From positions 171,103-235,102 of the forward strand of contig CAVZDP010000009.1 in the NCBI GenBank assembly GCA_963774075.1: DNA of 64,000 bases, in the 5' to 3' direction. How positions within the stretch are numbered: position 1 is the stretch's first letter; each line of letters starts with the position of its first letter. The DNA comes from an uncultured Solirubrobacterales bacterium. Its GTDB lineage: Bacteria > Actinomycetota > Thermoleophilia > Solirubrobacterales > JBBDJG01. The notes beneath the pieces are model-generated. The model did not search any database. It saw only the letters and a list, made by a program, of their open reading frames with translations, and was not told the origin of the DNA. This document shows, one piece after another, positions 1 to 64,000 of the stretch. A program made the position numbers and the translations under genes.

Positions 1-889
1 GGACATCGGCGGCGAGATCGCGCACGTCATCCGCGGACACGTGGCCGCGACCGCGCAGGAGCGCCAGCGCGCGGCCGGCCTGGATCAGACCGATCGGCCC
101 GCGCGGGCTCGCCCCGTACTCGATCAGCGGCTCGAGCTCCTCGAGCCCGTAGTGCGCCGGGCGACGCGTGGCGTCCGCGAGCGCGACCGCGTACGCGATC
201 ACCTCGCGATCCACGAGCACCGACTGGCATGCGCGCGAATAGCGCTTCAGCTCGTCGAGGGTGAGGCACTCGCGCACCTGCGCCGGATCACCGAGGGAGC
301 GCCCGACGACGGCCGCCTCCTCGCCGGTGCTCGGGTAGTCGACCACGACCTTCATCAGGAAGCGGTCGACCTGGGCCTCGGGCAGGGGGTAGGTGCCCTC
401 GGCCTCGATCGGGTTCTGGGTCGCCATCACGAGGAACGGCAGCGGCACTTCGAACGTCTTGCCTCCGATCGTGACCTGCTGTTCCTGCATCACCTCGAGC
501 AGCGCCGACTGGACCTTGGCGGGCGCGCGGTTGATCTCGTCCGCCAGCAGGAAGTTGCCGAACACCGGCCCGAGCTCGATGTCGAACCTGCCCGTGTCGG
601 GCCGGTAGATGCGCGTGCCGACGAGATCCGCCGGCACCAGGTCGGGGGTGAACTGGATGCGGCGGAAGGTCCCGCCGAGAATCTCGGCGAAGGTCTTTAC
701 CGTGAGCGTCTTGGCCAGGCCGGGCACGCCCTCGAGCAGGACGTGCCCGCCGGCGAGGAGTGCGATGACGAGCCGCTCGAGCATCCCGTCCTGACCGACG
801 ATGACGCGCTTGACCTCGTGCAGCGCCTCGTCGAGGGTTGCGTGGGCCTCTTCACGAACGGCGGTCGGGTGTTCGGGTACGGGGGTCAC
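1..889 (-). CDS. moxR: MoxR-like AAA+ ATPase (C-terminal end runs off the left window edge)
   Basis: Absent from the ORF track because it is open to the window edge. My reverse-strand translation reads LLEGVPGLAKT (Walker A, ~700-730) and FLLADEINRAPAKVQSALLEVMQE (Walker B region, ~500-560). GTG start at 889 is preceded by AAAGGAGA (complement of 891-900). The 323-aa + strand ORF 41..1012 is Arg-rich antisense noise. Confidence 0.85.
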   Translation of the reverse strand, partial: MTPVPEHPTAVREEAHATLDEALHEVKRVIVGQDGMLERLVIALLAGGHVLLEGVPGLAKTLTVKTFAEILGGTFRRIQFTPDLVPADLVGTRIYRPDTGRFDIELGPVFGNFLLADEINRAPAKVQSALLEVMQEQQVTIGGKTFEVPLPFLVMATQNPIEAEGTYPLPEAQVDRFLMKVVVDYPSTGEEAAVVGRSLGDPAQVRECLTLDELKRYSRACQSVLVDREVIAYAVALADATRRPAHYGLEELEPLIEYGASPRGPIGLIQAGRALALLRGRGHVSADDVRDLAADV

Positions 890-926
890 AGGTCTCCTTT
901 CGAATTCTTGGCCGGCTTCGCCGGCC

Positions 927-1886
927 CTAGATCAATCTTCCGAACCAGCGCGTCGACATGGCGACGCCGAGCAGCAGGAGTGCGAGCCCCCCACCGGCGA
1001 ACGCCGACGTGATCTGGCGTTTCTCGTCGCGGTGCCCGAGCTCGGAGCCGAGCTTCTCGTAGATCTCCTTAAGGCTGTCCGCGCTGGCGGCCGAGTAGGC
1101 CTTGCCGTTCGACACGCGCGCAATCTGCGCGAGGGACTCGGGGTCGGGGGGGACGGGCCGCGAATACGTCGTTCCGTTCTTTCTCGTGACGGTGATCGTC
1201 CCCTCGTCGGTGCCCAGGGCTACCGTGTACACGCGCACGCCGAGCCGCTTCGCGGCCTCGGCCATCGCCACCGGGTCCCTACCTCTCGTCGAGGCGCCGT
1301 CAGACAGCAGGAGGACCGCCGCCGGTGGACGGCGCCTCTGCCGGCTGCCCCCAGGCCGCAGCATCTGGGTCGCCGCGCCGATCGCCTCGCCCGTGGCGGT
1401 CGCCCCGCTCGAGGTCATTCCGTCGATCGCCGCCCGAGCAGTCGCGCGATCGCGCGTCGGGCTCTGCAGCACGGTCGGAGTGCCGTTGAACGCGAGCACG
1501 CCGATGTTCACCCGGGACGGCACCGCGTCCACGAACCGCCGCGCCGCGCGCTTGCCGGCGGCCAGCCGGCTCGGCTCGAGGTCGGTCGCGGTCATCGAGC
1601 CGGACACGTCGGTCGCGAGCACGATCGACGCCCGCTCTACAGGCACGGCCACGGTGCGCTGCGGCTTCGCGGCCGCGAGGATCAGCACGGCGAGCGCGGC
1701 GGCTGCGGCCAGGATGGGCGCGTGCCGGCGCCAGCCCGGGCGCCTCGGCGCGACCGAGGGCTGAAGGGCCGGAGCGGCGAATGCGGCGGCGGCCGCGCGA
1801 CGATTGCGCTGCTCGACCAGATACATGGCCGCCAGCAGCGGCAAGGCCACGAGCCCGAGCAGTACGAGCGGCGCCGCGAAGCTCAC
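927..1886 (-). CDS. von Willebrand factor A (VWA) domain membrane protein, BatA-like
   Basis: 319-aa ORF with an N-terminal TM segment and a C-terminal TM segment. MIDAS-type motif DVSGSM, then a VLLSDG stretch. GTG start overlaps the upstream protease stop (GTGA at 1883-1886). Confidence 0.85.
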   Translation of the reverse strand: MSFAAPLVLLGLVALPLLAAMYLVEQRNRRAAAAAFAAPALQPSVAPRRPGWRRHAPILAAAAALAVLILAAAKPQRTVAVPVERASIVLATDVSGSMTATDLEPSRLAAGKRAARRFVDAVPSRVNIGVLAFNGTPTVLQSPTRDRATARAAIDGMTSSGATATGEAIGAATQMLRPGGSRQRRRPPAAVLLLSDGASTRGRDPVAMAEAAKRLGVRVYTVALGTDEGTITVTRKNGTTYSRPVPPDPESLAQIARVSNGKAYSAASADSLKEIYEKLGSELGHRDEKRQITSAFAGGGLALLLLGVAMSTRWFGRLI

Positions 1887-3088
1887 GGCGTGGTGGCGCC
1901 GGGCCGCGTTCCGAGCGTGGCGCGCAGGAGCACGGTGGACCCGTCGCGCCGCACCTCGATCTGCACCTCGTCGCCCGGTTTGTTGTTCACGATCGCTGCG
2001 GCAATGTCGGATGGCTCGCGCACCTGCACGCCGTCGACCCGGACGATGACGTCGCCTGACTTCACGCCGGCCTGGTCGGCGGGACCGTCGGGGATGGCGT
2101 TCTGGACCGCGGCGCCGCTGGGGCTCGACGGCGAGGCCGGCGAGCTCTCGAGGCCCAGGTAGGCACGCTTGATCGTCCCGCCGCGGGAAAGGACGGGAAC
2201 CACCTGGCGAACCGCGTTCGACGGCACGGCGAAACCGATGCCCACATTGCCCGGGGTCCCCGCCGTCGTTTCGATCTGCGAGTTGACGCCGATCACCCTG
2301 CCGCCGTCGTTGAGCAGCGGTCCACCCGAGTTGCCCGGATTGATCGGAGCGTCCGTCTGGATCACCGCGTCGATCGAGAAGCCGTTCGGCGCCTGGATCT
2401 CGCGCCCGACTCCGGAGACGATGCCCTCGGTGGCGGTGCGGTCGAGGCCGAACGGGTTGCCGATCGCTATCGCGGGGTCGCCCACCTGAACGGTGCGCGA
2501 GTCGGCGAGCCGGAGTGGTTTCACGCCGGCGGGCAGGCTCTGCGGATCGATGCGGACGACCGCCAGGTCGCTCGACGGGTCGGTCCCCTGCACGTTGCCG
2601 TTGATCGAGTCACTGTCCGCCCCGAAGCGCACCAGCACGCGCTCGGTCGTTCCGACCACGTGCGAGTTCGTCACGATCGTGCCGTTCCCGTCGATGAGGA
2701 AGCCGGTGCCGGACCCGCCGTTGGTCCTGATCGATACGACGGCCGGGCTCGCCGCCGCGTAGATGGCGCCGGTCCGAGTCTGGCCGCTGCGTGGCTTGAC
2801 GGCGTTGCCGGATACCGCCGGCAGTGCGTCGGGCCGGCTGCTCTCGTCGATCAGCGCGTTCGCGACCAGGACGCCGACGGCGACGACCCCCACCACGAGC
2901 CCGGCTGCCGTGAGCCTGCGGGCCCAGATGCGCCGGGATGGCGGGGTGTCCACGGGCGCGGGTGCCGGCTGGCGCCGCCGCGCGGCGGCTTCCTGAAGCG
3001 CGATCCGCTCGCGCTCGGCGGCCTCGCGGGCGCTATCGGAGCCGGCGCGCCAGTCGCCTCTCCACAGATGTCTGGGGTCGCGCCTCAT
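1883..3088 (-). CDS. HtrA/DegP-family trypsin-like serine protease with C-terminal PDZ domain
   Basis: 401-aa ORF with an N-terminal TM anchor. Has a TNSHVV His region and the GNSGGPL catalytic Ser motif. PDZ-like C-terminus (GVKSGDVIVRVDG). RBS AAAGGGGA lies upstream of the ATG at 3088. Confidence 0.85.
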   Translation of the reverse strand: MRRDPRHLWRGDWRAGSDSAREAAERERIALQEAAARRRQPAPAPVDTPPSRRIWARRLTAAGLVVGVVAVGVLVANALIDESSRPDALPAVSGNAVKPRSGQTRTGAIYAAASPAVVSIRTNGGSGTGFLIDGNGTIVTNSHVVGTTERVLVRFGADSDSINGNVQGTDPSSDLAVVRIDPQSLPAGVKPLRLADSRTVQVGDPAIAIGNPFGLDRTATEGIVSGVGREIQAPNGFSIDAVIQTDAPINPGNSGGPLLNDGGRVIGVNSQIETTAGTPGNVGIGFAVPSNAVRQVVPVLSRGGTIKRAYLGLESSPASPSSPSGAAVQNAIPDGPADQAGVKSGDVIVRVDGVQVREPSDIAAAIVNNKPGDEVQIEVRRDGSTVLLRATLGTRPGATTP

Positions 3089-3302
3089 TCGATCCCCTTT
3101 CGGCCGGCCGAATCCACCATCCCGACATTGGAGCGGCTCCTGATAAGAGGCTCGTTAAGGACCAAGAGGCCGCCGTCGACGCTGAGGTCACCGCAGGCTC
3201 TACAGGTTCTCAGAAGCCGAGAGAACTCGCGCCGCTGCATCGGGCGAGCAAACCAGCGGTTCTTGTGAGGTTGATGGCAATTGCCTGAGATCCGGCTAAG
3301 AA

Positions 3303-4901
3303 TTACTGGGTCTGGGCCTGGTCCTGCTCCTGTTCGCGCTCGCGCAGCTCGATGCGACGGATCTTGCCCGTGAGCGTCTTCGGGAGATCGTCGACGAACT
3401 CGACCCGCCGCGGGTAGGCGTAGGCCGAGTGGCGCTCGCGCACGAAGCGCTTGATCTCGTCGGCCAGCTCGGGCGACGGCTCGTGCCCCTGGGCGAGTAC
3501 CAGGAACGCCTTGACGACGTTGCCGCGCCGCTCGTCCGGTGAGGCGACCGCCGCCGCCTCCCGTACCGCCGGGTGCTCGATGCAGGCGGACTCGACCTCG
3601 AACGGCCCGATCCGGTAGCCGGCAGAGATGATGACGTCGTCGGCGCGACCGGCATACCAGAAGTAGCCATCCTCGTCCTGCTCGGCCGCGTCCTTGGTGT
3701 GGAACCACTCGCCGCCGAACGTCTCCTCGGACTCCTCGGGCCGGTTCCAGTAACCGATCGGATAGTGAGGGTTCGAGCGCGCCCGCAGACAGATCTCACC
3801 TCGCTCCCCCTGCTGAACGGGCTGCTCGTCCTCGTCGAGGATCCTCACGTCCCAGCCCGGCATCGGCCTTCCCATGGACCCCTCGCGCACTTCCATGAAC
3901 GGAAAGTTCGCGCACAGCGGATAGGACTCGGTCAGGCCGTAGAAGTCGAGCACCGTGAGCCCGTACTGCTCGCGGAACCAGCGAATCGCCTCGGGGTTCA
4001 GCGGCTCGCCGGCCGAGCAGACGATGCGGAACCGTTGCGGGTAGCGCTTCCCCGCGTCCTCGATCCCCATCATCGCGCGCATGGCCGTCGGCGTGGTGAA
4101 CACGTTCGTGACTCCGTGCTTCGAGAGGACCGCGAGCTGCTGCTCGGGATCGAAGCCGCCCTCCCGCTGGAAGACGAACTGAGTTGCGCCGAGCCGCCAC
4201 GGGCCGAGCAACGGCGCGATGCCCGCGGCCCAGGCCCATTCTCCCATCCCGTGAAATAGCTCCCCGTCGCGCACGTCGTGGCAATAGACGAACTCCTCGT
4301 GGGCCAGGATGTAACGGTGGGCGTGGAGGATGCCTTTCGCCAGGCCGGTCGTGCCGGATGAGTAGTAGAGCTGCGCGGGATCGTCGGCTGCGGTGTCGAG
4401 TGCCTCGAACCGGCTCGACGCATCGGCGAGCAGCTCGTCGTCGAGGATGAGGATCTGCTCGACGAGGTCGGGCTCGATGCGGTCGGCGTTCTCGGAGTCT
4501 GTGATCAGAACCTTCGCCTGTGAGTCCTGTATTCGATGTCGAATTCCCTCGTCTCCGTACAGGACCGACATCGAGAGCAGGATCGCGCCGAGCTTCCAGG
4601 TGCCGATGAACGCGGCCGCCGTCTCTGGCGTCGCGGGGAGGAGCATCGCCACGCGGTCTCCTCGCTCGACCCCGTGCTCGCGCAACACGTTCGCGAACTT
4701 CGCCGCCAGGTCCTGCAGCTCGCCCCAGCTCACATCGCGTCGATCGCCGCGCCAGTTCTCCCAGATCATCGCGAGCTTGTCGCGGGGGTGCTTGTCGCAG
4801 ACGTCGACCGCGATGTTGTAGCGCTCGGGAACCTCCCAGCGGTGCCGGGCACAGAGCTCGTCGTAGGTGCGTGGAACCGAAGCGGGAGTCCGGAGAGACA
4901 T
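3303..4901 (-). CDS. AMP-forming acyl-CoA synthetase / AMP-dependent ligase
   Basis: AMP-binding signature YSSGTTGLAKG, later GEICL and a C-terminal PKTLTGKIRR. The ORF is open to 5000, but the first 33 codons are atypical. M34 (MSLRTPAS, ATG at 4901) is the more likely start. Confidence 0.85.
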   Translation of the reverse strand: MSLRTPASVPRTYDELCARHRWEVPERYNIAVDVCDKHPRDKLAMIWENWRGDRRDVSWGELQDLAAKFANVLREHGVERGDRVAMLLPATPETAAAFIGTWKLGAILLSMSVLYGDEGIRHRIQDSQAKVLITDSENADRIEPDLVEQILILDDELLADASSRFEALDTAADDPAQLYYSSGTTGLAKGILHAHRYILAHEEFVYCHDVRDGELFHGMGEWAWAAGIAPLLGPWRLGATQFVFQREGGFDPEQQLAVLSKHGVTNVFTTPTAMRAMMGIEDAGKRYPQRFRIVCSAGEPLNPEAIRWFREQYGLTVLDFYGLTESYPLCANFPFMEVREGSMGRPMPGWDVRILDEDEQPVQQGERGEICLRARSNPHYPIGYWNRPEESEETFGGEWFHTKDAAEQDEDGYFWYAGRADDVIISAGYRIGPFEVESACIEHPAVREAAAVASPDERRGNVVKAFLVLAQGHEPSPELADEIKRFVRERHSAYAYPRRVEFVDDLPKTLTGKIRRIELREREQEQDQAQTQ

Positions 4902-5000
4902 GGCCGTCGAGCCTACTCGACCGGCGTCGAAATCCCGTGAAACGGCCACCAGTCCCCGTCCGCCAGGTGAAAACAACAGTGAAACGGCCGGCCTCGCCAT

Positions 5001-5027
5001 TCATCCGATCGGATGTCATCCGATCGG
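5001..5027. promoter_or_regulatory. Perfect 14-bp palindrome CATCCGATCGGATG inside a 15-nt tandem direct repeat, next to a TTGACA hexamer
   Basis: TCATCCGATCGGATG / TCATCCGATCGGTTA at 5001-5030. TTGACA at 5032-5037. Sits in the divergent region between the ligase gene and giant gene 1. Confidence 0.3.
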
Positions 5028-5385
5028 TTACTTGACAGCACCTTGGCAAACGAGGGCCTTTTCTTCACGGCATCTTGATATCCGAGTGAGTAGTGTCGCC
5101 GCCAAGGCAGGGTAGCCAGCCAAGGCCGCGGACGGCCTGAGCAGTCGAAGAACGGATCAGGGTGGAAGCGCTCACTGTTTACAGGGCGCAGCAGCAACAG
5201 GGGATAGGGGTGGATGTTCCGGGCCCCGGGCGGACCATTAGCTACGTGGCCGCGAACGTTGCCGGGTGCGTGGCAACGATCCCGACTCCTACCAACTGCC
5301 AGCCGTGCTTCAACGGCCGAGCGGTTCGGCAAGTGAAACCGGACATCGTGATCGCAGGAGCGTCTCGGCCGTGCAAGGAGGAAGG

Positions 5386-8300
5386 GTGAGAAAAGCGGGA
5401 ACTGCAAGCGGCTATAGGCGGCTCGTGTCGTGGCTTGGCGCTTCAGCCCTGCTGGTGGCGCTCATCTTGATCGCGACTGTGCCGGCCGCGGCAACACCGA
5501 GCTCCTGCGCCGCGATAGGCCTCGAGACCATCCAAACGGACAAGGCGGACTACGCCCCCGAGGAGACCGTGCACATGACCGGGACCGGCTACGCGCCGGC
5601 CTGCGACGTCGTGGTGCAGGTCACTCGCCCGAACGGGTCGATCGTGAAGGGCGATGGAAGCTTCGAGCCCGGCAGCGACACCGCCACCACCGACGGTGAC
5701 GGGAACCTCGTCTATGACTACATCCTCAACGGCATCCAGGGTGAATACGGCGTAGAAGTGCAGGGCGCCGACGGCAGCGTCCTGGCGACGACCAGCTTCA
5801 GCGACTCCGTGAGCGTCGTCTTGGAAGGCGGCGGAGACTGGAGTGCGACCGGAAGTACTTGCGCCACTCCCAACGACGCGATCTCGGACAACAACGTCCG
5901 AGCGTTGTGCGACTTCGGCGAGACCGTCGTCGGGCGAGATTTCGGCCTCCAGGCACAAGTACCTTCGTCTGCAACGGACATCAGTTTCGTTGCGATCGTC
6001 CGCGGGCGCGTGAGCAATGCCGACGACAACGACATCTTCGACGTCAGCCTCTCGCATGACGGCGGCACCAATTACACCTCTCCGGTCGTCGCCACCGACG
6101 CAGTAAACAACGTGATCCCCGCGGGAGCCGACCAAAACGTCGAGGCTCCGGCCGCCGGTACTACCGCCGCCTGTGCGGCCGGGAGCAACTTCGGGCGCAC
6201 CTGGACCTATTCGGAGCTCTCCGACGCGAACTTCCGGCTAAGGGTCGCTGCACACCCCAAGACCGTCGCGGGCACCGACGCGCTTCTCCAGCAGATGGAC
6301 ATCGACGACATCGACCTGGTCGTGTGCTACGCGGGGAGGTTCATCACCGCCGCTTCCGTCAGCGGGCCGCAGGCGAACAACCCTGGAACCCGGGACGTGT
6401 CGCTAACCGTCAATCACACCCTCGCTAACGGTTTCAGCGCAGCGACGGCCGACGATTGGGGCTCGACGGAGTACGAGATCGAGGGCCAAGGGTCGATCTG
6501 TTCCACCGTCCCGAATCCGGACGAGACCGGCAGCACCACCGACACTCACTCCATCCCCGTCGAGGCCCCGCTCGCGGCCGGTACCTACGACGTGACGATG
6601 CGGGCGTTCCGTGACGGAGCGTGCTCTCTGGGGGCGAGCGACCCGTGGGTGATCACGGACGGCATCACGGTCGATTCCAGCTTGCCGACCCTGCACAGGT
6701 CCTCCGAGAGTCAGACCTCCGCGACGTTCTCTCACGCTGTCTCCAGCGGCGGCGACCGTCTGCTCCTGGTGGCCGTGATGATCGACAGCATCGAGGACGC
6801 CACGTCCGTGACCTACGGCGGCGTGCCCCTCACGCACGAGTTCACACAGGCGGCCGGCGGTGGCACCAGCGATGGTCAAAGAGTTGAGATCTGGCGCCTC
6901 ACGAGTCCGCCGGTTGGAACCGCCAACGTCGTGGTCAACTTCGCGACCGCAGTCGCTTACAAGGGCGTCGCGGCGGCCAACTACACAGGTGTCGACCAGA
7001 GCGATCCAATCGGGGCCACCGGAGGGTCCCTCAGCGGCAGTGTCACTCTCACCACTACACAGAACGGGTCGACCATCTTCGGAGCGGTGTCGGCTGGCGG
7101 AGAGAATTCCGCCCCATTTACGACGACAAGCCCCGTTACGGAACTCTGGGACGCTGTCACCGGTGGCGGGAGCAATCAGGAGAGCACTGACGCCGGCCTG
7201 TGGGGCGGCCAGCGAGCGGCTCCATTCGCGGGTAGCAACACGATTGGCACAACGCACACGGGCCTCGCCGGCACAGATCTCGCCATCGCGGCTGTCGAGA
7301 TCAAGGCGCTCCAGACCGGCACGATCGTGATCACCAAGGACACGATCCCCGACGGCCCCCAGGACTTCACCTACACCGATGACATCGGCAACGGCTGCAC
7401 GATCGGCCCGCTCGACGACGACGCCGACAACACCAACCCCGCCAGCCAGACCTGCAACAACGTCACGCCCGGCCCCTACACGGTGACCGAGGACGACCCC
7501 ACGCCCGGCTTCGACCTCACCGACCTCGACTGCACCGACCCCGACAGCGGCACCACGACCTCGACCGCCAGCCGCCAGGCCTCGATCGACCTCGACCCGG
7601 GCGAGACCGTCAGCTGCACGTTCGAGAACACCGAGCGCGGCACGATCGTGATCACCAAGGACACGATCCCCGACGGCCCCCAGGACTTCACCTACACCGA
7701 TGACATCGGCAACGGCTGCACGATCGGCCCGCTCGACGACGACGCCGACAACACCAACCCCGCCAGCCAGACCTGCAACAACGTCACGCCCGGCCCCTAC
7801 ACGGTGACCGAGGACGACCCCACGCCCGGCTTCGACCTCACCGACCTCGACTGCACCGACCCCGACAGCGGCACCACGACCTCGACCGCCAGCCGCCAGG
7901 CCTCGATCGACCTCGACCCGGGCGAGACCGTCAGCTGCACGTTCGAGAACACCGAGCGCGGCACGATCGTGATCACCAAGGACACGATCCCCGACGGCCC
8001 CCAGGACTTCACCTACACCGATGACATCGGCAACGGCTGCACGATCGGCCCGCTCGACGACGACGCCGACAACACCAACCCCGCCAGCCAGACCTGCAAC
8101 AACGTCACGCCCGGCCCCTACACGGTGACCGAGGACGACCCCACGCCCGGCTTCGACCTCACCGACCTCGACTGCACCGACCCCGACAGCGGCACCACGA
8201 CCTCGACCGCCAGCCGCCAGGCCTCGATCGACCTCGACCCGGGCGAGACCGTCAGCTGCACGTTCGAGAACACCGAGCGCGGCACGATCGTGATCACCAA

Positions 8301-11280
8301 GGACACGATCCCCGACGGCCCCCAGGACTTCACCTACACCGATGACATCGGCAACGGCTGCACGATCGGCCCGCTCGACGACGACGCCGACAACACCAAC
8401 CCCGCCAGCCAGACCTGCAACAACGTCACGCCCGGCCCCTACACGGTGACCGAGGACGACCCCACGCCCGGCTTCGACCTCACCGACCTCGACTGCACCG
8501 ACCCCGACAGCGGCACCACGACCTCGACCGCCAGCCGCCAGGCCTCGATCGACCTCGACCCGGGCGAGACCGTCAGCTGCACGTTCGAGAACACCGAGCG
8601 CGGCACGATCGTGATCACCAAGGACACGATCCCCGACGGCCCCCAGGACTTCACCTACACCGATGACATCGGCAACGGCTGCACGATCGGCCCGCTCGAC
8701 GACGACGCCGACAACACCAACCCCGCCAGCCAGACCTGCAACAACGTCACGCCCGGCCCCTACACGGTGACCGAGGACGACCCCACGCCCGGCTTCGACC
8801 TCACCGACCTCGACTGCACCGACCCCGACAGCGGCACCACGACCTCGACCGCCAGCCGCCAGGCCTCGATCGACCTCGACCCGGGCGAGACCGTCAGCTG
8901 CACGTTCGAGAACACCGAGCGCGGCACGATCGTGATCACCAAGGACACGATCCCCGACGGCCCCCAGGACTTCACCTACACCGATGACATCGGCAACGGC
9001 TGCACGATCGGCCCGCTCGACGACGACGCCGACAACACCAACCCCGCCAGCCAGACCTGCAACAACGTCACGCCCGGCCCCTACACGGTGACCGAGGACG
9101 ACCCCACGCCCGGCTTCGACCTCACCGACCTCGACTGCACCGACCCCGACAGCGGCACCACGACCTCGACCGCCAGCCGCCAGGCCTCGATCGACCTCGA
9201 CCCGGGCGAGACCGTCAGCTGCACGTTCGAGAACACCGAGCGCGGCACGATCGTGATCACCAAGGACACGATCCCCGACGGCCCCCAGGACTTCACCTAC
9301 ACCGATGACATCGGCAACGGCTGCACGATCGGCCCGCTCGACGACGACGCCGACAACACCAACCCCGCCAGCCAGACCTGCAACAACGTCACGCCCGGCC
9401 CCTACACGGTGACCGAGGACGACCCCACGCCCGGCTTCGACCTCACCGACCTCGACTGCACCGACCCCGACAGCGGCACCACGACCTCGACCGCCAGCCG
9501 CCAGGCCTCGATCGACCTCGACCCGGGCGAGACCGTCAGCTGCACGTTCGAGAACACCGAGCGCGGCACGATCGTGATCGACAAGGACGCCGTACCAGAT
9601 GACCCGCAGGACTTCTCGTTCACGGGCGATTCGCCGATCGGCTCCTTCACGCTCGACGACGACGCCGACGGCACCAACCCGTCCTCGCGAAGCTTCCAGA
9701 TTCCGCCGGCGACCTACGACGTCACGGAAGGTGCGCTGGCGGGTTGGCTGCCTCCGAACATCAACTGCGCCGACCCGGACAGCGGGACGACGACAGACGT
9801 CCCCAACCGCACGGCCTCGATCGACCTCGACCCGGGCGAGACCGTGAGCTGCACGTTCACGAACGTGAAGGACACCGACGAGGACGGGATTCCGAACGTG
9901 GTCGACTGCACGCCGACTCTCGCCGACGACCATGTCGTCGACCCGGGCAACGTCGTCCCGGGAAGCTTCACGGGTAGCCGTCACAACACGCTCCAGGCGG
10001 CGGTCAACGCGGCGGCCGACAACCAGCTGATCAGCATGTACGCCAACACCACCGAGAACGTGGTCATCGGCGCGACTACCGGCTCCGGCAACAAGGACCT
10101 CCGCATCGAGGGCTGCGGCCACAAGGTGACGGCAGCCGATCCCTCCAAGCCGGCAATTCAGGCCGAGTCCTCGGCGGGCGCCGACGACGGCAACACCGGC
10201 AAGGGTGAGCGAGACATCCACATCGGCGACCTCGACGTGCGTGGATCGAGCTCGTCCTCCGGTTACCTGATCCAGACGAGCAAGGCCTCGTCCGGCACGT
10301 CGACCCTGCTGAAGGCAGTGCGATCCGAGAGCAACTCGATCGGAATCAAAATCGCCGGCCACGGAAACCACGTCCGCGGCTCCAACGGCGTCAAGCTCAA
10401 CTCCGGCGACGGCATTCAGGTGATCGGAAACAGCAACCTGATCGAGGAGAACCGCGTCGACGAGAACGGTGGCGACGGCATCGACGTCACCGGTAACTCA
10501 AACACGATCAAGAAGAGCAAGCTCGAGACCAACAACGCCGGAGACGGGATCAAGGTCGCTGGAAACTCGAACTCGCTGCCCGAGAACGACGTGTTCGACA
10601 GTGGCAGTGACGGCATCGACGTCACCGGGAACCTCAACGCGCTCACGAAGAACGACGTCGGCGACGCAGGCAAGGGCAACGGCGGAGATGGCATCAAGAT
10701 CACGGGCGACGGGAACCTGCTCGGCACGGCCGTGGCCGAGAACAGCATCTTCGCGAACACGGGCAGCGGTCTCGTCGTCAACGGAAACATGAACGCGCTC
10801 GTTAAGAACGTCGCGGGTGACCACAACAAGGGCAACGGCGGCGACGGCTTCCGCGTCAGCGGCTACGGCAATACGCTCACCGAGAACAAGGCGTGGGCGA
10901 ATGGCGGCGACGGTGTCGAGGTCAGCGGTGGCACCTCCGCCAAGCCGAACCGGCTGCTGAAGAACGTCGCGGGCGACTCGAACAAGGGCAACGGCGGCAA
11001 CGGATTCCTGCTCTCCGGCATCGGCAACGGCAACTCGGTCCCGATCGAGCTAGAGCAGAACACGGCCAAGAAGAACACGCTCGACGGCATCCGGGTCAAC
11101 GGCACGGGCTGGCAGCTCAAGAACAACATCAGCGGCGGCTCCGCCAGCGAGGACAACGGCGACTGCGAGTTCAGAGTCATCGCCGGCAACTTCAACGCCA
11201 CAGGCAACAAGGCGAACAACACGACGATCGCGGGTGCCAGCGGGAGCGCCTTCCCGACCGGATGCAGGGGGACGCCGTAA
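5386..11280 (+). CDS. Giant secreted surface protein 1 (signal peptide, unique N-terminal region, 7+1 Ig/prealbumin-like 107-aa repeats, C-terminal parallel beta-helix PbH1-type repeats)
   Basis: The ORF is open from 5266. In-frame GTG at 5386 follows AAGGAGGAAG and yields a signal-like N-terminus (LGASALLVALILIATVPAAA). Repeats end in the ETVSCTFENTE motif typical of prealbumin/SpaA-like folds. The C-terminus is a run of NxxGDGIxVxGNxN units typical of right-handed beta-helix proteins. Confidence 0.85.
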   Translation: MRKAGTASGYRRLVSWLGASALLVALILIATVPAAATPSSCAAIGLETIQTDKADYAPEETVHMTGTGYAPACDVVVQVTRPNGSIVKGDGSFEPGSDTATTDGDGNLVYDYILNGIQGEYGVEVQGADGSVLATTSFSDSVSVVLEGGGDWSATGSTCATPNDAISDNNVRALCDFGETVVGRDFGLQAQVPSSATDISFVAIVRGRVSNADDNDIFDVSLSHDGGTNYTSPVVATDAVNNVIPAGADQNVEAPAAGTTAACAAGSNFGRTWTYSELSDANFRLRVAAHPKTVAGTDALLQQMDIDDIDLVVCYAGRFITAASVSGPQANNPGTRDVSLTVNHTLANGFSAATADDWGSTEYEIEGQGSICSTVPNPDETGSTTDTHSIPVEAPLAAGTYDVTMRAFRDGACSLGASDPWVITDGITVDSSLPTLHRSSESQTSATFSHAVSSGGDRLLLVAVMIDSIEDATSVTYGGVPLTHEFTQAAGGGTSDGQRVEIWRLTSPPVGTANVVVNFATAVAYKGVAAANYTGVDQSDPIGATGGSLSGSVTLTTTQNGSTIFGAVSAGGENSAPFTTTSPVTELWDAVTGGGSNQESTDAGLWGGQRAAPFAGSNTIGTTHTGLAGTDLAIAAVEIKALQTGTIVITKDTIPDGPQDFTYTDDIGNGCTIGPLDDDADNTNPASQTCNNVTPGPYTVTEDDPTPGFDLTDLDCTDPDSGTTTSTASRQASIDLDPGETVSCTFENTERGTIVITKDTIPDGPQDFTYTDDIGNGCTIGPLDDDADNTNPASQTCNNVTPGPYTVTEDDPTPGFDLTDLDCTDPDSGTTTSTASRQASIDLDPGETVSCTFENTERGTIVITKDTIPDGPQDFTYTDDIGNGCTIGPLDDDADNTNPASQTCNNVTPGPYTVTEDDPTPGFDLTDLDCTDPDSGTTTSTASRQASIDLDPGETVSCTFENTERGTIVITKDTIPDGPQDFTYTDDIGNGCTIGPLDDDADNTNPASQTCNNVTPGPYTVTEDDPTPGFDLTDLDCTDPDSGTTTSTASRQASIDLDPGETVSCTFENTERGTIVITKDTIPDGPQDFTYTDDIGNGCTIGPLDDDADNTNPASQTCNNVTPGPYTVTEDDPTPGFDLTDLDCTDPDSGTTTSTASRQASIDLDPGETVSCTFENTERGTIVITKDTIPDGPQDFTYTDDIGNGCTIGPLDDDADNTNPASQTCNNVTPGPYTVTEDDPTPGFDLTDLDCTDPDSGTTTSTASRQASIDLDPGETVSCTFENTERGTIVITKDTIPDGPQDFTYTDDIGNGCTIGPLDDDADNTNPASQTCNNVTPGPYTVTEDDPTPGFDLTDLDCTDPDSGTTTSTASRQASIDLDPGETVSCTFENTERGTIVIDKDAVPDDPQDFSFTGDSPIGSFTLDDDADGTNPSSRSFQIPPATYDVTEGALAGWLPPNINCADPDSGTTTDVPNRTASIDLDPGETVSCTFTNVKDTDEDGIPNVVDCTPTLADDHVVDPGNVVPGSFTGSRHNTLQAAVNAAADNQLISMYANTTENVVIGATTGSGNKDLRIEGCGHKVTAADPSKPAIQAESSAGADDGNTGKGERDIHIGDLDVRGSSSSSGYLIQTSKASSGTSTLLKAVRSESNSIGIKIAGHGNHVRGSNGVKLNSGDGIQVIGNSNLIEENRVDENGGDGIDVTGNSNTIKKSKLETNNAGDGIKVAGNSNSLPENDVFDSGSDGIDVTGNLNALTKNDVGDAGKGNGGDGIKITGDGNLLGTAVAENSIFANTGSGLVVNGNMNALVKNVAGDHNKGNGGDGFRVSGYGNTLTENKAWANGGDGVEVSGGTSAKPNRLLKNVAGDSNKGNGGNGFLLSGIGNGNSVPIELEQNTAKKNTLDGIRVNGTGWQLKNNISGGSASEDNGDCEFRVIAGNFNATGNKANNTTIAGASGSAFPTGCRGTP
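7318..9564 (+). repeat. 7 x 321-bp nucleotide-identical in-frame tandem repeat (107 aa per unit), followed by a diverged 8th unit (9565-~9870)
   Basis: Units start at 7318, 7639, 7960, 8281, 8602, 8923 and 9244. The sequence text is the same in each unit. All antisense pseudo-ORFs recur with identical 71-aa translations at a 321-nt period. Confidence 0.95.
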
Positions 11281-11296
11281 GCATGAGGGGGCAACA

Positions 11297-14200
11297 ATGA
11301 CGAAGCGACTAAAACTCTTTTCGAGTCTCGTCCTCGCGACCGGCCTCTTGGCCGTGCTCGCGCCCTCACAGGCCGCAGCACACCCCGATCCCGACTGCAC
11401 CGCCCTCGGCGGCGTGATCACGCTCGCCGACGAGTGCGAGGTTCAGTCGAGCCAGACGGCCAAGGCCGGCACCTACAACATCTTCCACACGCTGATCATC
11501 AAGGCCGGCGTCCAGATCGACGCCACCACGCCCGGCACGGGCGGCATCACGATCAACATCAGTGGCGCCGGCAACGACCTGGTGATGGAGTCGGGCAGCG
11601 CGATCGAGGCAAACGACCCCTCGAGCCCCCCTAACGACAGCGCCCGCCCGATCACGATCACGGTTCCCGACGACATGACGATGATGGCCGGCAGCACGCT
11701 GGCGGAGAACAACTCTCAGGGCGGCTCGGGCGCCGACATCAGCCTGACGATCGGCGACGACTTCACGATGCAGTCGGGCTCGGAGATCTCGAGCTCGCGC
11801 AATGCCGGCACCACGACCGGCTCCGGCGGCGACATCGCGATCGACGTCGGCGGCGACATGCTGATGGAGGCCAACACCATCATCCACGCCGATGGCCAGA
11901 ACCCGGCCGCAGGCGACGTCACGATCAACGTCGACGGCGACATGACGATGAAGGGCACCGCCGGCCCGCTCGCCGGGGCCATCATCTCCGCCACGGGCAG
12001 CTTCGGCGACACCGCCGGCGACATCACGATCCACGTCGGCAACTTCCCCAACATCCCGCCCACGGGCGTCTTCACTCAGGAGACCGGCGCGGTCGTGACC
12101 GCGAGCTCGGGTGGGCCGGCTGGCGAGATCATCATCACCGCCGGCCGGGAGATGTCGGTCGACGGCTCCGTGCTCTCGGAGTCCGGTCAATCGGGCACCG
12201 GAGCCATCCAGCCGCCCGGCGGCGGCCCGATCACGCTCCAGGCGGGCTGCGGGCTCACCGTCTCCGACACCGGCCTCGTCTCCTCCAGGGGACAGGATCC
12301 GGGCGCCGACCTCGTCCACCTCGAGGCCTGCGAGGTCTTGATCCAGGGCGTCGTTCGCTCCTTCGCACCTGGCGCGGGACACGTGATCCCGACCGGCGGC
12401 AACCGCTGCAACGACGACACCACCGCCCACCCCACCAACGGCGCCGCGGGCTTCACGGGCTGCGTTGAGATCTGGGCCAAGAACGTCACGATCGACAACA
12501 CCGGCACCCACAACGGCGAGGTCCACACCGACGGCATCCGCAACCCGATGCGGGGCTGGGTCGACGTCTTCGCCCAGAAGGACGTCTCGATCCTGGGCGA
12601 CCCGACCACGCCCTACCCGACCACCTTCGACGCCAACGCCTTCGTCTACACCCCGCCCTACGCGGTGCACGCCAACGCCTGCCCGGCAAGCGACGGCCAG
12701 GCGCCCTGCTCGAACTCCTTCGGCGGCCTGATCACGGTCAAGTCGCTCGATGGCAAGGTCGCAGCCTCCGGGCGCGCCCTGCAGGCGACCGCCACCGCGC
12801 TCGGCGCAGACGGCGGTGACATCGTCGTCGAGGCGGGCGGAGCGGCTCCGGCGGGCGAGGTCGACCTCGACAGCGCGAGCCTGCAGGCGACCGGGCCCTC
12901 GGGCTCCAACACCGCCGGCGGCTCGGTCAGCGTTCGCTCCTGGGAGGACGACGTGCTCGGCGTCCCGCCGGGCGAGATCAAGGTCGCCGGCGACGGTCTC
13001 ACCGATCCCGGCACGATCACCCTCACCGCCTGCATGGACGTCAACTACACAGGCTCCACCGATCGCACCCCGACCGTCAACGAGGGTGCACCCTTCTGCG
13101 GCACTGGGCCGACGATTCCGGCCAGCGTGCTCTCCAACTTTGCGCTCCGCGCAGCGCTCTGGGACGCCTGCGACCCCCAGGAGGGAGTGAAGAAGGGCCA
13201 GAAGTTCAACGACCTCGACGGTGACGGCGTCAAGGACGCTGGCGAGCCGGGCCTACCGAACTGGACCATCCACATCTTCGGCACCACCAACGACAACGTG
13301 GTCGTCCACGAGGACATCCTCACCGACGCCAACGGCAACTACGAGATCACCCTTCCCCCCGGCACCTACACCGCCTGCGAGGAGCTTCAGACGGGCTGGG
13401 TGCAGACCTTCCCGAACCCCGGAAGCGACGGCAACGCCTGCGAGGGCCACAACCACCTCGGCAGCCCCGGCGCTGCCGGCTACACGTTCACGATCGTCGG
13501 TGGAGATACCCACGAGGGGAACGACTTTGGGAACCGCGAGAAGCCGCTCGAGTGCCCCGAGGACCCGGGTCGGGCCTCCTCGATCACGAGGATGGTCGAC
13601 GAGGACGGCACCTCGCACGCGGTGTCGGTGCCGAACCACCTGACCGTGCAGGAGGCCTACAACGCCGCCCAGGCCAGCGGCAACCCGAACGAGGTCATCG
13701 GCATGTTCTCCGAGACGACCGAGAACGTCGTCCTCAACGGGCCGAAGCGGGTGACCATCACGCAGTGCACGACCGCCAAGGTCACCGCAGCCGACAATTC
13801 GAAGCCGGTCTGGGACATCGGGCTCGGCGCCGGGCGCCTGCTGATCGTTGGCCCCGACTCCGTCGGCGGGACGATCGGCTGGAACGTCGCCGGCAACGGC
13901 CACGAGCTCAAGGGGCTGCGGGCCGAGGGCGCGAGCCAGTACGGCATTCGGGTGCTCGGCAACAACAACTCCGTCAGCTACAACTCGGTCGACACGAGCC
14001 CTGTCGGGATTCGAGTCGAGGGCGATTACACCGACCTTCGCGGCGGCACGGTCGAGAGGAACACCGGCGATGGCGTCCAGCTCGGCTCGACGGCCAACAA
14101 CAACACGTTCCGGACGGCGAACGTCCAGAGCAACGGCGGGAACGGGATCCTCGTCGAGGGCCCGACCAACACGATTCGCGACAACGGCCGGATCGACCTC

Positions 14201-14629
14201 AACACCCTGAACGGGATCCTCGTCGCGAGCGCCGGCAACACGATCCTCAACAACTCCGCCGCGAGCGACAACAACAAGGGCAACGGTCAGGACGGATTCA
14301 AGGTAACCGGGCCCAACAACTCCATAGAGAACAACAGGGCAAGCGACAACGGCGGCGACGGATTCGACGTCGGCGGCGGCTCGAGCAGCGCACTTGCGAA
14401 CAAGCTGAAGAACAACCAGAGCAACCTGACGGGGGTAGGCGGCACGAAGGAGAACACGGGGGCTGAGTACCGCCTCCTCAACTGGGTGAAGAACAACGCC
14501 GGCGGCAACAAGGCCGACGGGATCGTCGTGCCCAAGACCACGAGCCCGACGAAGTGCAACTCGGCCGCCACTCAATTCCCGGCCACCAACGCGACATCCA
14601 ACTTCACGACGGCGCAGGCCTGCGAGTAG
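11297..14629 (+). CDS. Giant secreted surface protein 2 (signal peptide, beta-helix-like N-terminal domain, SdrD-B/prealbumin-like domain, PbH1 C-terminal cassette A)
   Basis: ATG at 11297 (MTKRLKLFSSLVLATGLLAVLAPSQAAA, signal-like) follows a GAGGGGG RBS. Contains GGxITINIxG-type repeats and KFNDLDGDGVKDAGEPGLPNWTIHIF (SdrD B-like). C-terminal NxxGDGxxV repeats. Tail is KCNSAATQFPATN...ACE. Confidence 0.85.
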   Translation: MTKRLKLFSSLVLATGLLAVLAPSQAAAHPDPDCTALGGVITLADECEVQSSQTAKAGTYNIFHTLIIKAGVQIDATTPGTGGITINISGAGNDLVMESGSAIEANDPSSPPNDSARPITITVPDDMTMMAGSTLAENNSQGGSGADISLTIGDDFTMQSGSEISSSRNAGTTTGSGGDIAIDVGGDMLMEANTIIHADGQNPAAGDVTINVDGDMTMKGTAGPLAGAIISATGSFGDTAGDITIHVGNFPNIPPTGVFTQETGAVVTASSGGPAGEIIITAGREMSVDGSVLSESGQSGTGAIQPPGGGPITLQAGCGLTVSDTGLVSSRGQDPGADLVHLEACEVLIQGVVRSFAPGAGHVIPTGGNRCNDDTTAHPTNGAAGFTGCVEIWAKNVTIDNTGTHNGEVHTDGIRNPMRGWVDVFAQKDVSILGDPTTPYPTTFDANAFVYTPPYAVHANACPASDGQAPCSNSFGGLITVKSLDGKVAASGRALQATATALGADGGDIVVEAGGAAPAGEVDLDSASLQATGPSGSNTAGGSVSVRSWEDDVLGVPPGEIKVAGDGLTDPGTITLTACMDVNYTGSTDRTPTVNEGAPFCGTGPTIPASVLSNFALRAALWDACDPQEGVKKGQKFNDLDGDGVKDAGEPGLPNWTIHIFGTTNDNVVVHEDILTDANGNYEITLPPGTYTACEELQTGWVQTFPNPGSDGNACEGHNHLGSPGAAGYTFTIVGGDTHEGNDFGNREKPLECPEDPGRASSITRMVDEDGTSHAVSVPNHLTVQEAYNAAQASGNPNEVIGMFSETTENVVLNGPKRVTITQCTTAKVTAADNSKPVWDIGLGAGRLLIVGPDSVGGTIGWNVAGNGHELKGLRAEGASQYGIRVLGNNNSVSYNSVDTSPVGIRVEGDYTDLRGGTVERNTGDGVQLGSTANNNTFRTANVQSNGGNGILVEGPTNTIRDNGRIDLNTLNGILVASAGNTILNNSAASDNNKGNGQDGFKVTGPNNSIENNRASDNGGDGFDVGGGSSSALANKLKNNQSNLTGVGGTKENTGAEYRLLNWVKNNAGGNKADGIVVPKTTSPTKCNSAATQFPATNATSNFTTAQACE
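11327..13534 (+). repeat. Copy A of a 2208-bp perfect segmental duplication (offset 3360 bp)
   Basis: Matches 14687-16894. Identical translations in all frames listed in the ORF track. The first mismatches are at 11318/11323/11326 on the 5' side and at 13535 on the 3' side. Confidence 0.9.
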
Positions 14630-14656
14630 ATCAATGACGCCTTACGGGGGGAACCA

Positions 14657-17600
14657 ATGACGAAGCGACTAAAACTCCTTTCAAGCCTCGTCCTCGCGAC
14701 CGGCCTCTTGGCCGTGCTCGCGCCCTCACAGGCCGCAGCACACCCCGATCCCGACTGCACCGCCCTCGGCGGCGTGATCACGCTCGCCGACGAGTGCGAG
14801 GTTCAGTCGAGCCAGACGGCCAAGGCCGGCACCTACAACATCTTCCACACGCTGATCATCAAGGCCGGCGTCCAGATCGACGCCACCACGCCCGGCACGG
14901 GCGGCATCACGATCAACATCAGTGGCGCCGGCAACGACCTGGTGATGGAGTCGGGCAGCGCGATCGAGGCAAACGACCCCTCGAGCCCCCCTAACGACAG
15001 CGCCCGCCCGATCACGATCACGGTTCCCGACGACATGACGATGATGGCCGGCAGCACGCTGGCGGAGAACAACTCTCAGGGCGGCTCGGGCGCCGACATC
15101 AGCCTGACGATCGGCGACGACTTCACGATGCAGTCGGGCTCGGAGATCTCGAGCTCGCGCAATGCCGGCACCACGACCGGCTCCGGCGGCGACATCGCGA
15201 TCGACGTCGGCGGCGACATGCTGATGGAGGCCAACACCATCATCCACGCCGATGGCCAGAACCCGGCCGCAGGCGACGTCACGATCAACGTCGACGGCGA
15301 CATGACGATGAAGGGCACCGCCGGCCCGCTCGCCGGGGCCATCATCTCCGCCACGGGCAGCTTCGGCGACACCGCCGGCGACATCACGATCCACGTCGGC
15401 AACTTCCCCAACATCCCGCCCACGGGCGTCTTCACTCAGGAGACCGGCGCGGTCGTGACCGCGAGCTCGGGTGGGCCGGCTGGCGAGATCATCATCACCG
15501 CCGGCCGGGAGATGTCGGTCGACGGCTCCGTGCTCTCGGAGTCCGGTCAATCGGGCACCGGAGCCATCCAGCCGCCCGGCGGCGGCCCGATCACGCTCCA
15601 GGCGGGCTGCGGGCTCACCGTCTCCGACACCGGCCTCGTCTCCTCCAGGGGACAGGATCCGGGCGCCGACCTCGTCCACCTCGAGGCCTGCGAGGTCTTG
15701 ATCCAGGGCGTCGTTCGCTCCTTCGCACCTGGCGCGGGACACGTGATCCCGACCGGCGGCAACCGCTGCAACGACGACACCACCGCCCACCCCACCAACG
15801 GCGCCGCGGGCTTCACGGGCTGCGTTGAGATCTGGGCCAAGAACGTCACGATCGACAACACCGGCACCCACAACGGCGAGGTCCACACCGACGGCATCCG
15901 CAACCCGATGCGGGGCTGGGTCGACGTCTTCGCCCAGAAGGACGTCTCGATCCTGGGCGACCCGACCACGCCCTACCCGACCACCTTCGACGCCAACGCC
16001 TTCGTCTACACCCCGCCCTACGCGGTGCACGCCAACGCCTGCCCGGCAAGCGACGGCCAGGCGCCCTGCTCGAACTCCTTCGGCGGCCTGATCACGGTCA
16101 AGTCGCTCGATGGCAAGGTCGCAGCCTCCGGGCGCGCCCTGCAGGCGACCGCCACCGCGCTCGGCGCAGACGGCGGTGACATCGTCGTCGAGGCGGGCGG
16201 AGCGGCTCCGGCGGGCGAGGTCGACCTCGACAGCGCGAGCCTGCAGGCGACCGGGCCCTCGGGCTCCAACACCGCCGGCGGCTCGGTCAGCGTTCGCTCC
16301 TGGGAGGACGACGTGCTCGGCGTCCCGCCGGGCGAGATCAAGGTCGCCGGCGACGGTCTCACCGATCCCGGCACGATCACCCTCACCGCCTGCATGGACG
16401 TCAACTACACAGGCTCCACCGATCGCACCCCGACCGTCAACGAGGGTGCACCCTTCTGCGGCACTGGGCCGACGATTCCGGCCAGCGTGCTCTCCAACTT
16501 TGCGCTCCGCGCAGCGCTCTGGGACGCCTGCGACCCCCAGGAGGGAGTGAAGAAGGGCCAGAAGTTCAACGACCTCGACGGTGACGGCGTCAAGGACGCT
16601 GGCGAGCCGGGCCTACCGAACTGGACCATCCACATCTTCGGCACCACCAACGACAACGTGGTCGTCCACGAGGACATCCTCACCGACGCCAACGGCAACT
16701 ACGAGATCACCCTTCCCCCCGGCACCTACACCGCCTGCGAGGAGCTTCAGACGGGCTGGGTGCAGACCTTCCCGAACCCCGGAAGCGACGGCAACGCCTG
16801 CGAGGGCCACAACCACCTCGGCAGCCCCGGCGCTGCCGGCTACACGTTCACGATCGTCGGTGGAGATACCCACGAGGGGAACGACTTTGGGAACAGGAAG
16901 CTCGAGTGCGAGAAGGGCCCTGTCAAGGACGTGCTCAACCCGACGACTGGGCGCTTCCCCGGCAACGCAGGACCCGATGTGATCGTACGGATCGACCTCG
17001 GTCAGTCCGTCCAGGATGCTGTCGACAACGTCAGCGACGTCAACGGCGACCAGAAGCTCATCATCTTGGTCCTCAAGGACGGGACGGGGCAGCTCGGCGG
17101 GCACACGAGCCAGGAAGTCGTCATCGACGACGCCTACAGCCTGCCGTTCGGCCTGATCGGCTGCAGCGTGACGCTTCACGATCCGACCCCCAATGACGCC
17201 AACCCGACGATCCGCATCGCATCCTCTGCTGGAAGCCCACAGAACATCTTCCTGATGGACCTCCATGCTGCGGACAGCAAGGCCGCGGGCATCGCGGTCG
17301 AGGGCAATGGCCGCTACCTGCGTAACGAGAACGTCCTCAACAACGCGGTCGGCTTCAAGATCACCGGCAACGCCAACACCGTCCACAACGGCGCGGCGAC
17401 GGGCAACACCGGTGCCGGTGCCAACGTCCAGGGCGACAGCAACGTGCTCACGGACACCGACTCCTACTCGAACGGCGTCGGCTTCCAGGTCACGGGCAAC
17501 AACAACCAGCTCCTCAAGCTCGACGCAGGAGACAAGGGCAAGGGGAACCTCGGCGACGGCGTCAACGTCAACGGCGCCAACAACCTGTTGTCCGAGATCG

Positions 17601-18052
17601 GGGCCTTCGCCAACGGCGGCGACGGCATCGACGTCACCGGCAACACCAACCGCCTGCTGAAGAACGTCGCCGGCGACTCGGGCAAGGGCAACGGGGCCGA
17701 CGGCATTCACCTCGCGGGCTCCGGGGCGACGATTCAGGAGAACAAGGCCAGCAGCAACAAGACGACCAGCACGACCGGTGACGGGTTCGACATCAGCGGC
17801 GGCGTGAGCGCCGCTCCGAACAAGCTGAAGAACAACTCCAGCAACACCGGATCCTCGGGAAGCTCGACCCACGAGAACGGCGGCGCAGAGTACCGCCTGC
17901 TCAACTACGTGCGAAACGACGGGGGTGGCAACAAGGCCGACGGCGTAGTCGTCCCCAAGACGACGAGCCCGGTGAAGTGCAATGCCGGCGCCACTCAGTT
18001 CCCGGCCATGAATGTCACGCTCAACCTCATGTCGGCGACCGCGTGCGAGTAG
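14657..18052 (+). CDS. Giant secreted surface protein 3 (N-terminal ~745 aa identical to protein 2, different PbH1 C-terminal cassette B)
   Basis: 1131-aa ORF starting MTKRLKLLSSLVLATG. Diverges from gene 2 right after ...HEGNDFGN. C-terminal tail KCNAGATQFPAMN...ACE is homologous to the gene 2 tail. Confidence 0.85.
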   Translation: MTKRLKLLSSLVLATGLLAVLAPSQAAAHPDPDCTALGGVITLADECEVQSSQTAKAGTYNIFHTLIIKAGVQIDATTPGTGGITINISGAGNDLVMESGSAIEANDPSSPPNDSARPITITVPDDMTMMAGSTLAENNSQGGSGADISLTIGDDFTMQSGSEISSSRNAGTTTGSGGDIAIDVGGDMLMEANTIIHADGQNPAAGDVTINVDGDMTMKGTAGPLAGAIISATGSFGDTAGDITIHVGNFPNIPPTGVFTQETGAVVTASSGGPAGEIIITAGREMSVDGSVLSESGQSGTGAIQPPGGGPITLQAGCGLTVSDTGLVSSRGQDPGADLVHLEACEVLIQGVVRSFAPGAGHVIPTGGNRCNDDTTAHPTNGAAGFTGCVEIWAKNVTIDNTGTHNGEVHTDGIRNPMRGWVDVFAQKDVSILGDPTTPYPTTFDANAFVYTPPYAVHANACPASDGQAPCSNSFGGLITVKSLDGKVAASGRALQATATALGADGGDIVVEAGGAAPAGEVDLDSASLQATGPSGSNTAGGSVSVRSWEDDVLGVPPGEIKVAGDGLTDPGTITLTACMDVNYTGSTDRTPTVNEGAPFCGTGPTIPASVLSNFALRAALWDACDPQEGVKKGQKFNDLDGDGVKDAGEPGLPNWTIHIFGTTNDNVVVHEDILTDANGNYEITLPPGTYTACEELQTGWVQTFPNPGSDGNACEGHNHLGSPGAAGYTFTIVGGDTHEGNDFGNRKLECEKGPVKDVLNPTTGRFPGNAGPDVIVRIDLGQSVQDAVDNVSDVNGDQKLIILVLKDGTGQLGGHTSQEVVIDDAYSLPFGLIGCSVTLHDPTPNDANPTIRIASSAGSPQNIFLMDLHAADSKAAGIAVEGNGRYLRNENVLNNAVGFKITGNANTVHNGAATGNTGAGANVQGDSNVLTDTDSYSNGVGFQVTGNNNQLLKLDAGDKGKGNLGDGVNVNGANNLLSEIGAFANGGDGIDVTGNTNRLLKNVAGDSGKGNGADGIHLAGSGATIQENKASSNKTTSTTGDGFDISGGVSAAPNKLKNNSSNTGSSGSSTHENGGAEYRLLNYVRNDGGGNKADGVVVPKTTSPVKCNAGATQFPAMNVTLNLMSATACE
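14687..16894 (+). repeat. Copy B of the 2208-bp perfect segmental duplication
   Basis: See 11327-13534. Confidence 0.9.
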
Positions 18053-18150
18053 TGGAGCCCTGCACTTGACAGCCAAACCCCGACAGCGAGAAGGTAGCGA
18101 TGGCAAGGTTGCACGCGAGCCGGGTCGGGCTCGCCACGTCAGGAGGACAC

Positions 18151-18180
18151 ATGTATCTCACATCCGAGCGCCTCAGGTGA
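18151..18180 (+). other. 9-codon upstream ORF (MYLTSERLR) with a strong SD; its stop overlaps the GTG start of giant gene 4
   Basis: AGGAGG at 18141-18146, ATG at 18151 in the +1 frame relative to the giant ORF. TGA at 18178-18180 overlaps GTG at 18177-18179 (GTGA). Alternatively this is another 1-nt indel and 18151 is the true start. Confidence 0.3.
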
Positions 18181-20168
18181 ATCGTTCCAAGGGTGGGAGT
18201 CGCCGCGGCCGCGGCGTCGTGACTCTCCTGGCAACGCTCGTCCTGTCGGCTGTTTTCGCAGGGTCGGCCTCGGCCGACCAGGCCGGCTGCGACCTGGGCA
18301 CCTACAACGTGATCTTTGACGAGTGCCAGATCTCCGGTCCCACGACGGCCACCGGAGTGAAGAACTTCCACCACTCGGTGCACATGCTGCCCGGCTCGAG
18401 CATCAATGCGAGCGGAGGCGGAATCACCCTCAACATCAATGGCGCCTCCGGGCTCGACTTCACGATGGACACGACCAGCTCCGTCATCGAGGCCAACGAC
18501 GATGGCCTGCCCTCGGGTGCGAGCGCGAGCCCAATCAACATCAACGCGACCGGCGACATGGAGATGCAGGCCGGCGCCAGGATCCTCGCCGAGAACGCGA
18601 ACAACGGCGGAAGCGGCGGCAACATCACGATCGACGTCGACGGCGACCTGACGATGGCCGGAGCGGTCGGGCTGGTGCCGGGCGCGATCATCTCGACTCG
18701 CAAGTCCGCTGGCGCCGGCGACACAGGCTTGGGGGGCAACATTACGATCATGGTCGGCGACTCCACGGCGGCGACCGGCACCTTCTTCATGGGCGGCGGC
18801 TCCACCACCTACGGCGCGGAGACCGGCGCGAAGCTGATCGCCACCGGCACAGGACCGGCCGGTGACATAACGGTCAACGCCGGCCGCACCTATACGACCG
18901 AGCCCGGCTCGGTCGTCGAGGCGGGGGATGGCAACGGGACCACGGTCCAGCAGGGCGGCAAGATCTTTCTCGCCTCCGGCTGCGGCCTGACGACCAAGGG
19001 CCGCGTGACCAGCAAGGGCACGGACCCGGGCGCCGACCTCGTTCACATCGAGGCCTGCGACGTCCTCATCGCCGGCCTCGTCGAGTCGACCGGCAGGGCG
19101 CACGCGACCGGGATCAGGAACAGCTGCGACAACGTGAACGACGGCCTCGCCGGGGAGGTCCTCCGGCCCGGCAAGCCGGCTGAGTCGACGGCCTGCATCG
19201 AGGTCTGGGCCAACAACGTCACCATCGACTCGACCAACGGCAACGCCGGCGAGCTGAACGCGGACATCGGCAACGGGGGGAGCGGGGGCAGATCATGGAT
19301 AGACGTCTTTGCCTTCACCGACCTGACTGTCAAGGACGGCAGCGGCAACAACCGCACCAGCAGCAACGGCGGCGGTTCCTACCTGAACACCTTCGCGGTG
19401 CACGCGAAGTCGATCGGTGGCTCTGACAACACTCCGAACACGATCACCGCCAAGGCCAAGACGGGCGTGCTGACGGTTACCGGCGACGCCTTCCAAGCGG
19501 GCTCGGACGGCAATGGCTCCAACGGCGGCTCGATCGTGCTTCAGAGCTCCGGCAACGCCACCCTGGATACCTCGCTCGAGGCGTCCTCCGGCGGCGGTGC
19601 TGCGGGCGACGGCGGCTCGATCGCGGTCAGGTCGTTCAACGGCAACATCAGCTGGCAGAACGGCGAGGGCGACGTCACTGGGAGCCCAAACGGGACGATC
19701 TCGCTGACCTCCTGCGGCACGGTCAACACCGCCGGGTCGAACTTCCACAGCGTGTCTGTCACGACGGCGAGTTCCTGCGGCGGCATGCCCTCGATCCCCG
19801 GGGTGAGCCCCGACTACACGAATGGTTTCTTCGACAGCGCCACGCGCTGGGACAATTGCAACGAAGAGGGAACGATCATCGTCGAGAAGCAGACCGTCCC
19901 GGACGGTGCGACGGGCAACTTCACGTTCACGGGCGACGCGGCCGGCACGATCTCCGACGGCCAGCAGATCGTCGTATCCGGGCTGACAGCCGGTACCTAC
20001 ACCTCCACGGAGGCAGACCCCTCGCCGGGTTTCGACCTCACCGACATTCAGTGCACGGACTCTGACAACGCGGGCGTTGCGAGCTCGGGCGACACTCAGA
20101 CTCGAACGGCGACGATCAACCTCGACCCCGGCGAGACCGTCAGCTGCACGTTCGAGAACACCGAGCGC

Positions 20169-23100
20169 GGCAAGGTCGTGATCACCAAGGACACGATCCC
20201 CAACGGCCCCCAGGACTTCACCTACACCGACACCATCCCCAACGGCTGCCAGATCGGCCCCCTCGACGACGACTCCGACAACACCAACCCCAACAACACG
20301 ACCTGCCTCAACGTCACCCCCGGCACCTACAGCGTGACCGAGGACGACCCGACGCCGGGCTTCGACCTCACCGACCTCACCTGCACCGACTCTGACGCCG
20401 GCGGCACCGACTCCACGGGCTCGACCGCCACCCGCACGGCGACGATCAACCTCGACCCCGGCGAGACCGTCAGCTGCACGTTCGAGAACACCGAGCGCGG
20501 CAAGGTCGTGATCACCAAGGACACGATCCCCAACGGCCCCCAGGACTTCACCTACACCGACACCATCCCCAACGGCTGCCAGATCGGCCCCCTCGACGAC
20601 GACTCCGACAACACCAACCCCAACAACACGACCTGCCTCAACGTCACCCCCGGCACCTACAGCGTGACCGAGGACGACCCGACGCCGGGCTTCGACCTCA
20701 CCGACCTCACCTGCACCGACTCTGACGCCGGCGGCACCGACTCCACGGGCTCGACCGCCACCCGCACGGCGACGATCAACCTCGACCCCGGCGAGACCGT
20801 CAGCTGCACGTTCGAGAACACCGAGCGCGGCAAGGTCGTGATCACCAAGGACACGATCCCCAACGGCCCCCAGGACTTCACCTACACCGACACCATCCCC
20901 AACGGCTGCCAGATCGGCCCCCTCGACGACGACTCCGACAACACCAACCCCAACAACACGACCTGCCTCAACGTCACCCCCGGCACCTACAGCGTGACCG
21001 AGGACGACCCGACGCCGGGCTTCGACCTCACCGACCTCACCTGCACCGACTCTGACGCCGGCGGCACCGACTCCACGGGCTCGACCGCCACCCGCACGGC
21101 GACGATCAACCTCGACCCCGGCGAGACCGTCAGCTGCACGTTCGAGAACACCGAGCGCGGCAAGGTCGTGATCACCAAGGACACGATCCCCAACGGCCCC
21201 CAGGACTTCACCTACACCGACACCATCCCCAACGGCTGCCAGATCGGCCCCCTCGACGACGACTCCGACAACACCAACCCCAACAACACGACCTGCCTCA
21301 ACGTCACCCCCGGCACCTACAGCGTGACCGAGGACGACCCGACGCCGGGCTTCGACCTCACCGACCTCACCTGCACCGACTCTGACGCCGGCGGCACCGA
21401 CTCCACGGGCTCGACCGCCACCCGCACGGCGACGATCAACCTCGACCCCGGCGAGACCGTCAGCTGCACGTTCGAGAACACCGAGCGCGGCAAGGTCGTG
21501 ATCACCAAGGACACGATCCCCAACGGCCCCCAGGACTTCACCTACACCGACACCATCCCCAACGGCTGCCAGATCGGCCCCCTCGACGACGACTCCGACA
21601 ACACCAACCCCAACAACACGACCTGCCTCAACGTCACCCCCGGCACCTACAGCGTGACCGAGGACGACCCGACGCCGGGCTTCGACCTCACCGACCTCAC
21701 CTGCACCGACTCTGACGCCGGCGGCACCGACTCCACGGGCTCGACCGCCACCCGCACGGCGACGATCAACCTCGACCCCGGCGAGACCGTCAGCTGCACG
21801 TTCGAGAACACCGAGCGCGGCAAGGTCGTGATCACCAAGGACACGATCCCCAACGGCCCCCAGGACTTCACCTACACCGACACCATCCCCAACGGCTGCC
21901 AGATCGGCCCCCTCGACGACGACTCCGACAACACCAACCCCAACAACACGACCTGCCTCAACGTCACCCCCGGCACCTACAGCGTGACCGAGGACGACCC
22001 GACGCCGGGCTTCGACCTCACCGACCTCACCTGCACCGACTCTGACGCCGGCGGCACCGACTCCACGGGCTCGACCGCCACCCGCACGGCGACGATCAAC
22101 CTCGACCCCGGCGAGACCGTCAGCTGCACGTTCGAGAACACCGAGCGCGGCAAGGTCGTGATCACCAAGGACACGATCCCCAACGGCCCCCAGGACTTCA
22201 CCTACACCGACACCATCCCCAACGGCTGCCAGATCGGCCCCCTCGACGACGACTCCGACAACACCAACCCCAACAACACGACCTGCCTCAACGTCACCCC
22301 CGGCACCTACAGCGTGACCGAGGACGACCCGACGCCGGGCTTCGACCTCACCGACCTCACCTGCACCGACTCTGACGCCGGCGGCACCGACTCCACGGGC
22401 TCGACCGCCACCCGCACGGCGACGATCAACCTCGACCCCGGCGAGACCGTCAGCTGCACGTTCGAGAACACCGAGCGCGGCAAGGTCGTGATCACCAAGG
22501 ACACGATCCCCAACGGCCCCCAGGACTTCACCTACACCGACACCATCCCCAACGGCTGCCAGATCGGCCCCCTCGACGACGACTCCGACAACACCAACCC
22601 CAACAACACGACCTGCCTCAACGTCACCCCCGGCACCTACAGCGTGACCGAGGACGACCCGACGCCGGGCTTCGACCTCACCGACCTCACCTGCACCGAC
22701 TCTGACGCCGGCGGCACCGACTCCACGGGCTCGACCGCCACCCGCACGGCGACGATCAACCTCGACCCCGGCGAGACCGTCAGCTGCACGTTCGAGAACA
22801 CCGAGCGCGGCAAGGTCGTGATCACCAAGGACACGATCCCCAACGGCCCCCAGGACTTCACCTACACCGACACCATCCCCAACGGCTGCCAGATCGGCCC
22901 CCTCGACGACGACTCCGACAACACCAACCCCAACAACACGACCTGCCTCAACGTCACCCCCGGCACCTACAGCGTGACCGAGGACGACCCGACGCCGGGC
23001 TTCGACCTCACCGACCTCACCTGCACCGACTCTGACGCCGGCGGCACCGACTCCACGGGCTCGACCGCCACCCGCACGGCGACGATCAACCTCGACCCCG

Positions 23101-24455
23101 GCGAGACCGTCAGCTGCACGTTCGAGAACACCGAGCGCGGCAAGGTCGTGATCACCAAGGACACGATCCCCAACGGCCCCCAGGACTTCACCTACACCGA
23201 CACCATCCCCAACGGCTGCCAGATCGGCCCCCTCGACGACGACTCCGACAACACCAACCCCAACAACACGACCTGCCTCAACGTCACCCCCGGCACCTAC
23301 AGCGTGACCGAGGACGACCCGACGCCGGGCTTCGACCTCACCGACCTCACCTGCACCGACTCTGACGCCGGCGGCACCGACTCCACGGGCTCGACCGCCA
23401 CCCGCACGGCGACGATCAACCTCGACCCCGGCGAGACCGTCAGCTGCACGTTCGAGAACACCGAGCGCGGCAAGGTCGTGATCACCAAGGACACGATCCC
23501 CAACGGCCCCCAGGACTTCACCTACACCGACACCATCCCCAACGGCTGCCAGATCGGCCCCCTCGACGACGACTCCGACAACACCAACCCCAACAACACG
23601 ACCTGCCTCAACGTCACCCCCGGCACCTACAGCGTGACCGAGGACGACCCGACGCCGGGCTTCGACCTCACCGACCTCACCTGCACCGACTCTGACGCCG
23701 GCGGCACCGACTCCACGGGCTCGACCGCCACCCGCACGGCGACGATCAACCTCGACCCCGGCGAGACCGTCAGCTGCACGTTCGAGAACACCGAGCGCGG
23801 CAAGGTCGTGATCACCAAGGACACGATCCCCAACGGCCCCCAGGACTTCACCTACACCGACACCATCCCCAACGGCTGCCAGATCGGCCCCCTCGACGAC
23901 GACTCCGACAACACCAACCCCAACAACACGACCTGCCTCAACGTCACCCCCGGCACCTACAGCGTGACCGAGGACGACCCGACGCCGGGCTTCGACCTCA
24001 CCGACCTCACCTGCACCGACTCTGACGCCGGCGGCACCGACTCCACGGGCTCGACCGCCACCCGCACGGCGACGATCAACCTCGACCCCGGCGAGACCGT
24101 CAGCTGCACGTTCGAGAACACCGAGCGCGGCAAGGTCGTGATCACCAAGGACACGATCCCCAACGGCCCCCAGGACTTCACCTACACCGACACCATCCCC
24201 AACGGCTGCCAGATCGGCCCCCTCGACGACGACTCCGACAACACCAACCCCAACAACACGACCTGCCTCAACGTCACCCCCGGCACCTACAGCGTGACCG
24301 AGGACGACCCGACGCCGGGCTTCGACCTCACCGACCTCACCTGCACCGACTCTGACGCCGGCGGCACCGACTCCACGGGCTCGACCGCCACCCGCACGGC
24401 GACGATCAACCTCGACCCCGGCGAGACCGTCAGCTGCACGTTCGAGAACACCGAG
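20169..24455 (+). repeat. 13 x 330-bp nucleotide-identical in-frame tandem repeat (110 aa per unit; the last unit lacks its final codon)
   Basis: Units start at 20169 + n*330. Identical antisense 74-aa pseudo-ORFs recur at 20327...23957, plus a variant at 24287. A diverged unit 0 lies at ~19870-20168. Confidence 0.95.
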
Positions 24456-26161
24456 GACGCCACCGTCACGATCACCAAGGACGCGATCCCGGACGGTCCG
24501 CCAGGACTTCAGCTTCAGCGACCACCGGCCTCAACGGCGCCTGATCGGCCCTTCACGCTCGAGCGACGACGGCAACGAGACAAACGAGCCGGCGACTCCC
24601 GGCACCGGCGGCGACTGGCCGAAGACCAAGAAGTTCACGTTCTCCGGCTCCGACTTCGGAGCGAAGACGATCACCGGGTCGGTCCCGAGCGGCTGGACGA
24701 ACTCCGCCTACAGCTTGCTCCGAGGGCACCAAGAGTGGAACGACGACCGCGAACTTCACGGTCGACCCAGGCGACACGATCAGCGTGCAACTACGAGAAC
24801 ACCAAGGACGCCACCGTCACGATCACCAAGGACGCGATCCCGGATTCCGGCCAGGACTTCCGCTTCTCGACCACCGGCTCAGGCCTCGCGCCCTTCACGC
24901 TCGAGGACGACGGCAACGAGACAAACGAGCCGGCGACTCCCGGCACCGGCGGCGACTGGCCGAAGACCAAGAAGTTCACGTTCACTGGCTCCGACTTCGG
25001 GCGAAGACGATCACCGAGTCGTCCCGCGCGGCTGGACGAACTCCGCCTACAGTTGCTCCGAGGGCACCAAGAGTGGAACGACGACCGCGAACTTCACGGT
25101 CGACCCAGGCGACACGATCACGTGCAACTACGAGAACACCAAGGACGCCACCGTCACGATCACCAAGGACGCGATCCCGGACTCAGGCCAGGACTTCAGC
25201 TTCACGACCTCCGGCTCGGGCCTCTCGAGCTTCACGCTCGAGGACGACGGCAACGAGACAAACGAGCCGGCGACTCCCGGCACCGGCGGCGACTGGCCGA
25301 AGACCAAGAAGTTCACGTTCTCCGGCTCCGACTTCGGAGCGAAGACGATCACCGAGTCGGTCCCGAGCGGCTGGACGAACTCCGCCTACAGCTGCTCCGA
25401 GGGCACCAAGAGTGGAACGACGACCGCGAACTTCACGGTCGACCCAGGCGACACGATCACGTGCAACTACGAGAACAAGAAGAACGCGACCATCACGATC
25501 ACCAAGGACGCGATCCCGGATAGCGCGCAGAACTTCCCCTTCGGCTCTACTGGCCTCGCCCCATTCACGCTCGAGGACGACGGCAACGAGACAAACGAGC
25601 CGGCGACTCCCGGCACCGGCGGCGACTGGCCGAAGACCAAGAAGTTCACGGTCACTGGCTCCAACTACCCCTTCGGGCAGAAGACGATCACCGAGGTCGT
25701 CCCCGCAGGCTGGACGAACTCCGCCTACAGTTGCTCCGAGGGCACCAAGAGTGGAACGACGACCGCGAACTTCACGGTCGACCCAGGCGACACGATCACG
25801 TGCAACTACGAGAACACCAAGGACGCCACCGTCACGATCACCAAGGACGCGATCCCGGATTCCGGCCAGGACTTCAGCTTCTCGACCACCGGCTCAGGCC
25901 TTCGGGCCCTTCACGCTCGAGGACGACGGCAACGAGACAAACGAGCCGGCGACTCCCGGCACCGGCGGCGACTGGCCGAAGACCAAGAAGTTCACGTTCT
26001 CCGGCTCCGACTTCGGAGCGAAGACGATCACCGAGTCGGTCCCGAGCGGCTGGACGAACTCCGCCTACAGCTGCTCCGAGGGCACCAAGAGTGGAACGAC
26101 GACCGCGAACTTCACGGTCGACCCAGGCGACACGATCACGTGCAACTACGAGAACAAGAAG
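24456..26161 (+). repeat. Second repeat family R2, 5 units of ~339 bp (113 aa: DATVTITKDAIPDSGQDF...DDGNETNEPATPGTGGDWPKTKKFTF...CSEGTKSGTTTANFTVDPGDTITCNYENTK), imperfect and carrying indels
   Basis: Unit starts are 24456, 24807, 25144, 25483 and 25822. Unit lengths are 351, 337, 339, 339 and 340 bp. Confidence 0.85.
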
Positions 26162-27150
26162 AACGCGACCGTGACGGTCTACAAGTACAAGGACCTCAAC
26201 GGCAGCGGCAGCAAGGACCCGAGCGAGCCCTTCCTCAGCGGCTGGACCATCAAGATCTACCAGGGATCGTCGACCACGCCGCTGGCGACCCAGACCACGA
26301 ACGGCTCGGGGCAGGCGACCTTCTCGGTGAAGCCCGACCAGGCCTATCGCATCTGTGAGACGCTCCAGTCGGGATGGTTCAACACCGACCCCGGCGATGT
26401 GCCGCAGGGCACCGATCCGTGCAAGATGACAACCACCCTGGGAGCGGACCAGGCAGCCATCCTCTACTTCGGCAATCGCAAGGCGCTGACCACGGGTGCG
26501 AGAACGAAGGGCTTCTGGCGCAACAACAACGGGCAGGGCGTCATCACGGCGTCCTGTAGCCCCAGCGGCAAGCCATCGCTGTACTCGTTCCTAACGCAGT
26601 ACAACCCGTTCAAAGACCTGACATCCAGCAGCTGCAGTGCGATTGCCGGCTACGTCACGAACATCGTCGACGCGGCCGACTCATCGGGTACCTCGATGAA
26701 CCCGATGCTGAAGGCCCAGATGCTCTCTACCGCGCTTGACGTCTACTTCAGCGACCCCGCCCTGGGCTGGTCGTCCAGCGTGAACTCCTTCATCCCGAAC
26801 ACGACGATAGGTGGCATCACCATCGACCTTCAACACGTCTGCGCCATGTTCGACAGCAGCGCCGACCCTGCGGTCTGCACGGGCTCGTTCCGCGACGCGG
26901 GCGAGTGTGCGTTCGGCGGTGCCGACAGCATGACGGTGTCGCAGATGCTGGCCTATGCAGCGAGTAAAGCGGCGGTGGCGACATCGGCCAACCCGCTCGC
27001 CTCGCCCTGGTACGAGCAGGTCAAGACGACCCAGGAGTGCGCCAAGGACGCATTCGATGCCATCAACAACGAGGTTGCGTTCGGCCCGTAACGCAGCGCT
27101 TTGACTCCACGCACCCGATCGCGCCGGTTTCTGGGTAGGGTTCCTACGCG

Positions 27151-27624
27151 GTGACGACACCGAACGAGAGCCTCATCGAGCGCTTCTACGGCGCGTTCGC
27201 CGAGCGCGACGGCGCCGGAATGTCGGCCTGCTACGCGCCCGACGTGACGTTCTCCGATCCCGTCTTCCCGGATCTTCGCGGTGACGAGGCCGGGGCGATG
27301 TGGCGCATGCTGACGGCGCGCGCGAACGATCTGCGCATCGAGTTGCTCGAACGCGAGGCCGACGACGAGCGCGGGTCGGCACACTGGCGCGCCCATTACA
27401 CGTTCACCCAGACCGGGCGGCCGGTCGTCAACGACATTCGCGCCTCGTTCCGGTTCTCCGACGGGCGCATCGTCGAGCACCGTGACGAGTTCGACTTCCA
27501 TCGCTGGGCTCGGCAGGCGCTGGGCACAACCGGTCTCCTGTTGGGCTGGACGCCGATCGTGCGGAACGGCGTGCGGCGCCGTGCCGCGGCCGGACTGGAG
27601 GAGTTCCGCGCGGAGCCGGGCTGA
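27151..27624 (+). CDS. NTF2/SnoaL-like family protein
   Basis: 157-aa ORF. The opening LIERFYGAFAERDGAGMSACYAPDVTFSDPVF is typical of SnoaL-like polyketide-cyclase-fold proteins. GTG start. Confidence 0.75.
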   Translation: MTTPNESLIERFYGAFAERDGAGMSACYAPDVTFSDPVFPDLRGDEAGAMWRMLTARANDLRIELLEREADDERGSAHWRAHYTFTQTGRPVVNDIRASFRFSDGRIVEHRDEFDFHRWARQALGTTGLLLGWTPIVRNGVRRRAAAGLEEFRAEPG

Positions 27625-27627
27625 GAG

Positions 27628-27936
27628 GTGCTCGTCGTGATCGGTCGGGTTCAGTGCGCGCCCGAGCAGCGGGACGAGCTGGTCGCCCTCTTCGAGAAGA
27701 TGCAGTCCGACTCCCGTCGCGAGGACGGCTGCCTGCGGTACGGCTTCTTCGCCGCGGTGGAGGATCACCTCAGCTTCGTCGCCGTGGAGGAGTGGGCGGA
27801 TCAGGAGGCGCTCGATCGCCACTTCTGGGAGCCGCACCTACACGAGTTCGCCGCCCGCCTGCTGGAATTGGTATCGGCGCCGCCGGAGGTCGCGATTCAC
27901 GAGATCGCCGACACCAAGCCGTTTCCGGGGCGATGA
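27628..27936 (+). CDS. Antibiotic biosynthesis monooxygenase (ABM) domain protein
   Basis: 102-aa ORF. Pattern VIGRV...EQRDELVALFEKMQ...EDGCLRY...VEEWADQEALDRH is typical of the ABM/YgiN family. GAGAGG RBS before the GTG. Confidence 0.75.
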   Translation: MLVVIGRVQCAPEQRDELVALFEKMQSDSRREDGCLRYGFFAAVEDHLSFVAVEEWADQEALDRHFWEPHLHEFAARLLELVSAPPEVAIHEIADTKPFPGR

Positions 27937-28050
27937 TCCAGGGCGCCCTTGTCGCGCCGACGAATCGCGCCTGAACGTCAGCGGCGATGCCGCGATCATC
28001 CTCAATCTGCTCTCTGCGGGAGCCGCGTATGGAGTGCTGGTCCTGGTGTT

Positions 28051-28293
28051 TCAGGAGGGGTGGGGGGAGTCACTGCTCGGCTTCACCTCCTCGGTGGTCG
28101 CGCCATCCGATTCCGCACGCTTGGCGGCTTCACGCATCTCGAAGACATCGGTCGCCCAGTCGCCGAGCTCGCGCGTGACGTCACGCACGGCTCCGACAAC
28201 GATCCCCATGATCTGCCCGACGTGTGTGGCGCCGGACTCGATAGCCACCTGCAGGGTGTCCTTGCGGACTTCGATTCTCTCTAACGGGGCCAT
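28051..28293 (-). CDS. Small hypothetical protein (80 aa)
   Basis: Protein-like composition. Starts 13 nt after the desaturase stop on the same strand. The RBS is weak. No family recognised. Confidence 0.4.
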   Translation of the reverse strand: MAPLERIEVRKDTLQVAIESGATHVGQIMGIVVGAVRDVTRELGDWATDVFEMREAAKRAESDGATTEEVKPSSDSPHPS

Positions 28294-28306
28294 CCCCTGA
28301 AGGATC

Positions 28307-29455
28307 TCAGACTGGGGTCGCAGCGAGTGCCTTCGGCCGCTCTGGCGTGGGCGCCTGGTCAGCCTGGCGAGGGCCAGCCGAGGGAGCCTCGCGGCGATCC
28401 GGCAGGGCGAGCCTCACGATCTTTCGCACAACGCTTCCGAATTGCTTGTTCAGCGGACCGGCGTTGTACGGGATGCCGTAGCGCTCGCAGATCTCACGCA
28501 CCTCGACTGAGATCTCCGCGTAGCGGTGGGCCGGGATGTCAGGAAAGAGGTGGTGCTCGATCTGGAAGCTGAGGTTGCCGGAGAGGACGTGGAACAGCTT
28601 CCCGCCCGTCAGGTTGGCGGAACCAAGCAGCTGGCGGTAGTACCACTGGCCGCGGGTCTCCTCCGCGGTCTCCTGCTCCGTGAACTCCTGGGTGCCTTCG
28701 GGGAAGTGCCCGCAGAAGATGATCGTGAACGCCCACAGGTTGCGCGTGAGATTCGCAGTCGCGTTGCCGGCCAGCGTGAGCGCAGCCGATGGACCGGTCA
28801 AAAGCGGAAACAGGACATAGTCCTTCAGCGTCTGCTGGCGCACCTTGCCCCAGATCGCGCCGATCATCCCTCGCTTTTGGCGCAAGCCCGCCTTCCCGGC
28901 GGTTATACGCTCCAGCTCGAGATCGTGCAGGGCGACGCCGTATTGGAAGAAGATCGCCAGCAACCCCGCGTAGAGAGGGTTGCCCAGGTAGTACGGGTGC
29001 CACCGCTGGTCCTCGGACATGCGCAGCACGCCGTAGCCGATGTCGCGGTCCTTGCCAACGATGTTGGTGTGGGTGTGGTGCATGTAGTTGTGAGAGTGAC
29101 GCCACTGGTCGCCGGGGCAGGCCGAGTCCCACTCGAAGCCCTTGCCGGTCAGCCCGGGGTCATTCATCCAGTCGTACTGACCGTGCATCACGTTGTGGCC
29201 GATCTCCATGTTGTCGAGGATCTTCGACAGCGAAAGGGCCGTCACGCCACCGAGCCACGCGGGCGGGAAGAACCCCGCGAACATCAGCGCGCGGCCGGTG
29301 ACCTCGAGCCCGCGCTGGGCCCGGATCACCTTGCGGATGTAGCTCGCATCGCGCTCGCCCAGATCGGCGACGACGCGCTGGCGGATCGCGTCGAGCTCCT
29401 CGCCGAAGGACTCGATCTGCTCGGGGGTGAGCTCGGGAATGGTGGTCGTGCTCAT
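28307..29455 (-). CDS. desA3: Membrane fatty acid (acyl-CoA/acyl-lipid) desaturase, DesA3-like
   Basis: Histidine boxes HNVMHGQYDW, HSHNYMHHTHTN and QIEHHLFP. The likely start is M26 (MSTTTIPEL, ATG at 29455) behind an AAGGAGA RBS. It is paired with an upstream reductase, as in the mycobacterial Rv3230c-Rv3229c arrangement. Confidence 0.85.
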   Translation of the reverse strand: MSTTTIPELTPEQIESFGEELDAIRQRVVADLGERDASYIRKVIRAQRGLEVTGRALMFAGFFPPAWLGGVTALSLSKILDNMEIGHNVMHGQYDWMNDPGLTGKGFEWDSACPGDQWRHSHNYMHHTHTNIVGKDRDIGYGVLRMSEDQRWHPYYLGNPLYAGLLAIFFQYGVALHDLELERITAGKAGLRQKRGMIGAIWGKVRQQTLKDYVLFPLLTGPSAALTLAGNATANLTRNLWAFTIIFCGHFPEGTQEFTEQETAEETRGQWYYRQLLGSANLTGGKLFHVLSGNLSFQIEHHLFPDIPAHRYAEISVEVREICERYGIPYNAGPLNKQFGSVVRKIVRLALPDRREAPSAGPRQADQAPTPERPKALAATPV

Positions 29456-29504
29456 CGGGGGTCTCCTTCTTGGTCGGAAAAAGGCTCGTGCGGGGTTGAC
29501 GTCG

Positions 29505-30633
29505 TCAGAGGTCGAGCTCGACGTCGCCAACGGGGACCGAGACGCAGATCTGGATGTCCTCCTCCTCAGCGCCCGAGACCTCGCCGGTGACGAGGTTGCG
29601 GACGCTGCCCGCCGTCTTGCGACAGGTACAGGTGTGGCAGATGCCCATCCGGCAGCCGAACTGAGGTCCCAGTCCGGCCTGTTCGGCCTGCTCGAGAAGG
29701 GAGCGGCCGTTGTTCGGCCGGCGCTCGCGGGCGCGGGCGAAGCTCACGCTTCCCTCGGCGCGATCGCTGGGGAGCGCGAGCGAGGGGGGGAGAAAGCTCT
29801 CGATGTGGAGCAGACGCTCTATGCCGTCCTCGGCCCAGATCCTGCGCGCCGACTCGATCAGCCCGGGCGGGCCGCAGACATAGGCTTCCGCGCGAGCTGC
29901 GTCCGGGGCTACCGCGCGCAGGTGCTCGCGACTGAGGTGGCCGGTCAGGGCGCCGCCGGAGGCGCGTGTGTAGGCATGGACGACCCGCACGTTTGGATGA
30001 CGGGCCGCGATCTCGCCGAGCTCGCGGCCGTAGATGACGTCATCGCGCGTCGGTGCGTAGTGGACGAAGGTCACGGCTCCGGCATGCCCCTCGTCGGAGA
30101 GCGTTCGCAGAATCGAGATCAGCGGCGTGATGCCGCTACCGCCGCTGATCAGCAGCAGACGGTCGGGCCGGCTCGCCGGCAGGACGAAGTCACCGTCGGC
30201 CGCCGAAAGTCCGACCACCATCCCGGGACGTGCGCTTCGGTTGAGAAAGCCGGAGACCCGGCCCTCGGGATGCGCCTTGACCGTGATCTCGATGCGGTCG
30301 GCCCCATGCTGCGGAGCAGGCGGGCGAGTAGCAGCGCGTCTGGCGCACGCCGTCGATCTCGACCGTCAGGCGGACGAACTGTCCGGTGCTGAAGCCCTGC
30401 CAGTTCTCGTTCGGGCGCAGGGTCAGCGTGACGCTGTCGCCTGTCTGGCGACGGACCTCGACGACCTCGGCCCTGGCCTCGCTCAGCGACCACGAGGGGC
30501 GGATCAGCTCCAGATAGCGGTCGACACCGTGCGGTGCGGCGAGCGCCTCGAGCAATCCCGAGCCCAGGACGCGGCGGCCGAGCCGGCGCACGGGCGTCGG
30601 CGGCTGTGGGCGTGGGGCGGCGGCGGTGGTCAT
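29505..30633 (-). pseudogene. Ferredoxin-reductase-type FAD/NAD(P)-binding plus 2Fe-2S oxidoreductase (desaturase partner), split by one frameshift near 30310
   Basis: ORF 30190..30633 reads the N-terminus up to ...RCYSPACSAA. The continuation GADRIEITVKAHPEGRVSGFLNRSARPGMVVGL is in another frame and joins ORF 29505..30221 (LLISGGSGITP; C-terminal CHTCTC 2Fe-2S motif). Confidence 0.7.
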
Positions 30634-30735
30634 GGGCTCGGCGGGCTCTGCATATTGAGTGTACGACTGTACACAGATTACCCCTAACCCGCGGGCCGTA
30701 ACAGCGATGTCGGTGCGCTATGTCACACTTGTGAC

Positions 30736-31419
30736 GTGAACAGTCGTACTCCCACGACGGCCGGGTCAGTCTCCGCGTCCCGCCGCGAGCGAAAGCAACG
30801 GACGCGGGCGGATCTGCTGCAGGCGGCGCTTCTGCTGCTCAAGGACAAGAGCTTCAGCAGCCTGAGCCTGCGCGAGGTCAGCCGTGAGGCCGGGGTCGTC
30901 CCAACCGCCTTCTACCGCCACTTCACGAGCATGGAGGAGCTAGGGCTGGCGCTCGTCGACGAGTCCTTCCGCACCCTGCGCGAGATGATCCGATCGGCCC
31001 GGTCGGAGGCGAACCCCGAGCACGTCATCCGTGGCTCGGTCGAGATCCTCGTGCACCACGTGCACGAGCACCGCCTTCACTTCCGCTTCATCGCACGCGA
31101 GCGGTTCGGGGGCGTGAGCGCCCTTCGCCAGGCGATCCGAGGCGAGATCAGGTTGTTCTCGAGCGAGCTCGCGACCGACCTCGCAAGGTTCCCTTACCTC
31201 AACGAGTGGAGCACCGAGGACCTGCAGATGATGGCTGGGCTGATCGTGAACGCGATGGTCTCGACCGCGGAAGGGATCCTCGACGTGCCGATCGACAACC
31301 CCGAGGTCGAGGACGAGATCGTCCGCACGGTCGAGAAGCAACTCCGCCTCGTGGCGCTCGCCGCGCCCCATTGGCGAAGCGCCGGCAGCGCGCCGGTCTC
31401 GGCCCGGCCGAGCGACTGA
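30736..31419 (+). CDS. TetR family transcriptional regulator
   Basis: HTH region SLREVSREAGVVPTAFYRHFTSMEEL. Divergent from the reductase-desaturase operon. GTG start. Confidence 0.85.
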   Translation: MNSRTPTTAGSVSASRRERKQRTRADLLQAALLLLKDKSFSSLSLREVSREAGVVPTAFYRHFTSMEELGLALVDESFRTLREMIRSARSEANPEHVIRGSVEILVHHVHEHRLHFRFIARERFGGVSALRQAIRGEIRLFSSELATDLARFPYLNEWSTEDLQMMAGLIVNAMVSTAEGILDVPIDNPEVEDEIVRTVEKQLRLVALAAPHWRSAGSAPVSARPSD

Positions 31420-31749
31420 CTACGCGCCCTCGATCCGTCTTCGTTCGCGGAAGTAGAGGAAGAGGGGGAACGCGAAGCAGAGGCCCCCAAAAACCGCGAG
31501 GGCAAACGGCCACCAGCGTCGGATTCCCACCCTCGCCGCCTCCCTGGGTAGCCATGCGAGAAAGACGACGGCACACATCATGAGATCGGCGAACGTCAGC
31601 GCGGCGATCGTCGAGGAGAAGATCTGATCCCCGAATTCGCCTGGATCGAGGCCGTTGTCGGCGAGGAAAGCGCCGAAGAGGGCGAGCTGACCAAGCAGGC
31701 CGGCGATCGCCAGGGCGAGAAACGCGACGGCTCGCGCGCTCGAAGTCAT
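31420..31749 (-). CDS. DUF2834-like small membrane protein
   Basis: 109-aa ORF with 3-4 hydrophobic helices and a C-terminal FPLFLYFRERR. Confidence 0.65.
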   Translation of the reverse strand: MTSSARAVAFLALAIAGLLGQLALFGAFLADNGLDPGEFGDQIFSSTIAALTFADLMMCAVVFLAWLPREAARVGIRRWWPFALAVFGGLCFAFPLFLYFRERRRIEGA

Positions 31750-31780
31750 GGGCCGAGGATCGCACCCGGAGGTTGGTCTG

Positions 31781-31803
31781 TCGATTACCTCGGAGGTAAT
31801 CGA
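31781..31803. promoter_or_regulatory. Perfect 11+1+11 palindrome TCGATTACCTC-g-GAGGTAATCGA
   Basis: Read directly. Lies 38 nt upstream of the MmyB-like regulator gene. An 18-nt part (TACCTCGGAGGTAATCGA) recurs at 32625-32642, across that gene's stop codon. Confidence 0.4.
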
Positions 31804-31840
31804 GGGGCGGTCGCGTGGCAGCTAGAGTCGGCACCACGAG

Positions 31841-32638
31841 ATGGCGATCGTGAGCTCCCAGCCTCGGGTCGGGCCGCTGCTGCGCGAGTGGCGCAAGCGG
31901 CGGCGGCGCACGCAGCTCGACCTGGCCCTCGCCGCCGGCATCTCGGCCCGACATCTGAGCTTCGTCGAGACCGGTCGCTCGACGCCTAGCCCGGAGATGG
32001 TGCTGCTGCTCGCCGAGCAGCTCGAGGTCCCGTTCCGGGAGCGCAACCAGCTGCTGCTCGCCGCCGGTCATGCGCCGGCCTTTCCCGAGCGCTCGCTGCA
32101 GGACCCCGAGCTTGCGCCGGTGCGGGAGGCTCTCGATCTGGTCCTCGCCGGACACGAGCCCTACCCGGCGCTCGTCATCGATCGCCGCTGGAACATCGTT
32201 GCCGCCAACTCCGCGACCGTGGCACTCGCCGAGTGGCTCGACCCGGCGCTGCTCGAACCGCCGCTCAACATGCAGCGGGTCATGCGGGAGCTGGCCCCCC
32301 GGATCGTCAACCTCGTCGAGGTACGGGCGTATTTCGTCGAGCGGCTCCAGCACCAGGCCGCGATCACCGGGGACGAGGAGATGGCCGCGCTGCTGGGGGA
32401 GCTGGCGGGCGACCCGGCGCGCGGGCAATGGCACGATCTCGCCTCCGAGGCGGCCGCGAGCGGGATCCTCATGCCGCTGCGGCTGCGCGGTCCAGACGGC
32501 GGCGAGCTGTCGCTCTTCGGCACGGTCGCCACCTTCGGCACCGCGGTCGAGGTGACGACCTCCGAGCTTTCGATCGAGTCGTTCTTCCCCGCCGACGCTG
32601 CGACTGCCGAGGTGCTGCGGAACCTACCTCGGAGGTAA
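31841..32638 (+). CDS. XRE-type HTH regulator with MmyB-like C-terminal ligand-binding domain
   Basis: N-terminal LREWRKRRRRTQLDLALAAGISARHLSFVETGRSTPS. C-terminal EPYPALVIDRRWNIVAAN is typical of the MmyB-like family. Confidence 0.8.
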   Translation: MAIVSSQPRVGPLLREWRKRRRRTQLDLALAAGISARHLSFVETGRSTPSPEMVLLLAEQLEVPFRERNQLLLAAGHAPAFPERSLQDPELAPVREALDLVLAGHEPYPALVIDRRWNIVAANSATVALAEWLDPALLEPPLNMQRVMRELAPRIVNLVEVRAYFVERLQHQAAITGDEEMAALLGELAGDPARGQWHDLASEAAASGILMPLRLRGPDGGELSLFGTVATFGTAVEVTTSELSIESFFPADAATAEVLRNLPRR

Positions 32639-32792
32639 TCGACAGGCCTCCCACAGGCTGTCACGGTTGGTCGCGTGACGAGGAGGGACGTGGAACGGTT
32701 CGACGGGAGGCGCTGGTCTCACGCGGGCCGTCTACGCGGCAAGCGTCTTAGGCGCTCTCCCGGCGGTGGTCGGCTCTATGCGCTGAAGCGGA

Positions 32793-33479
32793 TCAGGCTT
32801 CGCCCAAGCGCTCCTTGCGCTTCTTTGGGACTGCCTCTTTGGCGGCGGCGCGTTCGGCGTCGAGGCGCTTCTTCGCCTCCTTGAGCCACGCTCGGCGCCC
32901 GTTGTGCGTGCTCACGTGCTCAGGCAACTCGTCGCCTCGCTTGGAGCCGTAGATCTCATCCTCTTCGGCATCGATGCGGCCCGCCTCGGCCACTATCTCC
33001 TCGGCGAGCTTCTGGTAGGTGCGGATCGCCGAGTCTGATGCGTCGGCGGCGATCTTTGAGCCATCAACGGCCAGCACGCCTGTGCGCACCAGCCCTGCCT
33101 CGGCGCAGAGCGTGAGCACCTGGCCGAAGATGTCTGAGAGCGCCTGCTCGTGGCGCTGCCGGAAGCGGGAGATCGTGGTGTGATCGGGCACCTGGTTGGC
33201 GCAGATCACACGGAAGGCGACGTCCTCGCGGCAGCGGCGCTCGATTTCGCGCGATGAGCGCTCCCTGACGCAGTAGGAGTAGGTGAGAAGCGTCAGCATC
33301 ATCTTCGGGTCGTGTGCGGCAGCGCCGTGGCCGTCCGCTCGATATGAGGCGTAGAAGGCGTCGAGGTCGAGCTCCTCGATCGATTGGATCACGAACCAGG
33401 CGAGGTGGTCTTCTTCAAGCCAGTCGTGAAGGTCCGGCGGCAGGAGAAGTGGTTGGTTTCGGTCGCATGTCAGGAAGTT
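32793..33479 (-). mobile_element. IS1182-type (DUF772 N-terminal) transposase fragment; lacks a start codon and the C-terminal DDE half
   Basis: Reads NFLTCDRNQPLLLPPDLHDWLEEDHLAWFVIQSIEELDLDAFYASYRADGHGAAAHDP...VLAVDGSKIAADAS. Homologous to the copy at 51121-52284. Ends after a KKRKERLGEA linker. Confidence 0.7.
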
Positions 33480-33574
33480 TGGGCCATTGCTCGATGGTCC
33501 AAAACGGATCGGACGGCAGGGGTTTTTGCAACAGCCTCGCGTGAACTCGGCAGTGCGCAGAACTCAGGACATCA

Positions 33575-33870
33575 GATCGACGTGCTGCCCTGATTCGGTC
33601 CTCCGCGGACGTGCGATCGGCCGGGTCGAACTCCTCGAAGACGTGCGCGTAGGTGCGCAAGCACTCGGCGGGTGAGTGGCCGGCCTTGCGGGCCACCTCG
33701 ACGACCGAGAGCCCCGCCTGGATCAGGAGCGACACGACTGGCGGAGGTCATACGGCCTGGGTGACTTGAGCCCCGCGGCGCCAGCGCAGGCACGAACTTC
33801 CGCTTTCGCCAGTTTGTAGTCGTCGTCGCGCCGGCGCCTCCGTCGGCGCGCGGGAGAACGTTCGCGTCCG
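33575..33870 (-). pseudogene. Tyrosine recombinase (integrase) C-terminal fragment with frameshifts
   Basis: Pieces in three frames: ANVLPRADGG..., GLKSPRPYDLRQS, LLIQAGLSVVEVARKAGHSPAECLRTYAHVFEEFD...IRAAR. They are collinear with the C-terminus of the 54019 integrase. Confidence 0.6.
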
Positions 33871-33936
33871 CTGGCGGTCGCCACAGGCCTGGAACCTTCC
33901 AGCTCCACATTCGGTTACTTGGGCGCCCCACCCCTC

Positions 33937-35244
33937 CTAACGCAAGCTCTCGAGCGCCCTCCGCGCGCGTGGTCCATAGAGCGGCGAGAAACGGGGGTTG
34001 TTGCCAAGCGAGCGGGCGAGATAGCGGCGAGCGAGATCGCGACGGCCGGTCGCTCGAGCGCTCATGCCCGCGTGAAACAGGAAGACCGGATCTCGTGAGC
34101 CCAGCCGGAGCGCTCGCCGCGCCCAGCGGAGACCCTGGTCGGGCCGGCCGGCCTGTGTCAGGGCCCACCCGAGAGCATCCGCGGACCGCACGCTGGGCGC
34201 GAGCGCCCAGGCGCGGCGGCCGAGGCCGACCGCTCGATCGGGGTCGCCGTGGCTTGCCTCGAAGAGGGCGACCTCGGTGCTCGTATTCTCACCGTTGCGG
34301 CGGGCGCTGACTTCCTGGGCGGCAGCCCGCGAGAAGTGCCTGCGGGCGGCGACGCGCTGCCCCGCCGCGAGCTCAGCCTCGCCCAGAGCGATGAGAAACT
34401 CGGGCACGGGGGCGCGAGCGACCGTCAGGCGGTAGCGGCGGATCGCCGCGTCGAGCTGTCCGCGGGCGGCGGCGACGTTCGCGAGTCCGGCGCTCGCGGG
34501 GGCGTACGCTGGATAGCGCGCGATCGCCTGCCGGTAAGCGCGCTCCGCCTTTCGGGTTCGGCCGAGCTGAAACTCGAGGTTGCCGAGCAGCGTCAGCACA
34601 TACGCAGCGTTCTCCGGTGTCTCCCCACCGGCTGACACGGCGAGCGTCATCGCCTCGTGGGCGCCGCGCAGATCACCGTGCAGCTCTCTGAAGTAGGAGA
34701 CGCGGGAGTAGGAGGCGAGGTTCGGCTTCAGGTCGATCATGCGCTGAAGCGCGCGAGCGGCGGCACCGTAGCGGCCGAGCTCGACGTTGGCGTCGACGAT
34801 CACGCCGTAGATGCGTGCTACGCCGGGAGCGGCCTTGCGCGCCCTCAGGCCATAACGGAGCGCCTTGTCGAAGTGATGGCGCCCGAGCGCGAGCGCTCCG
34901 AGGCCGGCGAGCGCTCCGGCGTCGCCTGGCCGCAGCTCGAGGGCACGCCGGAAGGCAGCCTCGATCCGGGGGAAGTAGCTCGTGTCGGCTTCCTCTCGCA
35001 CTTTCTGGAGGTACACGTTTCCGAGCTGCGAATACGCGTCCGCATTGCTCGGGTCCGCGGCGATCACCGCGCTGAGCGAGCGGATCAGGCCATCGGTCGA
35101 GCGCGGGGGCGCCGCCGATCCCGAGCCATCGCCCGCCTGCGGTGGAGACGACGAGCCGTTCAGGACCGCGATCACCGCCAGCGTGACAGCAAACGCCAGC
35201 AGCGGCGCGAGCAGCTTGATCAGAAGCGGTCTGTTGAGGGCCAT
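33937..35244 (-). CDS. Tetratricopeptide (TPR) repeat protein with N-terminal membrane anchor
   Basis: 435-aa ORF with an N-terminal TM segment. Repeated A-x-x-x-Y-x-x-A-L/A-P TPR-like units. Confidence 0.8.
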   Translation of the reverse strand: MALNRPLLIKLLAPLLAFAVTLAVIAVLNGSSSPPQAGDGSGSAAPPRSTDGLIRSLSAVIAADPSNADAYSQLGNVYLQKVREEADTSYFPRIEAAFRRALELRPGDAGALAGLGALALGRHHFDKALRYGLRARKAAPGVARIYGVIVDANVELGRYGAAARALQRMIDLKPNLASYSRVSYFRELHGDLRGAHEAMTLAVSAGGETPENAAYVLTLLGNLEFQLGRTRKAERAYRQAIARYPAYAPASAGLANVAAARGQLDAAIRRYRLTVARAPVPEFLIALGEAELAAGQRVAARRHFSRAAAQEVSARRNGENTSTEVALFEASHGDPDRAVGLGRRAWALAPSVRSADALGWALTQAGRPDQGLRWARRALRLGSRDPVFLFHAGMSARATGRRDLARRYLARSLGNNPRFSPLYGPRARRALESLR

Positions 35245-35344
35245 GTCCGAAAGCTTTCCGAAGTCGCTGAGCGGGTGGTTTCTGGTGAGCGACGTGGCGA
35301 CCGAACGGGGCCCTCGACGAGGGCCCCGTCGCGGTCAGTTGTGC

Positions 35345-36901
35345 CTACGGAGCCGGCGGGACGTTCTCCCGCTTCAGCTTCGCGTCGAATCCCGACGTCG
35401 GCGATGCAACGTAGGGGAACTCGTTCGAGAACGGCTTGTCGTTGGTGTCGACACCGTCCCCGAGCGGGGTCGTGTTGGGCGGGTTGAGCAGCACGCCTGC
35501 TACTACGCGCAGCTCGATGTCCACCACGTCGTCCGCCAACCGGCGGCCGTTCGGGAAGCCCGCCACGTCCCCGGCGATCACGCCCAAGCGATTCGGCGTG
35601 GCACTTGGAGGAGTGGTGAGGTTGATCTTGAGTGTGTCGACCGGCTTCCCACTCTGACGGTTCAGGTCCGGGAGGCCTTGGAGCAGAGCCAGCACGATGT
35701 CCGTGCGACCCGTCTCCTTGACGCCCAGGTTGAACAGGGCGTTCAACAGCTTCGCCAGCTCCGGCTCCACGACGAACTGTCCGAAGTTCGCCGCGTCGTC
35801 AGCGGGCTTGGTGCGGTTGAACCTGTCCTTCTGGCCGATCGGGATCACAACCTCGTTGACGAGGGGGTTGCCGAGGCGCGACACCTGCACGTAGTCGCCC
35901 TTGCCTTCCTCGTTCGCGTTGTCAGTGACCTGGAGCTTGCGACGCTCGGTCGAGGCCCAGATACCGACGACGTTCTTGGAGGCGTTGGAGCCACTGGCCT
36001 TTGCGTCGTCCGCATCGCGATCGTCATCATCGTCGTCGTCCCTGGGACGGTCGGCCTTCTCACCGTTCTTCGTGACCGCCTGTTCGGGGACCTGAAGCAC
36101 GATCGAGTGGACCGAGTAACCGGCGAGGTCGTCCTTGCCGCCGCCCTTGTTTCCCGGCAGTGTTCCGCGGCCATCCAGGTTGATGCCGTCGAACGTCGCG
36201 CCCAGGTCGACGAAGAACGGATCGTCACGCTGACCGACGAACACGCGTCCGCCCCCCGGCAGGTCCCTGATCGCCTGCCGCGCGAGAGCGTCATAGTCGG
36301 GCATCGTCTTCGGGCCGACGTTGTTCGGAGCCACCGGATAGTCGTTGGCGATTCGCACCTCGCGCGTGTTGCTTCGCTTCGCACGACGGTGCTTGCCGCG
36401 GCGGTTCTTCTTCCGGTTGCCACGGTGCCTTGTGCTCTTCTTCGAGCTCGAGTGGGCCTTGGCTTCACCCACCCGGTAGATGTCGTAGGACTGCTTGACG
36501 AACAACTGTGGGTCGTCGAGCGACGTCACCTGAGGTGCCGCATAGAGGAACGAGTTCGGGTTCTCGTAGGTGGTCTTGAACTTGAACCGGTAGCGCACGT
36601 CCGCCTTGCCGTCACCGTCGTTATCGACGTTGATGTAGTAGCGGGCACGATCGTCGAACCGGTAGAAGTTCGGACCGCCGGCGGGATCCTCGAACGGGAT
36701 CCAGTTGGACACGACGGTCAACTGGTCCTCTTCGTTCCGCGCAGTCGCGGGGTCGTTCTTGGCCGTGAAGGCGTATACGTCCGTGTCGTCGGCGGTGGGG
36801 TCGATCGCGGTGAGCGGTGCCTCTCTGTGGCTCGAGCCGATGCTGAGCGGAACCGCGACCGCGATCGCCGCCAGCGCGGCGACGAGCGTGAGTTTCTTCA
36901 T
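35345..36901 (-). CDS. DUF4331 family secreted protein
   Basis: Start at M23 (MKKLTLVAALAAIAVAVPLS, ATG at 36901) behind an AAGGAGG RBS. The mature N-terminus GSSHREAPLTAIDPTADDTDVYAF is the DUF4331 hallmark. Confidence 0.8.
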   Translation of the reverse strand: MKKLTLVAALAAIAVAVPLSIGSSHREAPLTAIDPTADDTDVYAFTAKNDPATARNEEDQLTVVSNWIPFEDPAGGPNFYRFDDRARYYINVDNDGDGKADVRYRFKFKTTYENPNSFLYAAPQVTSLDDPQLFVKQSYDIYRVGEAKAHSSSKKSTRHRGNRKKNRRGKHRRAKRSNTREVRIANDYPVAPNNVGPKTMPDYDALARQAIRDLPGGGRVFVGQRDDPFFVDLGATFDGINLDGRGTLPGNKGGGKDDLAGYSVHSIVLQVPEQAVTKNGEKADRPRDDDDDDDRDADDAKASGSNASKNVVGIWASTERRKLQVTDNANEEGKGDYVQVSRLGNPLVNEVVIPIGQKDRFNRTKPADDAANFGQFVVEPELAKLLNALFNLGVKETGRTDIVLALLQGLPDLNRQSGKPVDTLKINLTTPPSATPNRLGVIAGDVAGFPNGRRLADDVVDIELRVVAGVLLNPPNTTPLGDGVDTNDKPFSNEFPYVASPTSGFDAKLKRENVPPAP

Positions 36902-37017
36902 AAGACCTCCTTGATTAGGAATCCACATTGCACTAACGGCGCCCCTCTCTCTCGCCGACATGTCCACCCTTTACGTCCAACCGAACTTCTCCTGGACCCG
37001 GAATAGACAGAACCGTC

Positions 37018-37046
37018 TTTCTAGCAAAGACAGACCTGTCTGTCAA
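37018..37046 (-). promoter_or_regulatory. Promoter-operator module copy 1 (minus orientation, reads toward the DUF4331-TPR operon)
   Basis: Reverse complement is TTGACAGACAGGTCTGTCTTTGCTAGAAAGAC. -35 TTGACA, 17-nt spacer, -10 TAGAAA. Palindrome GACAGAC-NN-GTCTGTC at 37029-37044. Confidence 0.55.
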
Positions 37047-37409
37047 AGTGCATGTCGTACCCGAAGAGAATGTCGCGTCGCGGTGGGCGCGGCGACGCCG
37101 CGCCGGTCTTGGTTGGCCAGACAATGGGGGAGACTGGCAAGCCACATCCAGGGTGGCAAGGCCAAGAGGCTCGTCGCCTACTGGGACCGCGAGCGCGCGC
37201 TCTCCGAGCTGGGATTCGCCCCGGAGGCAGACTCACCGCGCTCGTAGTTCGAGGTGCCGCTTCGCGCGAAACGGGCAGGGCGATGAGTGGGCGTCCGCGC
37301 ACAAGAAGGAGGGCGCTCCCGCTCGTCTCCGTCTGTAAGCACCTCCCCGAAGAGGTGCTGGTGAGATGATGGAACCGCCAACGAACCTGCGTTCTGAATG
37401 GAGGTCCCG

Positions 37410-37901
37410 ATGAGCACGACAGACGAGCTCATAGAGAACAGCAAGGCATACGCCGAAGGCTTCGACAAGGAGGATCTGCCGCTCCCGCCGGCGAAGAAGG
37501 TGGCCGTCGTCGCCTGCATGGACGCGCGCCTGATTCCCACCCGCGTGCTCGGCCTCGAAGAGGGCGATGCTCATGTGATCCGAAACGCAGGCGGCGCTGT
37601 GACAGACGACGAGATCCGCTCGCTTGCGATCTCTCAGCACCAATTGGGCACTGAGGAGATCATCCTCATCCACCACACCGACTGCGGCATGCTCACCTTC
37701 ACCGACGATGAGTTCCGCTCCCGTCTGCAGGAAGAGACAGGCATCCGGCCGGAATGGGCCGCGGAAGCGTTCAGCGACTTGGATGGGGACGTTCGCCAGT
37801 GCATCGGGCGCATCAAGGCCAGCCCTTTCATCCCACGCAAGAACGTGCGCGGTTTTGTCTACGACGTCGCCACGGGAAAGCTCCGTGAAGTTCAGGCTTA
37901 A
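37410..37901 (+). CDS. Beta-class carbonic anhydrase
   Basis: Zinc ligand motifs CMDAR and HTDCG. GGAGG RBS before the ATG at 37410 (the ORF is open from 37398). Confidence 0.85.
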   Translation: MSTTDELIENSKAYAEGFDKEDLPLPPAKKVAVVACMDARLIPTRVLGLEEGDAHVIRNAGGAVTDDEIRSLAISQHQLGTEEIILIHHTDCGMLTFTDDEFRSRLQEETGIRPEWAAEAFSDLDGDVRQCIGRIKASPFIPRKNVRGFVYDVATGKLREVQA

Positions 37902-38333
37902 CCTGAGCGATCCTCAGTAATACGCAGCCAGTACCGCCTTTCCGCTTGGCGCGATAGGAGCGTTCCGTGTCTGACTCTTCAGGGCTCAAGCTTGTGGGAG
38001 AGATCGGTCAGTCGGTTCGGCGCCGTCCGCGGCAACCCGGATTAGATCCTCGACCGACAGCCGCCGAAGCCGTGTCGATATAGGCCGGGCTCAAGCGCGA
38101 GTATGAGCCTTTAACGCCAAGCCAACGCAGGGCTCTATAGACAGGAAGTCTCTGTCTCTAGCACCCTGGAGGGGACTGGTTAGGACAATCGATGCGGCCC
38201 ATATACGGCCCACGAAACGCCGGTGCTGATGACCCGCGATGCCGAAAGCGGGGCCCGCTCGGGATATGAAGCGTTTAACCGAAGCGGGCTCGCGCCCTGG
38301 CTCGATTGGCATCCCGATGTGGAGTACATCAAC

Positions 38334-39179
38334 TCAGGAAAGACTCCGACCACGGCGTTCACCGGAGCGCTTCTCGACGATGGTGAGCGCTTCGGCTTGC
38401 CGATCTGCAGCCTCCTGCAACGTCGCTCCGTGCCTGCGCGAGCGGCGCCATGCCGCCTGGGACAGCTTGTAGGCACGGTCGCGTGCGCCGTTGAGCCACC
38501 CGGCCGGTTCCATGCCGCCGCCTGTGTTCCAGGGGTTGAAGCGCAGCGCGTCCAGCTCGGCCGGGAGCCGCGCGCCGATCTTGAGCTTTGCGACCGGTCG
38601 GAACCGGCCTCGGATTGCCGCGACAGCGAGCTGGAAAGCGAGCCGGCCGCTCAATGCAGCGGCGTCGAGGCGTTCGAACTCGGTCTCACCGGCAGGGCGC
38701 GGCGAGTGGCGATCGGGCAGCGCTCCGACGAGAAAGAGATCGCGTCCGGCGCGGTACGGAAGCGACGACGTATAGGGCCGCTGCTGTACGTCGGTCGCGG
38801 GAAGAAAGATGTGGTGCAGGATCGGGTAGTCGGCCGAAGTGACGAGCAAGAAGTCCTGATGCCGGCCTTTGCCGTAGACGTCGAGCACTCGTATCGACAT
38901 CCCGAGCAGGTCGGGGATCGGGCGCGGCACGCCGACTGACCGCGAGAACCGCACGATCGCGCGGTGCTCGGCCGGCTCCGCTAGCAACCTCGACGTGCGA
39001 GGAGCAGTCGCCGCACCGGCGACAACGAGTCGAGCATCGTAGACGACACCGTCCGGGTGGACCGCTTTCCCGCGCCGAAGTCCGGCAACGGTCGCCAGCA
39101 CCCCTCCGAGGGCAAGACCCGCGACCTCTTCGAGCGAGCGCTCGCGCCGATTCTGGTTTCGAGGGTTCACAGACTGCAA
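38334..39179 (-). CDS. Hypothetical protein (281 aa)
   Basis: Protein-like composition. The VRFSRSVGVPRPIPDLLGMSIRV segment faintly resembles the catalase-core RFS...G motif. No confident family call. Confidence 0.5.
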   Translation of the reverse strand: MQSVNPRNQNRRERSLEEVAGLALGGVLATVAGLRRGKAVHPDGVVYDARLVVAGAATAPRTSRLLAEPAEHRAIVRFSRSVGVPRPIPDLLGMSIRVLDVYGKGRHQDFLLVTSADYPILHHIFLPATDVQQRPYTSSLPYRAGRDLFLVGALPDRHSPRPAGETEFERLDAAALSGRLAFQLAVAAIRGRFRPVAKLKIGARLPAELDALRFNPWNTGGGMEPAGWLNGARDRAYKLSQAAWRRSRRHGATLQEAADRQAEALTIVEKRSGERRGRSLS

Positions 39180-39461
39180 TTACCCGGTTGGAGCGGAGTA
39201 ATTCCGACGACCTTGCCTTCGACGTGAAAGCGAGCGAAGTGATGGCTGGGCTTGGGATGTGGTCCGATGATGTCCGCCAGCGCCGGGTCCCGCTCGGATT
39301 CGTCCTTGACGAAGGCGGCGAAGTCCTCGGTGTGCTGCTTCGTCCCCGCTCGCTCGCCTCGTGCTCCTTGTGGTGGGTTCCTTTACGGGCGTTCACCCCG
39401 GTGACAGCTCGGCGCCGGAGTAGGCGCGCCTCCGTCTCTAGCGCTACTACTCCGTGCGGCA

Positions 39462-40055
39462 TTACTGCCTGCGATGCTCGTCGATCAAGCGGCGCGCCAT
39501 CGATTTGGCTCGCTGCGCCGCTTCGGAGTCGCCCTCGGCGGCTGAGACGATCGAGCCTTTCATCAGGATGTGCCAGGAGCGGGCGAACGAATCTGGATCT
39601 CGCAGGCCTGCCTCTTCGGCCAGGCGCCCCACGATCGAGCGTATGTTCTCGAGGTGCTGGATGCTCGCCCTACCAGCCTGGTGTTCGGGACCCATCTCCA
39701 GCAGGACATTGATGAACGAGCACGCCTCGAAGTCGTCCCGGCGAAACCAGCCGTCGAAGGCGTCGAAGATCGCAAGCAGCTGCTCCTCCGGGGTGGAACC
39801 ACCTCGTCTGGCCTCTGCTTCGACCCAGTCGAGGGTCCACAGCCGCTCGCGCCGCTCCAGGAAGGCGAGCACCAGCTCGTCTTTTGAAGGAAAGTGCCGA
39901 TAGAGAGTCGCCTTGGCGACGCCGGCGCGCTCGATCACCTCGTCGACGCCGACACCTCGCACGCCGCGGCGCGAGAAAAGCTCATAGGCGGTGTCAAGAA
40001 TCCGCTCGCGAGCCTCAGGTTCGACACGGCCGATGGTTTCAAGGCTTTGTGTCAT
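39462..40055 (-). CDS. TetR family transcriptional regulator (paralog of 45256..45891)
   Basis: HTH GVDEVIERAGVAKATLYRHFPSKDEL. Divergent from promoter-operator copy 2. Confidence 0.85.
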   Translation of the reverse strand: MTQSLETIGRVEPEARERILDTAYELFSRRGVRGVGVDEVIERAGVAKATLYRHFPSKDELVLAFLERRERLWTLDWVEAEARRGGSTPEEQLLAIFDAFDGWFRRDDFEACSFINVLLEMGPEHQAGRASIQHLENIRSIVGRLAEEAGLRDPDSFARSWHILMKGSIVSAAEGDSEAAQRAKSMARRLIDEHRRQ

Positions 40056-40074
40056 GGATACAAGTGTAGTTCAG

Positions 40075-40103
40075 TTGACAGACAAGTCTGTCTCTGATAG
40101 AAA
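40075..40103 (+). promoter_or_regulatory. Promoter-operator module copy 2
   Basis: TTGACAGACAAGTCTGTCTCTGATAGAAA. -35 at 40075-40080, 17-nt spacer, -10 at 40098-40103. Palindrome at 40077-40092. Sits between the TetR gene and the SRPBCC gene. Confidence 0.6.
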
Positions 40104-40155
40104 GACCGTTCTGTTCAGGGAAGAACCTCCAACGACAAACCATCGAGGAGGAGCC

Positions 40156-40620
40156 ATGTCGAAAATCGAGGAGTCGATCGAGATCGGGGTGCCAGTCAGG
40201 GCAGCCTACAACCAGTGGACGCAGTTCGAGGAGTTCCCACGATTCATGGAGGGCGTCGATGAAGTTCGTCAACTCGATGACACACACCTCCACTGGAAGG
40301 CCGAGATGTGGGGAAAGGTCAAGGAGTGGGACGCCGAGATCAGCGAGCAGCGCCCGGACGAGCGCGTGGCGTGGACGGCCACCGAGGGCGCGAGGAACGC
40401 AGGGGTCGTCACGTTCCACAAAATCGACGAGAACAAGAGCCGCGTGATGCTCCAGCTCGACGTCGAGCCCGACGGACCGGCGGAGAGCGTCGGCGACGCC
40501 CTCGGCGTCGTGAAGCGGCGCGTGAAGGGCGATCTCGAGCGCTTCAAGGAGTTCATCGAAGGCCACGGCAGAGAGACCGGTGCGTGGCGGGGCGAGGTCG
40601 ACCGAGGCCAGGCCACGTGA
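40156..40620 (+). CDS. SRPBCC (cyclase/dehydrase-like) family protein
   Basis: ATG at 40156 after a GGAGGAG RBS. IEIGVPVRAAYNQWTQFEEFPRFMEGV is typical of COG5637-type SRPBCC proteins. Confidence 0.8.
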   Translation: MSKIEESIEIGVPVRAAYNQWTQFEEFPRFMEGVDEVRQLDDTHLHWKAEMWGKVKEWDAEISEQRPDERVAWTATEGARNAGVVTFHKIDENKSRVMLQLDVEPDGPAESVGDALGVVKRRVKGDLERFKEFIEGHGRETGAWRGEVDRGQAT

Positions 40621-40794
40621 GGGAGGAGTCCAGTCCGCCCCGCTTTATGCGCTGATTGTAGGCGCGGCGCCGCTATTCGCGGGCATCGTGGGTTTCTTTT
40701 ACGAGGCGGCGTGCGCCCACGTGTCGCAAACAGCCACAGGCACTCCTGGAGAGATGGGGCGGCAATGCCAGCTCAGATGCGAGGGGATGTGCGG

Positions 40795-41709
40795 GTGAGC
40801 CGAACGGCCCTCGTCACAGGCGCGACCGGCTTCGTCGGCGGGAGGCTGGCCGAGCGGCTAGCCGGACGCGGCTGGGGCGTCCGCTGCATGGTCCGCAGCC
40901 GCGAGCGGGCGAGGCATCTCGCAGGAGCCGGCTTCGACCTGCACGAAGGCGATGCGCTCAAGCCCGACTCCCTCCGAGGGATGGGCGAAGGAGTGGACGT
41001 CGCCTACTACCTTATCCATGCGATGGGCCGTGGAGGCGACGCCTCCTTCGAGGACCGCGAGCGTTTGGCCGCCGAGGGGTTCGGGCGAGTGGCGAAAGAG
41101 GAGGGGGTCGCGCGCGTCGTCTATCTGGGCGGCCTGGGCGACAACCCGAAGTCCAAGCACCTTCGCAGCCGTCATCGGACCGCTCTTCTCCTGGAGGCGG
41201 CCGGTCCGCCACTCACCTACTTCCGCGCGGGCATGGTCGTGGGGGCGCGCAGCGAGTCTTATCGCACGCTTCGCTACCTGGTCCAGCGACTGCCGGCGAT
41301 GATCGCCCCGGCTTGGCTTCGCAACGAGACCCAACCAATAGGGGTCGACGACGTGCTCGACTACCTCGCTGCGGCGCCGGACGTCCAGCAGGCGAAAGGC
41401 CGCGAGATCCAGATCGGCGGTCCCGACGTCGTCACCTATGGCGAGATGCTCCATCTCATGGCCGAAGCGCTCCACAAGAGGCGCCGCCCCCAGATACCAG
41501 TGCCGTTGCTTACGCCGTGGCTCTCGTCTCTTTGGATCGGCCTCGTGACGCCAGTGGACGCCGCGGTAGCACGGCCCCTCATCGAGGGGCTTTCCGGAGA
41601 TACGGTCGTGACCGACCCCTCGGACGCCGCACTCTTTGACATCCGGCCCGAGGGTTTCGGCAAGGCGCTCGAGAAGGCGATCGCCGAGGATCCCGACCTG
41701 CAGAGCTGA
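40795..41709 (+). CDS. NAD(P)H-binding atypical SDR / NmrA-like protein
   Basis: Rossmann motif VTGATGFVGGRL close to the N-terminus. The GTG at 40795 is preferred, with GAGGGG upstream. The ORF is open from 40711 and ATG 40765 is an alternative start. Confidence 0.75.
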   Translation: MSRTALVTGATGFVGGRLAERLAGRGWGVRCMVRSRERARHLAGAGFDLHEGDALKPDSLRGMGEGVDVAYYLIHAMGRGGDASFEDRERLAAEGFGRVAKEEGVARVVYLGGLGDNPKSKHLRSRHRTALLLEAAGPPLTYFRAGMVVGARSESYRTLRYLVQRLPAMIAPAWLRNETQPIGVDDVLDYLAAAPDVQQAKGREIQIGGPDVVTYGEMLHLMAEALHKRRRPQIPVPLLTPWLSSLWIGLVTPVDAAVARPLIEGLSGDTVVTDPSDAALFDIRPEGFGKALEKAIAEDPDLQS

Positions 41710-41997
41710 ACTCAGCGCTCAGTAAGAGCGCGAGCCGCCAGGGGTGTGCGGACTCCGCCCTATGACTTCCGACAGGCCCCATCATGCGGCGTCGTCCGGT
41801 TCGGTTGAAGTCGGCGCTTCGCTACGCGCCGTCGTGTGACGACAGGCATGGCCCTGCTCGCCCTGGCCTTATCGGCTCGCGGGTTCGAGGCGTAAGTCGC
41901 TCGCGCACCTTCCGCTCGATCTTCTCGATCCGCGCGGTCGTCGCCCGCGCCGTCTGGGCATGGCTCGGCCACGGGATTGCGCTTCATCACGGCGAGC

Positions 41998-42045
41998 GGG
42001 GGCAGGGAGGACTCGAACCCCCGACTATCTGGTTTTGGAGACAAG
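41998..42045 (-). other. tRNA 3'-half-like fragment (anticodon arm with CCA/Trp-type loop, T-arm, 3' acceptor strand), possibly an att-site remnant
   Basis: Minus strand reads CTTGT-CTCCAAA-ACCAG ATAGTC GGGGG-TTCGAGT-CCTCC CTGCCCC. No matching 5' acceptor strand or D-arm lies upstream, so it is not a functional tRNA. Confidence 0.4.
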
Positions 42046-42130
42046 TACGTCCGTCAGCCATCCGGCTTTACAAAGCGAAATTTCCGATGACTAATCGCCC
42101 GTGGGCACACGAGCGGGTTCGCTCGAATCA

Positions 42131-42424
42131 CGTTACGCGCCGAGGACTCGATCTCGAATGCCAGCAGCTCGTCACGTGAGACTCGGAACTCGATCTGCCC
42201 GCCTCGAGATGTCCGTCCAACGTTCCCAAGCGAAAGGACGTCCGAGTGCGATCCATGACTCGAGCCGGGCCGTCCCAGGGACCAGGCATGCGCACCACAA
42301 ATTCGTCGGCCCCGCCAGTGAGTCCATTTCCACCAACCTTCTCGAAAAGCTCGGTGCCGGCCAAGACGCTCACGACTGCTTGCCGCAGCCGCCGGCTGGC
42401 CGGCGGGCATGCTTCTGCGGGGGG
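42131..42424 (-). pseudogene. DUF1990 family fragment with a frameshift
   Basis: FVVRMPGPWDGPARVMDRTRTSFRLGTLDGHLEAG (ORF 42128..42571) continues as QIEFRVSRDELLAFEIESSARN in another frame (ORF 42054..42410). Homologous to 49539..50294. Confidence 0.5.
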
Positions 42425-42696
42425 ATGCTCATCGCATACCCGAGCGACCCTTGGGGTAGGCATGACAGAATGCTGACCAAGACGATGCATAAAGCCGGTG
42501 TGTGCGGCTAACAGATGCATGCCTTGTCGTTGGGTTCCGTTGGTCTCGCTGGGTTCCGTTGGTCTTTGCATCCGGCTCTGGCTCCGGGCGAAGACGGTGG
42601 ATCAGGACGAACGCAGCAACGCCGAGCGCAGGGCACTGTTCGTAGGATTGTGGGCTCCGACTTCTGGCAGATCGGGGACTCGCTCGAGCGCCACCA

Positions 42697-43329
42697 TTGA
42701 GCTCCGGCCCCGGAATGCAGCTCTTGTCGATGTCCGATGAGGCCATCCTCGAACCGGGGGTGGGGGTTCGCTCGATTCAGCAGGCCGAGTATTGCATCAG
42801 TGCGGCGGCGCTCGATAAAAGATGGTGTCCGGAGGGTCTCGCGTGTTTGGCAAGACAGTACTGGCGTCCGGTAACCCAGCGCTCGGGGCGCCTCCTGCGG
42901 TTGCTTGGCACGGATCAGGGTCCACGGCTGGTGTTGGGCGTGGCCTCTCTGGCGCTGATTCGCTTCGATCGACCTCGTTACTTCCTCGGACACGACAACG
43001 GCGAAGTGAGCTGGTCAATCAACACGGGGCTGCTGGTGTCCGCGGCTCCGGTGCCCGACCGGGGGGTCCTGCGCGTCATGGTTCAACGTCGGCAGAGCGC
43101 TCGCAGTCCCGACGTCGCGCTGCTGCATCTCACGGTGGAGGTCGAGGGCTTTCAGCCGCGGCTACGGAGCAGAGGTCGCTTCGCGCGCGTGGGTACTTGG
43201 GTTTACCGACACACTCAGCTTCGGCTACACGCGTGGCAGGCACGAGCGTTCATGCGGTCGCTCGCACAGAGGCCGCCCGCCGCCTCTGAATTCTCTAAAC
43301 CGGAGATCCTCAGACTGGGCAACGCTTAG
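42697..43329 (+). CDS. Hypothetical protein (start uncertain)
   Basis: 210-aa ORF with acceptable composition. The C-terminal TWVYRHTQLRLHAWQARAFMRSLA pattern is reminiscent of DUF2867-type tails. No firm family call. Confidence 0.4.
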   Translation: MSSGPGMQLLSMSDEAILEPGVGVRSIQQAEYCISAAALDKRWCPEGLACLARQYWRPVTQRSGRLLRLLGTDQGPRLVLGVASLALIRFDRPRYFLGHDNGEVSWSINTGLLVSAAPVPDRGVLRVMVQRRQSARSPDVALLHLTVEVEGFQPRLRSRGRFARVGTWVYRHTQLRLHAWQARAFMRSLAQRPPAASEFSKPEILRLGNA

Positions 43330-43367
43330 ACAACACGAAATCAGTGCGAGTCCGACTCCGGCATCAC

Positions 43368-44318
43368 TCATTTCACTTCGGCGATGCCCCGCTCGGCAAG
43401 CTGCTCGCGCAGCCGTAGCAACGCAATGTCCTTCGCCTTCGCCTCGAGCACCACGTCGAACTCGAGACCGCTTGCGGTCGTGCGCAAGAACTGCTCGAAG
43501 GCGATCGGATCGATCATGTCGGCGTGCGCACGTAGTTGGGGGAGGACGAGCGACCGCTCCACCCGCCGCCCCTTGCGGCGTACCCGCTCAGTCGTCGCCG
43601 TCTTTGGCGTCGAATAGTGGATCTTCGGAGTCACGCCGGCCGGCCAAGTCGCCAGCGCAAGCTTGAGCGCCTCACGATCGGGAATCCCAGCTGGATCGTG
43701 ACAGTGATGGTGAAGGACGTCCCAAACCACCGGTAACCCCGTGCGCTCCGAGATCTTCAGCACATGGACGAGCGCATAGCAGCGATCGTCGTTCTCGATC
43801 ACGAGGCGAGCACGGGCCCTCTCCGAGAGCGCGTCGGCCGAATCTACAAAGCGCTCGATGCCAGCGTCGGGACCGCCAGCCATGCTGCCGACGTGAAGGA
43901 CGACGACGGCTTCGGCTTGCAATCCGAAGCCGTCGAGCACGCGAGCCTGCAGCTCGAGATCGCGCAAGGCCGCAGCACGAACGTGTTCCGACTCGGAGTT
44001 CAAGACCACGTACTGGCCGGGGTGGAAAGACAGACGCAAGTCGAACGCGCGTGCCCTCTCGCCTAGCTGCGCGAGACGCTCTGCACATTCCTCCAGCTGG
44101 CCGTGGAACTGGGGGAGATCGGGATGGGTCCCGTAGGGGACGAGCGACGAGCTCATCCGGTACATGGAGATCGCGTTGCGCTCGAGGTAGTCGAAGATGC
44201 GGTCGAGACGCCCGAGCGAGATAGTGAGATGTGGCCCCGACTGCCAGCGACGAGCGTCGTGAGAGGGCAACCCTCCGTCGCCCAGCACCTTGACAGCAAA
44301 GCCCAGTCGATGCCTCAT
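43368..44318 (-). CDS. uvsE: UV damage endonuclease (UvdE/UvsE)
   Basis: 316-aa ORF. RLGFAVKVLG..., MYRMSSSLVPYGTHPD, FHPGQYVVLNS and IENDDR are all characteristic of UvdE. Confidence 0.85.
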   Translation of the reverse strand: MRHRLGFAVKVLGDGGLPSHDARRWQSGPHLTISLGRLDRIFDYLERNAISMYRMSSSLVPYGTHPDLPQFHGQLEECAERLAQLGERARAFDLRLSFHPGQYVVLNSESEHVRAAALRDLELQARVLDGFGLQAEAVVVLHVGSMAGGPDAGIERFVDSADALSERARARLVIENDDRCYALVHVLKISERTGLPVVWDVLHHHCHDPAGIPDREALKLALATWPAGVTPKIHYSTPKTATTERVRRKGRRVERSLVLPQLRAHADMIDPIAFEQFLRTTASGLEFDVVLEAKAKDIALLRLREQLAERGIAEVK

Positions 44319-44465
44319 GCAGCTTTCGCTACCCTGCGTCGCCGTTTCCGCCCCAGTGGTTCGAGCCGGACCAGCTCGGGCCGGGAAGGCGAGAGAAAAG
44401 TCTGATCACCCAGGTAGGTTGCCGACTCGCGCCGACCAGACGTGGCCGAGCGGTTGTCTGAAGTC

Positions 44466-44915
44466 TCAGGCTTTTGTCGTCCGGGCTCTAGTGGCTCCGC
44501 GAGATAGCGCGACGCCCAATGTCAGCATGCCGACGCCCAATGCGAAGTGGAGCCAGTTGTCCGCATTATTAAGAGGAACGAAGTTGGCGCCACTATCCCG
44601 TTCGATCACCAATCCGTAGATCCACAGCAGCAGGTAGATGGCTCCGCCGCCAACTAGAAAGAGACGAGATTCGTCCGCGGTCCTTGCCAACGAGAGCCCC
44701 GCGACACCGAAAAGAATGTGGACCAGATTGTGGAGGACGCTCACCTGGAAAACGCCGAGAAGCTCCGCGTCTCCATCGTGGCCAGCGAAATCCAGCCCAT
44801 CGTAGAGATTGGTAGTGATCCCGGGAATGAAGCCGACAATGCCAACGAGCAGGAAGGTCAAGCCGACGAGCAGGGCGGCGGTTTGAATCAGAGGACGGCC
44901 AGGGCGCGCGGTCAC
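44466..44915 (-). CDS. DUF4383 family membrane protein
   Basis: Four hydrophobic helices. LVGIVGFIPG...NLVHILFG...NWLHFALG pattern. Confidence 0.8.
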   Translation of the reverse strand: MTARPGRPLIQTAALLVGLTFLLVGIVGFIPGITTNLYDGLDFAGHDGDAELLGVFQVSVLHNLVHILFGVAGLSLARTADESRLFLVGGGAIYLLLWIYGLVIERDSGANFVPLNNADNWLHFALGVGMLTLGVALSRGATRARTTKA

Positions 44916-45255
44916 GTGTACGTCCTTCCCGCATTTTATCTACCTAAACCGCAGCCTTCCGTCCTATCCGCCCCCGAGGCTCCTCCCGTTGTAAGCCACT
45001 ATTTCTCCTAGTCAGCTGTATCACCTTGGAGGGCCTGCCAGCCGCGCTGGCAGCGCGCGAGCAGGCGCAGCTCGCTCTCGATCGGAGCATCTGACGGTCG
45101 ATGGCATCGACGATCGCATCGCGTGCAAATCCGCTCGATCGCGGCGGACGGGGCCGCCTGACCCTGGACCTTCAAGTCTGCGGCTGGCGTAGGTGCGAGT
45201 GTCGCGAGGTCAAGGTGGTCGAGTGCCCTCGCGCGAGGCGACGCACGTAGGTGCG

Positions 45256-45891
45256 CTACGGCGAGGAGGAAGAAGCCGGTTGTGACCCAGTTTGGCGGTG
45301 GCGGTCGATCAGGTCTCGGGCCATGGCCTTGGCGCGCTGGGCGGCGTAGGGGTCGCCCTCCGCCGCTGCAACGATCGAGCCCTTCACGAGGATGTGCCAG
45401 GAGTGGGCGAAGGCATCTGTGTCGCGCAGGTCGGCCGTCTCGGCCAGTTGGCGCACAATCGATTTGATGTATTCGACGTGGCGGACGCTGGCGCGGCCAG
45501 CGGCGTGGTCGGCGCCCATTTCTATCAGCGCGTTAAAGAACAGGTACGCGTCGAAGTCCCTGTCGCGGAACCGCTCGTCAAAGGTCTCGAAAATCGCCAG
45601 CAGCCTTTCTTCGGGTCCGGCGTCACCGTTCCGGGCCTGGGCCTCGTAGATGTCGTGGGTCCAATGCTGTTGGCGCCGCTCTAGGAACGCGAGGACGAGG
45701 TCATCTTTGGAGTGGAAGTGGCGATAGAGCGTCGCCTTCGCGACGCCGGCGCGCTCGATCACCTCCTCGACGCCCACGGCGCGAATACCGCGTCGGGAAA
45801 ACAATTCGTACGCAGCGTCTAGGAGTCGCTCGCGCGGGCTGCGGCGCAGGCCGTCGTCGGTCGGCGAGGTCCCCGTCGTCGAGTCGGCCAC
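45256..45891 (-). CDS. TetR family transcriptional regulator (paralog of 39462..40055)
   Basis: GVEEVIERAGVAKATLYRHFHSKDDL. Collinear similarity to the 39462 protein over the full length. Confidence 0.85.
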   Translation of the reverse strand: MADSTTGTSPTDDGLRRSPRERLLDAAYELFSRRGIRAVGVEEVIERAGVAKATLYRHFHSKDDLVLAFLERRQQHWTHDIYEAQARNGDAGPEERLLAIFETFDERFRDRDFDAYLFFNALIEMGADHAAGRASVRHVEYIKSIVRQLAETADLRDTDAFAHSWHILVKGSIVAAAEGDPYAAQRAKAMARDLIDRHRQTGSQPASSSSP

Positions 45892-45913
45892 GATAACCCC
45901 TAACTATTCCTGA

Positions 45914-46126
45914 CTACCGGCGCTTCGCCGGCTGCGCCGCGACGACCGCGCCGGACGGTCGTTCGCTTTGTCTTGCGATGCTCGAGCAATCGAGCAGCTC
46001 GTCGATGCCGACACCGCGGACGCCGCGGTGCGCGAACAGTACGTAGGTGGTTTCAAGGATGTGCACGCGAGCTCCGAGTCGCCTGCCGCGCCCGGCTTCA
46101 ACCGTAGTTGCCATCGCACCCAGCAT
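45914..46126 (-). pseudogene. Truncated TetR N-terminal (HTH) fragment
   Basis: 70-aa ORF. ILETTYVLFAHRGVRGVGIDELLD then loses homology. Sits between operator copy 3 and the intact TetR gene. Confidence 0.5.
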
Positions 46127-46136
46127 ACACCCCCCC

Positions 46137-46165
46137 TTGACAGACCGGTCTGTCTTTGGTAGAAA
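46137..46165 (+). promoter_or_regulatory. Promoter-operator module copy 3
   Basis: TTGACAGACCGGTCTGTCTTTGGTAGAAA. -35 at 46137-46142, 17-nt spacer, -10 at 46160-46165. Palindrome at 46139-46154. Faces the STAS/stress cluster. Confidence 0.6.
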
Positions 46166-46255
46166 GACCGTTCTTTACCGGTACGTGGAAACAGACTGAG
46201 CTTGGCGTCCAGTCTGAAGACCGCCCTTTCGCCAGTCCAAGGGAGGAGCTTGAGT

Positions 46256-46714
46256 TTGAGACATAGAACAGTGCAGTCCTTCGGCGATTCGAAGGTGATC
46301 CCACCCGAAGACAGCGGCCGCCCGCAGCCGCCCGACCGCTCCGATATCCCCTATCGCGAACAACAGGCGCCGCTCCTCGATGTCAGGGTCGAGCGCACAG
46401 ACTCTCTGACGTACGTCGAGCTGCGTGGCGAGCTCGACCTGAGCTGCGAGGACCAGTTCGGCGATTCCGTGGACACGGTCCAGTCCGGCCGGCTCGTGCT
46501 CGACCTCCGGGCCCTGACGTTCATCGACGCGGCGGGACTTAGGATGATCCTCCGGACGTGGCAGCGCTCACGCGAAGAAGGGTTCGCTCTGGAGATCGTG
46601 GGGGGGCGCGATCAGGTCGAGAAGGTCTTTCGAATCACGGGCCTCGACCGCACGCTCCCGATGGCCGATCAGATCTCACTGAATGGTGGCTCGCAACACT
46701 CCAACAGTCACTGA
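46256..46714 (+). CDS. STAS domain protein (anti-sigma-factor antagonist-like)
   Basis: LTYVELRGELDLSCEDQF...LVLDLRALTFIDAAGLRMIL...VFRITGLDRTLP. Start is uncertain: the ORF is open from 46202, and TTG at 46256 follows GGGAGGAG. Confidence 0.7.
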   Translation: MRHRTVQSFGDSKVIPPEDSGRPQPPDRSDIPYREQQAPLLDVRVERTDSLTYVELRGELDLSCEDQFGDSVDTVQSGRLVLDLRALTFIDAAGLRMILRTWQRSREEGFALEIVGGRDQVEKVFRITGLDRTLPMADQISLNGGSQHSNSH

Positions 46715-46767
46715 AGACGACCGGTCACTTGAAAAACCAACAATTCACTGCGAAAGAAGAAGGTGAA

Positions 46768-47814
46768 ATGAAGTCAACGAAGTCAACCGAGAAGATCATT
46801 CAATACCTGAACGAGGCGCACGCGACCGAGCAGGCGCTCACGCGAACCCTGCAGGCGCATATCGCGATGACGCCATCCGGGCGCTACCGCAGCGACCTGG
46901 AGCGTCATCTGCGCGAGACGGCATCCCACGCGGAGCGGGTCGAGCGCCGTCTGGGCGAACTCGCCGGGGAGCGAGGCCTGCTCCAGCTGGGCGTCGGCGC
47001 CATCCAGAGCCTGCTCGGCCAGGCGATTGCCCTGAGCAAGGGGCCATTGGACCTCATGCGCGGAGAGAGCGGCGAGGAGAAGCTGCTCAAGAACGCCAAG
47101 GACCAGTGCTCAACCGAGGCGCTCGAGATCGCCACCTACATTTCGCTAGAGCATCTTGCGCACCGCGTAGGCGACGACAAGACGGCGGCGCTCGCCGCCT
47201 CGATTCGCGAAGACGAGGAGCGCATGCTCGAGCGGCTCAGTGAGCACCTTCCTCAGCTGGTGGACGACGCAGTTCGCTCCGAGCTCGAGGGCGAGCAGCT
47301 CTACGAGATCTCAACGACCGGTGCTGCCCAGACGGCTCGGCGCACGCGGCGGCAGGTAGAGGACGCCGTCCAGAGGACGGCGAAGCGGGCCGGCTCGCGG
47401 GCGCGCGATAGCGCGCGCCAGGCGCGCCGGGTCCCGGGTGTCGCACAGGTCGAGGGCGAGGTCAAGGGCGCGGCAGCCTCGGAGGCGGATCTCGCGATCC
47501 GAAACTACGACCAACTCAACGCCGACGAGATCCTCCCGCAGTTGACCGAACTCTCGCAGATCGACCTGGCGAAGATCGACGCCTATGAGCGCAAGAACGC
47601 CAATCGCTCCACGGTGCGGCGCCGCATCGCCTCGCTACGTGGCGACGAGCCCTGGCCGGGCTACGACGAGCAAACGGTCGGCGACGTCCGCAAGGAGCTA
47701 ACCGCAGCCGACGAGGAGGAGCTGGCCGACGTTCGGCAATACGAGCGTCGGCACAAGGACCGCCAAGGCATCCTGGAAACCGCCGAGCGCAAGCTGAATC
47801 ACTCGGACGCATAG
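46768..47814 (+). CDS. DUF892/YciE-like ferritin-fold protein with an extended charged C-terminal domain
   Basis: ATG at 46768. IIQYLNEAHATEQALTRTLQAHIAMTP...HLRETASHAERVERRL. Confidence 0.75.
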   Translation: MKSTKSTEKIIQYLNEAHATEQALTRTLQAHIAMTPSGRYRSDLERHLRETASHAERVERRLGELAGERGLLQLGVGAIQSLLGQAIALSKGPLDLMRGESGEEKLLKNAKDQCSTEALEIATYISLEHLAHRVGDDKTAALAASIREDEERMLERLSEHLPQLVDDAVRSELEGEQLYEISTTGAAQTARRTRRQVEDAVQRTAKRAGSRARDSARQARRVPGVAQVEGEVKGAAASEADLAIRNYDQLNADEILPQLTELSQIDLAKIDAYERKNANRSTVRRRIASLRGDEPWPGYDEQTVGDVRKELTAADEEELADVRQYERRHKDRQGILETAERKLNHSDA

Positions 47815-47860
47815 ACGCCGCCCGCGTTTCACAACCTATCCAACAATAAGGAGGCAACAC

Positions 47861-48202
47861 ATGGCAGGAGCAGCTCAAACAGCATCACCACCTCGCACCG
47901 GTACCGGTCGCGGCATAGGCGGCGTAGCGCGTCGCCTCACGACCGAGACCAAGCACGCCCTCAAGACCACGGAGTTCTACGCCTACGTGGTCACGTTCGT
48001 CACTGATCCTTATCGCGGGCGCCGTGATCAAGCAGAAGGACAACGTGGACGCCTTCCAGCCGACAAGGTCTGGCTCTACATCACGATCCTCACCGTGGGA
48101 TACATGATCGCCCGCGGCCTGGCGAAGCGGGCAGTCGTGATCCGTACTGGGAGGGCTCAGAACCAGCACGCGGGGCAGGACAACGGCGACGACCGCCATT
48201 AG
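47861..48202 (+). CDS. Small membrane protein, probably carrying a compensated double frameshift (~48000 and ~48058)
   Basis: AAGGAGG RBS before the ATG. The as-assembled middle (TDPYRGRRDQAEGQRGRLPA) is polar. The +1 frame reads LILIAGAVIKQKDNVDAFQ and completes a TM helix with the preceding EFYAYVVTFV. Confidence 0.55.
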   Translation: MAGAAQTASPPRTGTGRGIGGVARRLTTETKHALKTTEFYAYVVTFVTDPYRGRRDQAEGQRGRLPADKVWLYITILTVGYMIARGLAKRAVVIRTGRAQNQHAGQDNGDDRH

Positions 48203-48396
48203 GACCTAGCGCACGCATCCATGTTCGTGTTCAAGCGGCCGGGCAGTCGCGCGCAGGTGCGCTTCATGCCCGGCTGCTTGATCTGGTCACTCATCCTCTC
48301 GGTCGGCCTGACCGTCCTGATCAACGTGGTCATTCGCCTCTTCTGAGAGTTCGGACAAGCGTACGCAGGATGAAACAACTACCAGCAGGAGGCAAC

Positions 48397-48903
48397 GTGG
48401 CAAATCCAGAAACATCCGAAGACACCGCCGGCGGATCGGTCGGCAAGCTCGCAGGCAAGGCCAAGGAGCTTGCGGGCTCAGTCCTTAACAATGATCAGCT
48501 CGCACGTGAAGGTCGGCTCCAGCAAGCGCAGGTGAAGGCCGAGGCCGAAGCCGCCCGGGAAAAGACAGAGGCGGCGCAGCGCGAGGCCGAGGCAGAATTA
48601 AGCGAGGCCCGAGCCGACAATGAGTTGGAGCGCACGCGGCTTCAAACCGAGCTGTCGGCCGTGGAGCACCAGGCCGGCATAGAGCGCGACCGCGAGCAGG
48701 CGCAGCAGCAGGTCGAATCGCGCACTCAACAAGAAAAGCTGGGTGCTGAAGCAGAGCGGCGCGCTCAGGTAGCGGCGGCGGCGCGGGCCGTGCAGCAGGC
48801 AGAGGCCGTGCACGAGTCCGAAAAACGCGCGGCGGCGCAGCTAGAAAAGGAAGCGCGCCGAGCGGAGATCACGGCTGACGACATCGATCCTGAGGAGAAA
48901 TAA
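48397..48903 (+). CDS. CsbD-like stress protein with a long coiled-coil tail
   Basis: GKLAGKAKELAGSVLNNDQLAREG is CsbD-like. AGGAGG RBS before the GTG at 48397 (the ORF is open from 48370). Confidence 0.7.
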   Translation: MANPETSEDTAGGSVGKLAGKAKELAGSVLNNDQLAREGRLQQAQVKAEAEAAREKTEAAQREAEAELSEARADNELERTRLQTELSAVEHQAGIERDREQAQQQVESRTQQEKLGAEAERRAQVAAAARAVQQAEAVHESEKRAAAQLEKEARRAEITADDIDPEEK

Positions 48904-48942
48904 TGATCCGCACTATCTGCGAGATCAGCAATTGGCGGTTAC

Positions 48943-49515
48943 TTGAAGCTCCTGCGCTTCCCGTTCGACTCGGGTATCAGGCTTCTGGGGGCCGGCCACC
49001 GGGCCTCCAGAGCAGAGCTCGCACTCGACCGTTTCGACGGGACGGTGCGAGAGGTCGCCGGCAGGGTGCTGCGCGACGAAGAGCTGCTGGACCATGGCGC
49101 GCGCCTGCGCGCGGCGACGAGCGAGCGAGAGCGCGCACAGTCTCTGCGCGAAGCGGCCGAGCGGCGCTCGCAGCAGGCCGACAGTCGGATCGCCGACAAA
49201 GAAAAACTGGCGAAGAGACAGCGGCAGGAAGCCGCTCGGCGCTCGCAGGCGCAAAAAGAGCGAGCCGACCGTCAGCGTCAAGCAGACAGCCGCCGACTGA
49301 CCGAGGCCGAAACCCGGCGAATAGTTGCCGCCAAGAAAGCCGCGGCCGAGACCAAGGCGGCTCTCAACCATCGTGCCAAAGAAGGCCGGCTCGAGCAGCT
49401 CGACGAGGAGGCAAGTGCCCTTGCCAAGCGGGAGCGTGCACTGGTCGCTGAGCAAGAGGCTGAGCGCCTACGTCGGGCCGCCAGCAAGACGAAGGCCGCT
49501 CGAAAACGCGGCTAG
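48943..49515 (+). CDS. Charged coiled-coil hypothetical protein (start uncertain)
   Basis: 190-aa ORF rich in E/R/A/K heptad-like sequence. An ATG at 48903 overlaps the previous stop but is in another frame, so a frameshifted N-terminus is possible. Confidence 0.5.
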   Translation: MKLLRFPFDSGIRLLGAGHRASRAELALDRFDGTVREVAGRVLRDEELLDHGARLRAATSERERAQSLREAAERRSQQADSRIADKEKLAKRQRQEAARRSQAQKERADRQRQADSRRLTEAETRRIVAAKKAAAETKAALNHRAKEGRLEQLDEEASALAKRERALVAEQEAERLRRAASKTKAARKRG

Positions 49516-49538
49516 TTGACGGAGCTAAGTTCGGTCCA

Positions 49539-50294
49539 ATGACAGCCAGCCCCCCATTAGCCTCCGTTCGTGAAGGTCCGGCTAGTGTGCGACTACGGCG
49601 CTTCGTGCGCGAAACGGTCGGCTGGGCGGTTGGCATACCGATGGCCACCTTTCGCTACCTCACGCGAGAGGTCGACCTCCACCGAGTCGACGAGAAGCTC
49701 GACGAACCGATCGCCGACTTGAATCCGGACCCGCACGTCGCGGCGGATGAGAGCACCCAGCCTCCGTCGGAAGGGGTGGGGCCGGAGTTTTACCGGCGGT
49801 ACTCGCTCAAGATACGAAGGCCTCGCATCTCGGCGGAGCAGTTAATAGATGTTTTGTCGGCTGATCCGAACGTCGCGGCGCCGGTCGAGCTGGCTCGCTT
49901 CGTCAAGCGCGATGGGGATGCTGATGAGATGTCGGTCGGAGACGAGTACGTGGTGCGGATGCCGGGACCTTGGAACGGGCCTGTGCGTGTCACTTCCCGC
50001 ACTCCTCGTTCGTTTGGGCTGGTCACGCTCAAAGGTCACATGGAGGCTGGGGAGATCGAATTCACGGCCGAGCCTCGAAGCGACGGCGCGATCGATTTTA
50101 GAATCGAGTCGTGGGCGCGGAGCAACGGCTGGCTTTTCCACCTTCTCTACCACCGCCTACGTCTGTCGAAAGAAGTGCAGATGCACATGTGGGCGGAGTT
50201 CTGCCAGCGGGCAGCGCTCGTCGCGGGCGGAAAGCCGGAGAACGGCATCGAAGTCCGTACGGCCCGTTACGAGGACGACGATGAGGGCGACTGA
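49539..50294 (+). CDS. DUF1990 family protein
   Basis: YVVRMPGPWNGPVRVTSRTPRSFGLVTLKGHMEAGEIEF. Confidence 0.75.
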   Translation: MTASPPLASVREGPASVRLRRFVRETVGWAVGIPMATFRYLTREVDLHRVDEKLDEPIADLNPDPHVAADESTQPPSEGVGPEFYRRYSLKIRRPRISAEQLIDVLSADPNVAAPVELARFVKRDGDADEMSVGDEYVVRMPGPWNGPVRVTSRTPRSFGLVTLKGHMEAGEIEFTAEPRSDGAIDFRIESWARSNGWLFHLLYHRLRLSKEVQMHMWAEFCQRAALVAGGKPENGIEVRTARYEDDDEGD

Positions 50295-50932
50295 TGCAAC
50301 GCCGCCTGTCCGAGCGCGATCGCATCGCACTGGAAGCGCTGCAGGGCAAGACCTTCAACTACGACCTCGGGCGCACTGCCGACTGCGGCCCGGCGAGCGG
50401 CTGGAACGTCGACGACTACTGCCAACCCCTTACCAACGAAGAGCCAGGAAGTCCAGTACCCGGCGGAGCGTTCGAAGCGGCGGTTGAGCTCGCGACCAAC
50501 TATGAGTTCGCCGACCCGCGAATGATTCGCGCCATCTATGACCCGAATGCCCCGCTCGAGAACCGTGACATGCTCCTCGAGGCGCGGTTCTATGGCCTAC
50601 GTTTCTTGTTCGGCTGTCGTGTGGGCGGCCTTGTCGACACGATTCGCAATGTGGAGGGGCGGCCGGTACGAGTGTGGGGATGGAATTACCGAACCCTTCA
50701 AGGGCACCTGGAGATGGGCCAGATGGACTACGAGGTATGGAAGTGGCTCGACAATGGCGATGTGGACTTCCGTATTCATGTCTTGTCGCGCGCCGCACGC
50801 ATCCCGAATCCGGTCGTCCGCCTCGGCTTCCGGGTGTTCGGACGCCGAGCGCAAACCAAGTTTGCCCGCCGCGCCTGCGAGCGTATGGCGAAGCTGACCG
50901 CTGAGCGCGTCAGCGGGCCGGTCGCGGGATAG
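50294..50932 (+). CDS. DUF1990 family protein (second paralog, start overlaps the previous stop)
   Basis: VWGWNYRTLQGHLEMGQMDYEVWKW. The TGATG junction at 50292-50296 suggests translational coupling. Confidence 0.75.
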   Translation: MQRRLSERDRIALEALQGKTFNYDLGRTADCGPASGWNVDDYCQPLTNEEPGSPVPGGAFEAAVELATNYEFADPRMIRAIYDPNAPLENRDMLLEARFYGLRFLFGCRVGGLVDTIRNVEGRPVRVWGWNYRTLQGHLEMGQMDYEVWKWLDNGDVDFRIHVLSRAARIPNPVVRLGFRVFGRRAQTKFARRACERMAKLTAERVSGPVAG

Positions 50933-51120
50933 CGGCGAAAGCAAGCTCCCCCGCACGAAGTCGCCCTGACACTTCTGGCGGATTAGGTGGCTCACGTAAG
51001 TGGCCAGTCCTAGCGCACCCCGGCTGTCGCTTGGCGCGGAGGCTGTCGCACGAAGTCCGCGCCAGGCATTAAAACGCCGCCCTGAGTTAGGCGGCGGTGA
51101 GAATCGAACGCTGGGTCTCT

Positions 51121-52284
51121 TTAGGCGGCGGTCAGCCTGTGTTGATGGAGTTTCAGGAGGTTGTGGGTCGCCGTCACGAGCCGCCACTCGGACAACACGG
51201 CTAATCGACCACGACGCTGGAACCTCCTCACTCCTCGATTCGCCTTGATCTGACCGAAGACCGACTCGACCGACCCTTGTCTTCGCAGGTAGAGCTGCTT
51301 GCCATGTTCGGTTGCCAAGACGCGGCGCACAAAGTCGTAAAGACCTCCTCGTCGCCCTGGTCTTGGCTCCCTGCGGCTGTCGGCGTCGGGAGCAACGAGT
51401 GTTTGGATTCCGCGCTTGACGATCGCCTCGATCGCGTCGTTTCGCCAGTAGCCGGCGTCGGCGAGCACGACACCAGGCTTGTCGGTGACGCCCGCAGCTT
51501 CGAGCGCCGCGCAGGCTTCTTCGACCATCGGTTCTAGGTTGGCCGTGTCGAGCGACTCGGTCGAGATGTCGGCGGCGATCACGATCTGGTTTTCGGTGAC
51601 GACCGCCTGGGCGTTGTAGCCCTGGACGAAGCCGCGGGTTGTCTTCAGGTTGCGCGAGTCGGGATCGGTGACGTTGATCTTTCCGCTTGGCTCGGTGGGT
51701 AACGGGCGGGGCTTCATGTTGTGGCCGGTCATGCGGCGCGAGCCGTCCTTTGCGATCCCGTGCTTTCGCCACTGTTCGTGCTCCTTGGCGACGCTGCGCT
51801 CTAGCTCCAAGTCCTCTTCGAGGCGTTTTTTGCACTCCCCAAGCCGCTTTTGGCGATCGCGGGGGACCGACTTCGCCTTCTGCTTTCGCTCCTCCTCGAG
51901 CTCTCGAGCACGCCGCCGAACAGTCGGCGATCGCTTGGTCGTGGCGGTCGAGGAAGCGCGCGATCGTGGCGTGGTCTGGCGTCTGGCCGGCGCAGATCAC
52001 GCGGAAGGCGACGTCTTCGGTGCAGCGGCGCTCGATCTGGCGCGACGAGCGCACGCCGATCGAGTACGCGTATATGAAGAGCGCGACCATCATCTGCGGG
52101 TCGTGCGCTGCGCCTCCCCAGCCGTCGGCGCGATAGGAGGCGTAGAAGTCCGAGAGATCGAGTTCGTCGACCGACTCGAGCACGAACCACGCCAGGTGGT
52201 CGTCGGGAAGCCAGTCCTTCAGGCTCGGCGGCAGCAGCAGCTCTTGGTCACGATCGCAGGCGATGAAGTTCTGGGTTGTAGTCA
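51121..52284 (-). mobile_element. IS1182-type transposase gene, defective (internal deletion plus frame changes near 51900-51950)
   Basis: N-terminus MTTTQNFIACDRDQELLLPPSLKDWLPDDHLAWFVLESVDELDL...TIARFLDRHDQAIAD (from ATG 52284). C-terminal DDE half is ORF 51121..51810 (ADAGYWRNDAIEAI...SVFGQIKANRGVRRF). The segment holding the first catalytic Asp (..AVDGSKI.. in the 32793 copy) is missing. Confidence 0.75.
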
Positions 52285-52370
52285 TGCCTGGATCGTGCAA
52301 AACGACCCGGACGCTCATTGAAAGCTCGAATGGCCCTTTCCCAGGCCTCCACGTTCTCCCGCGACACGTG

Positions 52371-52769
52371 TTACCCCCGCAGCCCCACGGCTTCGAGGGC
52401 TTCGGTCCGGGACGGATAGAACCCCCACCACAGCACCTTGCCGTCGCGGAATCTGAGCGCTTGAAAGAACCGCTCCTCCACTTCAACTCCGCTGTGACGA
52501 CCACGGGCACGAAACCGGTTGCAGACCACGGCCCGATCGCTCTCCTCGACCACATCCAACGCCTCGGTCCGTACCCACTCAAAGACCTCAGCCAAGCTCG
52601 CGATGTACTCACGCACCCCATCGTGACCGCGATACGTCACGTCATCGGCTTCCGCGATCCGCGAACGAAACTCCACATCAGGTTCGCAGAGGGCCACCAT
52701 GGCTTCGGCATCAAAGCGACTCATCGCCTCATACGCACGCTCAATGCCCTCCACGTTCTCCTGCGACAT
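52371..52769 (-). CDS. NTF2/SnoaL-like small protein (EALEAVGL tail family)
   Basis: MSQENVEGIERAYEAM...; C-terminus RTEALEAVGLRG. Paralog of 55878, 58083 and 58482. Confidence 0.75.
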   Translation of the reverse strand: MSQENVEGIERAYEAMSRFDAEAMVALCEPDVEFRSRIAEADDVTYRGHDGVREYIASLAEVFEWVRTEALDVVEESDRAVVCNRFRARGRHSGVEVEERFFQALRFRDGKVLWWGFYPSRTEALEAVGLRG

Positions 52770-53005
52770 CGCCGCCCGTTATCCGCCGCTGGCGAAAAAA
52801 GGGGCGAGCGGGGACAGCGCTTCCCCTTCCGCGTGCGTGGTTGCACAAGCCCTTGTGCCAGACGCTGAGCTCCGAAGCGGGCTTTCTCACGGTGCTCGGC
52901 TCGGAACGATTTCGCGGTGCGCCACGGTTTTGCGCCGGACCGCGCGGGGTGGTTTTGAGATCGCAATCTGCGATCTCTAACAAAGGCCCTTCGCGCAAGC
53001 TCTGG

Positions 53006-53149
53006 GTCTATTCGTTAAGCGCCAACGAATACGGGGGGGTCTATTCGTTCAGTTCGATTTGAGCGAATTCCAAACGAATAGCCCTTATTGCCTCGGGAGC
53101 TCGCGCTTTTCCCATCGGCAAGCGAAACTCGCAAGTTCCAAACGAATAG
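53006..53149. repeat. Cluster of five copies of a 9-14 nt motif (GTCTATTCGTT / AACGAATAG) in a locally AT-richer spacer
   Basis: Direct copies at 53006-53016 and 53039-53049. Inverted copies at 53024-53032 (imperfect), 53073-53081 and 53141-53149. The last two are extended to TTCCAAACGAATAG. Confidence 0.5.
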
Positions 53150-53734
53150 GGCAACCCCGGTGACCCACTTCCTCGACATCCTTCGCAAGACGGATAAAAG
53201 AAGGGCACGCGACGGACTACGCAAAGAAGAGAATCCAATCGATCAGACAGACACCGGCTGAATCAAGAGCAAGCTAGAGAGCGTGCAGAGGCAGAGGCTC
53301 CCGCGGACGGAAACTTGAGGTCAAAGGAGGGAGGGAAGCGCAATACCTCCACGGGCAGGTCACCAGATCCAACGGCCTGCTACTCAGGCGGGGAGTAGCT
53401 CAGCGCCCAGGAGCCGCGCGCCGGTACAACGCGCCTGCAGCACGCTTCGTCCAGCCTACGGGCCCGCCGCCTTCGTGCTCATCCCTGGCTGCCTCCAGGA
53501 ATGCCTGATTGTCGGCGACGTGCTCGCGCCGTCAACCCGCTCGCTTCGCTCGGGGTCGGCCTGCGGCCTTGACGGCGCTCCGCGCGCCGCCGAATGGCAG
53601 GCATCCCGGGGCAGCCACTAGTTCACGAGTCGTGCGTGGAATGCAAAAACTGGGGACCAAAATCGGCGCCGCGGGACCTATAAGGGATGAAAGGAAGAAA
53701 TCTGGGCTCGCTACGCACCGTTGGGGTTCCTGCA

Positions 53735-54022
53735 ATGTCGATCGAAGCCACGCAACCAGAGTTCAAGTCGCCGAAGGAGATCGCGAGCCTTTGCGGCCTA
53801 TCGCCAAGAGCGATCTACCGGGCGATCAGCCGCGGCGAGCTCCGCGCAACCAGGCTGTGTGGGCGGCTTCGGTGCAGGACAGTCGACGTCGAGGAGTGGA
53901 TCGAGCGGAACCTCGTCAAACCTGCGCCAATTCTGAAACGACTTCGCCACGACGACCATGCGACTGCCACCGACCGCGGTAGCCTCCGGCGCATGCTGCG
54001 TTCGGGAGCGGATGACCGATGA
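53735..54022 (+). CDS. Excisionase-family helix-turn-helix DNA-binding protein
   Basis: KEIASLCGLSPRAIYRAISRGELRATRL...VDVEEWIE. The stop overlaps the integrase ATG (ATGA at 54019-54022). Confidence 0.7.
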   Translation: MSIEATQPEFKSPKEIASLCGLSPRAIYRAISRGELRATRLCGRLRCRTVDVEEWIERNLVKPAPILKRLRHDDHATATDRGSLRRMLRSGADDR

Positions 54023-55264
54023 GCATTGAACGGATCAAGCGTAAGGGCAGCGTGGTTTGGCGCGTGCGCTGGCGCGACAACAGCGGACGGGAGCACTCGC
54101 GGGTCCTGGGCAGAAAGCGGGACGCCGAGTCGTTCGACGCCGAGATCAGGCGTCGAAAGCGAGCCGGTGATCTAGACGTCGTCGACGCCAGCAAGCAGAC
54201 GCTGGCGGAGTTCGTTGAGGAGTGGTGGAGGCTGTATGCGCAACCTAACCTTGCGCCGGCAACTCTCAAGCTGTACGCGATGCTCTGGGACAAACACGTT
54301 CTTCCGCAGCTGGGCGCCCTTCGGCTTCGGGACCTCACCCCCGAACGGATCGAGCAGTTTCGTGCCCGCCTGGTTGCCGCAGGTGCCGGTCCGGTTTCGA
54401 TCCGCAGGGCGCTCGTTCTGCTCCAAGGCGTCCTTCAGCGCGCGGTCGAGTGGCAACGGATCCCACACAACCCCGCTCGTCTCGTTAGGAAGCCGCCGGC
54501 GGGGCGGAGGAGGGCGGTGCGGGCAATTGCGCCGGAGACGATCGAACGCATGCGAGCGTGGCTCCTAGAGCGGGGCCAGCACTGGGATGCTGTGCTCCTG
54601 TCGCTGCTCGCCTACTCCGGCCTTCGCCCCGGCGAGGCGTTGGCACTCACGTGGGGACACCTCAGGGAGCGCACGCTCTTGGTCGAGCAGGCCGTCTCGC
54701 ATGGCGAAGGTCAAGGCGACAAAGACAGGCCAGACACGCACGGTGCGCCTGCTCAAGCCGCTCGCCTCGGATCTGAGCGAATGGCGACTTGCATCCCGAC
54801 GACCGGCCGCAAACGTCCTGCTGTTCCAGGCTTACAACGGAGGTTGCTGGAGCCGAGACGACTGGGCGAATTGGCGGACACGTGTTTTCGGTCCCGCTGC
54901 TGCGGCCGCCGGCCTCGAGAAGACGCGTCCGTACGACCTCCGCCACAGCTTCTGCTCGCTTCTGATCCACGAGGGCGCCACGGTCGTCGAGGTTGCGCGG
55001 CAGCTCGGTCACGCGCCGACGATGACGCTCAACACATACGGACACGTCTTCGACGAGCTCCAGGGCGCCGAGCGGTTGTCCGCAGAGGAGCAGATCCGCA
55101 GAGCACGCGCAAAGCATGTGTCCGTTTTGTGTCCGTCTGAGGCCGCTCGACTCCTACCTAACGAGCAAGAGTCAGCAAAACCCCCGCAAAGCGATAGTGG
55201 GCGGTGCCTGGCTCGAACAGGCGACCTCCTGCTTGTAAGGCAGGCGCTCTCCCAACTGAGCTAA
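54019..55264 (+). pseudogene. Tyrosine recombinase/phage-type integrase, one frameshift near 54703
   Basis: ORF 54019..55140 reads the SAM-like N-domain up to ...LVEQAVSHGE. The catalytic half (VKATKTGQTRTVRLL...RPYDLRHSF...LGHAPTMTLNTYGHV) is in the +1 frame (ORF 54587..55264). That ORF's tail runs into the tRNA-Val gene. Confidence 0.7.
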
Positions 55265-55270
55265 CCGCCC
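55198..55270 (-). tRNA. tRNA-Val (anticodon TAC)
   Basis: Hand-folded 73-nt cloverleaf: GGGCGGT-TA-GCTC-AGTTGGGA-GAGC-G-CCTGC-CTTACAA-GCAGG-AGGTC-GCCTG-TTCGAGC-CAGGC-ACCGCCC-A. All four stems are fully paired. CCA is not encoded. Confidence 0.9.
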
Positions 55271-55759
55271 GCGAGGGACGAGTTTAGCCGTGGTAGAGCG
55301 GAATCCTCTGATTCCAGGCCGGCACCGTTTCGGTTGACGTGGCCATTTGATTGGGCAATATTGCCCAATGAACCCCCTCGGATGAGCGATCCGATGCGCT
55401 CGGCGGGGTTCTCGCGCCGGTTCTGAACGTCGGTGTAGACGTTCATCGTGAAGCGGGCGTCTGTGTGCCCGATCATCTGGGCCGTCCATGCCGGGTCCGC
55501 GCCTGCCCTCGGCTGCGAGGGAGGCGAAGGTACGCCGCAGGGAGTGGAACGTCACCCGTGGCTGGCCGTCCTTGCCGTCCGGGATCGTCGCCTGTTCCCG
55601 CTTGCCGAGCGCCTTGTTCGCTCGCTCAATTGCCGGATACAGCACGCGCCTCGTCACGGCGTTACGGTCCCGCCGCTTGCCATCGCGGCCGGGAGTGCCC
55701 TGCGCCGGTACGAGCGCGAACACGGCGACGACCCCGATTGGAACACCCAGCTTCTTCAT
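55261..55759 (-). pseudogene. Second tyrosine recombinase fragment (C-terminal catalytic third only, frameshifted)
   Basis: ...RVTFHSLRRTFASLAAEG (ORF 55172..55759) continues in another frame as MIGHTDARFTMNVYTDV (ORF 55261..55476). There is no N-terminal domain. Confidence 0.6.
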
Positions 55760-55877
55760 GAATCCCCTTGGCTATGGGGACACGCGCGTAACCCTTCGCT
55801 TCCTCGGGAACTATGGCCGTAAACCAGAAAAATCCAGCACACGACGTCGGAGACGCCTGCGGGATACTTCGCGAGCG

Positions 55878-56300
55878 ATGTCGCACGAGAACGTGGAGCT
55901 GGCACGGCGGGGGTACGAGCTGTTCAACGCCAGGGACCTAACGGCGTTCTTCGATGTGTTCGACTCGGGCTTGGTCTATCGGAACCGCACCGACGAGCCC
56001 GACGCTCGGGTGTACCACGGGCTTGAGGACTTCAAGGGATACGTTGCCACCTGGCTGGACACATTCGACGATCTGCGGTTTGAGGTTCACGAGGTCGTCA
56101 ACCTCGGCGACCGGGTCGTGGTCGTGACCGATCTGCTCGGTCGCGGCCGTGAAACCGGCGCGGATGTTCGCGGGGCATATGTGTTCCTGTGGGCGATTCG
56201 CGAGGGACGGGCGGTCGACATACGGGAGTACGGCACGAAAGAGGAAGCCCTCGAAGCCGCGGGGGTGGCGGAGCAAGACGCTCGCAGCTCGTCAGGCTAG
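55878..56300 (+). CDS. NTF2/SnoaL-like small protein (EALEAAG tail family)
   Basis: ATG at 55878 (MSHENVELARRGYELFN). C-terminus KEEALEAAGVAEQDARS. Confidence 0.75.
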   Translation: MSHENVELARRGYELFNARDLTAFFDVFDSGLVYRNRTDEPDARVYHGLEDFKGYVATWLDTFDDLRFEVHEVVNLGDRVVVVTDLLGRGRETGADVRGAYVFLWAIREGRAVDIREYGTKEEALEAAGVAEQDARSSSG

Positions 56301-56471
56301 GGCCTCATTGGGGCCCCAAGCCCGGAGAAATTTCAAGGTGAAAGGGCGCCGCTGCGGTTCGCGCCTCACGACCTACCCATCGGCAAGCGCGGGAAAGTGA
56401 AGGCCGAGAACGGACCTGCCTCCCGCCTTCTGTGAGCATGAGGCGTGTTGCTTCCTGCTCAGAAACCTGAT

Positions 56472-57314
56472 TTACGGGGCGAAGATCCCCTGCGCCAGGA
56501 ACTTCCTCTCGTCGCCGGTGCCGCACGTCGTCGGGCACATGAAACCTGCGGGAGCTATCTCCCCGTCGGGCCCAGAGTCGAACACCCTCACGTTCAGGAC
56601 CTCGATGGAGGCACGCTGGAACTCCTTGATCATTCCCGGTATCAGTGAGTCGAACGTCGTTCCAGCCAAGACCTTGCAATTTCCAGCGGGAGCAGCGGTG
56701 CAAGCCGCGGTCGGGAACTGAAACGGGATATCCGACACGGTTGCGGTGAGGCACGGCGCCACACCCGCACCGTTCGTGCAGGTGGTTCCAGAGGGGTTGC
56801 CACTGGAGTGGTCGGTGATACGGATCACCGACTCCACGATCAGCTGGCCCGTGTAGGGAGCGCCGGCCCCGGTACAGGTGCCGTTGGCGTTGGCGCCCTG
56901 GCAGCGCACGTCGCTGTGCTCAGCGAAGAGGATCCTGAAGTTCTCCTGGTCCCCGGCTTGGTCGAGACACGGCGGCGGCCCATTCGACGGCAATTCGCAG
57001 ATGAGGTCGAAACGAACCCTGCCTTGCCCCTGGCCCGTGCTTTGCAACGTCAAGTTGCTCGACTTGAGGTTCGGCGGACACGAAGGGAACATGTGCGGCG
57101 GCACGTGGGACTGCCCGGGGGGCGGAGTGGTAGGTGCCGGGTCATCCGCCGTAGCGGGCCCCCCACACTTGTTGAACGCTGCCACCAGCGGCACCCGCAA
57201 CGGAGTGCCCCCGCCTGGGCGGGGGTGTGTTGCAAGCGCCACGCTGCCAAGCCCAAGTGCCAACAAGGAACTGAGGGCAAGCGAAACCCCCACCTTCTTA
57301 CTGATTGCGTTCAT
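56472..57314 (-). CDS. Secreted Cys-rich protein, unassigned family, paralog P1
   Basis: Signal peptide MNAISKKVGVSLALSSLLALGLGSVALA. The mature part starts THPRPGGGTPLRVPLV..F..C and ends CPTTCGTGDERKFLAQGIFAP. 16 Cys. Confidence 0.75.
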   Translation of the reverse strand: MNAISKKVGVSLALSSLLALGLGSVALATHPRPGGGTPLRVPLVAAFNKCGGPATADDPAPTTPPPGQSHVPPHMFPSCPPNLKSSNLTLQSTGQGQGRVRFDLICELPSNGPPPCLDQAGDQENFRILFAEHSDVRCQGANANGTCTGAGAPYTGQLIVESVIRITDHSSGNPSGTTCTNGAGVAPCLTATVSDIPFQFPTAACTAAPAGNCKVLAGTTFDSLIPGMIKEFQRASIEVLNVRVFDSGPDGEIAPAGFMCPTTCGTGDERKFLAQGIFAP

Positions 57315-57433
57315 GTTGCACCGTTCCCTCCTGATCCCCGGGAGAACAGCGACCTCGCGCCCCTGTCGGGAGTCTCATAGCGGTCGGCACTGCCGATCGC
57401 CACACTTTTTCACAGACAGGGTGCAACTGCCAA
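57315..57433 (-). promoter_or_regulatory. Conserved 5' leader of P1 with predicted SD/start-codon sequestering helices
   Basis: On the RNA strand, GUUGCACC (complement of 57420-57427) can pair with GGUGCAAC directly 5' of the AUG (57315-57322). CUCCCGA (57366-57372) can pair with the SD region UCAGGAG (57328-57334). A near-identical 34-nt block is shared with the P2 leader. Confidence 0.5.
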
Positions 57434-58082
57434 CCGGATACGCAAATCCTCTTCCTTTCGTCCTCGATGGCTCCCATCAGCTCGGCGGCGCGAAAGAGGC
57501 AAAAACCGGCCAGCCTCGCGTCACCCGTCTTGATGGCTTTGTCCAACGACCGTTCAGCTCCCGACAACTCCCGATACGCCGTGTTGCTGCGATGGGTTAG
57601 TGCCTCGCTAATTTCCCGCTTGCACGCTCGTTCCAGCTCGCCGCTCCAATCGGTTTCGTCGCCACAATTCGCGAAGTTCGGGACACGGGCCTCGTAAGCG
57701 CCATGGGTGCAGGGTAAATGTCGGGCAGTTGGCCCAGTGCATCGACTACTCGGCCGTCCTCCATGAAACCGACGATCCCGCCCGCGAGGCCCATCTGTGC
57801 GAGCTGTAGCAGGTTGTTTGCTGCTGACTCCCGTTCGACCTCTGTGGGCGGCCTTTCCTGTGTCGTGCCCCCGGCGGTTCCGATCGCGCGATCAGCTCGT
57901 CGTGTTTGTCTCGCGCCATGTCGAGATCCTTGGCCGCCCGTTGCAGAGACTTGACCCAGCGGCTCAAGGTGTCTAGGTAAAGGGCGGGGGAGTGGGAGCT
58001 TCCGCGCGGCCTGTCATATCCATATATGGCAGGCTCAGAGATTTGAGAGGTCAGGGCGCCCCTGCGGGATACTGCGCGGACG

Positions 58083-58478
58083 ATGCCGCAGGAGAACGTG
58101 GAGGTCGCACGAGCTTTCGCCGAGGCTTGGAACACAGGAGACATGTACACCGTCCGCGAGCTGCACCACCCGGACGTCATCATGAGGGTCATAGAGGGTG
58201 TCCCTGAGCCAGGTCCCTTCGTAGGGCGCGAGGCGGTCATGCGGCAGTTCGAACTACTCCGTGAGGCTTGGGACACGGACAGAATCGAACACATCACCGA
58301 CTTCATCGACGCGGGTGACCGAGTCGTCGTGAGAGTCGCCTGGCATGTCGTAGGCCGGGGACCCGAGACAACTCTGGAGTTCACGATTGTCTACACAATG
58401 CGCAAGGGCCGGATCTTCCACCAGGAACACTTCAGGGATCACGCCGAGGCCCTCGAAGCCGTGGGGCTCTCGGAGTAG
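58083..58478 (+). CDS. NTF2/SnoaL-like small protein (EALEAVGL tail family)
   Basis: MPQENVEVARAFAEAWN...; C-terminus HAEALEAVGLSE. Confidence 0.75.
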   Translation: MPQENVEVARAFAEAWNTGDMYTVRELHHPDVIMRVIEGVPEPGPFVGREAVMRQFELLREAWDTDRIEHITDFIDAGDRVVVRVAWHVVGRGPETTLEFTIVYTMRKGRIFHQEHFRDHAEALEAVGLSE

Positions 58479-58481
58479 CCG

Positions 58482-58910
58482 ATGTCGCGGGAGAACGTGG
58501 AGGCACTGCGCCGGCTGTACGGTGAGTGGGCAAAGGGCGATCTGTGGGCTCTGCGCGAACTTGCCGACCCGAACATCGAGTGGGAGTGGTCGGCAGCGAT
58601 GGCGAGCATCGTTGGCGGGCCACGCATCTATCCCGGGCTTGACGAGGTCGGCGCGGCCACTCTCGAGTGGATTCAGTTCTGGGACTTCTACTGGATGACC
58701 GCCGAGGACTTCATCGAGGCTGACGATGAGATCGTCGTGCCCATGCGGCTCCACGCCCGGACAGCTAGTACCGACAGCGTGCTCGAGCAGCGCATCACGG
58801 CGGTGTGGACGTTTCGCAACGGAAGAGCCGTGCGTGTGCGCTATTACGACGAAAAGGCCGAAGCCCTCGAAGCCGTCGGGCTATCGGAGCAAGACGCTCG
58901 CAGCCAGTGA
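58482..58910 (+). CDS. NTF2/SnoaL-like small protein (EALEAVGL tail family)
   Basis: MSRENVEALRRLYGEW...; C-terminus KAEALEAVGLSEQDARSQ. Starts 3 nt after the previous stop. Confidence 0.75.
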   Translation: MSRENVEALRRLYGEWAKGDLWALRELADPNIEWEWSAAMASIVGGPRIYPGLDEVGAATLEWIQFWDFYWMTAEDFIEADDEIVVPMRLHARTASTDSVLEQRITAVWTFRNGRAVRVRYYDEKAEALEAVGLSEQDARSQ

Positions 58911-59013
58911 GCTAGAGCCTTCTAGGGGCCTCAAGCCAGGAGAAAGTTTCAGGGGGCAAAAGGGCAAGGGTCAGTCAGCCGTTCGAAGGCCCGTACAGGA
59001 CGGCAGGAAAAGT

Positions 59014-59043
59014 GAAGGCCGGGATCGAATCGCCCCGGCCTTC
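59014..59043. terminator. Perfect 10-bp stem / 10-nt loop hairpin between convergent genes (possible bidirectional terminator)
   Basis: GAAGGCCGGG-atcgaatcgc-CCCGGCCTTC. Lies between the 58910 (+) and 59081 (-) gene ends. No clear U-tract. Confidence 0.45.
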
Positions 59044-59080
59044 CTCATGCGCTTGCCCTGCTTTAACGCTCCTCCTTGGT

Positions 59081-59893
59081 TTACGGCAGGAAGGTCCCCG
59101 TGCTCAGGAACGCTGTCTCGTCCCCCGTCCCGCTCCCACCGCCAACGTCCCCGTCAGGGCCGGCATCCTGCACGATGATGCCACCGGGTACCTGCTCAAG
59201 CGAGACATCAACCCCGGGGATGGGCTCCCCCGCCATTTGCAGCTCCCGCTGGCCTTCCTTGATGACGCCCGGAAGGTGCGAGTTGAATGTGGTGTTCAGG
59301 CTGCAAGTAGCGCCGGCGGAAGTAGGGGTGGCCGTACACGAGACCGGCACCCCGAACGCGACCCACCTGGTGCTGGCGGTCGTGCAACCGGCACCGGAGG
59401 GAACCGCGCAGACAGTTGGGTTCGCATGGCCGGTGATCCGCAACCCGAGCCGAGCGATCAGTTGGCCTGTGTAGTCCGCTGCAGGTGCCGTGCAGCCCGG
59501 AATGGCGCCGACCGCGCAGCGCACGTCCGTCGCGCTCACTGTGATCCTCTGATCCATCTGGTCTCCGGCCGCGGGGCAGGGCGGCAGCTCGGCGTTGGTG
59601 CAGAAGACGTCAAGCCGCATCGAAGCGTTCATCTGTCCCGCGACTCCCGTCGTCAGGACCGGTGAGCTCAGCGACGTGGGGCTACAGGACGGCACCGTGA
59701 GCGGCGCCGTGTGCGTTGTGTTAGGCGTTTCATCATCACCGCAAGCCTTGAACACTGGTACCAACGGCACCCGAAGCGGCGTGCCTCCGCCTGGGCGGGG
59801 GTGCGTTGCAAGCGCCACGCTGGTAAGCCCAAGGGCGAGAAACGCCCCGAGGGCAAGCGAAAGCGCCATTCTCTTCTTCTGTATTGCGGCCAT
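59081..59893 (-). CDS. Secreted Cys-rich protein, unassigned family, paralog P2
   Basis: Signal peptide MAAIQKKRMALSLALGAFLALGLTSVALA, then THPRPGGGTPLRVPLVPVFKAC. Ends GTGDETAFLSTGTFLP. The terminal CxxxC of P1/P3 is replaced by GGGS. Confidence 0.7.
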   Translation of the reverse strand: MAAIQKKRMALSLALGAFLALGLTSVALATHPRPGGGTPLRVPLVPVFKACGDDETPNTTHTAPLTVPSCSPTSLSSPVLTTGVAGQMNASMRLDVFCTNAELPPCPAAGDQMDQRITVSATDVRCAVGAIPGCTAPAADYTGQLIARLGLRITGHANPTVCAVPSGAGCTTASTRWVAFGVPVSCTATPTSAGATCSLNTTFNSHLPGVIKEGQRELQMAGEPIPGVDVSLEQVPGGIIVQDAGPDGDVGGGSGTGDETAFLSTGTFLP

Positions 59894-60089
59894 GCTGCAC
59901 CGTTTCCCTCCCGATCCCCCCGGATACCAGCGGCCTTGCGGCCCCCGTCGGGAGTCTCATAGCGGTCGGCACTGTCGGTCCCTAGAGACGGACGCTCCGC
60001 TGTGTTCGGCAGGAGCGGCTGAGAGTGCCCTGAGCGGCCACCCTTTCACACACAAGGTGCAACTGCCAATGGAATATTCAGATGTATCC
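59894..60089 (-). promoter_or_regulatory. Conserved 5' leader of P2 (same blocks as the P1 leader plus a ~55-nt insertion)
   Basis: GUUGCACC (60076-60083) pairs with GGUGCAGC (59894-59901), where an A-to-G change keeps a U-G wobble. CUCCCGA pairs perfectly with UCGGGAG in the SD region. A GGCC-GCAA-GGCC tetraloop hairpin lies between them. Confidence 0.5.
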
Positions 60090-60208
60090 GATCGTATGAC
60101 AACCGATCGAATGGACTTTCGCGGCAAAACAGCCGTCCATCGGCAACCTCTGCGCCTCCGGAGTAGATTGACCGGGGGGAGCTCTCGATCGAACGCAAAT
60201 GGGGGGTC

Positions 60209-61825
60209 ATGAGCCCGCATGCTGAGTCTGGATCGCTGCGTCTTTGCCTCATCGTCGGCCTGGTCCTCGCAGGTGCTTTCGCTTGGGCGCCGAGCGCCGC
60301 CCACGGATTCGGCTTCACGACCACCCACCACCGCGCCGGCATCGACGCCCACGACGTCGCTACTGGAGACTTCAACGGCGACTCGCGCAGCGACCTCGCG
60401 GTCGTGAATGTCACTTCCAGGGACGTCTCCATTCTGCTCGCCACCGCTAGCGGTGGTTTCACGGGGCCAGTCAGCTACGGAGTCGGCAATACACCGACGA
60501 CGGTCGCGGTCGCCGACTACGACGAGGACGGCAACGCGGACCTGGCCGTCGCCAACCGCGGATCCGACGACGTCTCGATCTTGCTCGGAAGAGGCGACGG
60601 GACGTTCGAACCAGATTCCCCCACAAGAAGGTTCGTGGCCGGCGCGAGCCCGTTCTGGGTCGTAGCGGCCGACTTCGACAACGACCACCACCTGGACCTC
60701 GCGGTCAGCAACTATCTCGGAATAGACGCCGAGGGCCGTGTCTCGATCCTTCGCGGTAGCGGCGATGGAACGTTCACCGCCGGTCCACAGGGCTCCTTAG
60801 CAGTCGGCCTTGGGCCGGAGGAGCTCGCGGAAGGGGACTTCAACAGCGACGGTGACCTCGACCTCGCCGTGACCAACTATTTCGAAGAACACGTGTCTGT
60901 CCTTCTCGGAAACGGCGACGGCAGCTTCGAGTACGTCAACGCAAACAACGGGCGCGTCTTCACCGGACAGCTCCCGATCGGCGTCACGGTTGGCGACTTG
61001 AACCACGATGCCAAGGACGACCTCGCAGTCGCGAACTATGGGGCGATCGATCTCAACCGCGGCTCCGTGGCTGTCCTGTTGGGCGATGGAGCGGGCGGTT
61101 TTTCAGCGCCGCACCAATACGTGCTCGACCATCAACCGATGTCGATCGCCGTTGCCGACTACGACGGCGATTCTCACCCAGACCTTGCCACCGCGTATCA
61201 GGCCTACGAGGAAGAGCCGGGGATCTTCGACGCGCACTCTGTCGTCTGGATACTGCTCGGCGAGGGAGGCGGCACGTTCTCGCCGTTCGAGTACTTCGAC
61301 GTCGGCAGCGGACCGTCGGCGATTGCCGCCGGTGACTTCAACATCGACGGCCATCCGGACCTCGCGGTCGCCAACAACGGCACGGAAGCGGGCGACAACG
61401 ATGCGTCCGTGTTGCGCAACACGAGCAATAACCCACCCGACTGTTCAAAGGTAGGTCCGGCCCCGGCTCTTCTTTGGCCTCCGAACCACCAGTACCGTCC
61501 CATCGCGCTCGTGGGAGCCACCGATCCCGAACGCGATCAGGTCACGCTCACGATCACGGGCGTGACCCAGGACGAGCCGCTGAACGGCCGTGGTGACGGC
61601 AACACTTCTCCTGACGCGAAACGAGCCACTCCGTCCAACCAGGTCTATGTTCGCTCCGAGCGCAGCGGGCTGAGCGACGGGCGCGTCTACCGGATCGCGT
61701 TTACGGGCTCGGACGGCAAGGGAGGCACTTGCTCCGGCACGGCGCTAGCGGTCGCAGTTCCGCACGGGCGTGGTTCGACCGCGGTTGACTCGGCGCCTTC
61801 AAGCTACAACTCGTTCGGCCCATGA
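60209..61825 (+). CDS. FG-GAP/VCBS repeat protein with a C-terminal WPPNH-motif domain, secreted
   Basis: Signal-like N-terminus. Repeated DFNGDxxxDLAVxN...VSILLGxGDGxF units (beta-propeller blades). C-terminal LLWPPNHQYRPIAL...DEPLNGRGDGNTSPD...GRVYRIAF. Confidence 0.8.
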   Translation: MSPHAESGSLRLCLIVGLVLAGAFAWAPSAAHGFGFTTTHHRAGIDAHDVATGDFNGDSRSDLAVVNVTSRDVSILLATASGGFTGPVSYGVGNTPTTVAVADYDEDGNADLAVANRGSDDVSILLGRGDGTFEPDSPTRRFVAGASPFWVVAADFDNDHHLDLAVSNYLGIDAEGRVSILRGSGDGTFTAGPQGSLAVGLGPEELAEGDFNSDGDLDLAVTNYFEEHVSVLLGNGDGSFEYVNANNGRVFTGQLPIGVTVGDLNHDAKDDLAVANYGAIDLNRGSVAVLLGDGAGGFSAPHQYVLDHQPMSIAVADYDGDSHPDLATAYQAYEEEPGIFDAHSVVWILLGEGGGTFSPFEYFDVGSGPSAIAAGDFNIDGHPDLAVANNGTEAGDNDASVLRNTSNNPPDCSKVGPAPALLWPPNHQYRPIALVGATDPERDQVTLTITGVTQDEPLNGRGDGNTSPDAKRATPSNQVYVRSERSGLSDGRVYRIAFTGSDGKGGTCSGTALAVAVPHGRGSTAVDSAPSSYNSFGP

Positions 61826-61840
61826 GCGCAAGCCGGCCGT

Positions 61841-63937
61841 CTACGGGAGGAAAGCGCCCTGGCGCAGAAAGACCGCCTCGTCGCCAGTGCCGCAGGTCGG
61901 CGGGCAGCCGGAGGCGGGGTCAATGGTCGCGTCGCGCCCAGCGTCCTTGACTGCGACCGAGAAGGCCGCGATCACTGCCCGCGCGCCCTCGCGGGCAAAA
62001 CCTGGGATGAGCGTGTCTAGGGTCGTTGAAAATTCGCAGCTCCCACCTAGAGTGTTCCGCGTCTGCGGATCCGGCTGAGGGGTCGACACGCAGTTCATGG
62101 GCACTGCGAACGCCGCGTCCTCCATGGTGGCGGGGGCGTGCGGCGCCCAGGAATCGGTGATCCTCATCTCGGTCGCGAGCAAGAGCTGCCCCACGTAGTC
62201 CGAATCATCGACCTGGTTCCTCACGTCCCTGATCGTCACCTTGAGCGCCACGTCCGCCTCATCCTCTGGGGTGGACGGGTTCCCGACAGCGACGTCGAAA
62301 CGTGCACCGGCGGTCGCCTTGCCCAGCGACGAAGTCGTGAGCAGCTCCGACTCCATTCCTGTATTCGAGCAGGAGGGGGAGTCGAGGGGCGGAGCGTGCG
62401 TGGAGTCGGATGAATCACAGTGGCTGAACTCCGGTACAAGGGGCACTCTCAGCGGAGTTGCTCCCCCGGGCCGCGGAAACCTTGGGTGCCGGGCATCCAT
62501 GCCGGCTCGCAAGGCCGAGCGACTTAGGACACCGGGTTGTACGGGGTACGCCCGATATGTCGACGCGCCGTTCTGAAATGCCAGGCTGTAAACGCGGCTG
62601 CCTGAAGGCGTGAGTTCGGTGACGAGGGGATTTCCGCCCCAGGCCATGACCCAGTTGCCGCCGGGGAGCTTGCGCGCGCTGCCGCAGCAGCCCGCGGTTA
62701 CGGTTCCCGGATCGTTTACTTGCTCGAGCAAGGTGGCGGTTCTCGTGATCGGGTCGATCTCGTAGCGGATCGCCCGGGGTGTTCGCCTGAGCGTCGGGTG
62801 GAAGCCGTTGTCGTGGACCGACACTGTGCCGTCGCCTAGTACCCGTGCGTCATGCCCGCCCCAAGGCCCACTGCCGGAATCGCCTACGGTCGCGAGGCTC
62901 TCGACGCGCGGCGTACCGCCAATCTTCCATTCAACATCGCCGGTGGCCTTACTGATCTTGTAGACCGCGTCGAGGTGGCGGAATGAAAGTACGAAGGCGC
63001 CTCCATCCGGCTCTGCCGAGTTGAAGTGGTACGGGTCGTAGATTCCGGTGTTTGCTCCGATGTTGAGGATTTGGTTACACCACTCGATGGGGATCTCGGA
63101 GAGCGGGATGTGGTCCGACGGATACCACGACCACACGAGCAAGCCGTCGGCCGCGATTTCCTGGATCCCGGTGTCCCTGATGGTTAGATCCGATCGCCCG
63201 CAGAGGCTGAAGCCGGGCCGGTTCACGTTTGCGCCCAACAGGTAGTTGCCATTCGGCAGCAGTAGGAACTCGTGAAAGTCGGTCGCAGCCCCTACCGCAT
63301 CGAGCGTTCGCACAAGCGAGCCGTCAAATTGGCGCTCCTCGGCGCCCGATGTGACCGGGGGGTTGTGAGACCAGCCAAGGTTGCCGTTTCGCAGCAGCAG
63401 AGAGGCACCGGGACCTTCAACGCCGTGCATCCACCAGACCGGCACACCGTTGGTGTCAAAGATCGCGACGATTCCCGCTTGCCCTTGAAGCGGGGTTCCC
63501 CTCCGGCTAACGATGTACCACTCGGCCTGCGGTTGGCCGGAGAGCTCGGACGTCCAGGTCCAGAAGTCCGCGGGCAAGCAGCGCACGTAGTAGGTCCCTG
63601 TGGTACTTCCGCCGGATGTCGTGGTGACGGTGAAGCTCTCGCCCGCGGCGAGGCTGACGTAGGCGCTGAACGTCCCGCTTCGCGGCGGCTGGGTGTCCAC
63701 CGCCACCTCGGTGCCCGGTGGCGCTGACACAGAGACCTGCACCGGGGTGCCCTCCGTGCAGCGGGTCACGTAGTCGCTGACCGCGACCTCGAAGGTCGGG
63801 TAGAGCGATGGTTGGGCGGAGATCTCGACCTGCTCGGTGTCTGCTTGCGTGACGGCCGCGAAGATGCTGCCCGTGACGCAGATCCAAGCCAATATCACCA
63901 AAGAGGCGGTCAGCGGGCGAGTCCACACCCTTCTCAA
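61841..63937 (-). CDS. Fusion of an arylsulfotransferase (ASST)-like beta-propeller with the P-family Cys-rich C-terminal domain (paralog P3)
   Basis: TTG start at 63937 after GGGGAG, with a signal/TM N-terminus. Propeller-type motifs FHEFLLLPNGNYLL, DPYHFNSAEPDG, WKIGGTP and HDARVLGDGTVSVHDNG. The C-terminal 235 aa starts RFPRPGGATPLRVPLVPEFSHC and ends CPPTCGTGDEAVFLRQGAFLP. Confidence 0.7.
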   Translation of the reverse strand: MRRVWTRPLTASLVILAWICVTGSIFAAVTQADTEQVEISAQPSLYPTFEVAVSDYVTRCTEGTPVQVSVSAPPGTEVAVDTQPPRSGTFSAYVSLAAGESFTVTTTSGGSTTGTYYVRCLPADFWTWTSELSGQPQAEWYIVSRRGTPLQGQAGIVAIFDTNGVPVWWMHGVEGPGASLLLRNGNLGWSHNPPVTSGAEERQFDGSLVRTLDAVGAATDFHEFLLLPNGNYLLGANVNRPGFSLCGRSDLTIRDTGIQEIAADGLLVWSWYPSDHIPLSEIPIEWCNQILNIGANTGIYDPYHFNSAEPDGGAFVLSFRHLDAVYKISKATGDVEWKIGGTPRVESLATVGDSGSGPWGGHDARVLGDGTVSVHDNGFHPTLRRTPRAIRYEIDPITRTATLLEQVNDPGTVTAGCCGSARKLPGGNWVMAWGGNPLVTELTPSGSRVYSLAFQNGASTYRAYPVQPGVLSRSALRAGMDARHPRFPRPGGATPLRVPLVPEFSHCDSSDSTHAPPLDSPSCSNTGMESELLTTSSLGKATAGARFDVAVGNPSTPEDEADVALKVTIRDVRNQVDDSDYVGQLLLATEMRITDSWAPHAPATMEDAAFAVPMNCVSTPQPDPQTRNTLGGSCEFSTTLDTLIPGFAREGARAVIAAFSVAVKDAGRDATIDPASGCPPTCGTGDEAVFLRQGAFLP

Positions 63938-64000
63938 TGTGCTCCCCTCTTGGCCCGTTCGGGACAGCTCTTGCGAACCCGCAAGTCGGTGCAGGCTCTC

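Follow-up and report, generated by a model that had tools for sequence, protein, structure and literature searches.

Single-base indels confined to the diverged tandem repeats of a giant prealbumin-repeat protein gene: a probable consensus artefact rather than gene inactivation

A cluster of four giant ORFs lies in a 64,000-nucleotide stretch of a contig (hereafter the window) from an uncultured Solirubrobacterales bacterium, and the last of them, gene 4, raises a simple question: is this gene broken in the organism or only in its assembled record? As assembled, gene 4 ends at a frame-0 stop codon (25521-25523) inside the fourth of five 339-bp tandem repeat units (R2), and from 24496 on its text is mostly out of frame and Arg-rich. 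A first-pass annotation had described this premature stop and the scrambled text before it, both of which translation bears out, and had traced them to single-base indels in the R2 units. The evidence presented below suggests that these indels are probably a consensus or polishing artefact, originating from reads mis-registered among diverged repeat units, and not the result of biological inactivation. The features on which the argument draws are collected in Table 1.

Table 1. Features of the window referred to in the text, in window coordinates. TRF, Tandem Repeats Finder.
Feature	Position	Strand	Description
Giant ORFs of the cluster	5266-11280, 11234-14629, 14657-18052, 18012-25523	+	Four very large ORFs
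Repeat array of gene 1	7315-9561		7 units of 321 bp, 100% identical
Segment common to genes 2 and 3	11327-13534 = 14687-16894		2208 bp, 100% identical, sharp boundaries
Giant gene 4 as assembled	18012-25523	+	2503-codon ORF
330-bp array (TRF)	20106-24551		99% matches, 0% indels; adjoined 3' by the 339-bp array
R1 array	20166-24455	+	13 units of 330 nt (110 aa, SpaA_4)
339-bp array (TRF)	24443-26176		5.1 copies, 90% matches, 4% indels
R2 unit 1	24456-24806	+	351 nt; six private 1-nt insertions, at 24495-24502, 24518, linker 24536-24547, 24564, 24714 and 24783 (MAFFT)
Blend at 24564	24564		GAGCGAC = GAGGAC (R2) + GACGAC (R1, gene-1 units)
Blend at 24714	24714		CAGCTTG = CAGCTG (units 3, 5) + CAGTTG (units 2, 4)
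Blend at 24783	24783		TCAGCGT = TCACGT (R2) + TCAGCT (R1 family)
R2 unit 2	24807-25143	+	337 nt; two private 1-nt deletions, following 25000 and 25020
Blend at 25000	25000		GGGCG = intersection of GGAGCG (units 1, 3, 5) and GGGCAG (unit 4)
Blend at 25020	25020		GAGTCGTC = intersection of GAGTCGGTC (units 3, 5) and GAGGTCGTC (unit 4)
R2 units 3 and 4	25144-25821 (unit 4 from 25483)	+	339 nt each; intact; read in frame 1
R2 unit 5	25822-26161	+	340 nt; one extra base in variable linker, ~25901-25905
Unique C-terminal part	26162-27091	+	930 bp (310 codons), open in frame 2; stop 27089-27091
SdrD_B-like domain	about 26180-26392	+	Weak Pfam profile match
C-terminal domain	26486-27088	+	~200 aa, without Pfam match; GNRKALTTGARTKGFWRNN... 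to ...AKDAFDAINNEVAFGP
Tandem DUF1990-domain ORFs	49539-50294 and 50294-50932		Second start overlaps first stop
IS1182-family transposase	50597-52621	-	Split across two frames; DUF772 N-terminal domain in 674-aa ORF 50597-52621, DDE domain in ORF 51121-51810
Tyrosine-recombinase-like ORF	54019-55140		

Private indels were defined as the gap columns of a MAFFT alignment of the five R2 units, mapped back to window coordinates. This alignment recovers the six insertions in unit 1, the two deletions in unit 2, and the single insertion in unit 5 that had been proposed earlier, with sites agreeing to within a few nucleotides, and, together with a three-frame translation, it upholds the view that units 3 and 4 are undamaged. 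The net length change of unit 1 is a multiple of three, so that frame 0 is regained at unit 2, and the extra base in unit 5 shifts the coding frame to frame 2. The total may nevertheless be ten rather than nine, because the linker of unit 1 can also be read with two deletions replacing one insertion. This alternative of five insertions and two deletions, which gives ...GLNGALIGPFTLEDD, is no worse a fit than six insertions; its IGP motif and its ATCGGCCC string are shared with the R1 and gene-1 units.

Nine edits, namely the removal of seven bases and the restoration of two, convert gene 4 into one ORF of 3024 codons (18012-27091) with no internal stop, and the first-pass annotation was thus right that the corrected gene reads through to 27091. 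The true start is likely to be near the signal peptide ...RRGRGVVTLLATLVLSAVFAGSASA; counted from this signal-peptide-like segment the corrected ORF has ~2968 codons, which accords with the ~2970 aa originally estimated. The conserved protein sequence of the unit hops between frames at the indel sites in a three-frame translation, and the in-frame text of the unit-1 region includes DDGNETNEPATPGTGGDWPK. In a GC3 frame plot, from which the GC3 phase alone was used, GC1/GC2-order strand calling being unreliable, the high-GC3 phase switches from 2 to 0 to 2 to 0 to 1 exactly at the places of the indels. In the corrected frame, GC3 stays at ~0.9 throughout, including downstream of the assembled stop. 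In all likelihood, the true gene 4 is a single unbroken ORF of about 2970-3024 codons.

The domain content of the corrected protein points in the same direction. The repeat units match the SpaA_4 prealbumin-like fold (Pfam PF24514) above the gathering threshold, as does gene 1 (324.6 bits over eight stretches), and a SpaA_4 match is also found in the N-terminal part of gene 4. The frame-0 translation of the R2 DNA as assembled has zero Pfam matches, and units 3 and 4 as assembled score 65.8 bits against SpaA_4; after correction, R2 yields five SpaA_4 stretches with 142.6 bits against a cut-off of 27.3 (E=1e-41). Downstream of these, the C-terminal domain is kept at 41-55% identity in 16 loci that a contig scan identified in soil metagenome-assembled genomes of Chloroflexota, Actinomycetota, Acidobacteriota, Dormibacterota, and others, including one from Burkholderiales, where it stands at the C-termini of SpaA_4-repeat proteins. 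One such homologue, P0002 (1044 aa), combines SpaA_4 repeats, SdrD_B-like domains, and the same C-terminal domain in a single ORF, and aligns to the final residues (...AKDAFDAINNQVAFGF versus ...AKDAFDAINNEVAFGP in gene 4). Homologues with three to nine intact R2-type units exist (P0001, P0002, and P0012), at identities of 40-56%, the best protein match to the corrected R2 region plus C-terminus being 56%. The single-ORF architecture of P0002 and the intact R2-type units of P0001 and P0012 indicate that the corrected read-through restores a real, conserved architecture.

This architecture recalls the giant surface proteins built of tandem prealbumin-like (SpaA/Cna-B/SdrD-B) domains, which are annotated as "MSCRAMM family" or "SdrD B-like domain-containing". 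The likeness lies in the SpaA_4 fold of all repeat units, the weak SdrD_B-like domain, and the N-terminal signal-peptide-like segment of gene 4. The difference lies at the other end, where gene 4 has a ~200-aa domain without a Pfam match in place of an LPXTG signal, and in the homologues, which are 40-56% identical. Assignment to the sortase-anchored adhesins of the MSCRAMM type was rejected on this ground: the corrected C-terminus, ...QECAKDAFDAINNEVAFGP followed by the stop, lacks the LPXTG sorting signal that such adhesins carry ahead of a hydrophobic segment and a positively charged tail.

The positions of the indels are not random. All nine fall within 1.7 kb of the 21.8-kb giant-ORF cluster, for which the chance expectation is (1706/21826)^9, or about 1e-10. 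The remaining ~20 kb of the cluster have zero indels, and the giant ORFs other than gene 4 are unbroken. The 13 units of R1, which adjoins R2, are all 100% identical at the DNA level and carry no indels. The R2 units, in comparison, are mutually 88-97% identical, with unit 4 being the most divergent (30-43 substitutions versus the others). Single-copy genes that were checked, namely those for the acyl-CoA ligase, HtrA, DUF4331, and UvdE, align with their profiles along most or all of their length and are free of frameshifts. The errors are thus found in repeated but not in unique sequence, as is to be expected of a consensus artefact.

In total, the giant-gene cluster holds three perfectly identical repeat sets (13 x 330 bp, 7 x 321 bp, and 2 x 2208 bp). 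They point to expansion in the very recent past or to strong concerted evolution; alternatively, assembly or polishing homogenized the copies, in which case their numbers may be unreliable too. The repeat arrays also display a marked compositional skew (GC skew about -0.31 and AT skew about +0.40 at 20001-24000). This arises because the repeat codons are rich in Thr, Asp, Pro, and Asn (ACC, GAC, CCC, and AAC) and is no replication signal.

The nature of the indels bears on their origin. In decaying bacterial genes, substitutions dominate, deletions are favored over insertions, and single-base indels concentrate in homopolymers. A pseudogene under neutral decay, in which substitutions would accompany the indels, with a deletion bias and homopolymer or simple-sequence contexts, was rejected as a candidate, since this combination was not found in R2. 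The private changes comprise a single substitution outside the variable zones, in unit 1, against nine indels, and unit 2 has no private substitution at all against its two private deletions. Insertions account for seven of the nine indels, and a homopolymer of three or more bases is present at none of the nine sites, which sets them apart from natural slippage and from the usual basecalling errors of long-read or 454 sequencing. The last point bears equally on programmed recoding (ribosomal frameshifting or transcriptional slippage) and on phase variation, through which the full-length protein might be made or switched. Nothing beyond the intact corrected frame speaks for such a process, which would need nine or ten shifts in both directions. 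This candidate was rejected, all nine contexts being devoid of a slippery X XXY YYZ heptamer, a homopolymer, or a simple-sequence tract, and we consider it extremely improbable.

What does distinguish the sites is their relationship to the differences among the repeat copies. For seven of the nine indels, a site at which the other four units vary is no more than one column away (binomial P=0.003). Moreover, many of the indel-bearing sequences are blends of alleles. We scored a sequence as a two-allele blend if it was one edit away from two different alleles in other units, such that an insertion represents the union of the two alleles and a deletion their intersection. Of the seven sites that could be tested, four are blends when the flanks are 5 nt (24564, 24714, 25000, and 25020) and six when they are 3 nt (24783 and 24495 being added); the corresponding rate for simulated random indels with 5-nt flanks is 1-2% for insertions and 2.5-4.7% for deletions. 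In its strict form, the two-allele test failed at three or four of the nine sites: 24518, both linker sites, and, with the wider flanks, 24495. A further test, whether all the extra bases of unit 1 derive from an R1 unit, was set aside as non-discriminating: 15 of 18 matched, against a background already at 72-80% in a gap-favoring alignment of the longest-common-subsequence type.

Blends of this kind can be generated by a consensus of mixed reads. In a toy consensus (the MAFFT majority of 30 reads with 8% error, not a real assembler), mixing unit-3-type and unit-4-type reads 50:50 altered the consensus length in 30 of 150 runs, and pure reads did so in 2 of 150. The 50:50 mix yielded the exact two deletions of unit 2 in 2 and 9 instances, and pure reads or 30% mixtures never produced them. 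Both the blend test and the toy consensus show that the aberrant sequence can be accounted for as a mixture of different repeat copies, as an artefact of consensus would predict.

From these patterns in the assembled sequence, we infer that the cause of the indels lies in the handling of the reads. While the consensus was being built, by pile-up or partial-order alignment, or during polishing, some reads might have been shifted by one or more repeat units, which the 88-97% identity of the R2 units would permit. Where two units differ, the alternative alleles in the mixed pile-up would be aligned as staggered gaps, and the consensus would keep either both alleles, creating a spurious insertion, or neither, creating a spurious deletion. 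In perfectly identical arrays, such mis-registration would be harmless; the R1 array, the gene-1 array, and the 2208-bp duplication would be clean because mis-registration cannot alter the consensus of identical copies. Likewise, unit 1 would be the worst affected because the adjoining 4.3-kb perfect R1 array gives no left anchor, and the problem would be least in unit 5, which adjoins unique sequence. The most divergent unit, unit 4, and its neighbor, unit 3, are the two without indels. A mixture of strains might add to the effect, should the source be a metagenome-assembled genome. A column-wise consensus of a mixed pile-up would be able to emit blends of this type, but a de Bruijn-graph assembler would not, and it would be excluded as the source because no read would contain the blended sequence.

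Modern long reads that span the region should normally resolve a 6-kb array, which weighs against an artefact. Searches for an independent copy of the locus, with which the assembled sequence might be compared, returned relatives of at most 55% identity, all in soil metagenome-assembled genomes, in a contig scan with the C-terminal domain. Exact look-ups of the gene 3, acyl-CoA ligase, and HtrA proteins gave no match in the collection searched, and a degenerate pattern for PATPGTGGDWPKTKKF had 0 hits in scanned metagenomes. None of the collections searched contained an identical or near-identical sequence.

The closest precedents come from polished long-read bacterial assemblies, in which the residual errors after polishing are mostly in repeats and pile-up polishers, Pilon and Racon among them, introduce errors (Wick and Holt 2022, Polypolish, PMC8812927). 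These cases resemble the present one in that ORF-breaking small indels are confined to repeats, with unique sequence clean, and in tracing, here on the proposed reading, to reads that cannot be assigned with certainty to one repeat copy. They differ in being mostly uncorrected homopolymer-length errors (PMC8812927), whereas here we see non-homopolymer unions and intersections of alleles and identical arrays that are unaffected. This difference also bears on a simpler account, in which long-read basecalling made ordinary random errors that went uncorrected because short-read polishers are unable to place reads in repeats, with no mixing of alleles. The concentration of post-polishing errors in repeats (PMC8812927) fits this account, as the errors here are repeat-confined. 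However, such errors are mostly of homopolymer length (PMC8812927), which none of the nine is; they would be expected at least as often in the perfect arrays of 4.3 kb and 2.2 kb and in the duplication of 2208 bp, where there are no differences; and they would not preferentially reproduce the alleles of other units. Random basecalling error is therefore a very unlikely cause. The first-pass annotation had named assembly or basecalling error at a repeat boundary as the first of its two explanations. Its assembly half gains from the blend signature and from the confinement to a diverged array, and takes the specific form of blends of paralogous alleles; its generic basecalling half loses ground with the complete want of homopolymers of three or more bases at the sites.

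The more serious rival takes the frameshifts as real, so that gene 4 would be a truncated allele or a pseudogene of very recent origin. One possible source is exchange between the diverged R2 units and the neighboring R1 units, through template switching or error-prone gene conversion, the out-of-register joins of which would resemble blends of alleles. The indels do stand in the sequence as given, and the locus bears the mark of intense homogenization of repeats: the 100% identical arrays and the 2208-bp identical duplication imply that recombination between units is active. Further, the split of the IS1182-like transposase across frames implies that real pseudogenes may exist in this genome. 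Against this stand nine or ten non-homopolymer 1-nt indels with essentially no private substitutions, the preponderance of insertions, which runs counter to the deletion-biased decay of bacterial genes, a codon bias that is undecayed, and a downstream frame of 310 codons that is free of stops. Recombination would also have to be remarkably intricate, with unit 2 alternating between unit-3-like and unit-4-like sequence at least four times in the space of 30 nt and unit 1 drawing on donor tracts of a single nucleotide. Taken together, these observations make real frameshifts unlikely. The same holds for the real mutational hotspot or inactivation that the first-pass annotation offered as its other explanation: private substitutions are almost lacking, insertions predominate, and the sites show the blend pattern, all of which speak against it.

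A natural comparison for this rival is with adhesin pseudogenes that carry genuine frameshifts and with phase-variable repeat genes, since there, too, frameshifts disrupt a large surface-protein gene that contains repeats. However, the known frameshifted adhesins have one or a few shifts, typically in homopolymer or simple-sequence tracts, whereas gene 4 has nine non-homopolymer blends in 1.7 kb without substitutions. Were the frameshifts real, the cell's product would be a 2503-aa protein that ends in a scrambled Arg-rich tail and has lost the C-terminal domain. In the special case where the blends themselves are real, recombination or template switching between diverged units and R1 would constitute a localized indel-generating process that truncates a giant surface protein, and the same process could reverse the change by re-conversion from the intact units. 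That would be an unusual repeat-driven means of switching off such a protein, which the evidence does not favor and which we regard as quite unlikely.

The transposase just mentioned belongs to a different part of the window. It is an IS1182-like element that seems to lack the segment between its DUF772 and DDE parts, and it may be either a genuine decayed IS copy or another repeat-associated error; we gave it no weight as evidence on either side. The surrounding region (33000-64000), which also holds a tyrosine-recombinase-like ORF, has a much weaker GC3 codon-bias signal than the first 30 kb and may be horizontally acquired or mobile. The window also contains a tandem pair of DUF1990-domain ORFs (Table 1).

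If, as we favor, the indels are a consensus artefact, the record would carry a 2503-aa protein with an Arg-rich nonsense tail and a spurious 768-aa ORF where the likely truth is one protein of ~2970 aa, and the main value of the observation would be as an assembly-quality flag. The signature of blended paralogous alleles is a diagnostic that needs no reads, and it could flag similar consensus errors in the diverged tandem repeats of other assemblies. For the organism, the product of gene 4 would most likely be a secreted giant protein, in which an N-terminal region is followed by 14 R1-type and 5 R2-type SpaA_4 domains, an SdrD_B-like domain, and the conserved C-terminal domain.

Follow-up and report, generated by a model that had tools for sequence, protein, structure and literature searches.

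The window, by which we mean the whole 64-kb stretch of DNA analysed here, carries three near-identical copies of a 38-bp module, TTGACAGAC-NN-GTCTGTCT-YTG-N-TAGAAAGAC-S-GTTCT, each placed before an operon. The first copy, M1 (37009..37046, minus strand), faces a DUF4331 gene (35345..36901, minus strand), with a 518-aa form that begins near 36901 and a listed open reading frame that reaches 36967, and a TPR-repeat gene (33937..35244, minus strand), the second gene of the same operon; no TetR gene adjoins it. M2 (40075..40112, plus strand) lies between the gene for one TetR-type regulator, TetR1 (39462..40055, minus strand), and an operon (40156..41709, plus strand) encoding an SRPBCC protein (40156-40620) and an NmrA/epimerase-like NAD(P)-binding protein (40711-41709), which is syntenic in loci L121 and L122. 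M3 (46137..46174, plus strand) is bordered on one side by a truncated third TetR copy (45914..46126, minus strand) and TetR2 (45256..45891, minus strand), and on the other by a cluster (46202..50932, plus strand) encoding a STAS anti-sigma-factor antagonist, a DUF892 protein, small open reading frames, a CsbD-like protein and two DUF1990 proteins. A preliminary description of this DNA had named the DUF4331, TPR, SRPBCC, STAS, DUF892, CsbD and DUF1990 genes and the two TetR genes, and these calls were right.

Anatomy of the module

A degenerate 38-mer, TTGACAGACNNGTCTGTCTYTGNTAGAAAGACSGTTCT, matches all three modules with 0 mismatches at the positions where they had first been described; these 3 observed matches compare with 0.00 in 100 shuffles. 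Alone, the 7+2+7 palindrome at the heart of the module gives 3 perfect matches and one with 2 mismatches in the window, against 0.44 expected, and matches with up to 3 mismatches outside the modules stand at chance level (5 against 4.9 expected). The modules are 89-95% identical, compared with about 72% DNA-level identity for the adjoining TetR genes. Across 9 orthologous and paralogous copies the palindrome arms, the -10 and a second operator are invariant, whereas the central NN differs between copies, as do spacer and flanks; the pattern noticed in the window, of invariant arms around a changing dinucleotide (AG, AA and CG), thus holds in orthologous loci as well. In a relative, L122, M3 is tandemly duplicated. 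A supposed decayed relative of the module, TAGACAGGAAGTCTCTGTCTCTAG, had been placed at 38119-38142 and in fact occupies 38138..38161 (plus strand), between convergent genes. The operator geometry is not preserved there, and the sequence is absent from the window matches with up to 3 mismatches; it is probably a non-functional relic or chance match, and we did not count it as a site.

As originally proposed, each module contains a perfect -35 TTGACA, an exact 17-nt spacer and a -10 TAGAAA, followed by GAC[C/G]GTTCT; a TG also occupies the extended -10 position. A simple sigma-70 consensus scanner called no promoter at the three modules, because TAGAAA lacks the strongly conserved final T of the -10. 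The palindrome, O1 (GACAGAC-NN-GTCTGTC), covers the -35 and the spacer and has its first four bases in common with the -35 hexamer. A weaker element, O2 (GAAAGAC-SG-TTCTGT), lies 23 bp downstream of O1 and covers the -10 and the predicted start site, its left arm being the 3′ part of the -10. The inverted repeat GTCTYT-N5-AAAGAC, earlier suggested to span the -10, is present as sequence, but the more fitting interpretation is O1's right flank beside the left arm of O2. On the minus strand, M1 has its -35 at 37046-37041, O1 (GACAGACAGGTCTGTC) at 37044-37029, its -10 at 37023-37018 and O2 (GAAAGACGGTTCTGTC) at 37021-37006, the last with 2 mismatches and the best O2 of the three. The corresponding plus-strand positions are 40075-40080, 40077-40092, 40098-40103 and 40100-40115 in M2, and 46137-46142, 46139-46154, 46160-46165 and 46162-46177 in M3, whose O2 has 4 mismatches. 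We take all three modules to be probable promoters of the sigma-70 type (TTGACA, 17 nt, TG-n-TAGAAA) into which predicted TetR operators are built.

The TetR proteins and their predicted operator across genomes

TetR1 (197 aa) and TetR2 (211 aa) are 70% identical. Both contain the N-terminal TetR_N helix-turn-helix (PF00440, E-values of 4e-19 and 7e-19, respectively), and TetR1 has in addition a weak TetR_C_13 match that scores 21.7, below the 27-bit cut-off. The nine-helix AF2 model of TetR1 (pLDDT 87.9) has only TetR family repressors (TFRs) at the top of its PDB matches. Since the recognition helix, AKATLYRHF (helix 3), is identical in the two proteins, each should bind all three modules. 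The ATG of TetR1 lies 20 nt from M2 and is preceded by TACACT and 7 nt, so that its mRNA is likely to be leaderless. The truncated TetR fragment reported beside M3 is real: a 70-aa open reading frame, also called in L121 and L122, covers no more than helices 1-2 and the first part of helix 3, with 53% identity to TetR1 residues 15-48 (E 7e-11). It is 80% identical at the DNA level, with equal distance from the module, and its ATG lies 11 nt from M3.

Cys112 of TetR1 aligns with Cys106, the sensing cysteine of E. coli NemR (PMC8748444, PMC13178969). An equivalent cysteine is kept in 120 of 120 close homologs and, among the matches listed, in 90 of 95 motif-adjacent TetRs; in TetR2 and its STAS-linked lineage, a tyrosine replaces it. 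A conserved cysteine equivalent to that of NemR is thus found in TetR1 and not in TetR2. From this alignment, TetR1 probably responds to an oxidant or electrophile, and TetR2 would therefore have to answer in another way or serve as a co-repressor blind to the signal.

To sample the motif more broadly, 185,579 species genomes were scanned for TTGACAGACNNGTCTGTCT, a pattern that contains TTGACA and so biases the sample towards promoter contexts. The scan returned at least 121 sites in at least 118 loci from many phyla. Among the matches listed, a full-length homolog of the window's TetR directly adjoins 85 of 121 sites; the TetR1 homolog lies just downstream and leaderless at 60 and is divergent at 25. 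The same-strand class has TAnnnT at exactly 17-nt spacing in 49 of its 62 listed sites; in 43 of the 62, the ATG follows the pattern by 16-17 nt. Of 39 modules of the divergent or actinobacterial type, 23 have an O2, most often at an offset of 23 bp, whereas none of 47 leaderless modules has one (again among the matches listed). In other phyla, the family's partner genes belong to detoxification types (DJ-1/PfpI, DinB and methyltransferase). Orphan sites occur elsewhere too, at L105, before a sigma factor, and at L036, where the 8-kb loci hold no TetR gene; they offer a precedent for sites that would be bound in trans. In related Actinomycetota, the module is often found upstream of SigB/F-like sigma factor and STAS genes.

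The scan indicates that the palindrome is the predicted binding site of a widespread, unstudied TetR family with two members encoded here. It also sustains the preliminary proposal that one promoter-embedded operator is common to the two paralogs and links three operons: the same 17 specified bases stand beside TetR homologs in many phyla, the arms are invariant in orthologous loci, and the recognition helices are identical. The counter-proposal that we are dealing with a dispersed repeat of generic type, such as the MITE end considered at the outset or a REP-like element, which lies near TetR genes by coincidence, was rejected as very improbable: the three near-identical copies do have unrelated flanks, IS fragments lie on either side (32793-33392 and 51121-51810) and rearrangement breakpoints fall on module edges, but at least 70% of the 121 sites listed lie, with fixed spacing, next to a homolog of this one TetR, no sampled 8-kb locus has more than two sites, the window holds only three copies, and similarity among these stops within about 47 bp, with no second repeat end, target-site duplication or longer element.

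We also consider it improbable, if less so, that a different regulator binds the palindrome or an alternative sigma factor reads the module while the TetRs act elsewhere. The atypical -10 fits such a scheme, and the frequent position before SigB/F-like sigma and STAS genes makes feedback by an alternative sigma factor conceivable. However, the motif accompanies the TetR gene across phyla with no other neighbouring gene in common, and the geometry of -35, 17-nt spacer and -10 is of the housekeeping type, with the TAnnnT of the leaderless copies in keeping. In E. coli, moreover, nemR's own promoter is likewise overlapped by an AGAC..GTCT-type palindrome.

Relation to characterised repressors

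NemR, which controls the nemRA-gloA response to electrophiles and bleach in E. coli, resembles the window's regulators in several respects. It is a TetR-fold repressor with a TM-score of 0.77-0.80 to the TetR1 model; in the nemR promoter, TACACT comes after the palindrome and is separated from the ATG by 7 nt; its Cys106 aligns with the conserved cysteine of the window's family; and the detoxification partners of that family in other phyla resemble nemA and gloA. Yet sequence identity to TetR1 is just 21%, the half-sites of the NemR box (TAGACC-N4-GGTCTA) lie 2 bp further from the centre than those of the module palindrome, the Lys175 partner is not conserved in the window's family, and TetR2, unlike NemR, has no cysteine at the sensing position. 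An NCBIfam search with the window TetRs returned no NemR model among its matches and reached no equivalog. With the low identity, the lack of an NCBIfam NemR match, the sub-threshold TetR_C_13 score of TetR1 and the different half-site spacing, orthology to NemR was rejected.

LmrA and YxaF (QdoR) of B. subtilis are two paralogous repressors of the TetR_C_13 type that act on the same boxes at several operons, including their own; the box has a TAGA..TCTA core, and the effector is a flavonoid and not a Cys-based signal. This regulon resembles the one proposed here in having a paralogous repressor pair on common boxes. YxaF (1sgm) is among the structural matches of the TetR1 model, and TetR_C_13_2, an LmrA/YxaF-like model, matches one member of the window's family. 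Sequence similarity is nevertheless low, and the operators would seem to differ in sequence and spacing. The best matches in both sequence and fold are SCO4454 (PDB 3g7r), which shares the FRGCAFLN motif, and SAV143 (PDB 3jsj) of Streptomyces, at only 28-29% identity. These are structural-genomics deposits labelled 'putative transcriptional regulator' and 'putative TetR-family transcriptional regulator', for which we found no function, operator or ligand, and they lend no functional label to the window proteins.

In its layout, the module follows the promoter occlusion of classical TetR and QacR systems, with a palindromic operator lying across both promoter hexamers and the start site, more than one dimer per promoter, and a divergent, autoregulated regulator gene; the start site, the dimers and the autoregulation are predicted in our case. 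It departs from them in that an operator arm supplies four bases of the -35 and the second operator part of the -10, and in that the cassette is reused before unlinked operons.

A proposed three-unit regulon and its orphan site

We favour an autoregulated TetR repressor regulon of three units with promoter-embedded O1 and O2 operators, and put its probability at roughly 80%, with binding, repression, start sites and inducer all inferred. One TetR dimer would sit on the perfect palindrome O1, filling the spacer and part of the -35, and a second on the weaker O2, over the start site; together they would exclude RNA polymerase. The same sites probably also govern the transcripts of TetR1 and of the TetR fragment with TetR2, given the symmetry of O1 and its distance of just 11-20 nt to the start codons of the divergent genes. 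As identical recognition helices would let either protein bind every module, the SRPBCC and NmrA-like oxidoreductase genes, the stress genes for STAS, DUF892, CsbD and DUF1990 proteins, and DUF4331-TPR, the last through a recently acquired orphan copy, would form one small regulon.

L123, L124 and L125 all retain the DUF4331-TPR pair, but M1 is absent from the orthologous loci L124 (87% identity) and L125 (76% identity), where DUF4331-TPR-NicO has an ECF sigma/anti-sigma pair as its neighbour. At L123 (98% identity), a module and a 5′ STAS fragment are joined at a different point, and in L121 the end of the contig coincides exactly with the edge of the module. The window's DUF4331 leader lacks the GATCCGCG element that stands upstream of a conserved CGTAAGGGT in relatives, and the homology of M1 to the TetR-adjacent module of L120 spans 37000 to 37044. 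From these comparisons we read M1 as a recent graft by recombination, an orphan site and not a conserved member of the regulon. It could be a neutral by-product of the rearrangement, which would leave only the two TetR-adjacent operons under control; we regard this as rather unlikely, though it is the most serious of the alternatives. Against it, M1 lies in the right orientation some 110 nt before the DUF4331 start, has a perfect O1 and the best O2, and keeps its -35, spacer and -10 intact. It is also the sole evident DUF4331 promoter, since the native upstream region is gone. The three-unit regulon takes in-trans TetR control of DUF4331-TPR from one feature, the perfect orphan site.

The system would then be an autoregulated TetR regulon of an ordinary, already known type with a few instructive twists, and it leaves the understanding of TetR regulation unchanged. 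A wider reading joins these twists, tentatively and with considerable doubt on our part, into a cross-phylum family of Cys-based, NemR-like redox or electrophile sensors. Its members would carry an almost invariant operator fused to their own promoter. In soil Thermoleophilia and related Actinomycetota, the sensor would sit above the partner-switching general stress machinery, the same cassette driving SigB/F-like sigma factors and STAS antagonists, with the Cys-to-Tyr paralog of the TetR2 lineage serving the STAS operon alone. As a portable regulatory unit, the 38-47-bp cassette would be carried by recombination to places before new operons such as DUF4331-TPR.

For a large TetR subfamily with no characterised member, the analysis offers a testable predicted operator and regulon, and the NemR-like cysteine suggests thiol-reactive stress as the likely signal. 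It connects a one-component repressor with genes for sigma factors, STAS proteins and stress functions in soil Actinomycetota that are abundant but poorly studied, and may serve as a clear example of regulon growth through the relocation of a self-contained promoter-operator cassette.

Three copies of a proposed promoter-operator module

The degenerate 38-mer TTGACAGACNNGTCTGTCTYTGNTAGAAAGACSGTTCT occurs three times in the window with no mismatches, at 37009–37046 on the minus strand (module M1), 40075–40112 on the plus strand (M2) and 46137–46174 on the plus strand (M3). These are the places claimed in the preliminary description, and the pattern matched in 0 of 100 dinucleotide-preserving shuffles. 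The gene calls proposed around the modules hold as well. DUF4331 and TPR genes lie to the left of M1 on the minus strand; the TetR gene TetR1 (39462–40055, minus) is divergent from SRPBCC and NmrA-like genes at M2, and its paralog TetR2 (45256–45891, minus) from STAS, DUF892, CsbD and DUF1990 genes at M3. By itself, the palindrome GACAGAC-NN-GTCTGTC (O1) has three perfect matches in the 64-kb window versus 0.44 expected. Non-module matches with up to three mismatches number 5 versus 4.9 expected; since these are at chance level, the window holds exactly three modules. The previously described decayed relative does exist, but its true position is 38138–38161, and it is not counted as a site because its arm spacing is not kept and its flanking genes are convergent. 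Scans of metagenome contigs with the pattern ACAGACNNGTCTGTN7TAGAAMGAC and with the DUF4331 protein returned no match.

O1 shares its GACA with the -35 hexamer, the rest of the palindrome filling the spacer. An operator-like 16-mer, GAAAGAC-SG-TTCTGT (O2), lies 23 bp 3′, with 2, 3 and 4 mismatches in M1, M2 and M3, respectively. The left arm of O2 overlaps the -10 and needs an A where the promoter prefers a final T, which accounts for the odd hexamers TAGAAA, TAGAAC and TAGACA and for the consensus promoter scanner calling no promoter at the modules in the window. The perfect -35 and a TG at the extended -10 position plausibly compensate. What had been described as a second inverted repeat spanning the -10 is present as sequence, but reads as the right flank of O1 beside the left arm of O2. 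Nine orthologous and paralogous copies share the invariant block T.GACAGAC-NN-GTCTGTCT-nnnn-TAGAAAGAC-nnn-TCT.T and differ in NN, the spacer and all flanks. Modules are 89–95% identical versus ~72% DNA identity for the adjoining TetR genes, which argues for constraint (or gene conversion) on the module rather than mere youth. M2 and the TetR1 ATG are 20 nt apart, and TACACT followed by 7 nt stands directly ahead of the ATG, suggesting a leaderless, O1-controlled mRNA.

The truncated TetR fragment reported beside M3 proved real: a 70-aa ORF at 45914–46126 (minus) matches TetR1 residues 15–48 (E 7e-11), with DNA 80% identical to the TetR1 region and an unchanged distance to the module. The frame 45904–46119 shows no similarity and was rejected in its favour. 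ORF 38686–39462 overlaps the stop of TetR1 and is unlikely to be the real downstream gene; frame 38334–39179 has a coding signature and an ortholog in L122, a comparison locus from another genome (such loci carry L-numbers here). For the beta-carbonic-anhydrase ORF at 37398–37901 (plus), the Pro_CA match is confined to the first half of the profile (positions 2–79 of 156), and the ORF may be truncated. Two unrelated regulators, a TetR_C_46-type TetR (30736–31419, plus) and an MmyB-like HTH regulator (31841–32638, plus), are encoded immediately to the left of the region, neither associated with the motif. Four large tandem ORFs of 2004, 1131, 1131 and 2503 aa occupy 5266–25523 (plus); in the three scanned, SpaA_4 prealbumin-fold repeats occur together with SdrD_B and beta-helix domains. 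The four probably encode giant surface proteins and account for the strong GC and AT skew there.

The probable operator and its TetR subfamily

Scanning TTGACAGACNNGTCTGTCT in one genome per species across 185,579 species gave at least 121 sites in at least 118 loci, the matches listed coming from groups such as Thermodesulfobacteriota, Planctomycetota, Verrucomicrobiota, Dadabacteria, Nitrospirota, Acidobacteriota, Cyanobacteria, Leptospira, Proteobacteria and Actinomycetota. Among the 121 matches listed, a full-length (~195 aa) TetR1 homolog lies immediately 3′ on the same strand at 60 sites and adjoins the motif divergently at 25; by phmmer, several of the remaining listed sites are likewise TetR-linked. 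No other gene co-travels with the motif across phyla among these matches, which argues that the palindrome is the cognate operator of a TetR subfamily to which TetR1 and TetR2 belong. A generic repeat unrelated to TetR, the alternative raised earlier, does not fit this linkage across phyla, and promoter context argues against both a MITE and, for the hairpin spanning the -10, a terminator.

In the same-strand class, among the matches listed, TAnnnT falls exactly 17 nt 3′ of TTGACA in 49 of 62 cases and an ATG follows 16–17 nt past the pattern in 43 of 62; this ATG position points to leaderless, autoregulated TetR genes. A second site with up to three mismatches accompanies 23 of the 39 divergent or actinobacterial-type modules listed (modal offset 23 bp) and 0 of the 47 leaderless ones. 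Genes next after the same-strand TetR in the listed matches encode Rv2258c-like methyltransferase, DJ-1/PfpI or DinB-family proteins, and the divergent partner in listed Proteobacteria and Acidobacteria is DUF1348. Among Actinomycetota relatives the cassette precedes, and would drive, SigB/F-like sigma factors (L001, L005, L040, L054, L105) and STAS proteins (L100, L102). The divergent target in L001 is a SigB/F-like sigma factor, and a 461-aa protein there (5743–7128), adjoining an 80% TetR1 ortholog, matches TetR_N and SpoIIE (PP2C phosphatase), a hint that the cassette is tied to partner-switching signalling. In two actinobacterial MAGs (L013, ~5840–6150, and L061) the module precedes, as apparent promoter, a conserved ~93–102-aa protein with a CECxRSDC motif (PLFREVNERIR...) and no Pfam match. 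Searches of the literature with the motif strings returned irrelevant matches only.

TetR1 and TetR2 are 70% identical and have the same recognition helix, AKATLYRHF, which is invariant in 120 close homologs; both should therefore bind all three modules, judging by this sequence identity. The subfamily has a near-invariant RGC/EAC motif, in which TetR1 Cys112 aligns with Cys106 of E. coli NemR, the residue sensing reactive chlorine species (PMC8748444). All 120 close homologs have the cysteine, as do 90 of the 95 motif-adjacent homologs among the matches listed. Tyr replaces it in three of the five exceptions (from L121, L122 and L102), and each of these, like the window's TetR2, adjoins a STAS operon. 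On this evidence TetR1 is probably a stress sensor that works through a thiol, and TetR2, which lacks the Cys, a paralog associated with the STAS cluster.

The predicted TetR1 model (pLDDT 87.9) is structurally closest to SCO4454 (3g7r) and SAV143 (3jsj), followed by Rv0078, PA2196, EthR2, NemR (TM 0.77–0.80) and YxaF; an NCBIfam search reached no equivalog. PA2196, solved with operator DNA, was considered as a possible characterised member and set aside, as a proteobacterial family member gives no match to it at E<1e-8. NemR autoregulates via an inverted repeat (PMC13178969). As upstream of TetR1, TACACT and 7 nt precede the ATG of NemR. In B. subtilis LmrA/YxaF, boxes are common to two paralogs. 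By analogy, NemR and LmrA/YxaF appear the closest functional counterparts, neither being an ortholog.

The DUF4331-TPR copy

The module is absent at the DUF4331 orthologs of L124 (87% identity) and L125 (76%), where DUF4331-TPR-NicO adjoins an ECF sigma/anti-sigma pair. Homology of the window to L124 begins only at 36978, and the GATCCGCG element 5′ of the conserved leader CGTAAGGGT is missing from the window. In L123 (3–880), from a 98% relative, DUF4331-TPR comes directly after DUF1990b, and upstream of DUF4331 stand the module and then a 5′ STAS fragment 88% identical to window 46232–46443; here the same cassette is joined at another point, in an arrangement unlike the window's. The contig of L121 stops right at the edge of M1. 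The absence in L124 and L125, the different L123 junction and the signs of rearrangement argue that the cassette was grafted in recently at M1, and that M1 does not belong to a conserved regulon. Elsewhere, too, there are orphan sites without a TetR in the fetched 8-kb locus, for example in L105, 5′ of a sigma factor.

Several further features of this region were observed. The window lacks NicO, which in the orthologs lies 3′ of TPR. The leader element CGTAAGGGT is found at 36970–36978 in the window, ~800–830 in L123 and ~3110–3135 in L124; GGATCC/TGATCC precedes it at 16 nt in L123 and L124, with the ECF sigma/anti-sigma pair nearby in L124. The arrangement resembles an ECF-type promoter, of which the window would have lost the -35 part. 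A 66-bp tandem duplication in L122 (7905–8040) takes in the STAS-facing module M3 and ~25 nt from the start of the TetR-fragment ORF, giving two complete promoter-operator cassettes in series. Transposase fragments at 32793–33392 (minus; DUF772 N-terminal domain) and 51121–51810 (minus; DDE_Tnp_1/DDE_Tnp_1_6) flank the entire stretch of TetR, stress and DUF4331 genes, which is differently arranged in close relatives.

In M1, O1 is perfect and O2 is better than in either other copy; the module is correctly oriented and stands ~110 nt 5′ of the start, and on these features DUF4331-TPR is most likely controlled in trans by TetR1 or TetR2. The shared TetR promoter-operator regulon first proposed for this region is borne out by the operator-TetR linkage in the listed genomes, and an autoregulated TetR repressor regulon of an ordinary kind, with a reused promoter-operator cassette, is well supported. 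To this the comparison adds an operator conserved across many phyla, a NemR-like cysteine apparently lost in one paralog, a link to sigma-factor and STAS stress genes and a probable recent capture of DUF4331-TPR.

Follow-up and report, generated by a model that had tools for sequence, protein, structure and literature searches.

The window, by which we mean the whole stretch of 64,000 nucleotides that was analysed, carries on its minus strand two paralogous genes, P1 and P2, which encode secreted proteins of an unannotated family (Table 1). A preliminary description of this DNA had reported three blocks of similarity, B1, B2 and B3, in the untranslated regions directly upstream of both genes, and these blocks were confirmed on the minus strand. 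The shared upstream similarity of P1 and P2 is real; the two upstream regions are referred to below as leaders.

Table 1. Coordinates of the P1 and P2 genes and of the features upstream of them (positions in the window).
Feature	Position	Strand	Remarks
P1 gene	56472–57314	minus	secreted, 280 aa, family unannotated; ATHPRPGGGTPLRVPLV motif after the signal peptide; from the ORF list
P2 gene	59081–59893	minus	270-aa paralog of P1, 46% amino acid identity; signal peptide and ATHPRPGGGTPLRVPLV motif
P1 upstream region (leader)	57315–57433	minus	holds B1, B2 and B3
P2 upstream region (leader)	59894–60069	minus	holds B1, B2 and B3, plus 54 extra nt between B1 and B2
B1 of P1	57403–57433	minus	-35-like TTGGCA 57428–57433; 18-nt spacer ending TGa; -10-like AAAAGT 57404–57409
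GUUGCACC within B1 of P1	57420–57427	minus	complementary to 57315–57322
B1 of P2	60039–60069	minus	TTGGCA 60064–60069; 18-nt spacer with TG; AAGGGT 60040–60045; GUUGCACC 60056–60063
B2 of P1, CAGTGCCGACCGCTATGAGACTCCCGACAGGGG	57360–57392	minus	sole block conserved above the local baseline
B2 of P2	59942–59974	minus	one A-to-G change relative to P1
B3 of P1	57312–57342	minus	SD GGAGGG 57326–57331; GGUGCAAC 57315–57322; ATG 57312–57314
B3 of P2	59891–59923	minus	SD GGAGGG 59906–59911; GGUGCAGC 59894–59901; ATG 59891–59893
P2-only 54-nt segment between B1 and B2	59985–60038	minus	hairpin possible, CGCUCC...GGAGCG, read from the sequence
Alternative promoter-like site, P2 only, upstream of B1	60073–60102	minus	TTGTCA-N18-AATATT; predicted start at the 5' edge of B1

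No Pfam domain was detected in P1 or P2. Two homology searches returned 53 and 80 matches, the best being only 52–56% identical to P1 or P2, and the family pools about 100 members; those that could be traced to a genome all belong to Solirubrobacterales MAGs, and most of the others come from JGI metagenomes. Three histidines (H30, H70, H169), a tyrosine (Y154) and eight cysteines are invariant across the family (P1, P2 and homologs P0001–P0105). The AlphaFold model of the protein is a beta-sandwich (pLDDT 72), for which a Foldseek search of the PDB retrieved nothing at E ≤ 0.001. The P domain (residues ~31–280) occurs a third time in the window, as the C-terminus of a protein of 698 aa that also has an arylsulfotransferase (ASST) domain and is encoded at 61841–63937 on the minus strand; this copy is 35–36% identical to P1 and P2, and its upstream region lies beyond the window edge.

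The neighborhood of the two genes shows several features of its own. Genes encoding SnoaL_2-domain proteins (55890–56300, 58083–58478 and 58482–58910, plus strand) are convergent with the P genes, and a SnoaL_2 gene is found near the P homologs of the homolog locus L011 too. The intergenic DNA downstream of both P modules contains a common terminator arm, CGGCCTTCACTTT, together with the block TTTCTCCnGGCTTGrGGCCCC. The terminator hairpin that follows P2 (59014–59043, minus strand), formed by GAAGGCCGGGG...CCCGGCCTTC with a T-rich tail behind it, is very similar to the one located after a P-family gene in the metagenome locus L021 (~318–350), and this predicted terminator is conserved in sequence across these distant family members. 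Next to the P1 module, a tRNA gene (55198–55270, minus strand) adjoins a tyrosine integrase, the Pfam domains of which are split over two frames (54019–55140 and 54587–55264), an arrangement suggestive of what is left of an integrative element. The DNA upstream of P1 (57434–58000, minus strand) holds ORF fragments in three frames, resembling one frameshifted gene remnant with no Pfam match, and one of these frames passes through B1 and B2 without a stop. Elsewhere in the window, two adjacent plus-strand ORFs (11234–14629 and 14657–18052), each of exactly 1131 aa and with antisense ORFs of matching lengths, point to a large gene duplicated in tandem.

The P1 and P2 leaders are identical in 97 of 119 aligned columns (82%), and this identity is unevenly distributed. 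B1 is the same at 27 of 31 positions and B2 at 32 of 33; B3 sequences are alike only if indels of 1–2 nt are allowed. The 54-nt indel falls between B1 and B2, the spacing of which varies by that length, whereas the distance from B2 to the ATG is almost constant (78 vs. 81 nt). A sliding identity profile rises from a background of 30–50% to above 80% at B1, reaches its maximum in B2, declines to 57–67% before the ATG and peaks again (87–93%) over codons ~20–45. A 28-mer of B2 has two exact matches in the window and none in 100 shuffles, and both BLAST and a covariance model found just two copies of the blocks in the window. The second copy, placed earlier at 59894–60089, extends as far as 60069; beyond this point only 8 of the next 12 nucleotides upstream match. 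The statement that the non-coding sequence is better conserved than the coding one holds true for the gene body, but not for the first ~48 codons, where nucleotide identity is 87–93%.

This pattern is at odds with the relationship of the encoded proteins. P1 and P2 are each 54–56% identical to foreign homologs as compared to 47% to each other, and they appear as sisters in only 5–11% of neighbor-joining bootstraps. Where the two genes specify the same amino acid, they use the same codon in 24 of 32 cases within the first 48 codons vs. 45 of 82 further downstream (Fisher p = 0.037); the corresponding value in eleven other pairs of family members is ~0.47, which the first 48 codons exceed with a binomial p of 0.001. 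It seems that the leader and the signal-peptide region share a more recent common ancestor than the gene bodies. Judging by the local synonymous excess and the discordant phylogeny, gene conversion is the likely cause of this homogenization, with modest support for the conversion signal (p = 0.037); selection on the RNA of the 5' coding region may be an alternative cause of the synonymous likeness. This suggests that much of the contrast between non-coding and coding sequence arises because the 5' region was homogenized.

We set the baseline for block conservation at 75%, a value taken from nearby synonymous sites. Conservation of B1 does not exceed it significantly (p = 0.08). In contrast, B2 is conserved above the baseline (p = 0.0007) and also above the other leader positions, 65 of 86 of which are identical (Fisher p = 0.007). 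Because B2 surpasses both the rest of the leader and the synonymous baseline, some cis-acting constraint on this block is likely. That B2 is constrained is the sole firm conclusion to be drawn about the upstream region.

In search of relatives of the leaders, 21 homolog loci were retrieved and compared. Their upstream regions are of other types, some of them conserved within a type, and none of the 21 contains the P1/P2 blocks. A covariance model spanning B2 to the ATG (R1), run against the window and 18 loci, gave significant matches only to the two window copies (E from 1e-23 to 1e-25), the next best match having an E-value of 0.8; the covariance-model search proposed earlier as a check thus returned no further leader homologs, and no covariation was seen. 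No exact B2 20-mer occurs in the metagenome or viral collections, and local alignments of the P1/P2 leaders with nine other leaders of the family do not score above shuffles. By eye, the "type B" leaders of L007, L010, L012 and L013 appeared to share CAGYGSCGACC..TATGRG, AGGGAC and GTTG..CTGTG with P1 and P2; this likeness was discarded, as z did not exceed 1.2 in any of 18 comparisons with dinucleotide shuffles and R1 gave no match there. Pairing between the 5' end and the initiation region was likewise rejected as a family-wide trait, being above shuffles only in L011 and P2. Since no relatives of the blocks were found, the P1/P2 element stands as an orphan, and the present data do not permit an analysis of covariation.

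The homolog loci have conserved upstream sites of their own. In L007 (~1281–1300) and L010 (~503–520), both of the P1 clade, a CRP-like TGTGA-N6-TCAC sequence is positioned just upstream of a TTGAC -35 element, and the promoter regions of these two loci contain a repeated AATCTTCAC motif. In turn, L001, L011 (~2790–2802), L017 (~4845–4860) and L019 (~237–250) share TGTTCTAGAACA, a perfect or near-perfect palindrome, along with the block GCCAGTATAG; both are located ~150–250 nt upstream of the homologs, between these and a divergent HemolysinCabind gene. This conserved site is probably an operator.

Two nested pairings had been put forward for the leaders, one between B1 and the segment immediately preceding the AUG, the other between B2 and the SD sequence. 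The complement underlying the former exists in both copies, where GUUGCACC:GGUGCAAC forms a perfect 8-bp match in P1 and its P2 counterpart includes one U·G pair; in RNAalifold predictions the helix grows to 10 pairs that incorporate the U and G of the AUG. The latter fared less well: B2 CUCCCGA is perfectly complementary over 7 bp (UCGGGAG) to the SD segment in P2, but in P1 the pairing is interrupted by a central C·A mismatch, and partition-function folding assigns it a probability of 0 in P1 and 0.05–0.14 in P2. With 12 nt of coding sequence included, the B1:B3 helix has a probability of ~1.0 in P2 and 0.47 in P1; extending the coding part to 18 nt nearly abolishes it in P1, the summed pair probability of 1.4 being no better than in shuffles. 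Pairing of the P2 5' end with the initiation region is above shuffles (p = 0.007), and the helix is robustly predicted in P2 only. A run of eight Watson-Crick pairs joining the first 30 to the last 28 nt is rare in shuffles of P1 (p = 0.008; about 0.008–0.02), yet once G·U pairs are permitted p becomes 0.15 in both copies. Folding of P1 also yields an extra helix, CCCUGUC:GACAGGG, with a probability of 0.9 (0 in P2). It contains the single B2 difference and both B1 differences outside the -10-like hexamer; two of these three differences are compatible with wobble pairing and one breaks an end pair.

Other tests for a regulatory RNA gave little. None of the 26 consensus pairs shows a compensatory change between P1 and P2, and the minimum free energies of the two leaders are not significant (z = -1.47 and -0.68). 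The energy needed to open the initiation region of P1 or P2 is not above that of dinucleotide-shuffled upstream sequence (z = 1.0 and 1.2 with B1 transcribed, 1.0 and -0.1 without it); the occlusion of the ribosome site, originally envisaged for both translation signals, does not stand out from shuffled controls. If transcripts begin after B1, P1 and P2 are predicted to fold differently, with no common conserved fold. Several inner folds possible in both leaders were considered, namely a GNRA hairpin (GCGA/GCAA) between B2 and B3, a hairpin in the 5' half of B2 and the pairing CAGUGCC:GGYCGCUG, and were set aside, as they are not predicted consistently in both copies. A terminator-like hairpin on the plus strand at 57380–57400 is absent from P2 and thus not conserved. 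At gathering thresholds, the only Rfam 15 match in the whole window is the tRNA, and a permissive scan (E ≤ 10) of 57200–60300 produced four matches at chance level, none of them in the minus-strand leaders; the Rfam check proposed for the leaders hence matched no family even at E ≤ 10. Recurrence in diverged genomes together with covariation, the hallmarks of a riboswitch or another conserved class of cis-regulatory RNA, was not observed. Nor do the leaders qualify as ROSE or fourU thermometers: they match no Rfam family and precede genes for secreted proteins without a Pfam family. A leader peptide was also rejected. The ATG in B2 opens the reading frame MRLPTGA in both copies, but lacks an SD sequence, and the frames diverge after residue 7, continuing for 26 vs. 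73 codons to overlap the genes in a different frame.

B1 resembles a promoter. It consists of TTGGCA, an 18-nt spacer ending in TG-a, and AAAAGT (P1) or AAGGGT (P2); compared with the sigma-70 consensus, the -35 element matches TTGACA at 5 of 6 positions, the extended -10 TG is present, and A2 and T6 of the hexamer are kept. The two B1 copies differ at four positions, all in the spacer or at -10 positions 3–4, and none of these differences affects the -35 element, the TG, A2 or T6. By a simple promoter score requiring A2 and T6, B1 of P1 outranks every other promoter-like site within the 245 nt preceding the gene; its score of 9 is reached in 3% of shuffles, and sites scoring at least 9 number eight in the whole window when both strands are counted (128 kb of strand). 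No convincing promoter was found upstream of B1 in P1. B1 of P2 scores 8, a value common in shuffles, and ranks below TTGTCA-N18-AATATT. Position 1 of the B1 hexamer is A instead of the usual T. The homolog loci have, as read from their sequences, canonical promoters of like geometry, e.g., TTGACG-N18-TAGGTT after GTGTGc, and the region upstream of the tRNA gene in the window contains the hexamer TAAACT, read by eye as a -10 element. Our literature search for promoters or transcription start sites of Solirubrobacterales found nothing. If B1 is a promoter, GUUGCACC lies in its spacer, outside the RNA, and is therefore unable to pair. Two further candidates were dismissed: a sigma-54 promoter in TGGCAGTTGCA, where GG and GC are 5 nt apart instead of 10, and a CRP-type site in P1, TGTGA-N6-GTGGC, the right half of which is mismatched.

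These data can be read in more than one way. We consider it somewhat doubtful that the leaders act as structured RNA, in which transcription would start at B1 or just ahead of it, the 5'-terminal CA-GUUGCACC would pair with GGUGCARC-A-UG and mask the start codon, and B2 would be a recognition element for a ligand, protein or small RNA that shifts the fold and frees the ribosome site. The complement (8 bp, or 10 with CA:UG) is kept in both copies, its lone A-to-G difference preserving a U·G pair, yet no pair carries a compensatory change; the p of 0.008 for the Watson-Crick run in P1 stands beside one of 0.15 with G·U pairs. The helix probabilities (~1.0 in P2, 0.47 in P1) and the significant pairing in P2 speak for this structure, but in P1 the helix nearly vanishes with 18 nt of coding sequence, B2:SD pairing is close to 0 in P1 owing to the mismatch and low in P2, and neither the folding z-scores nor the opening energies are significant. 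The P1 helix CCCUGUC:GACAGGG accommodates three differences, two of them wobble-compatible, and has a probability of 0 in P2. As for the RNA start, TTGTCA-N18-AATATT predicts one at the edge of B1 in P2; in P1, no convincing promoter precedes B1. The 54-nt indel is situated at a place that could accommodate a variable hairpin; against the structured leader, no Rfam match and no further copies were found, and other leaders of the family lack an architecture joining the 5' end to the initiation region. Of the cis-regulatory RNA first suggested, what stands is that the blocks are real, that B2 is constrained and that B1 and B3 are complementary, while homologs, covariation, an Rfam match and a shared fold were not found. 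The bolder version, that the two leaders represent a new lineage-restricted cis-regulatory RNA in which B1 masks the start codon and the invariant B2 senses a ligand, protein or small RNA, thereby controlling secreted beta-sandwich proteins of Solirubrobacterales that are rich in Cys and His and form a family not described before, appears unlikely.

It is more unlikely still that the region holds no dedicated element at all, its likeness being mostly historical, i.e., a conversion tract or retained duplication over the leader and the signal-peptide region, with only the promoter and SD functional and B2 a short, more recent conversion patch. The raised synonymous identity in the first 48 codons and the conservation of B1 not significantly above the 75% neutral level would fit such a history, as would the patches shared by the flanks downstream of P1 and P2 and the absence of the blocks from all other family members examined. 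Yet, the excess of B2 over the remaining leader (32/33 vs. 65/86) does not fit, and the 54-nt indel and the patches of 57–67% identity break the tract, so that a single recent conversion explains it poorly. We regard as improbable that B2 is the core promoter, with TATGAG as the -10 element, an operator in the conserved spacer and B1 as an upstream activator site. Transcription would then start near 57366 and 59948, leaving a 5' UTR of ~52–55 nt in both genes, in keeping with the near-fixed distance of B2 from the ATG as opposed to that of B1, which varies by 54 nt; L021 has a TTGACG-N16-TATGGG sequence about as far ahead of its gene. TATGAG, however, lacks T at hexamer position 6, which is held critical in sigma-70 promoters, the -35 candidates TGGCGA and TAGGGA match TTGACA at only 3 of 6 positions, the site is not among the best promoter-like ones, and the likeness of B2 to other leaders of the family is not significant.

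The reading we favor, at a probability of roughly 0.4, is that the region constitutes a common promoter-plus-leader module of two secreted-protein paralogs, with B1 as the promoter and B2 as an early-transcribed, sequence-specific site. Gene conversion, or an exchange of 5' regions, would have homogenized the 5' ends of otherwise old paralogs. B1 would function as a sigma-70-type promoter with an extended TG and AAAAGT or AAGGGT as the -10 element, and transcription would begin near 57397 (P1) and 60033 (P2). B2 would lie in the early transcribed region and be recognized, either as an operator in the DNA or as a binding site in the RNA, by a putative trans-acting regulator that co-regulates P1 and P2, and the ribosome-binding region would engage in generic GC-rich pairing with no conserved switch. 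The promoter reading is preferred because a conserved block carries promoter geometry in both copies, and because an alternative promoter is missing from P1 and the two copies have no RNA fold in common; the sole datum that it leaves as coincidence is the 8-bp complement of B1 and B3. Against it count the A at hexamer position 1, where TAAACT upstream of the tRNA gene has T, the score of only 8 for B1 of P2 and the better-scoring P2 site just upstream. For B2, no dyad symmetry was found and no regulator was identified. The module appears to be specific to the source Solirubrobacterales genome.

The region was compared with known systems. Leaders that sequester the SD or AUG (ROSE, fourU, translational riboswitch platforms) are similar in being GC-rich, 120–180 nt long in the present case, and in offering an 8-nt complement to the pre-AUG segment as well as anti-SD-like CUCCC and UCUCC segments. 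Unlike them, the P1/P2 leaders match no Rfam family (E ≤ 10), have no conserved aptamer or hairpin set, show occlusion no stronger than shuffled sequence, occur as two copies in one genome, and precede genes for secreted proteins, not heat-shock or metabolic ones. An actinobacterial sigma-70-type promoter of the extended -10 kind agrees with B1 in TTGGCA (5 of 6), the 18-nt spacer, the TG one base before the hexamer, A2 and T6, and the P1/P2 homology begins near the -35 element; the deviations are A1 of the hexamer and a spacer more conserved than a promoter needs. Concerted evolution of paralog 5' regions is resembled in that the leader and the first ~48 codons are far more similar than the remainder, synonymous sites included, and the proteins are not sisters, but the tract is patchy (54-nt indel, diverged stretches) and B2 stands above its baseline. 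On the best reading, the region works as an ordinary promoter-plus-leader, and at most as an SD/AUG-sequestering leader.

In kind the upstream region is familiar, namely a cis-regulatory 5' region that paralogs have in common, here specific to one lineage, and as an orphan element present in two copies in one genome it leaves the general picture unchanged. Should B2 prove to be a true regulatory site, it would provide a handle on an uncharacterized family of secreted proteins confined to Solirubrobacterales-like soil bacteria, for which regulatory data are scarce, and the locus would be a clear example of concerted evolution preserving the common control region of paralogs.
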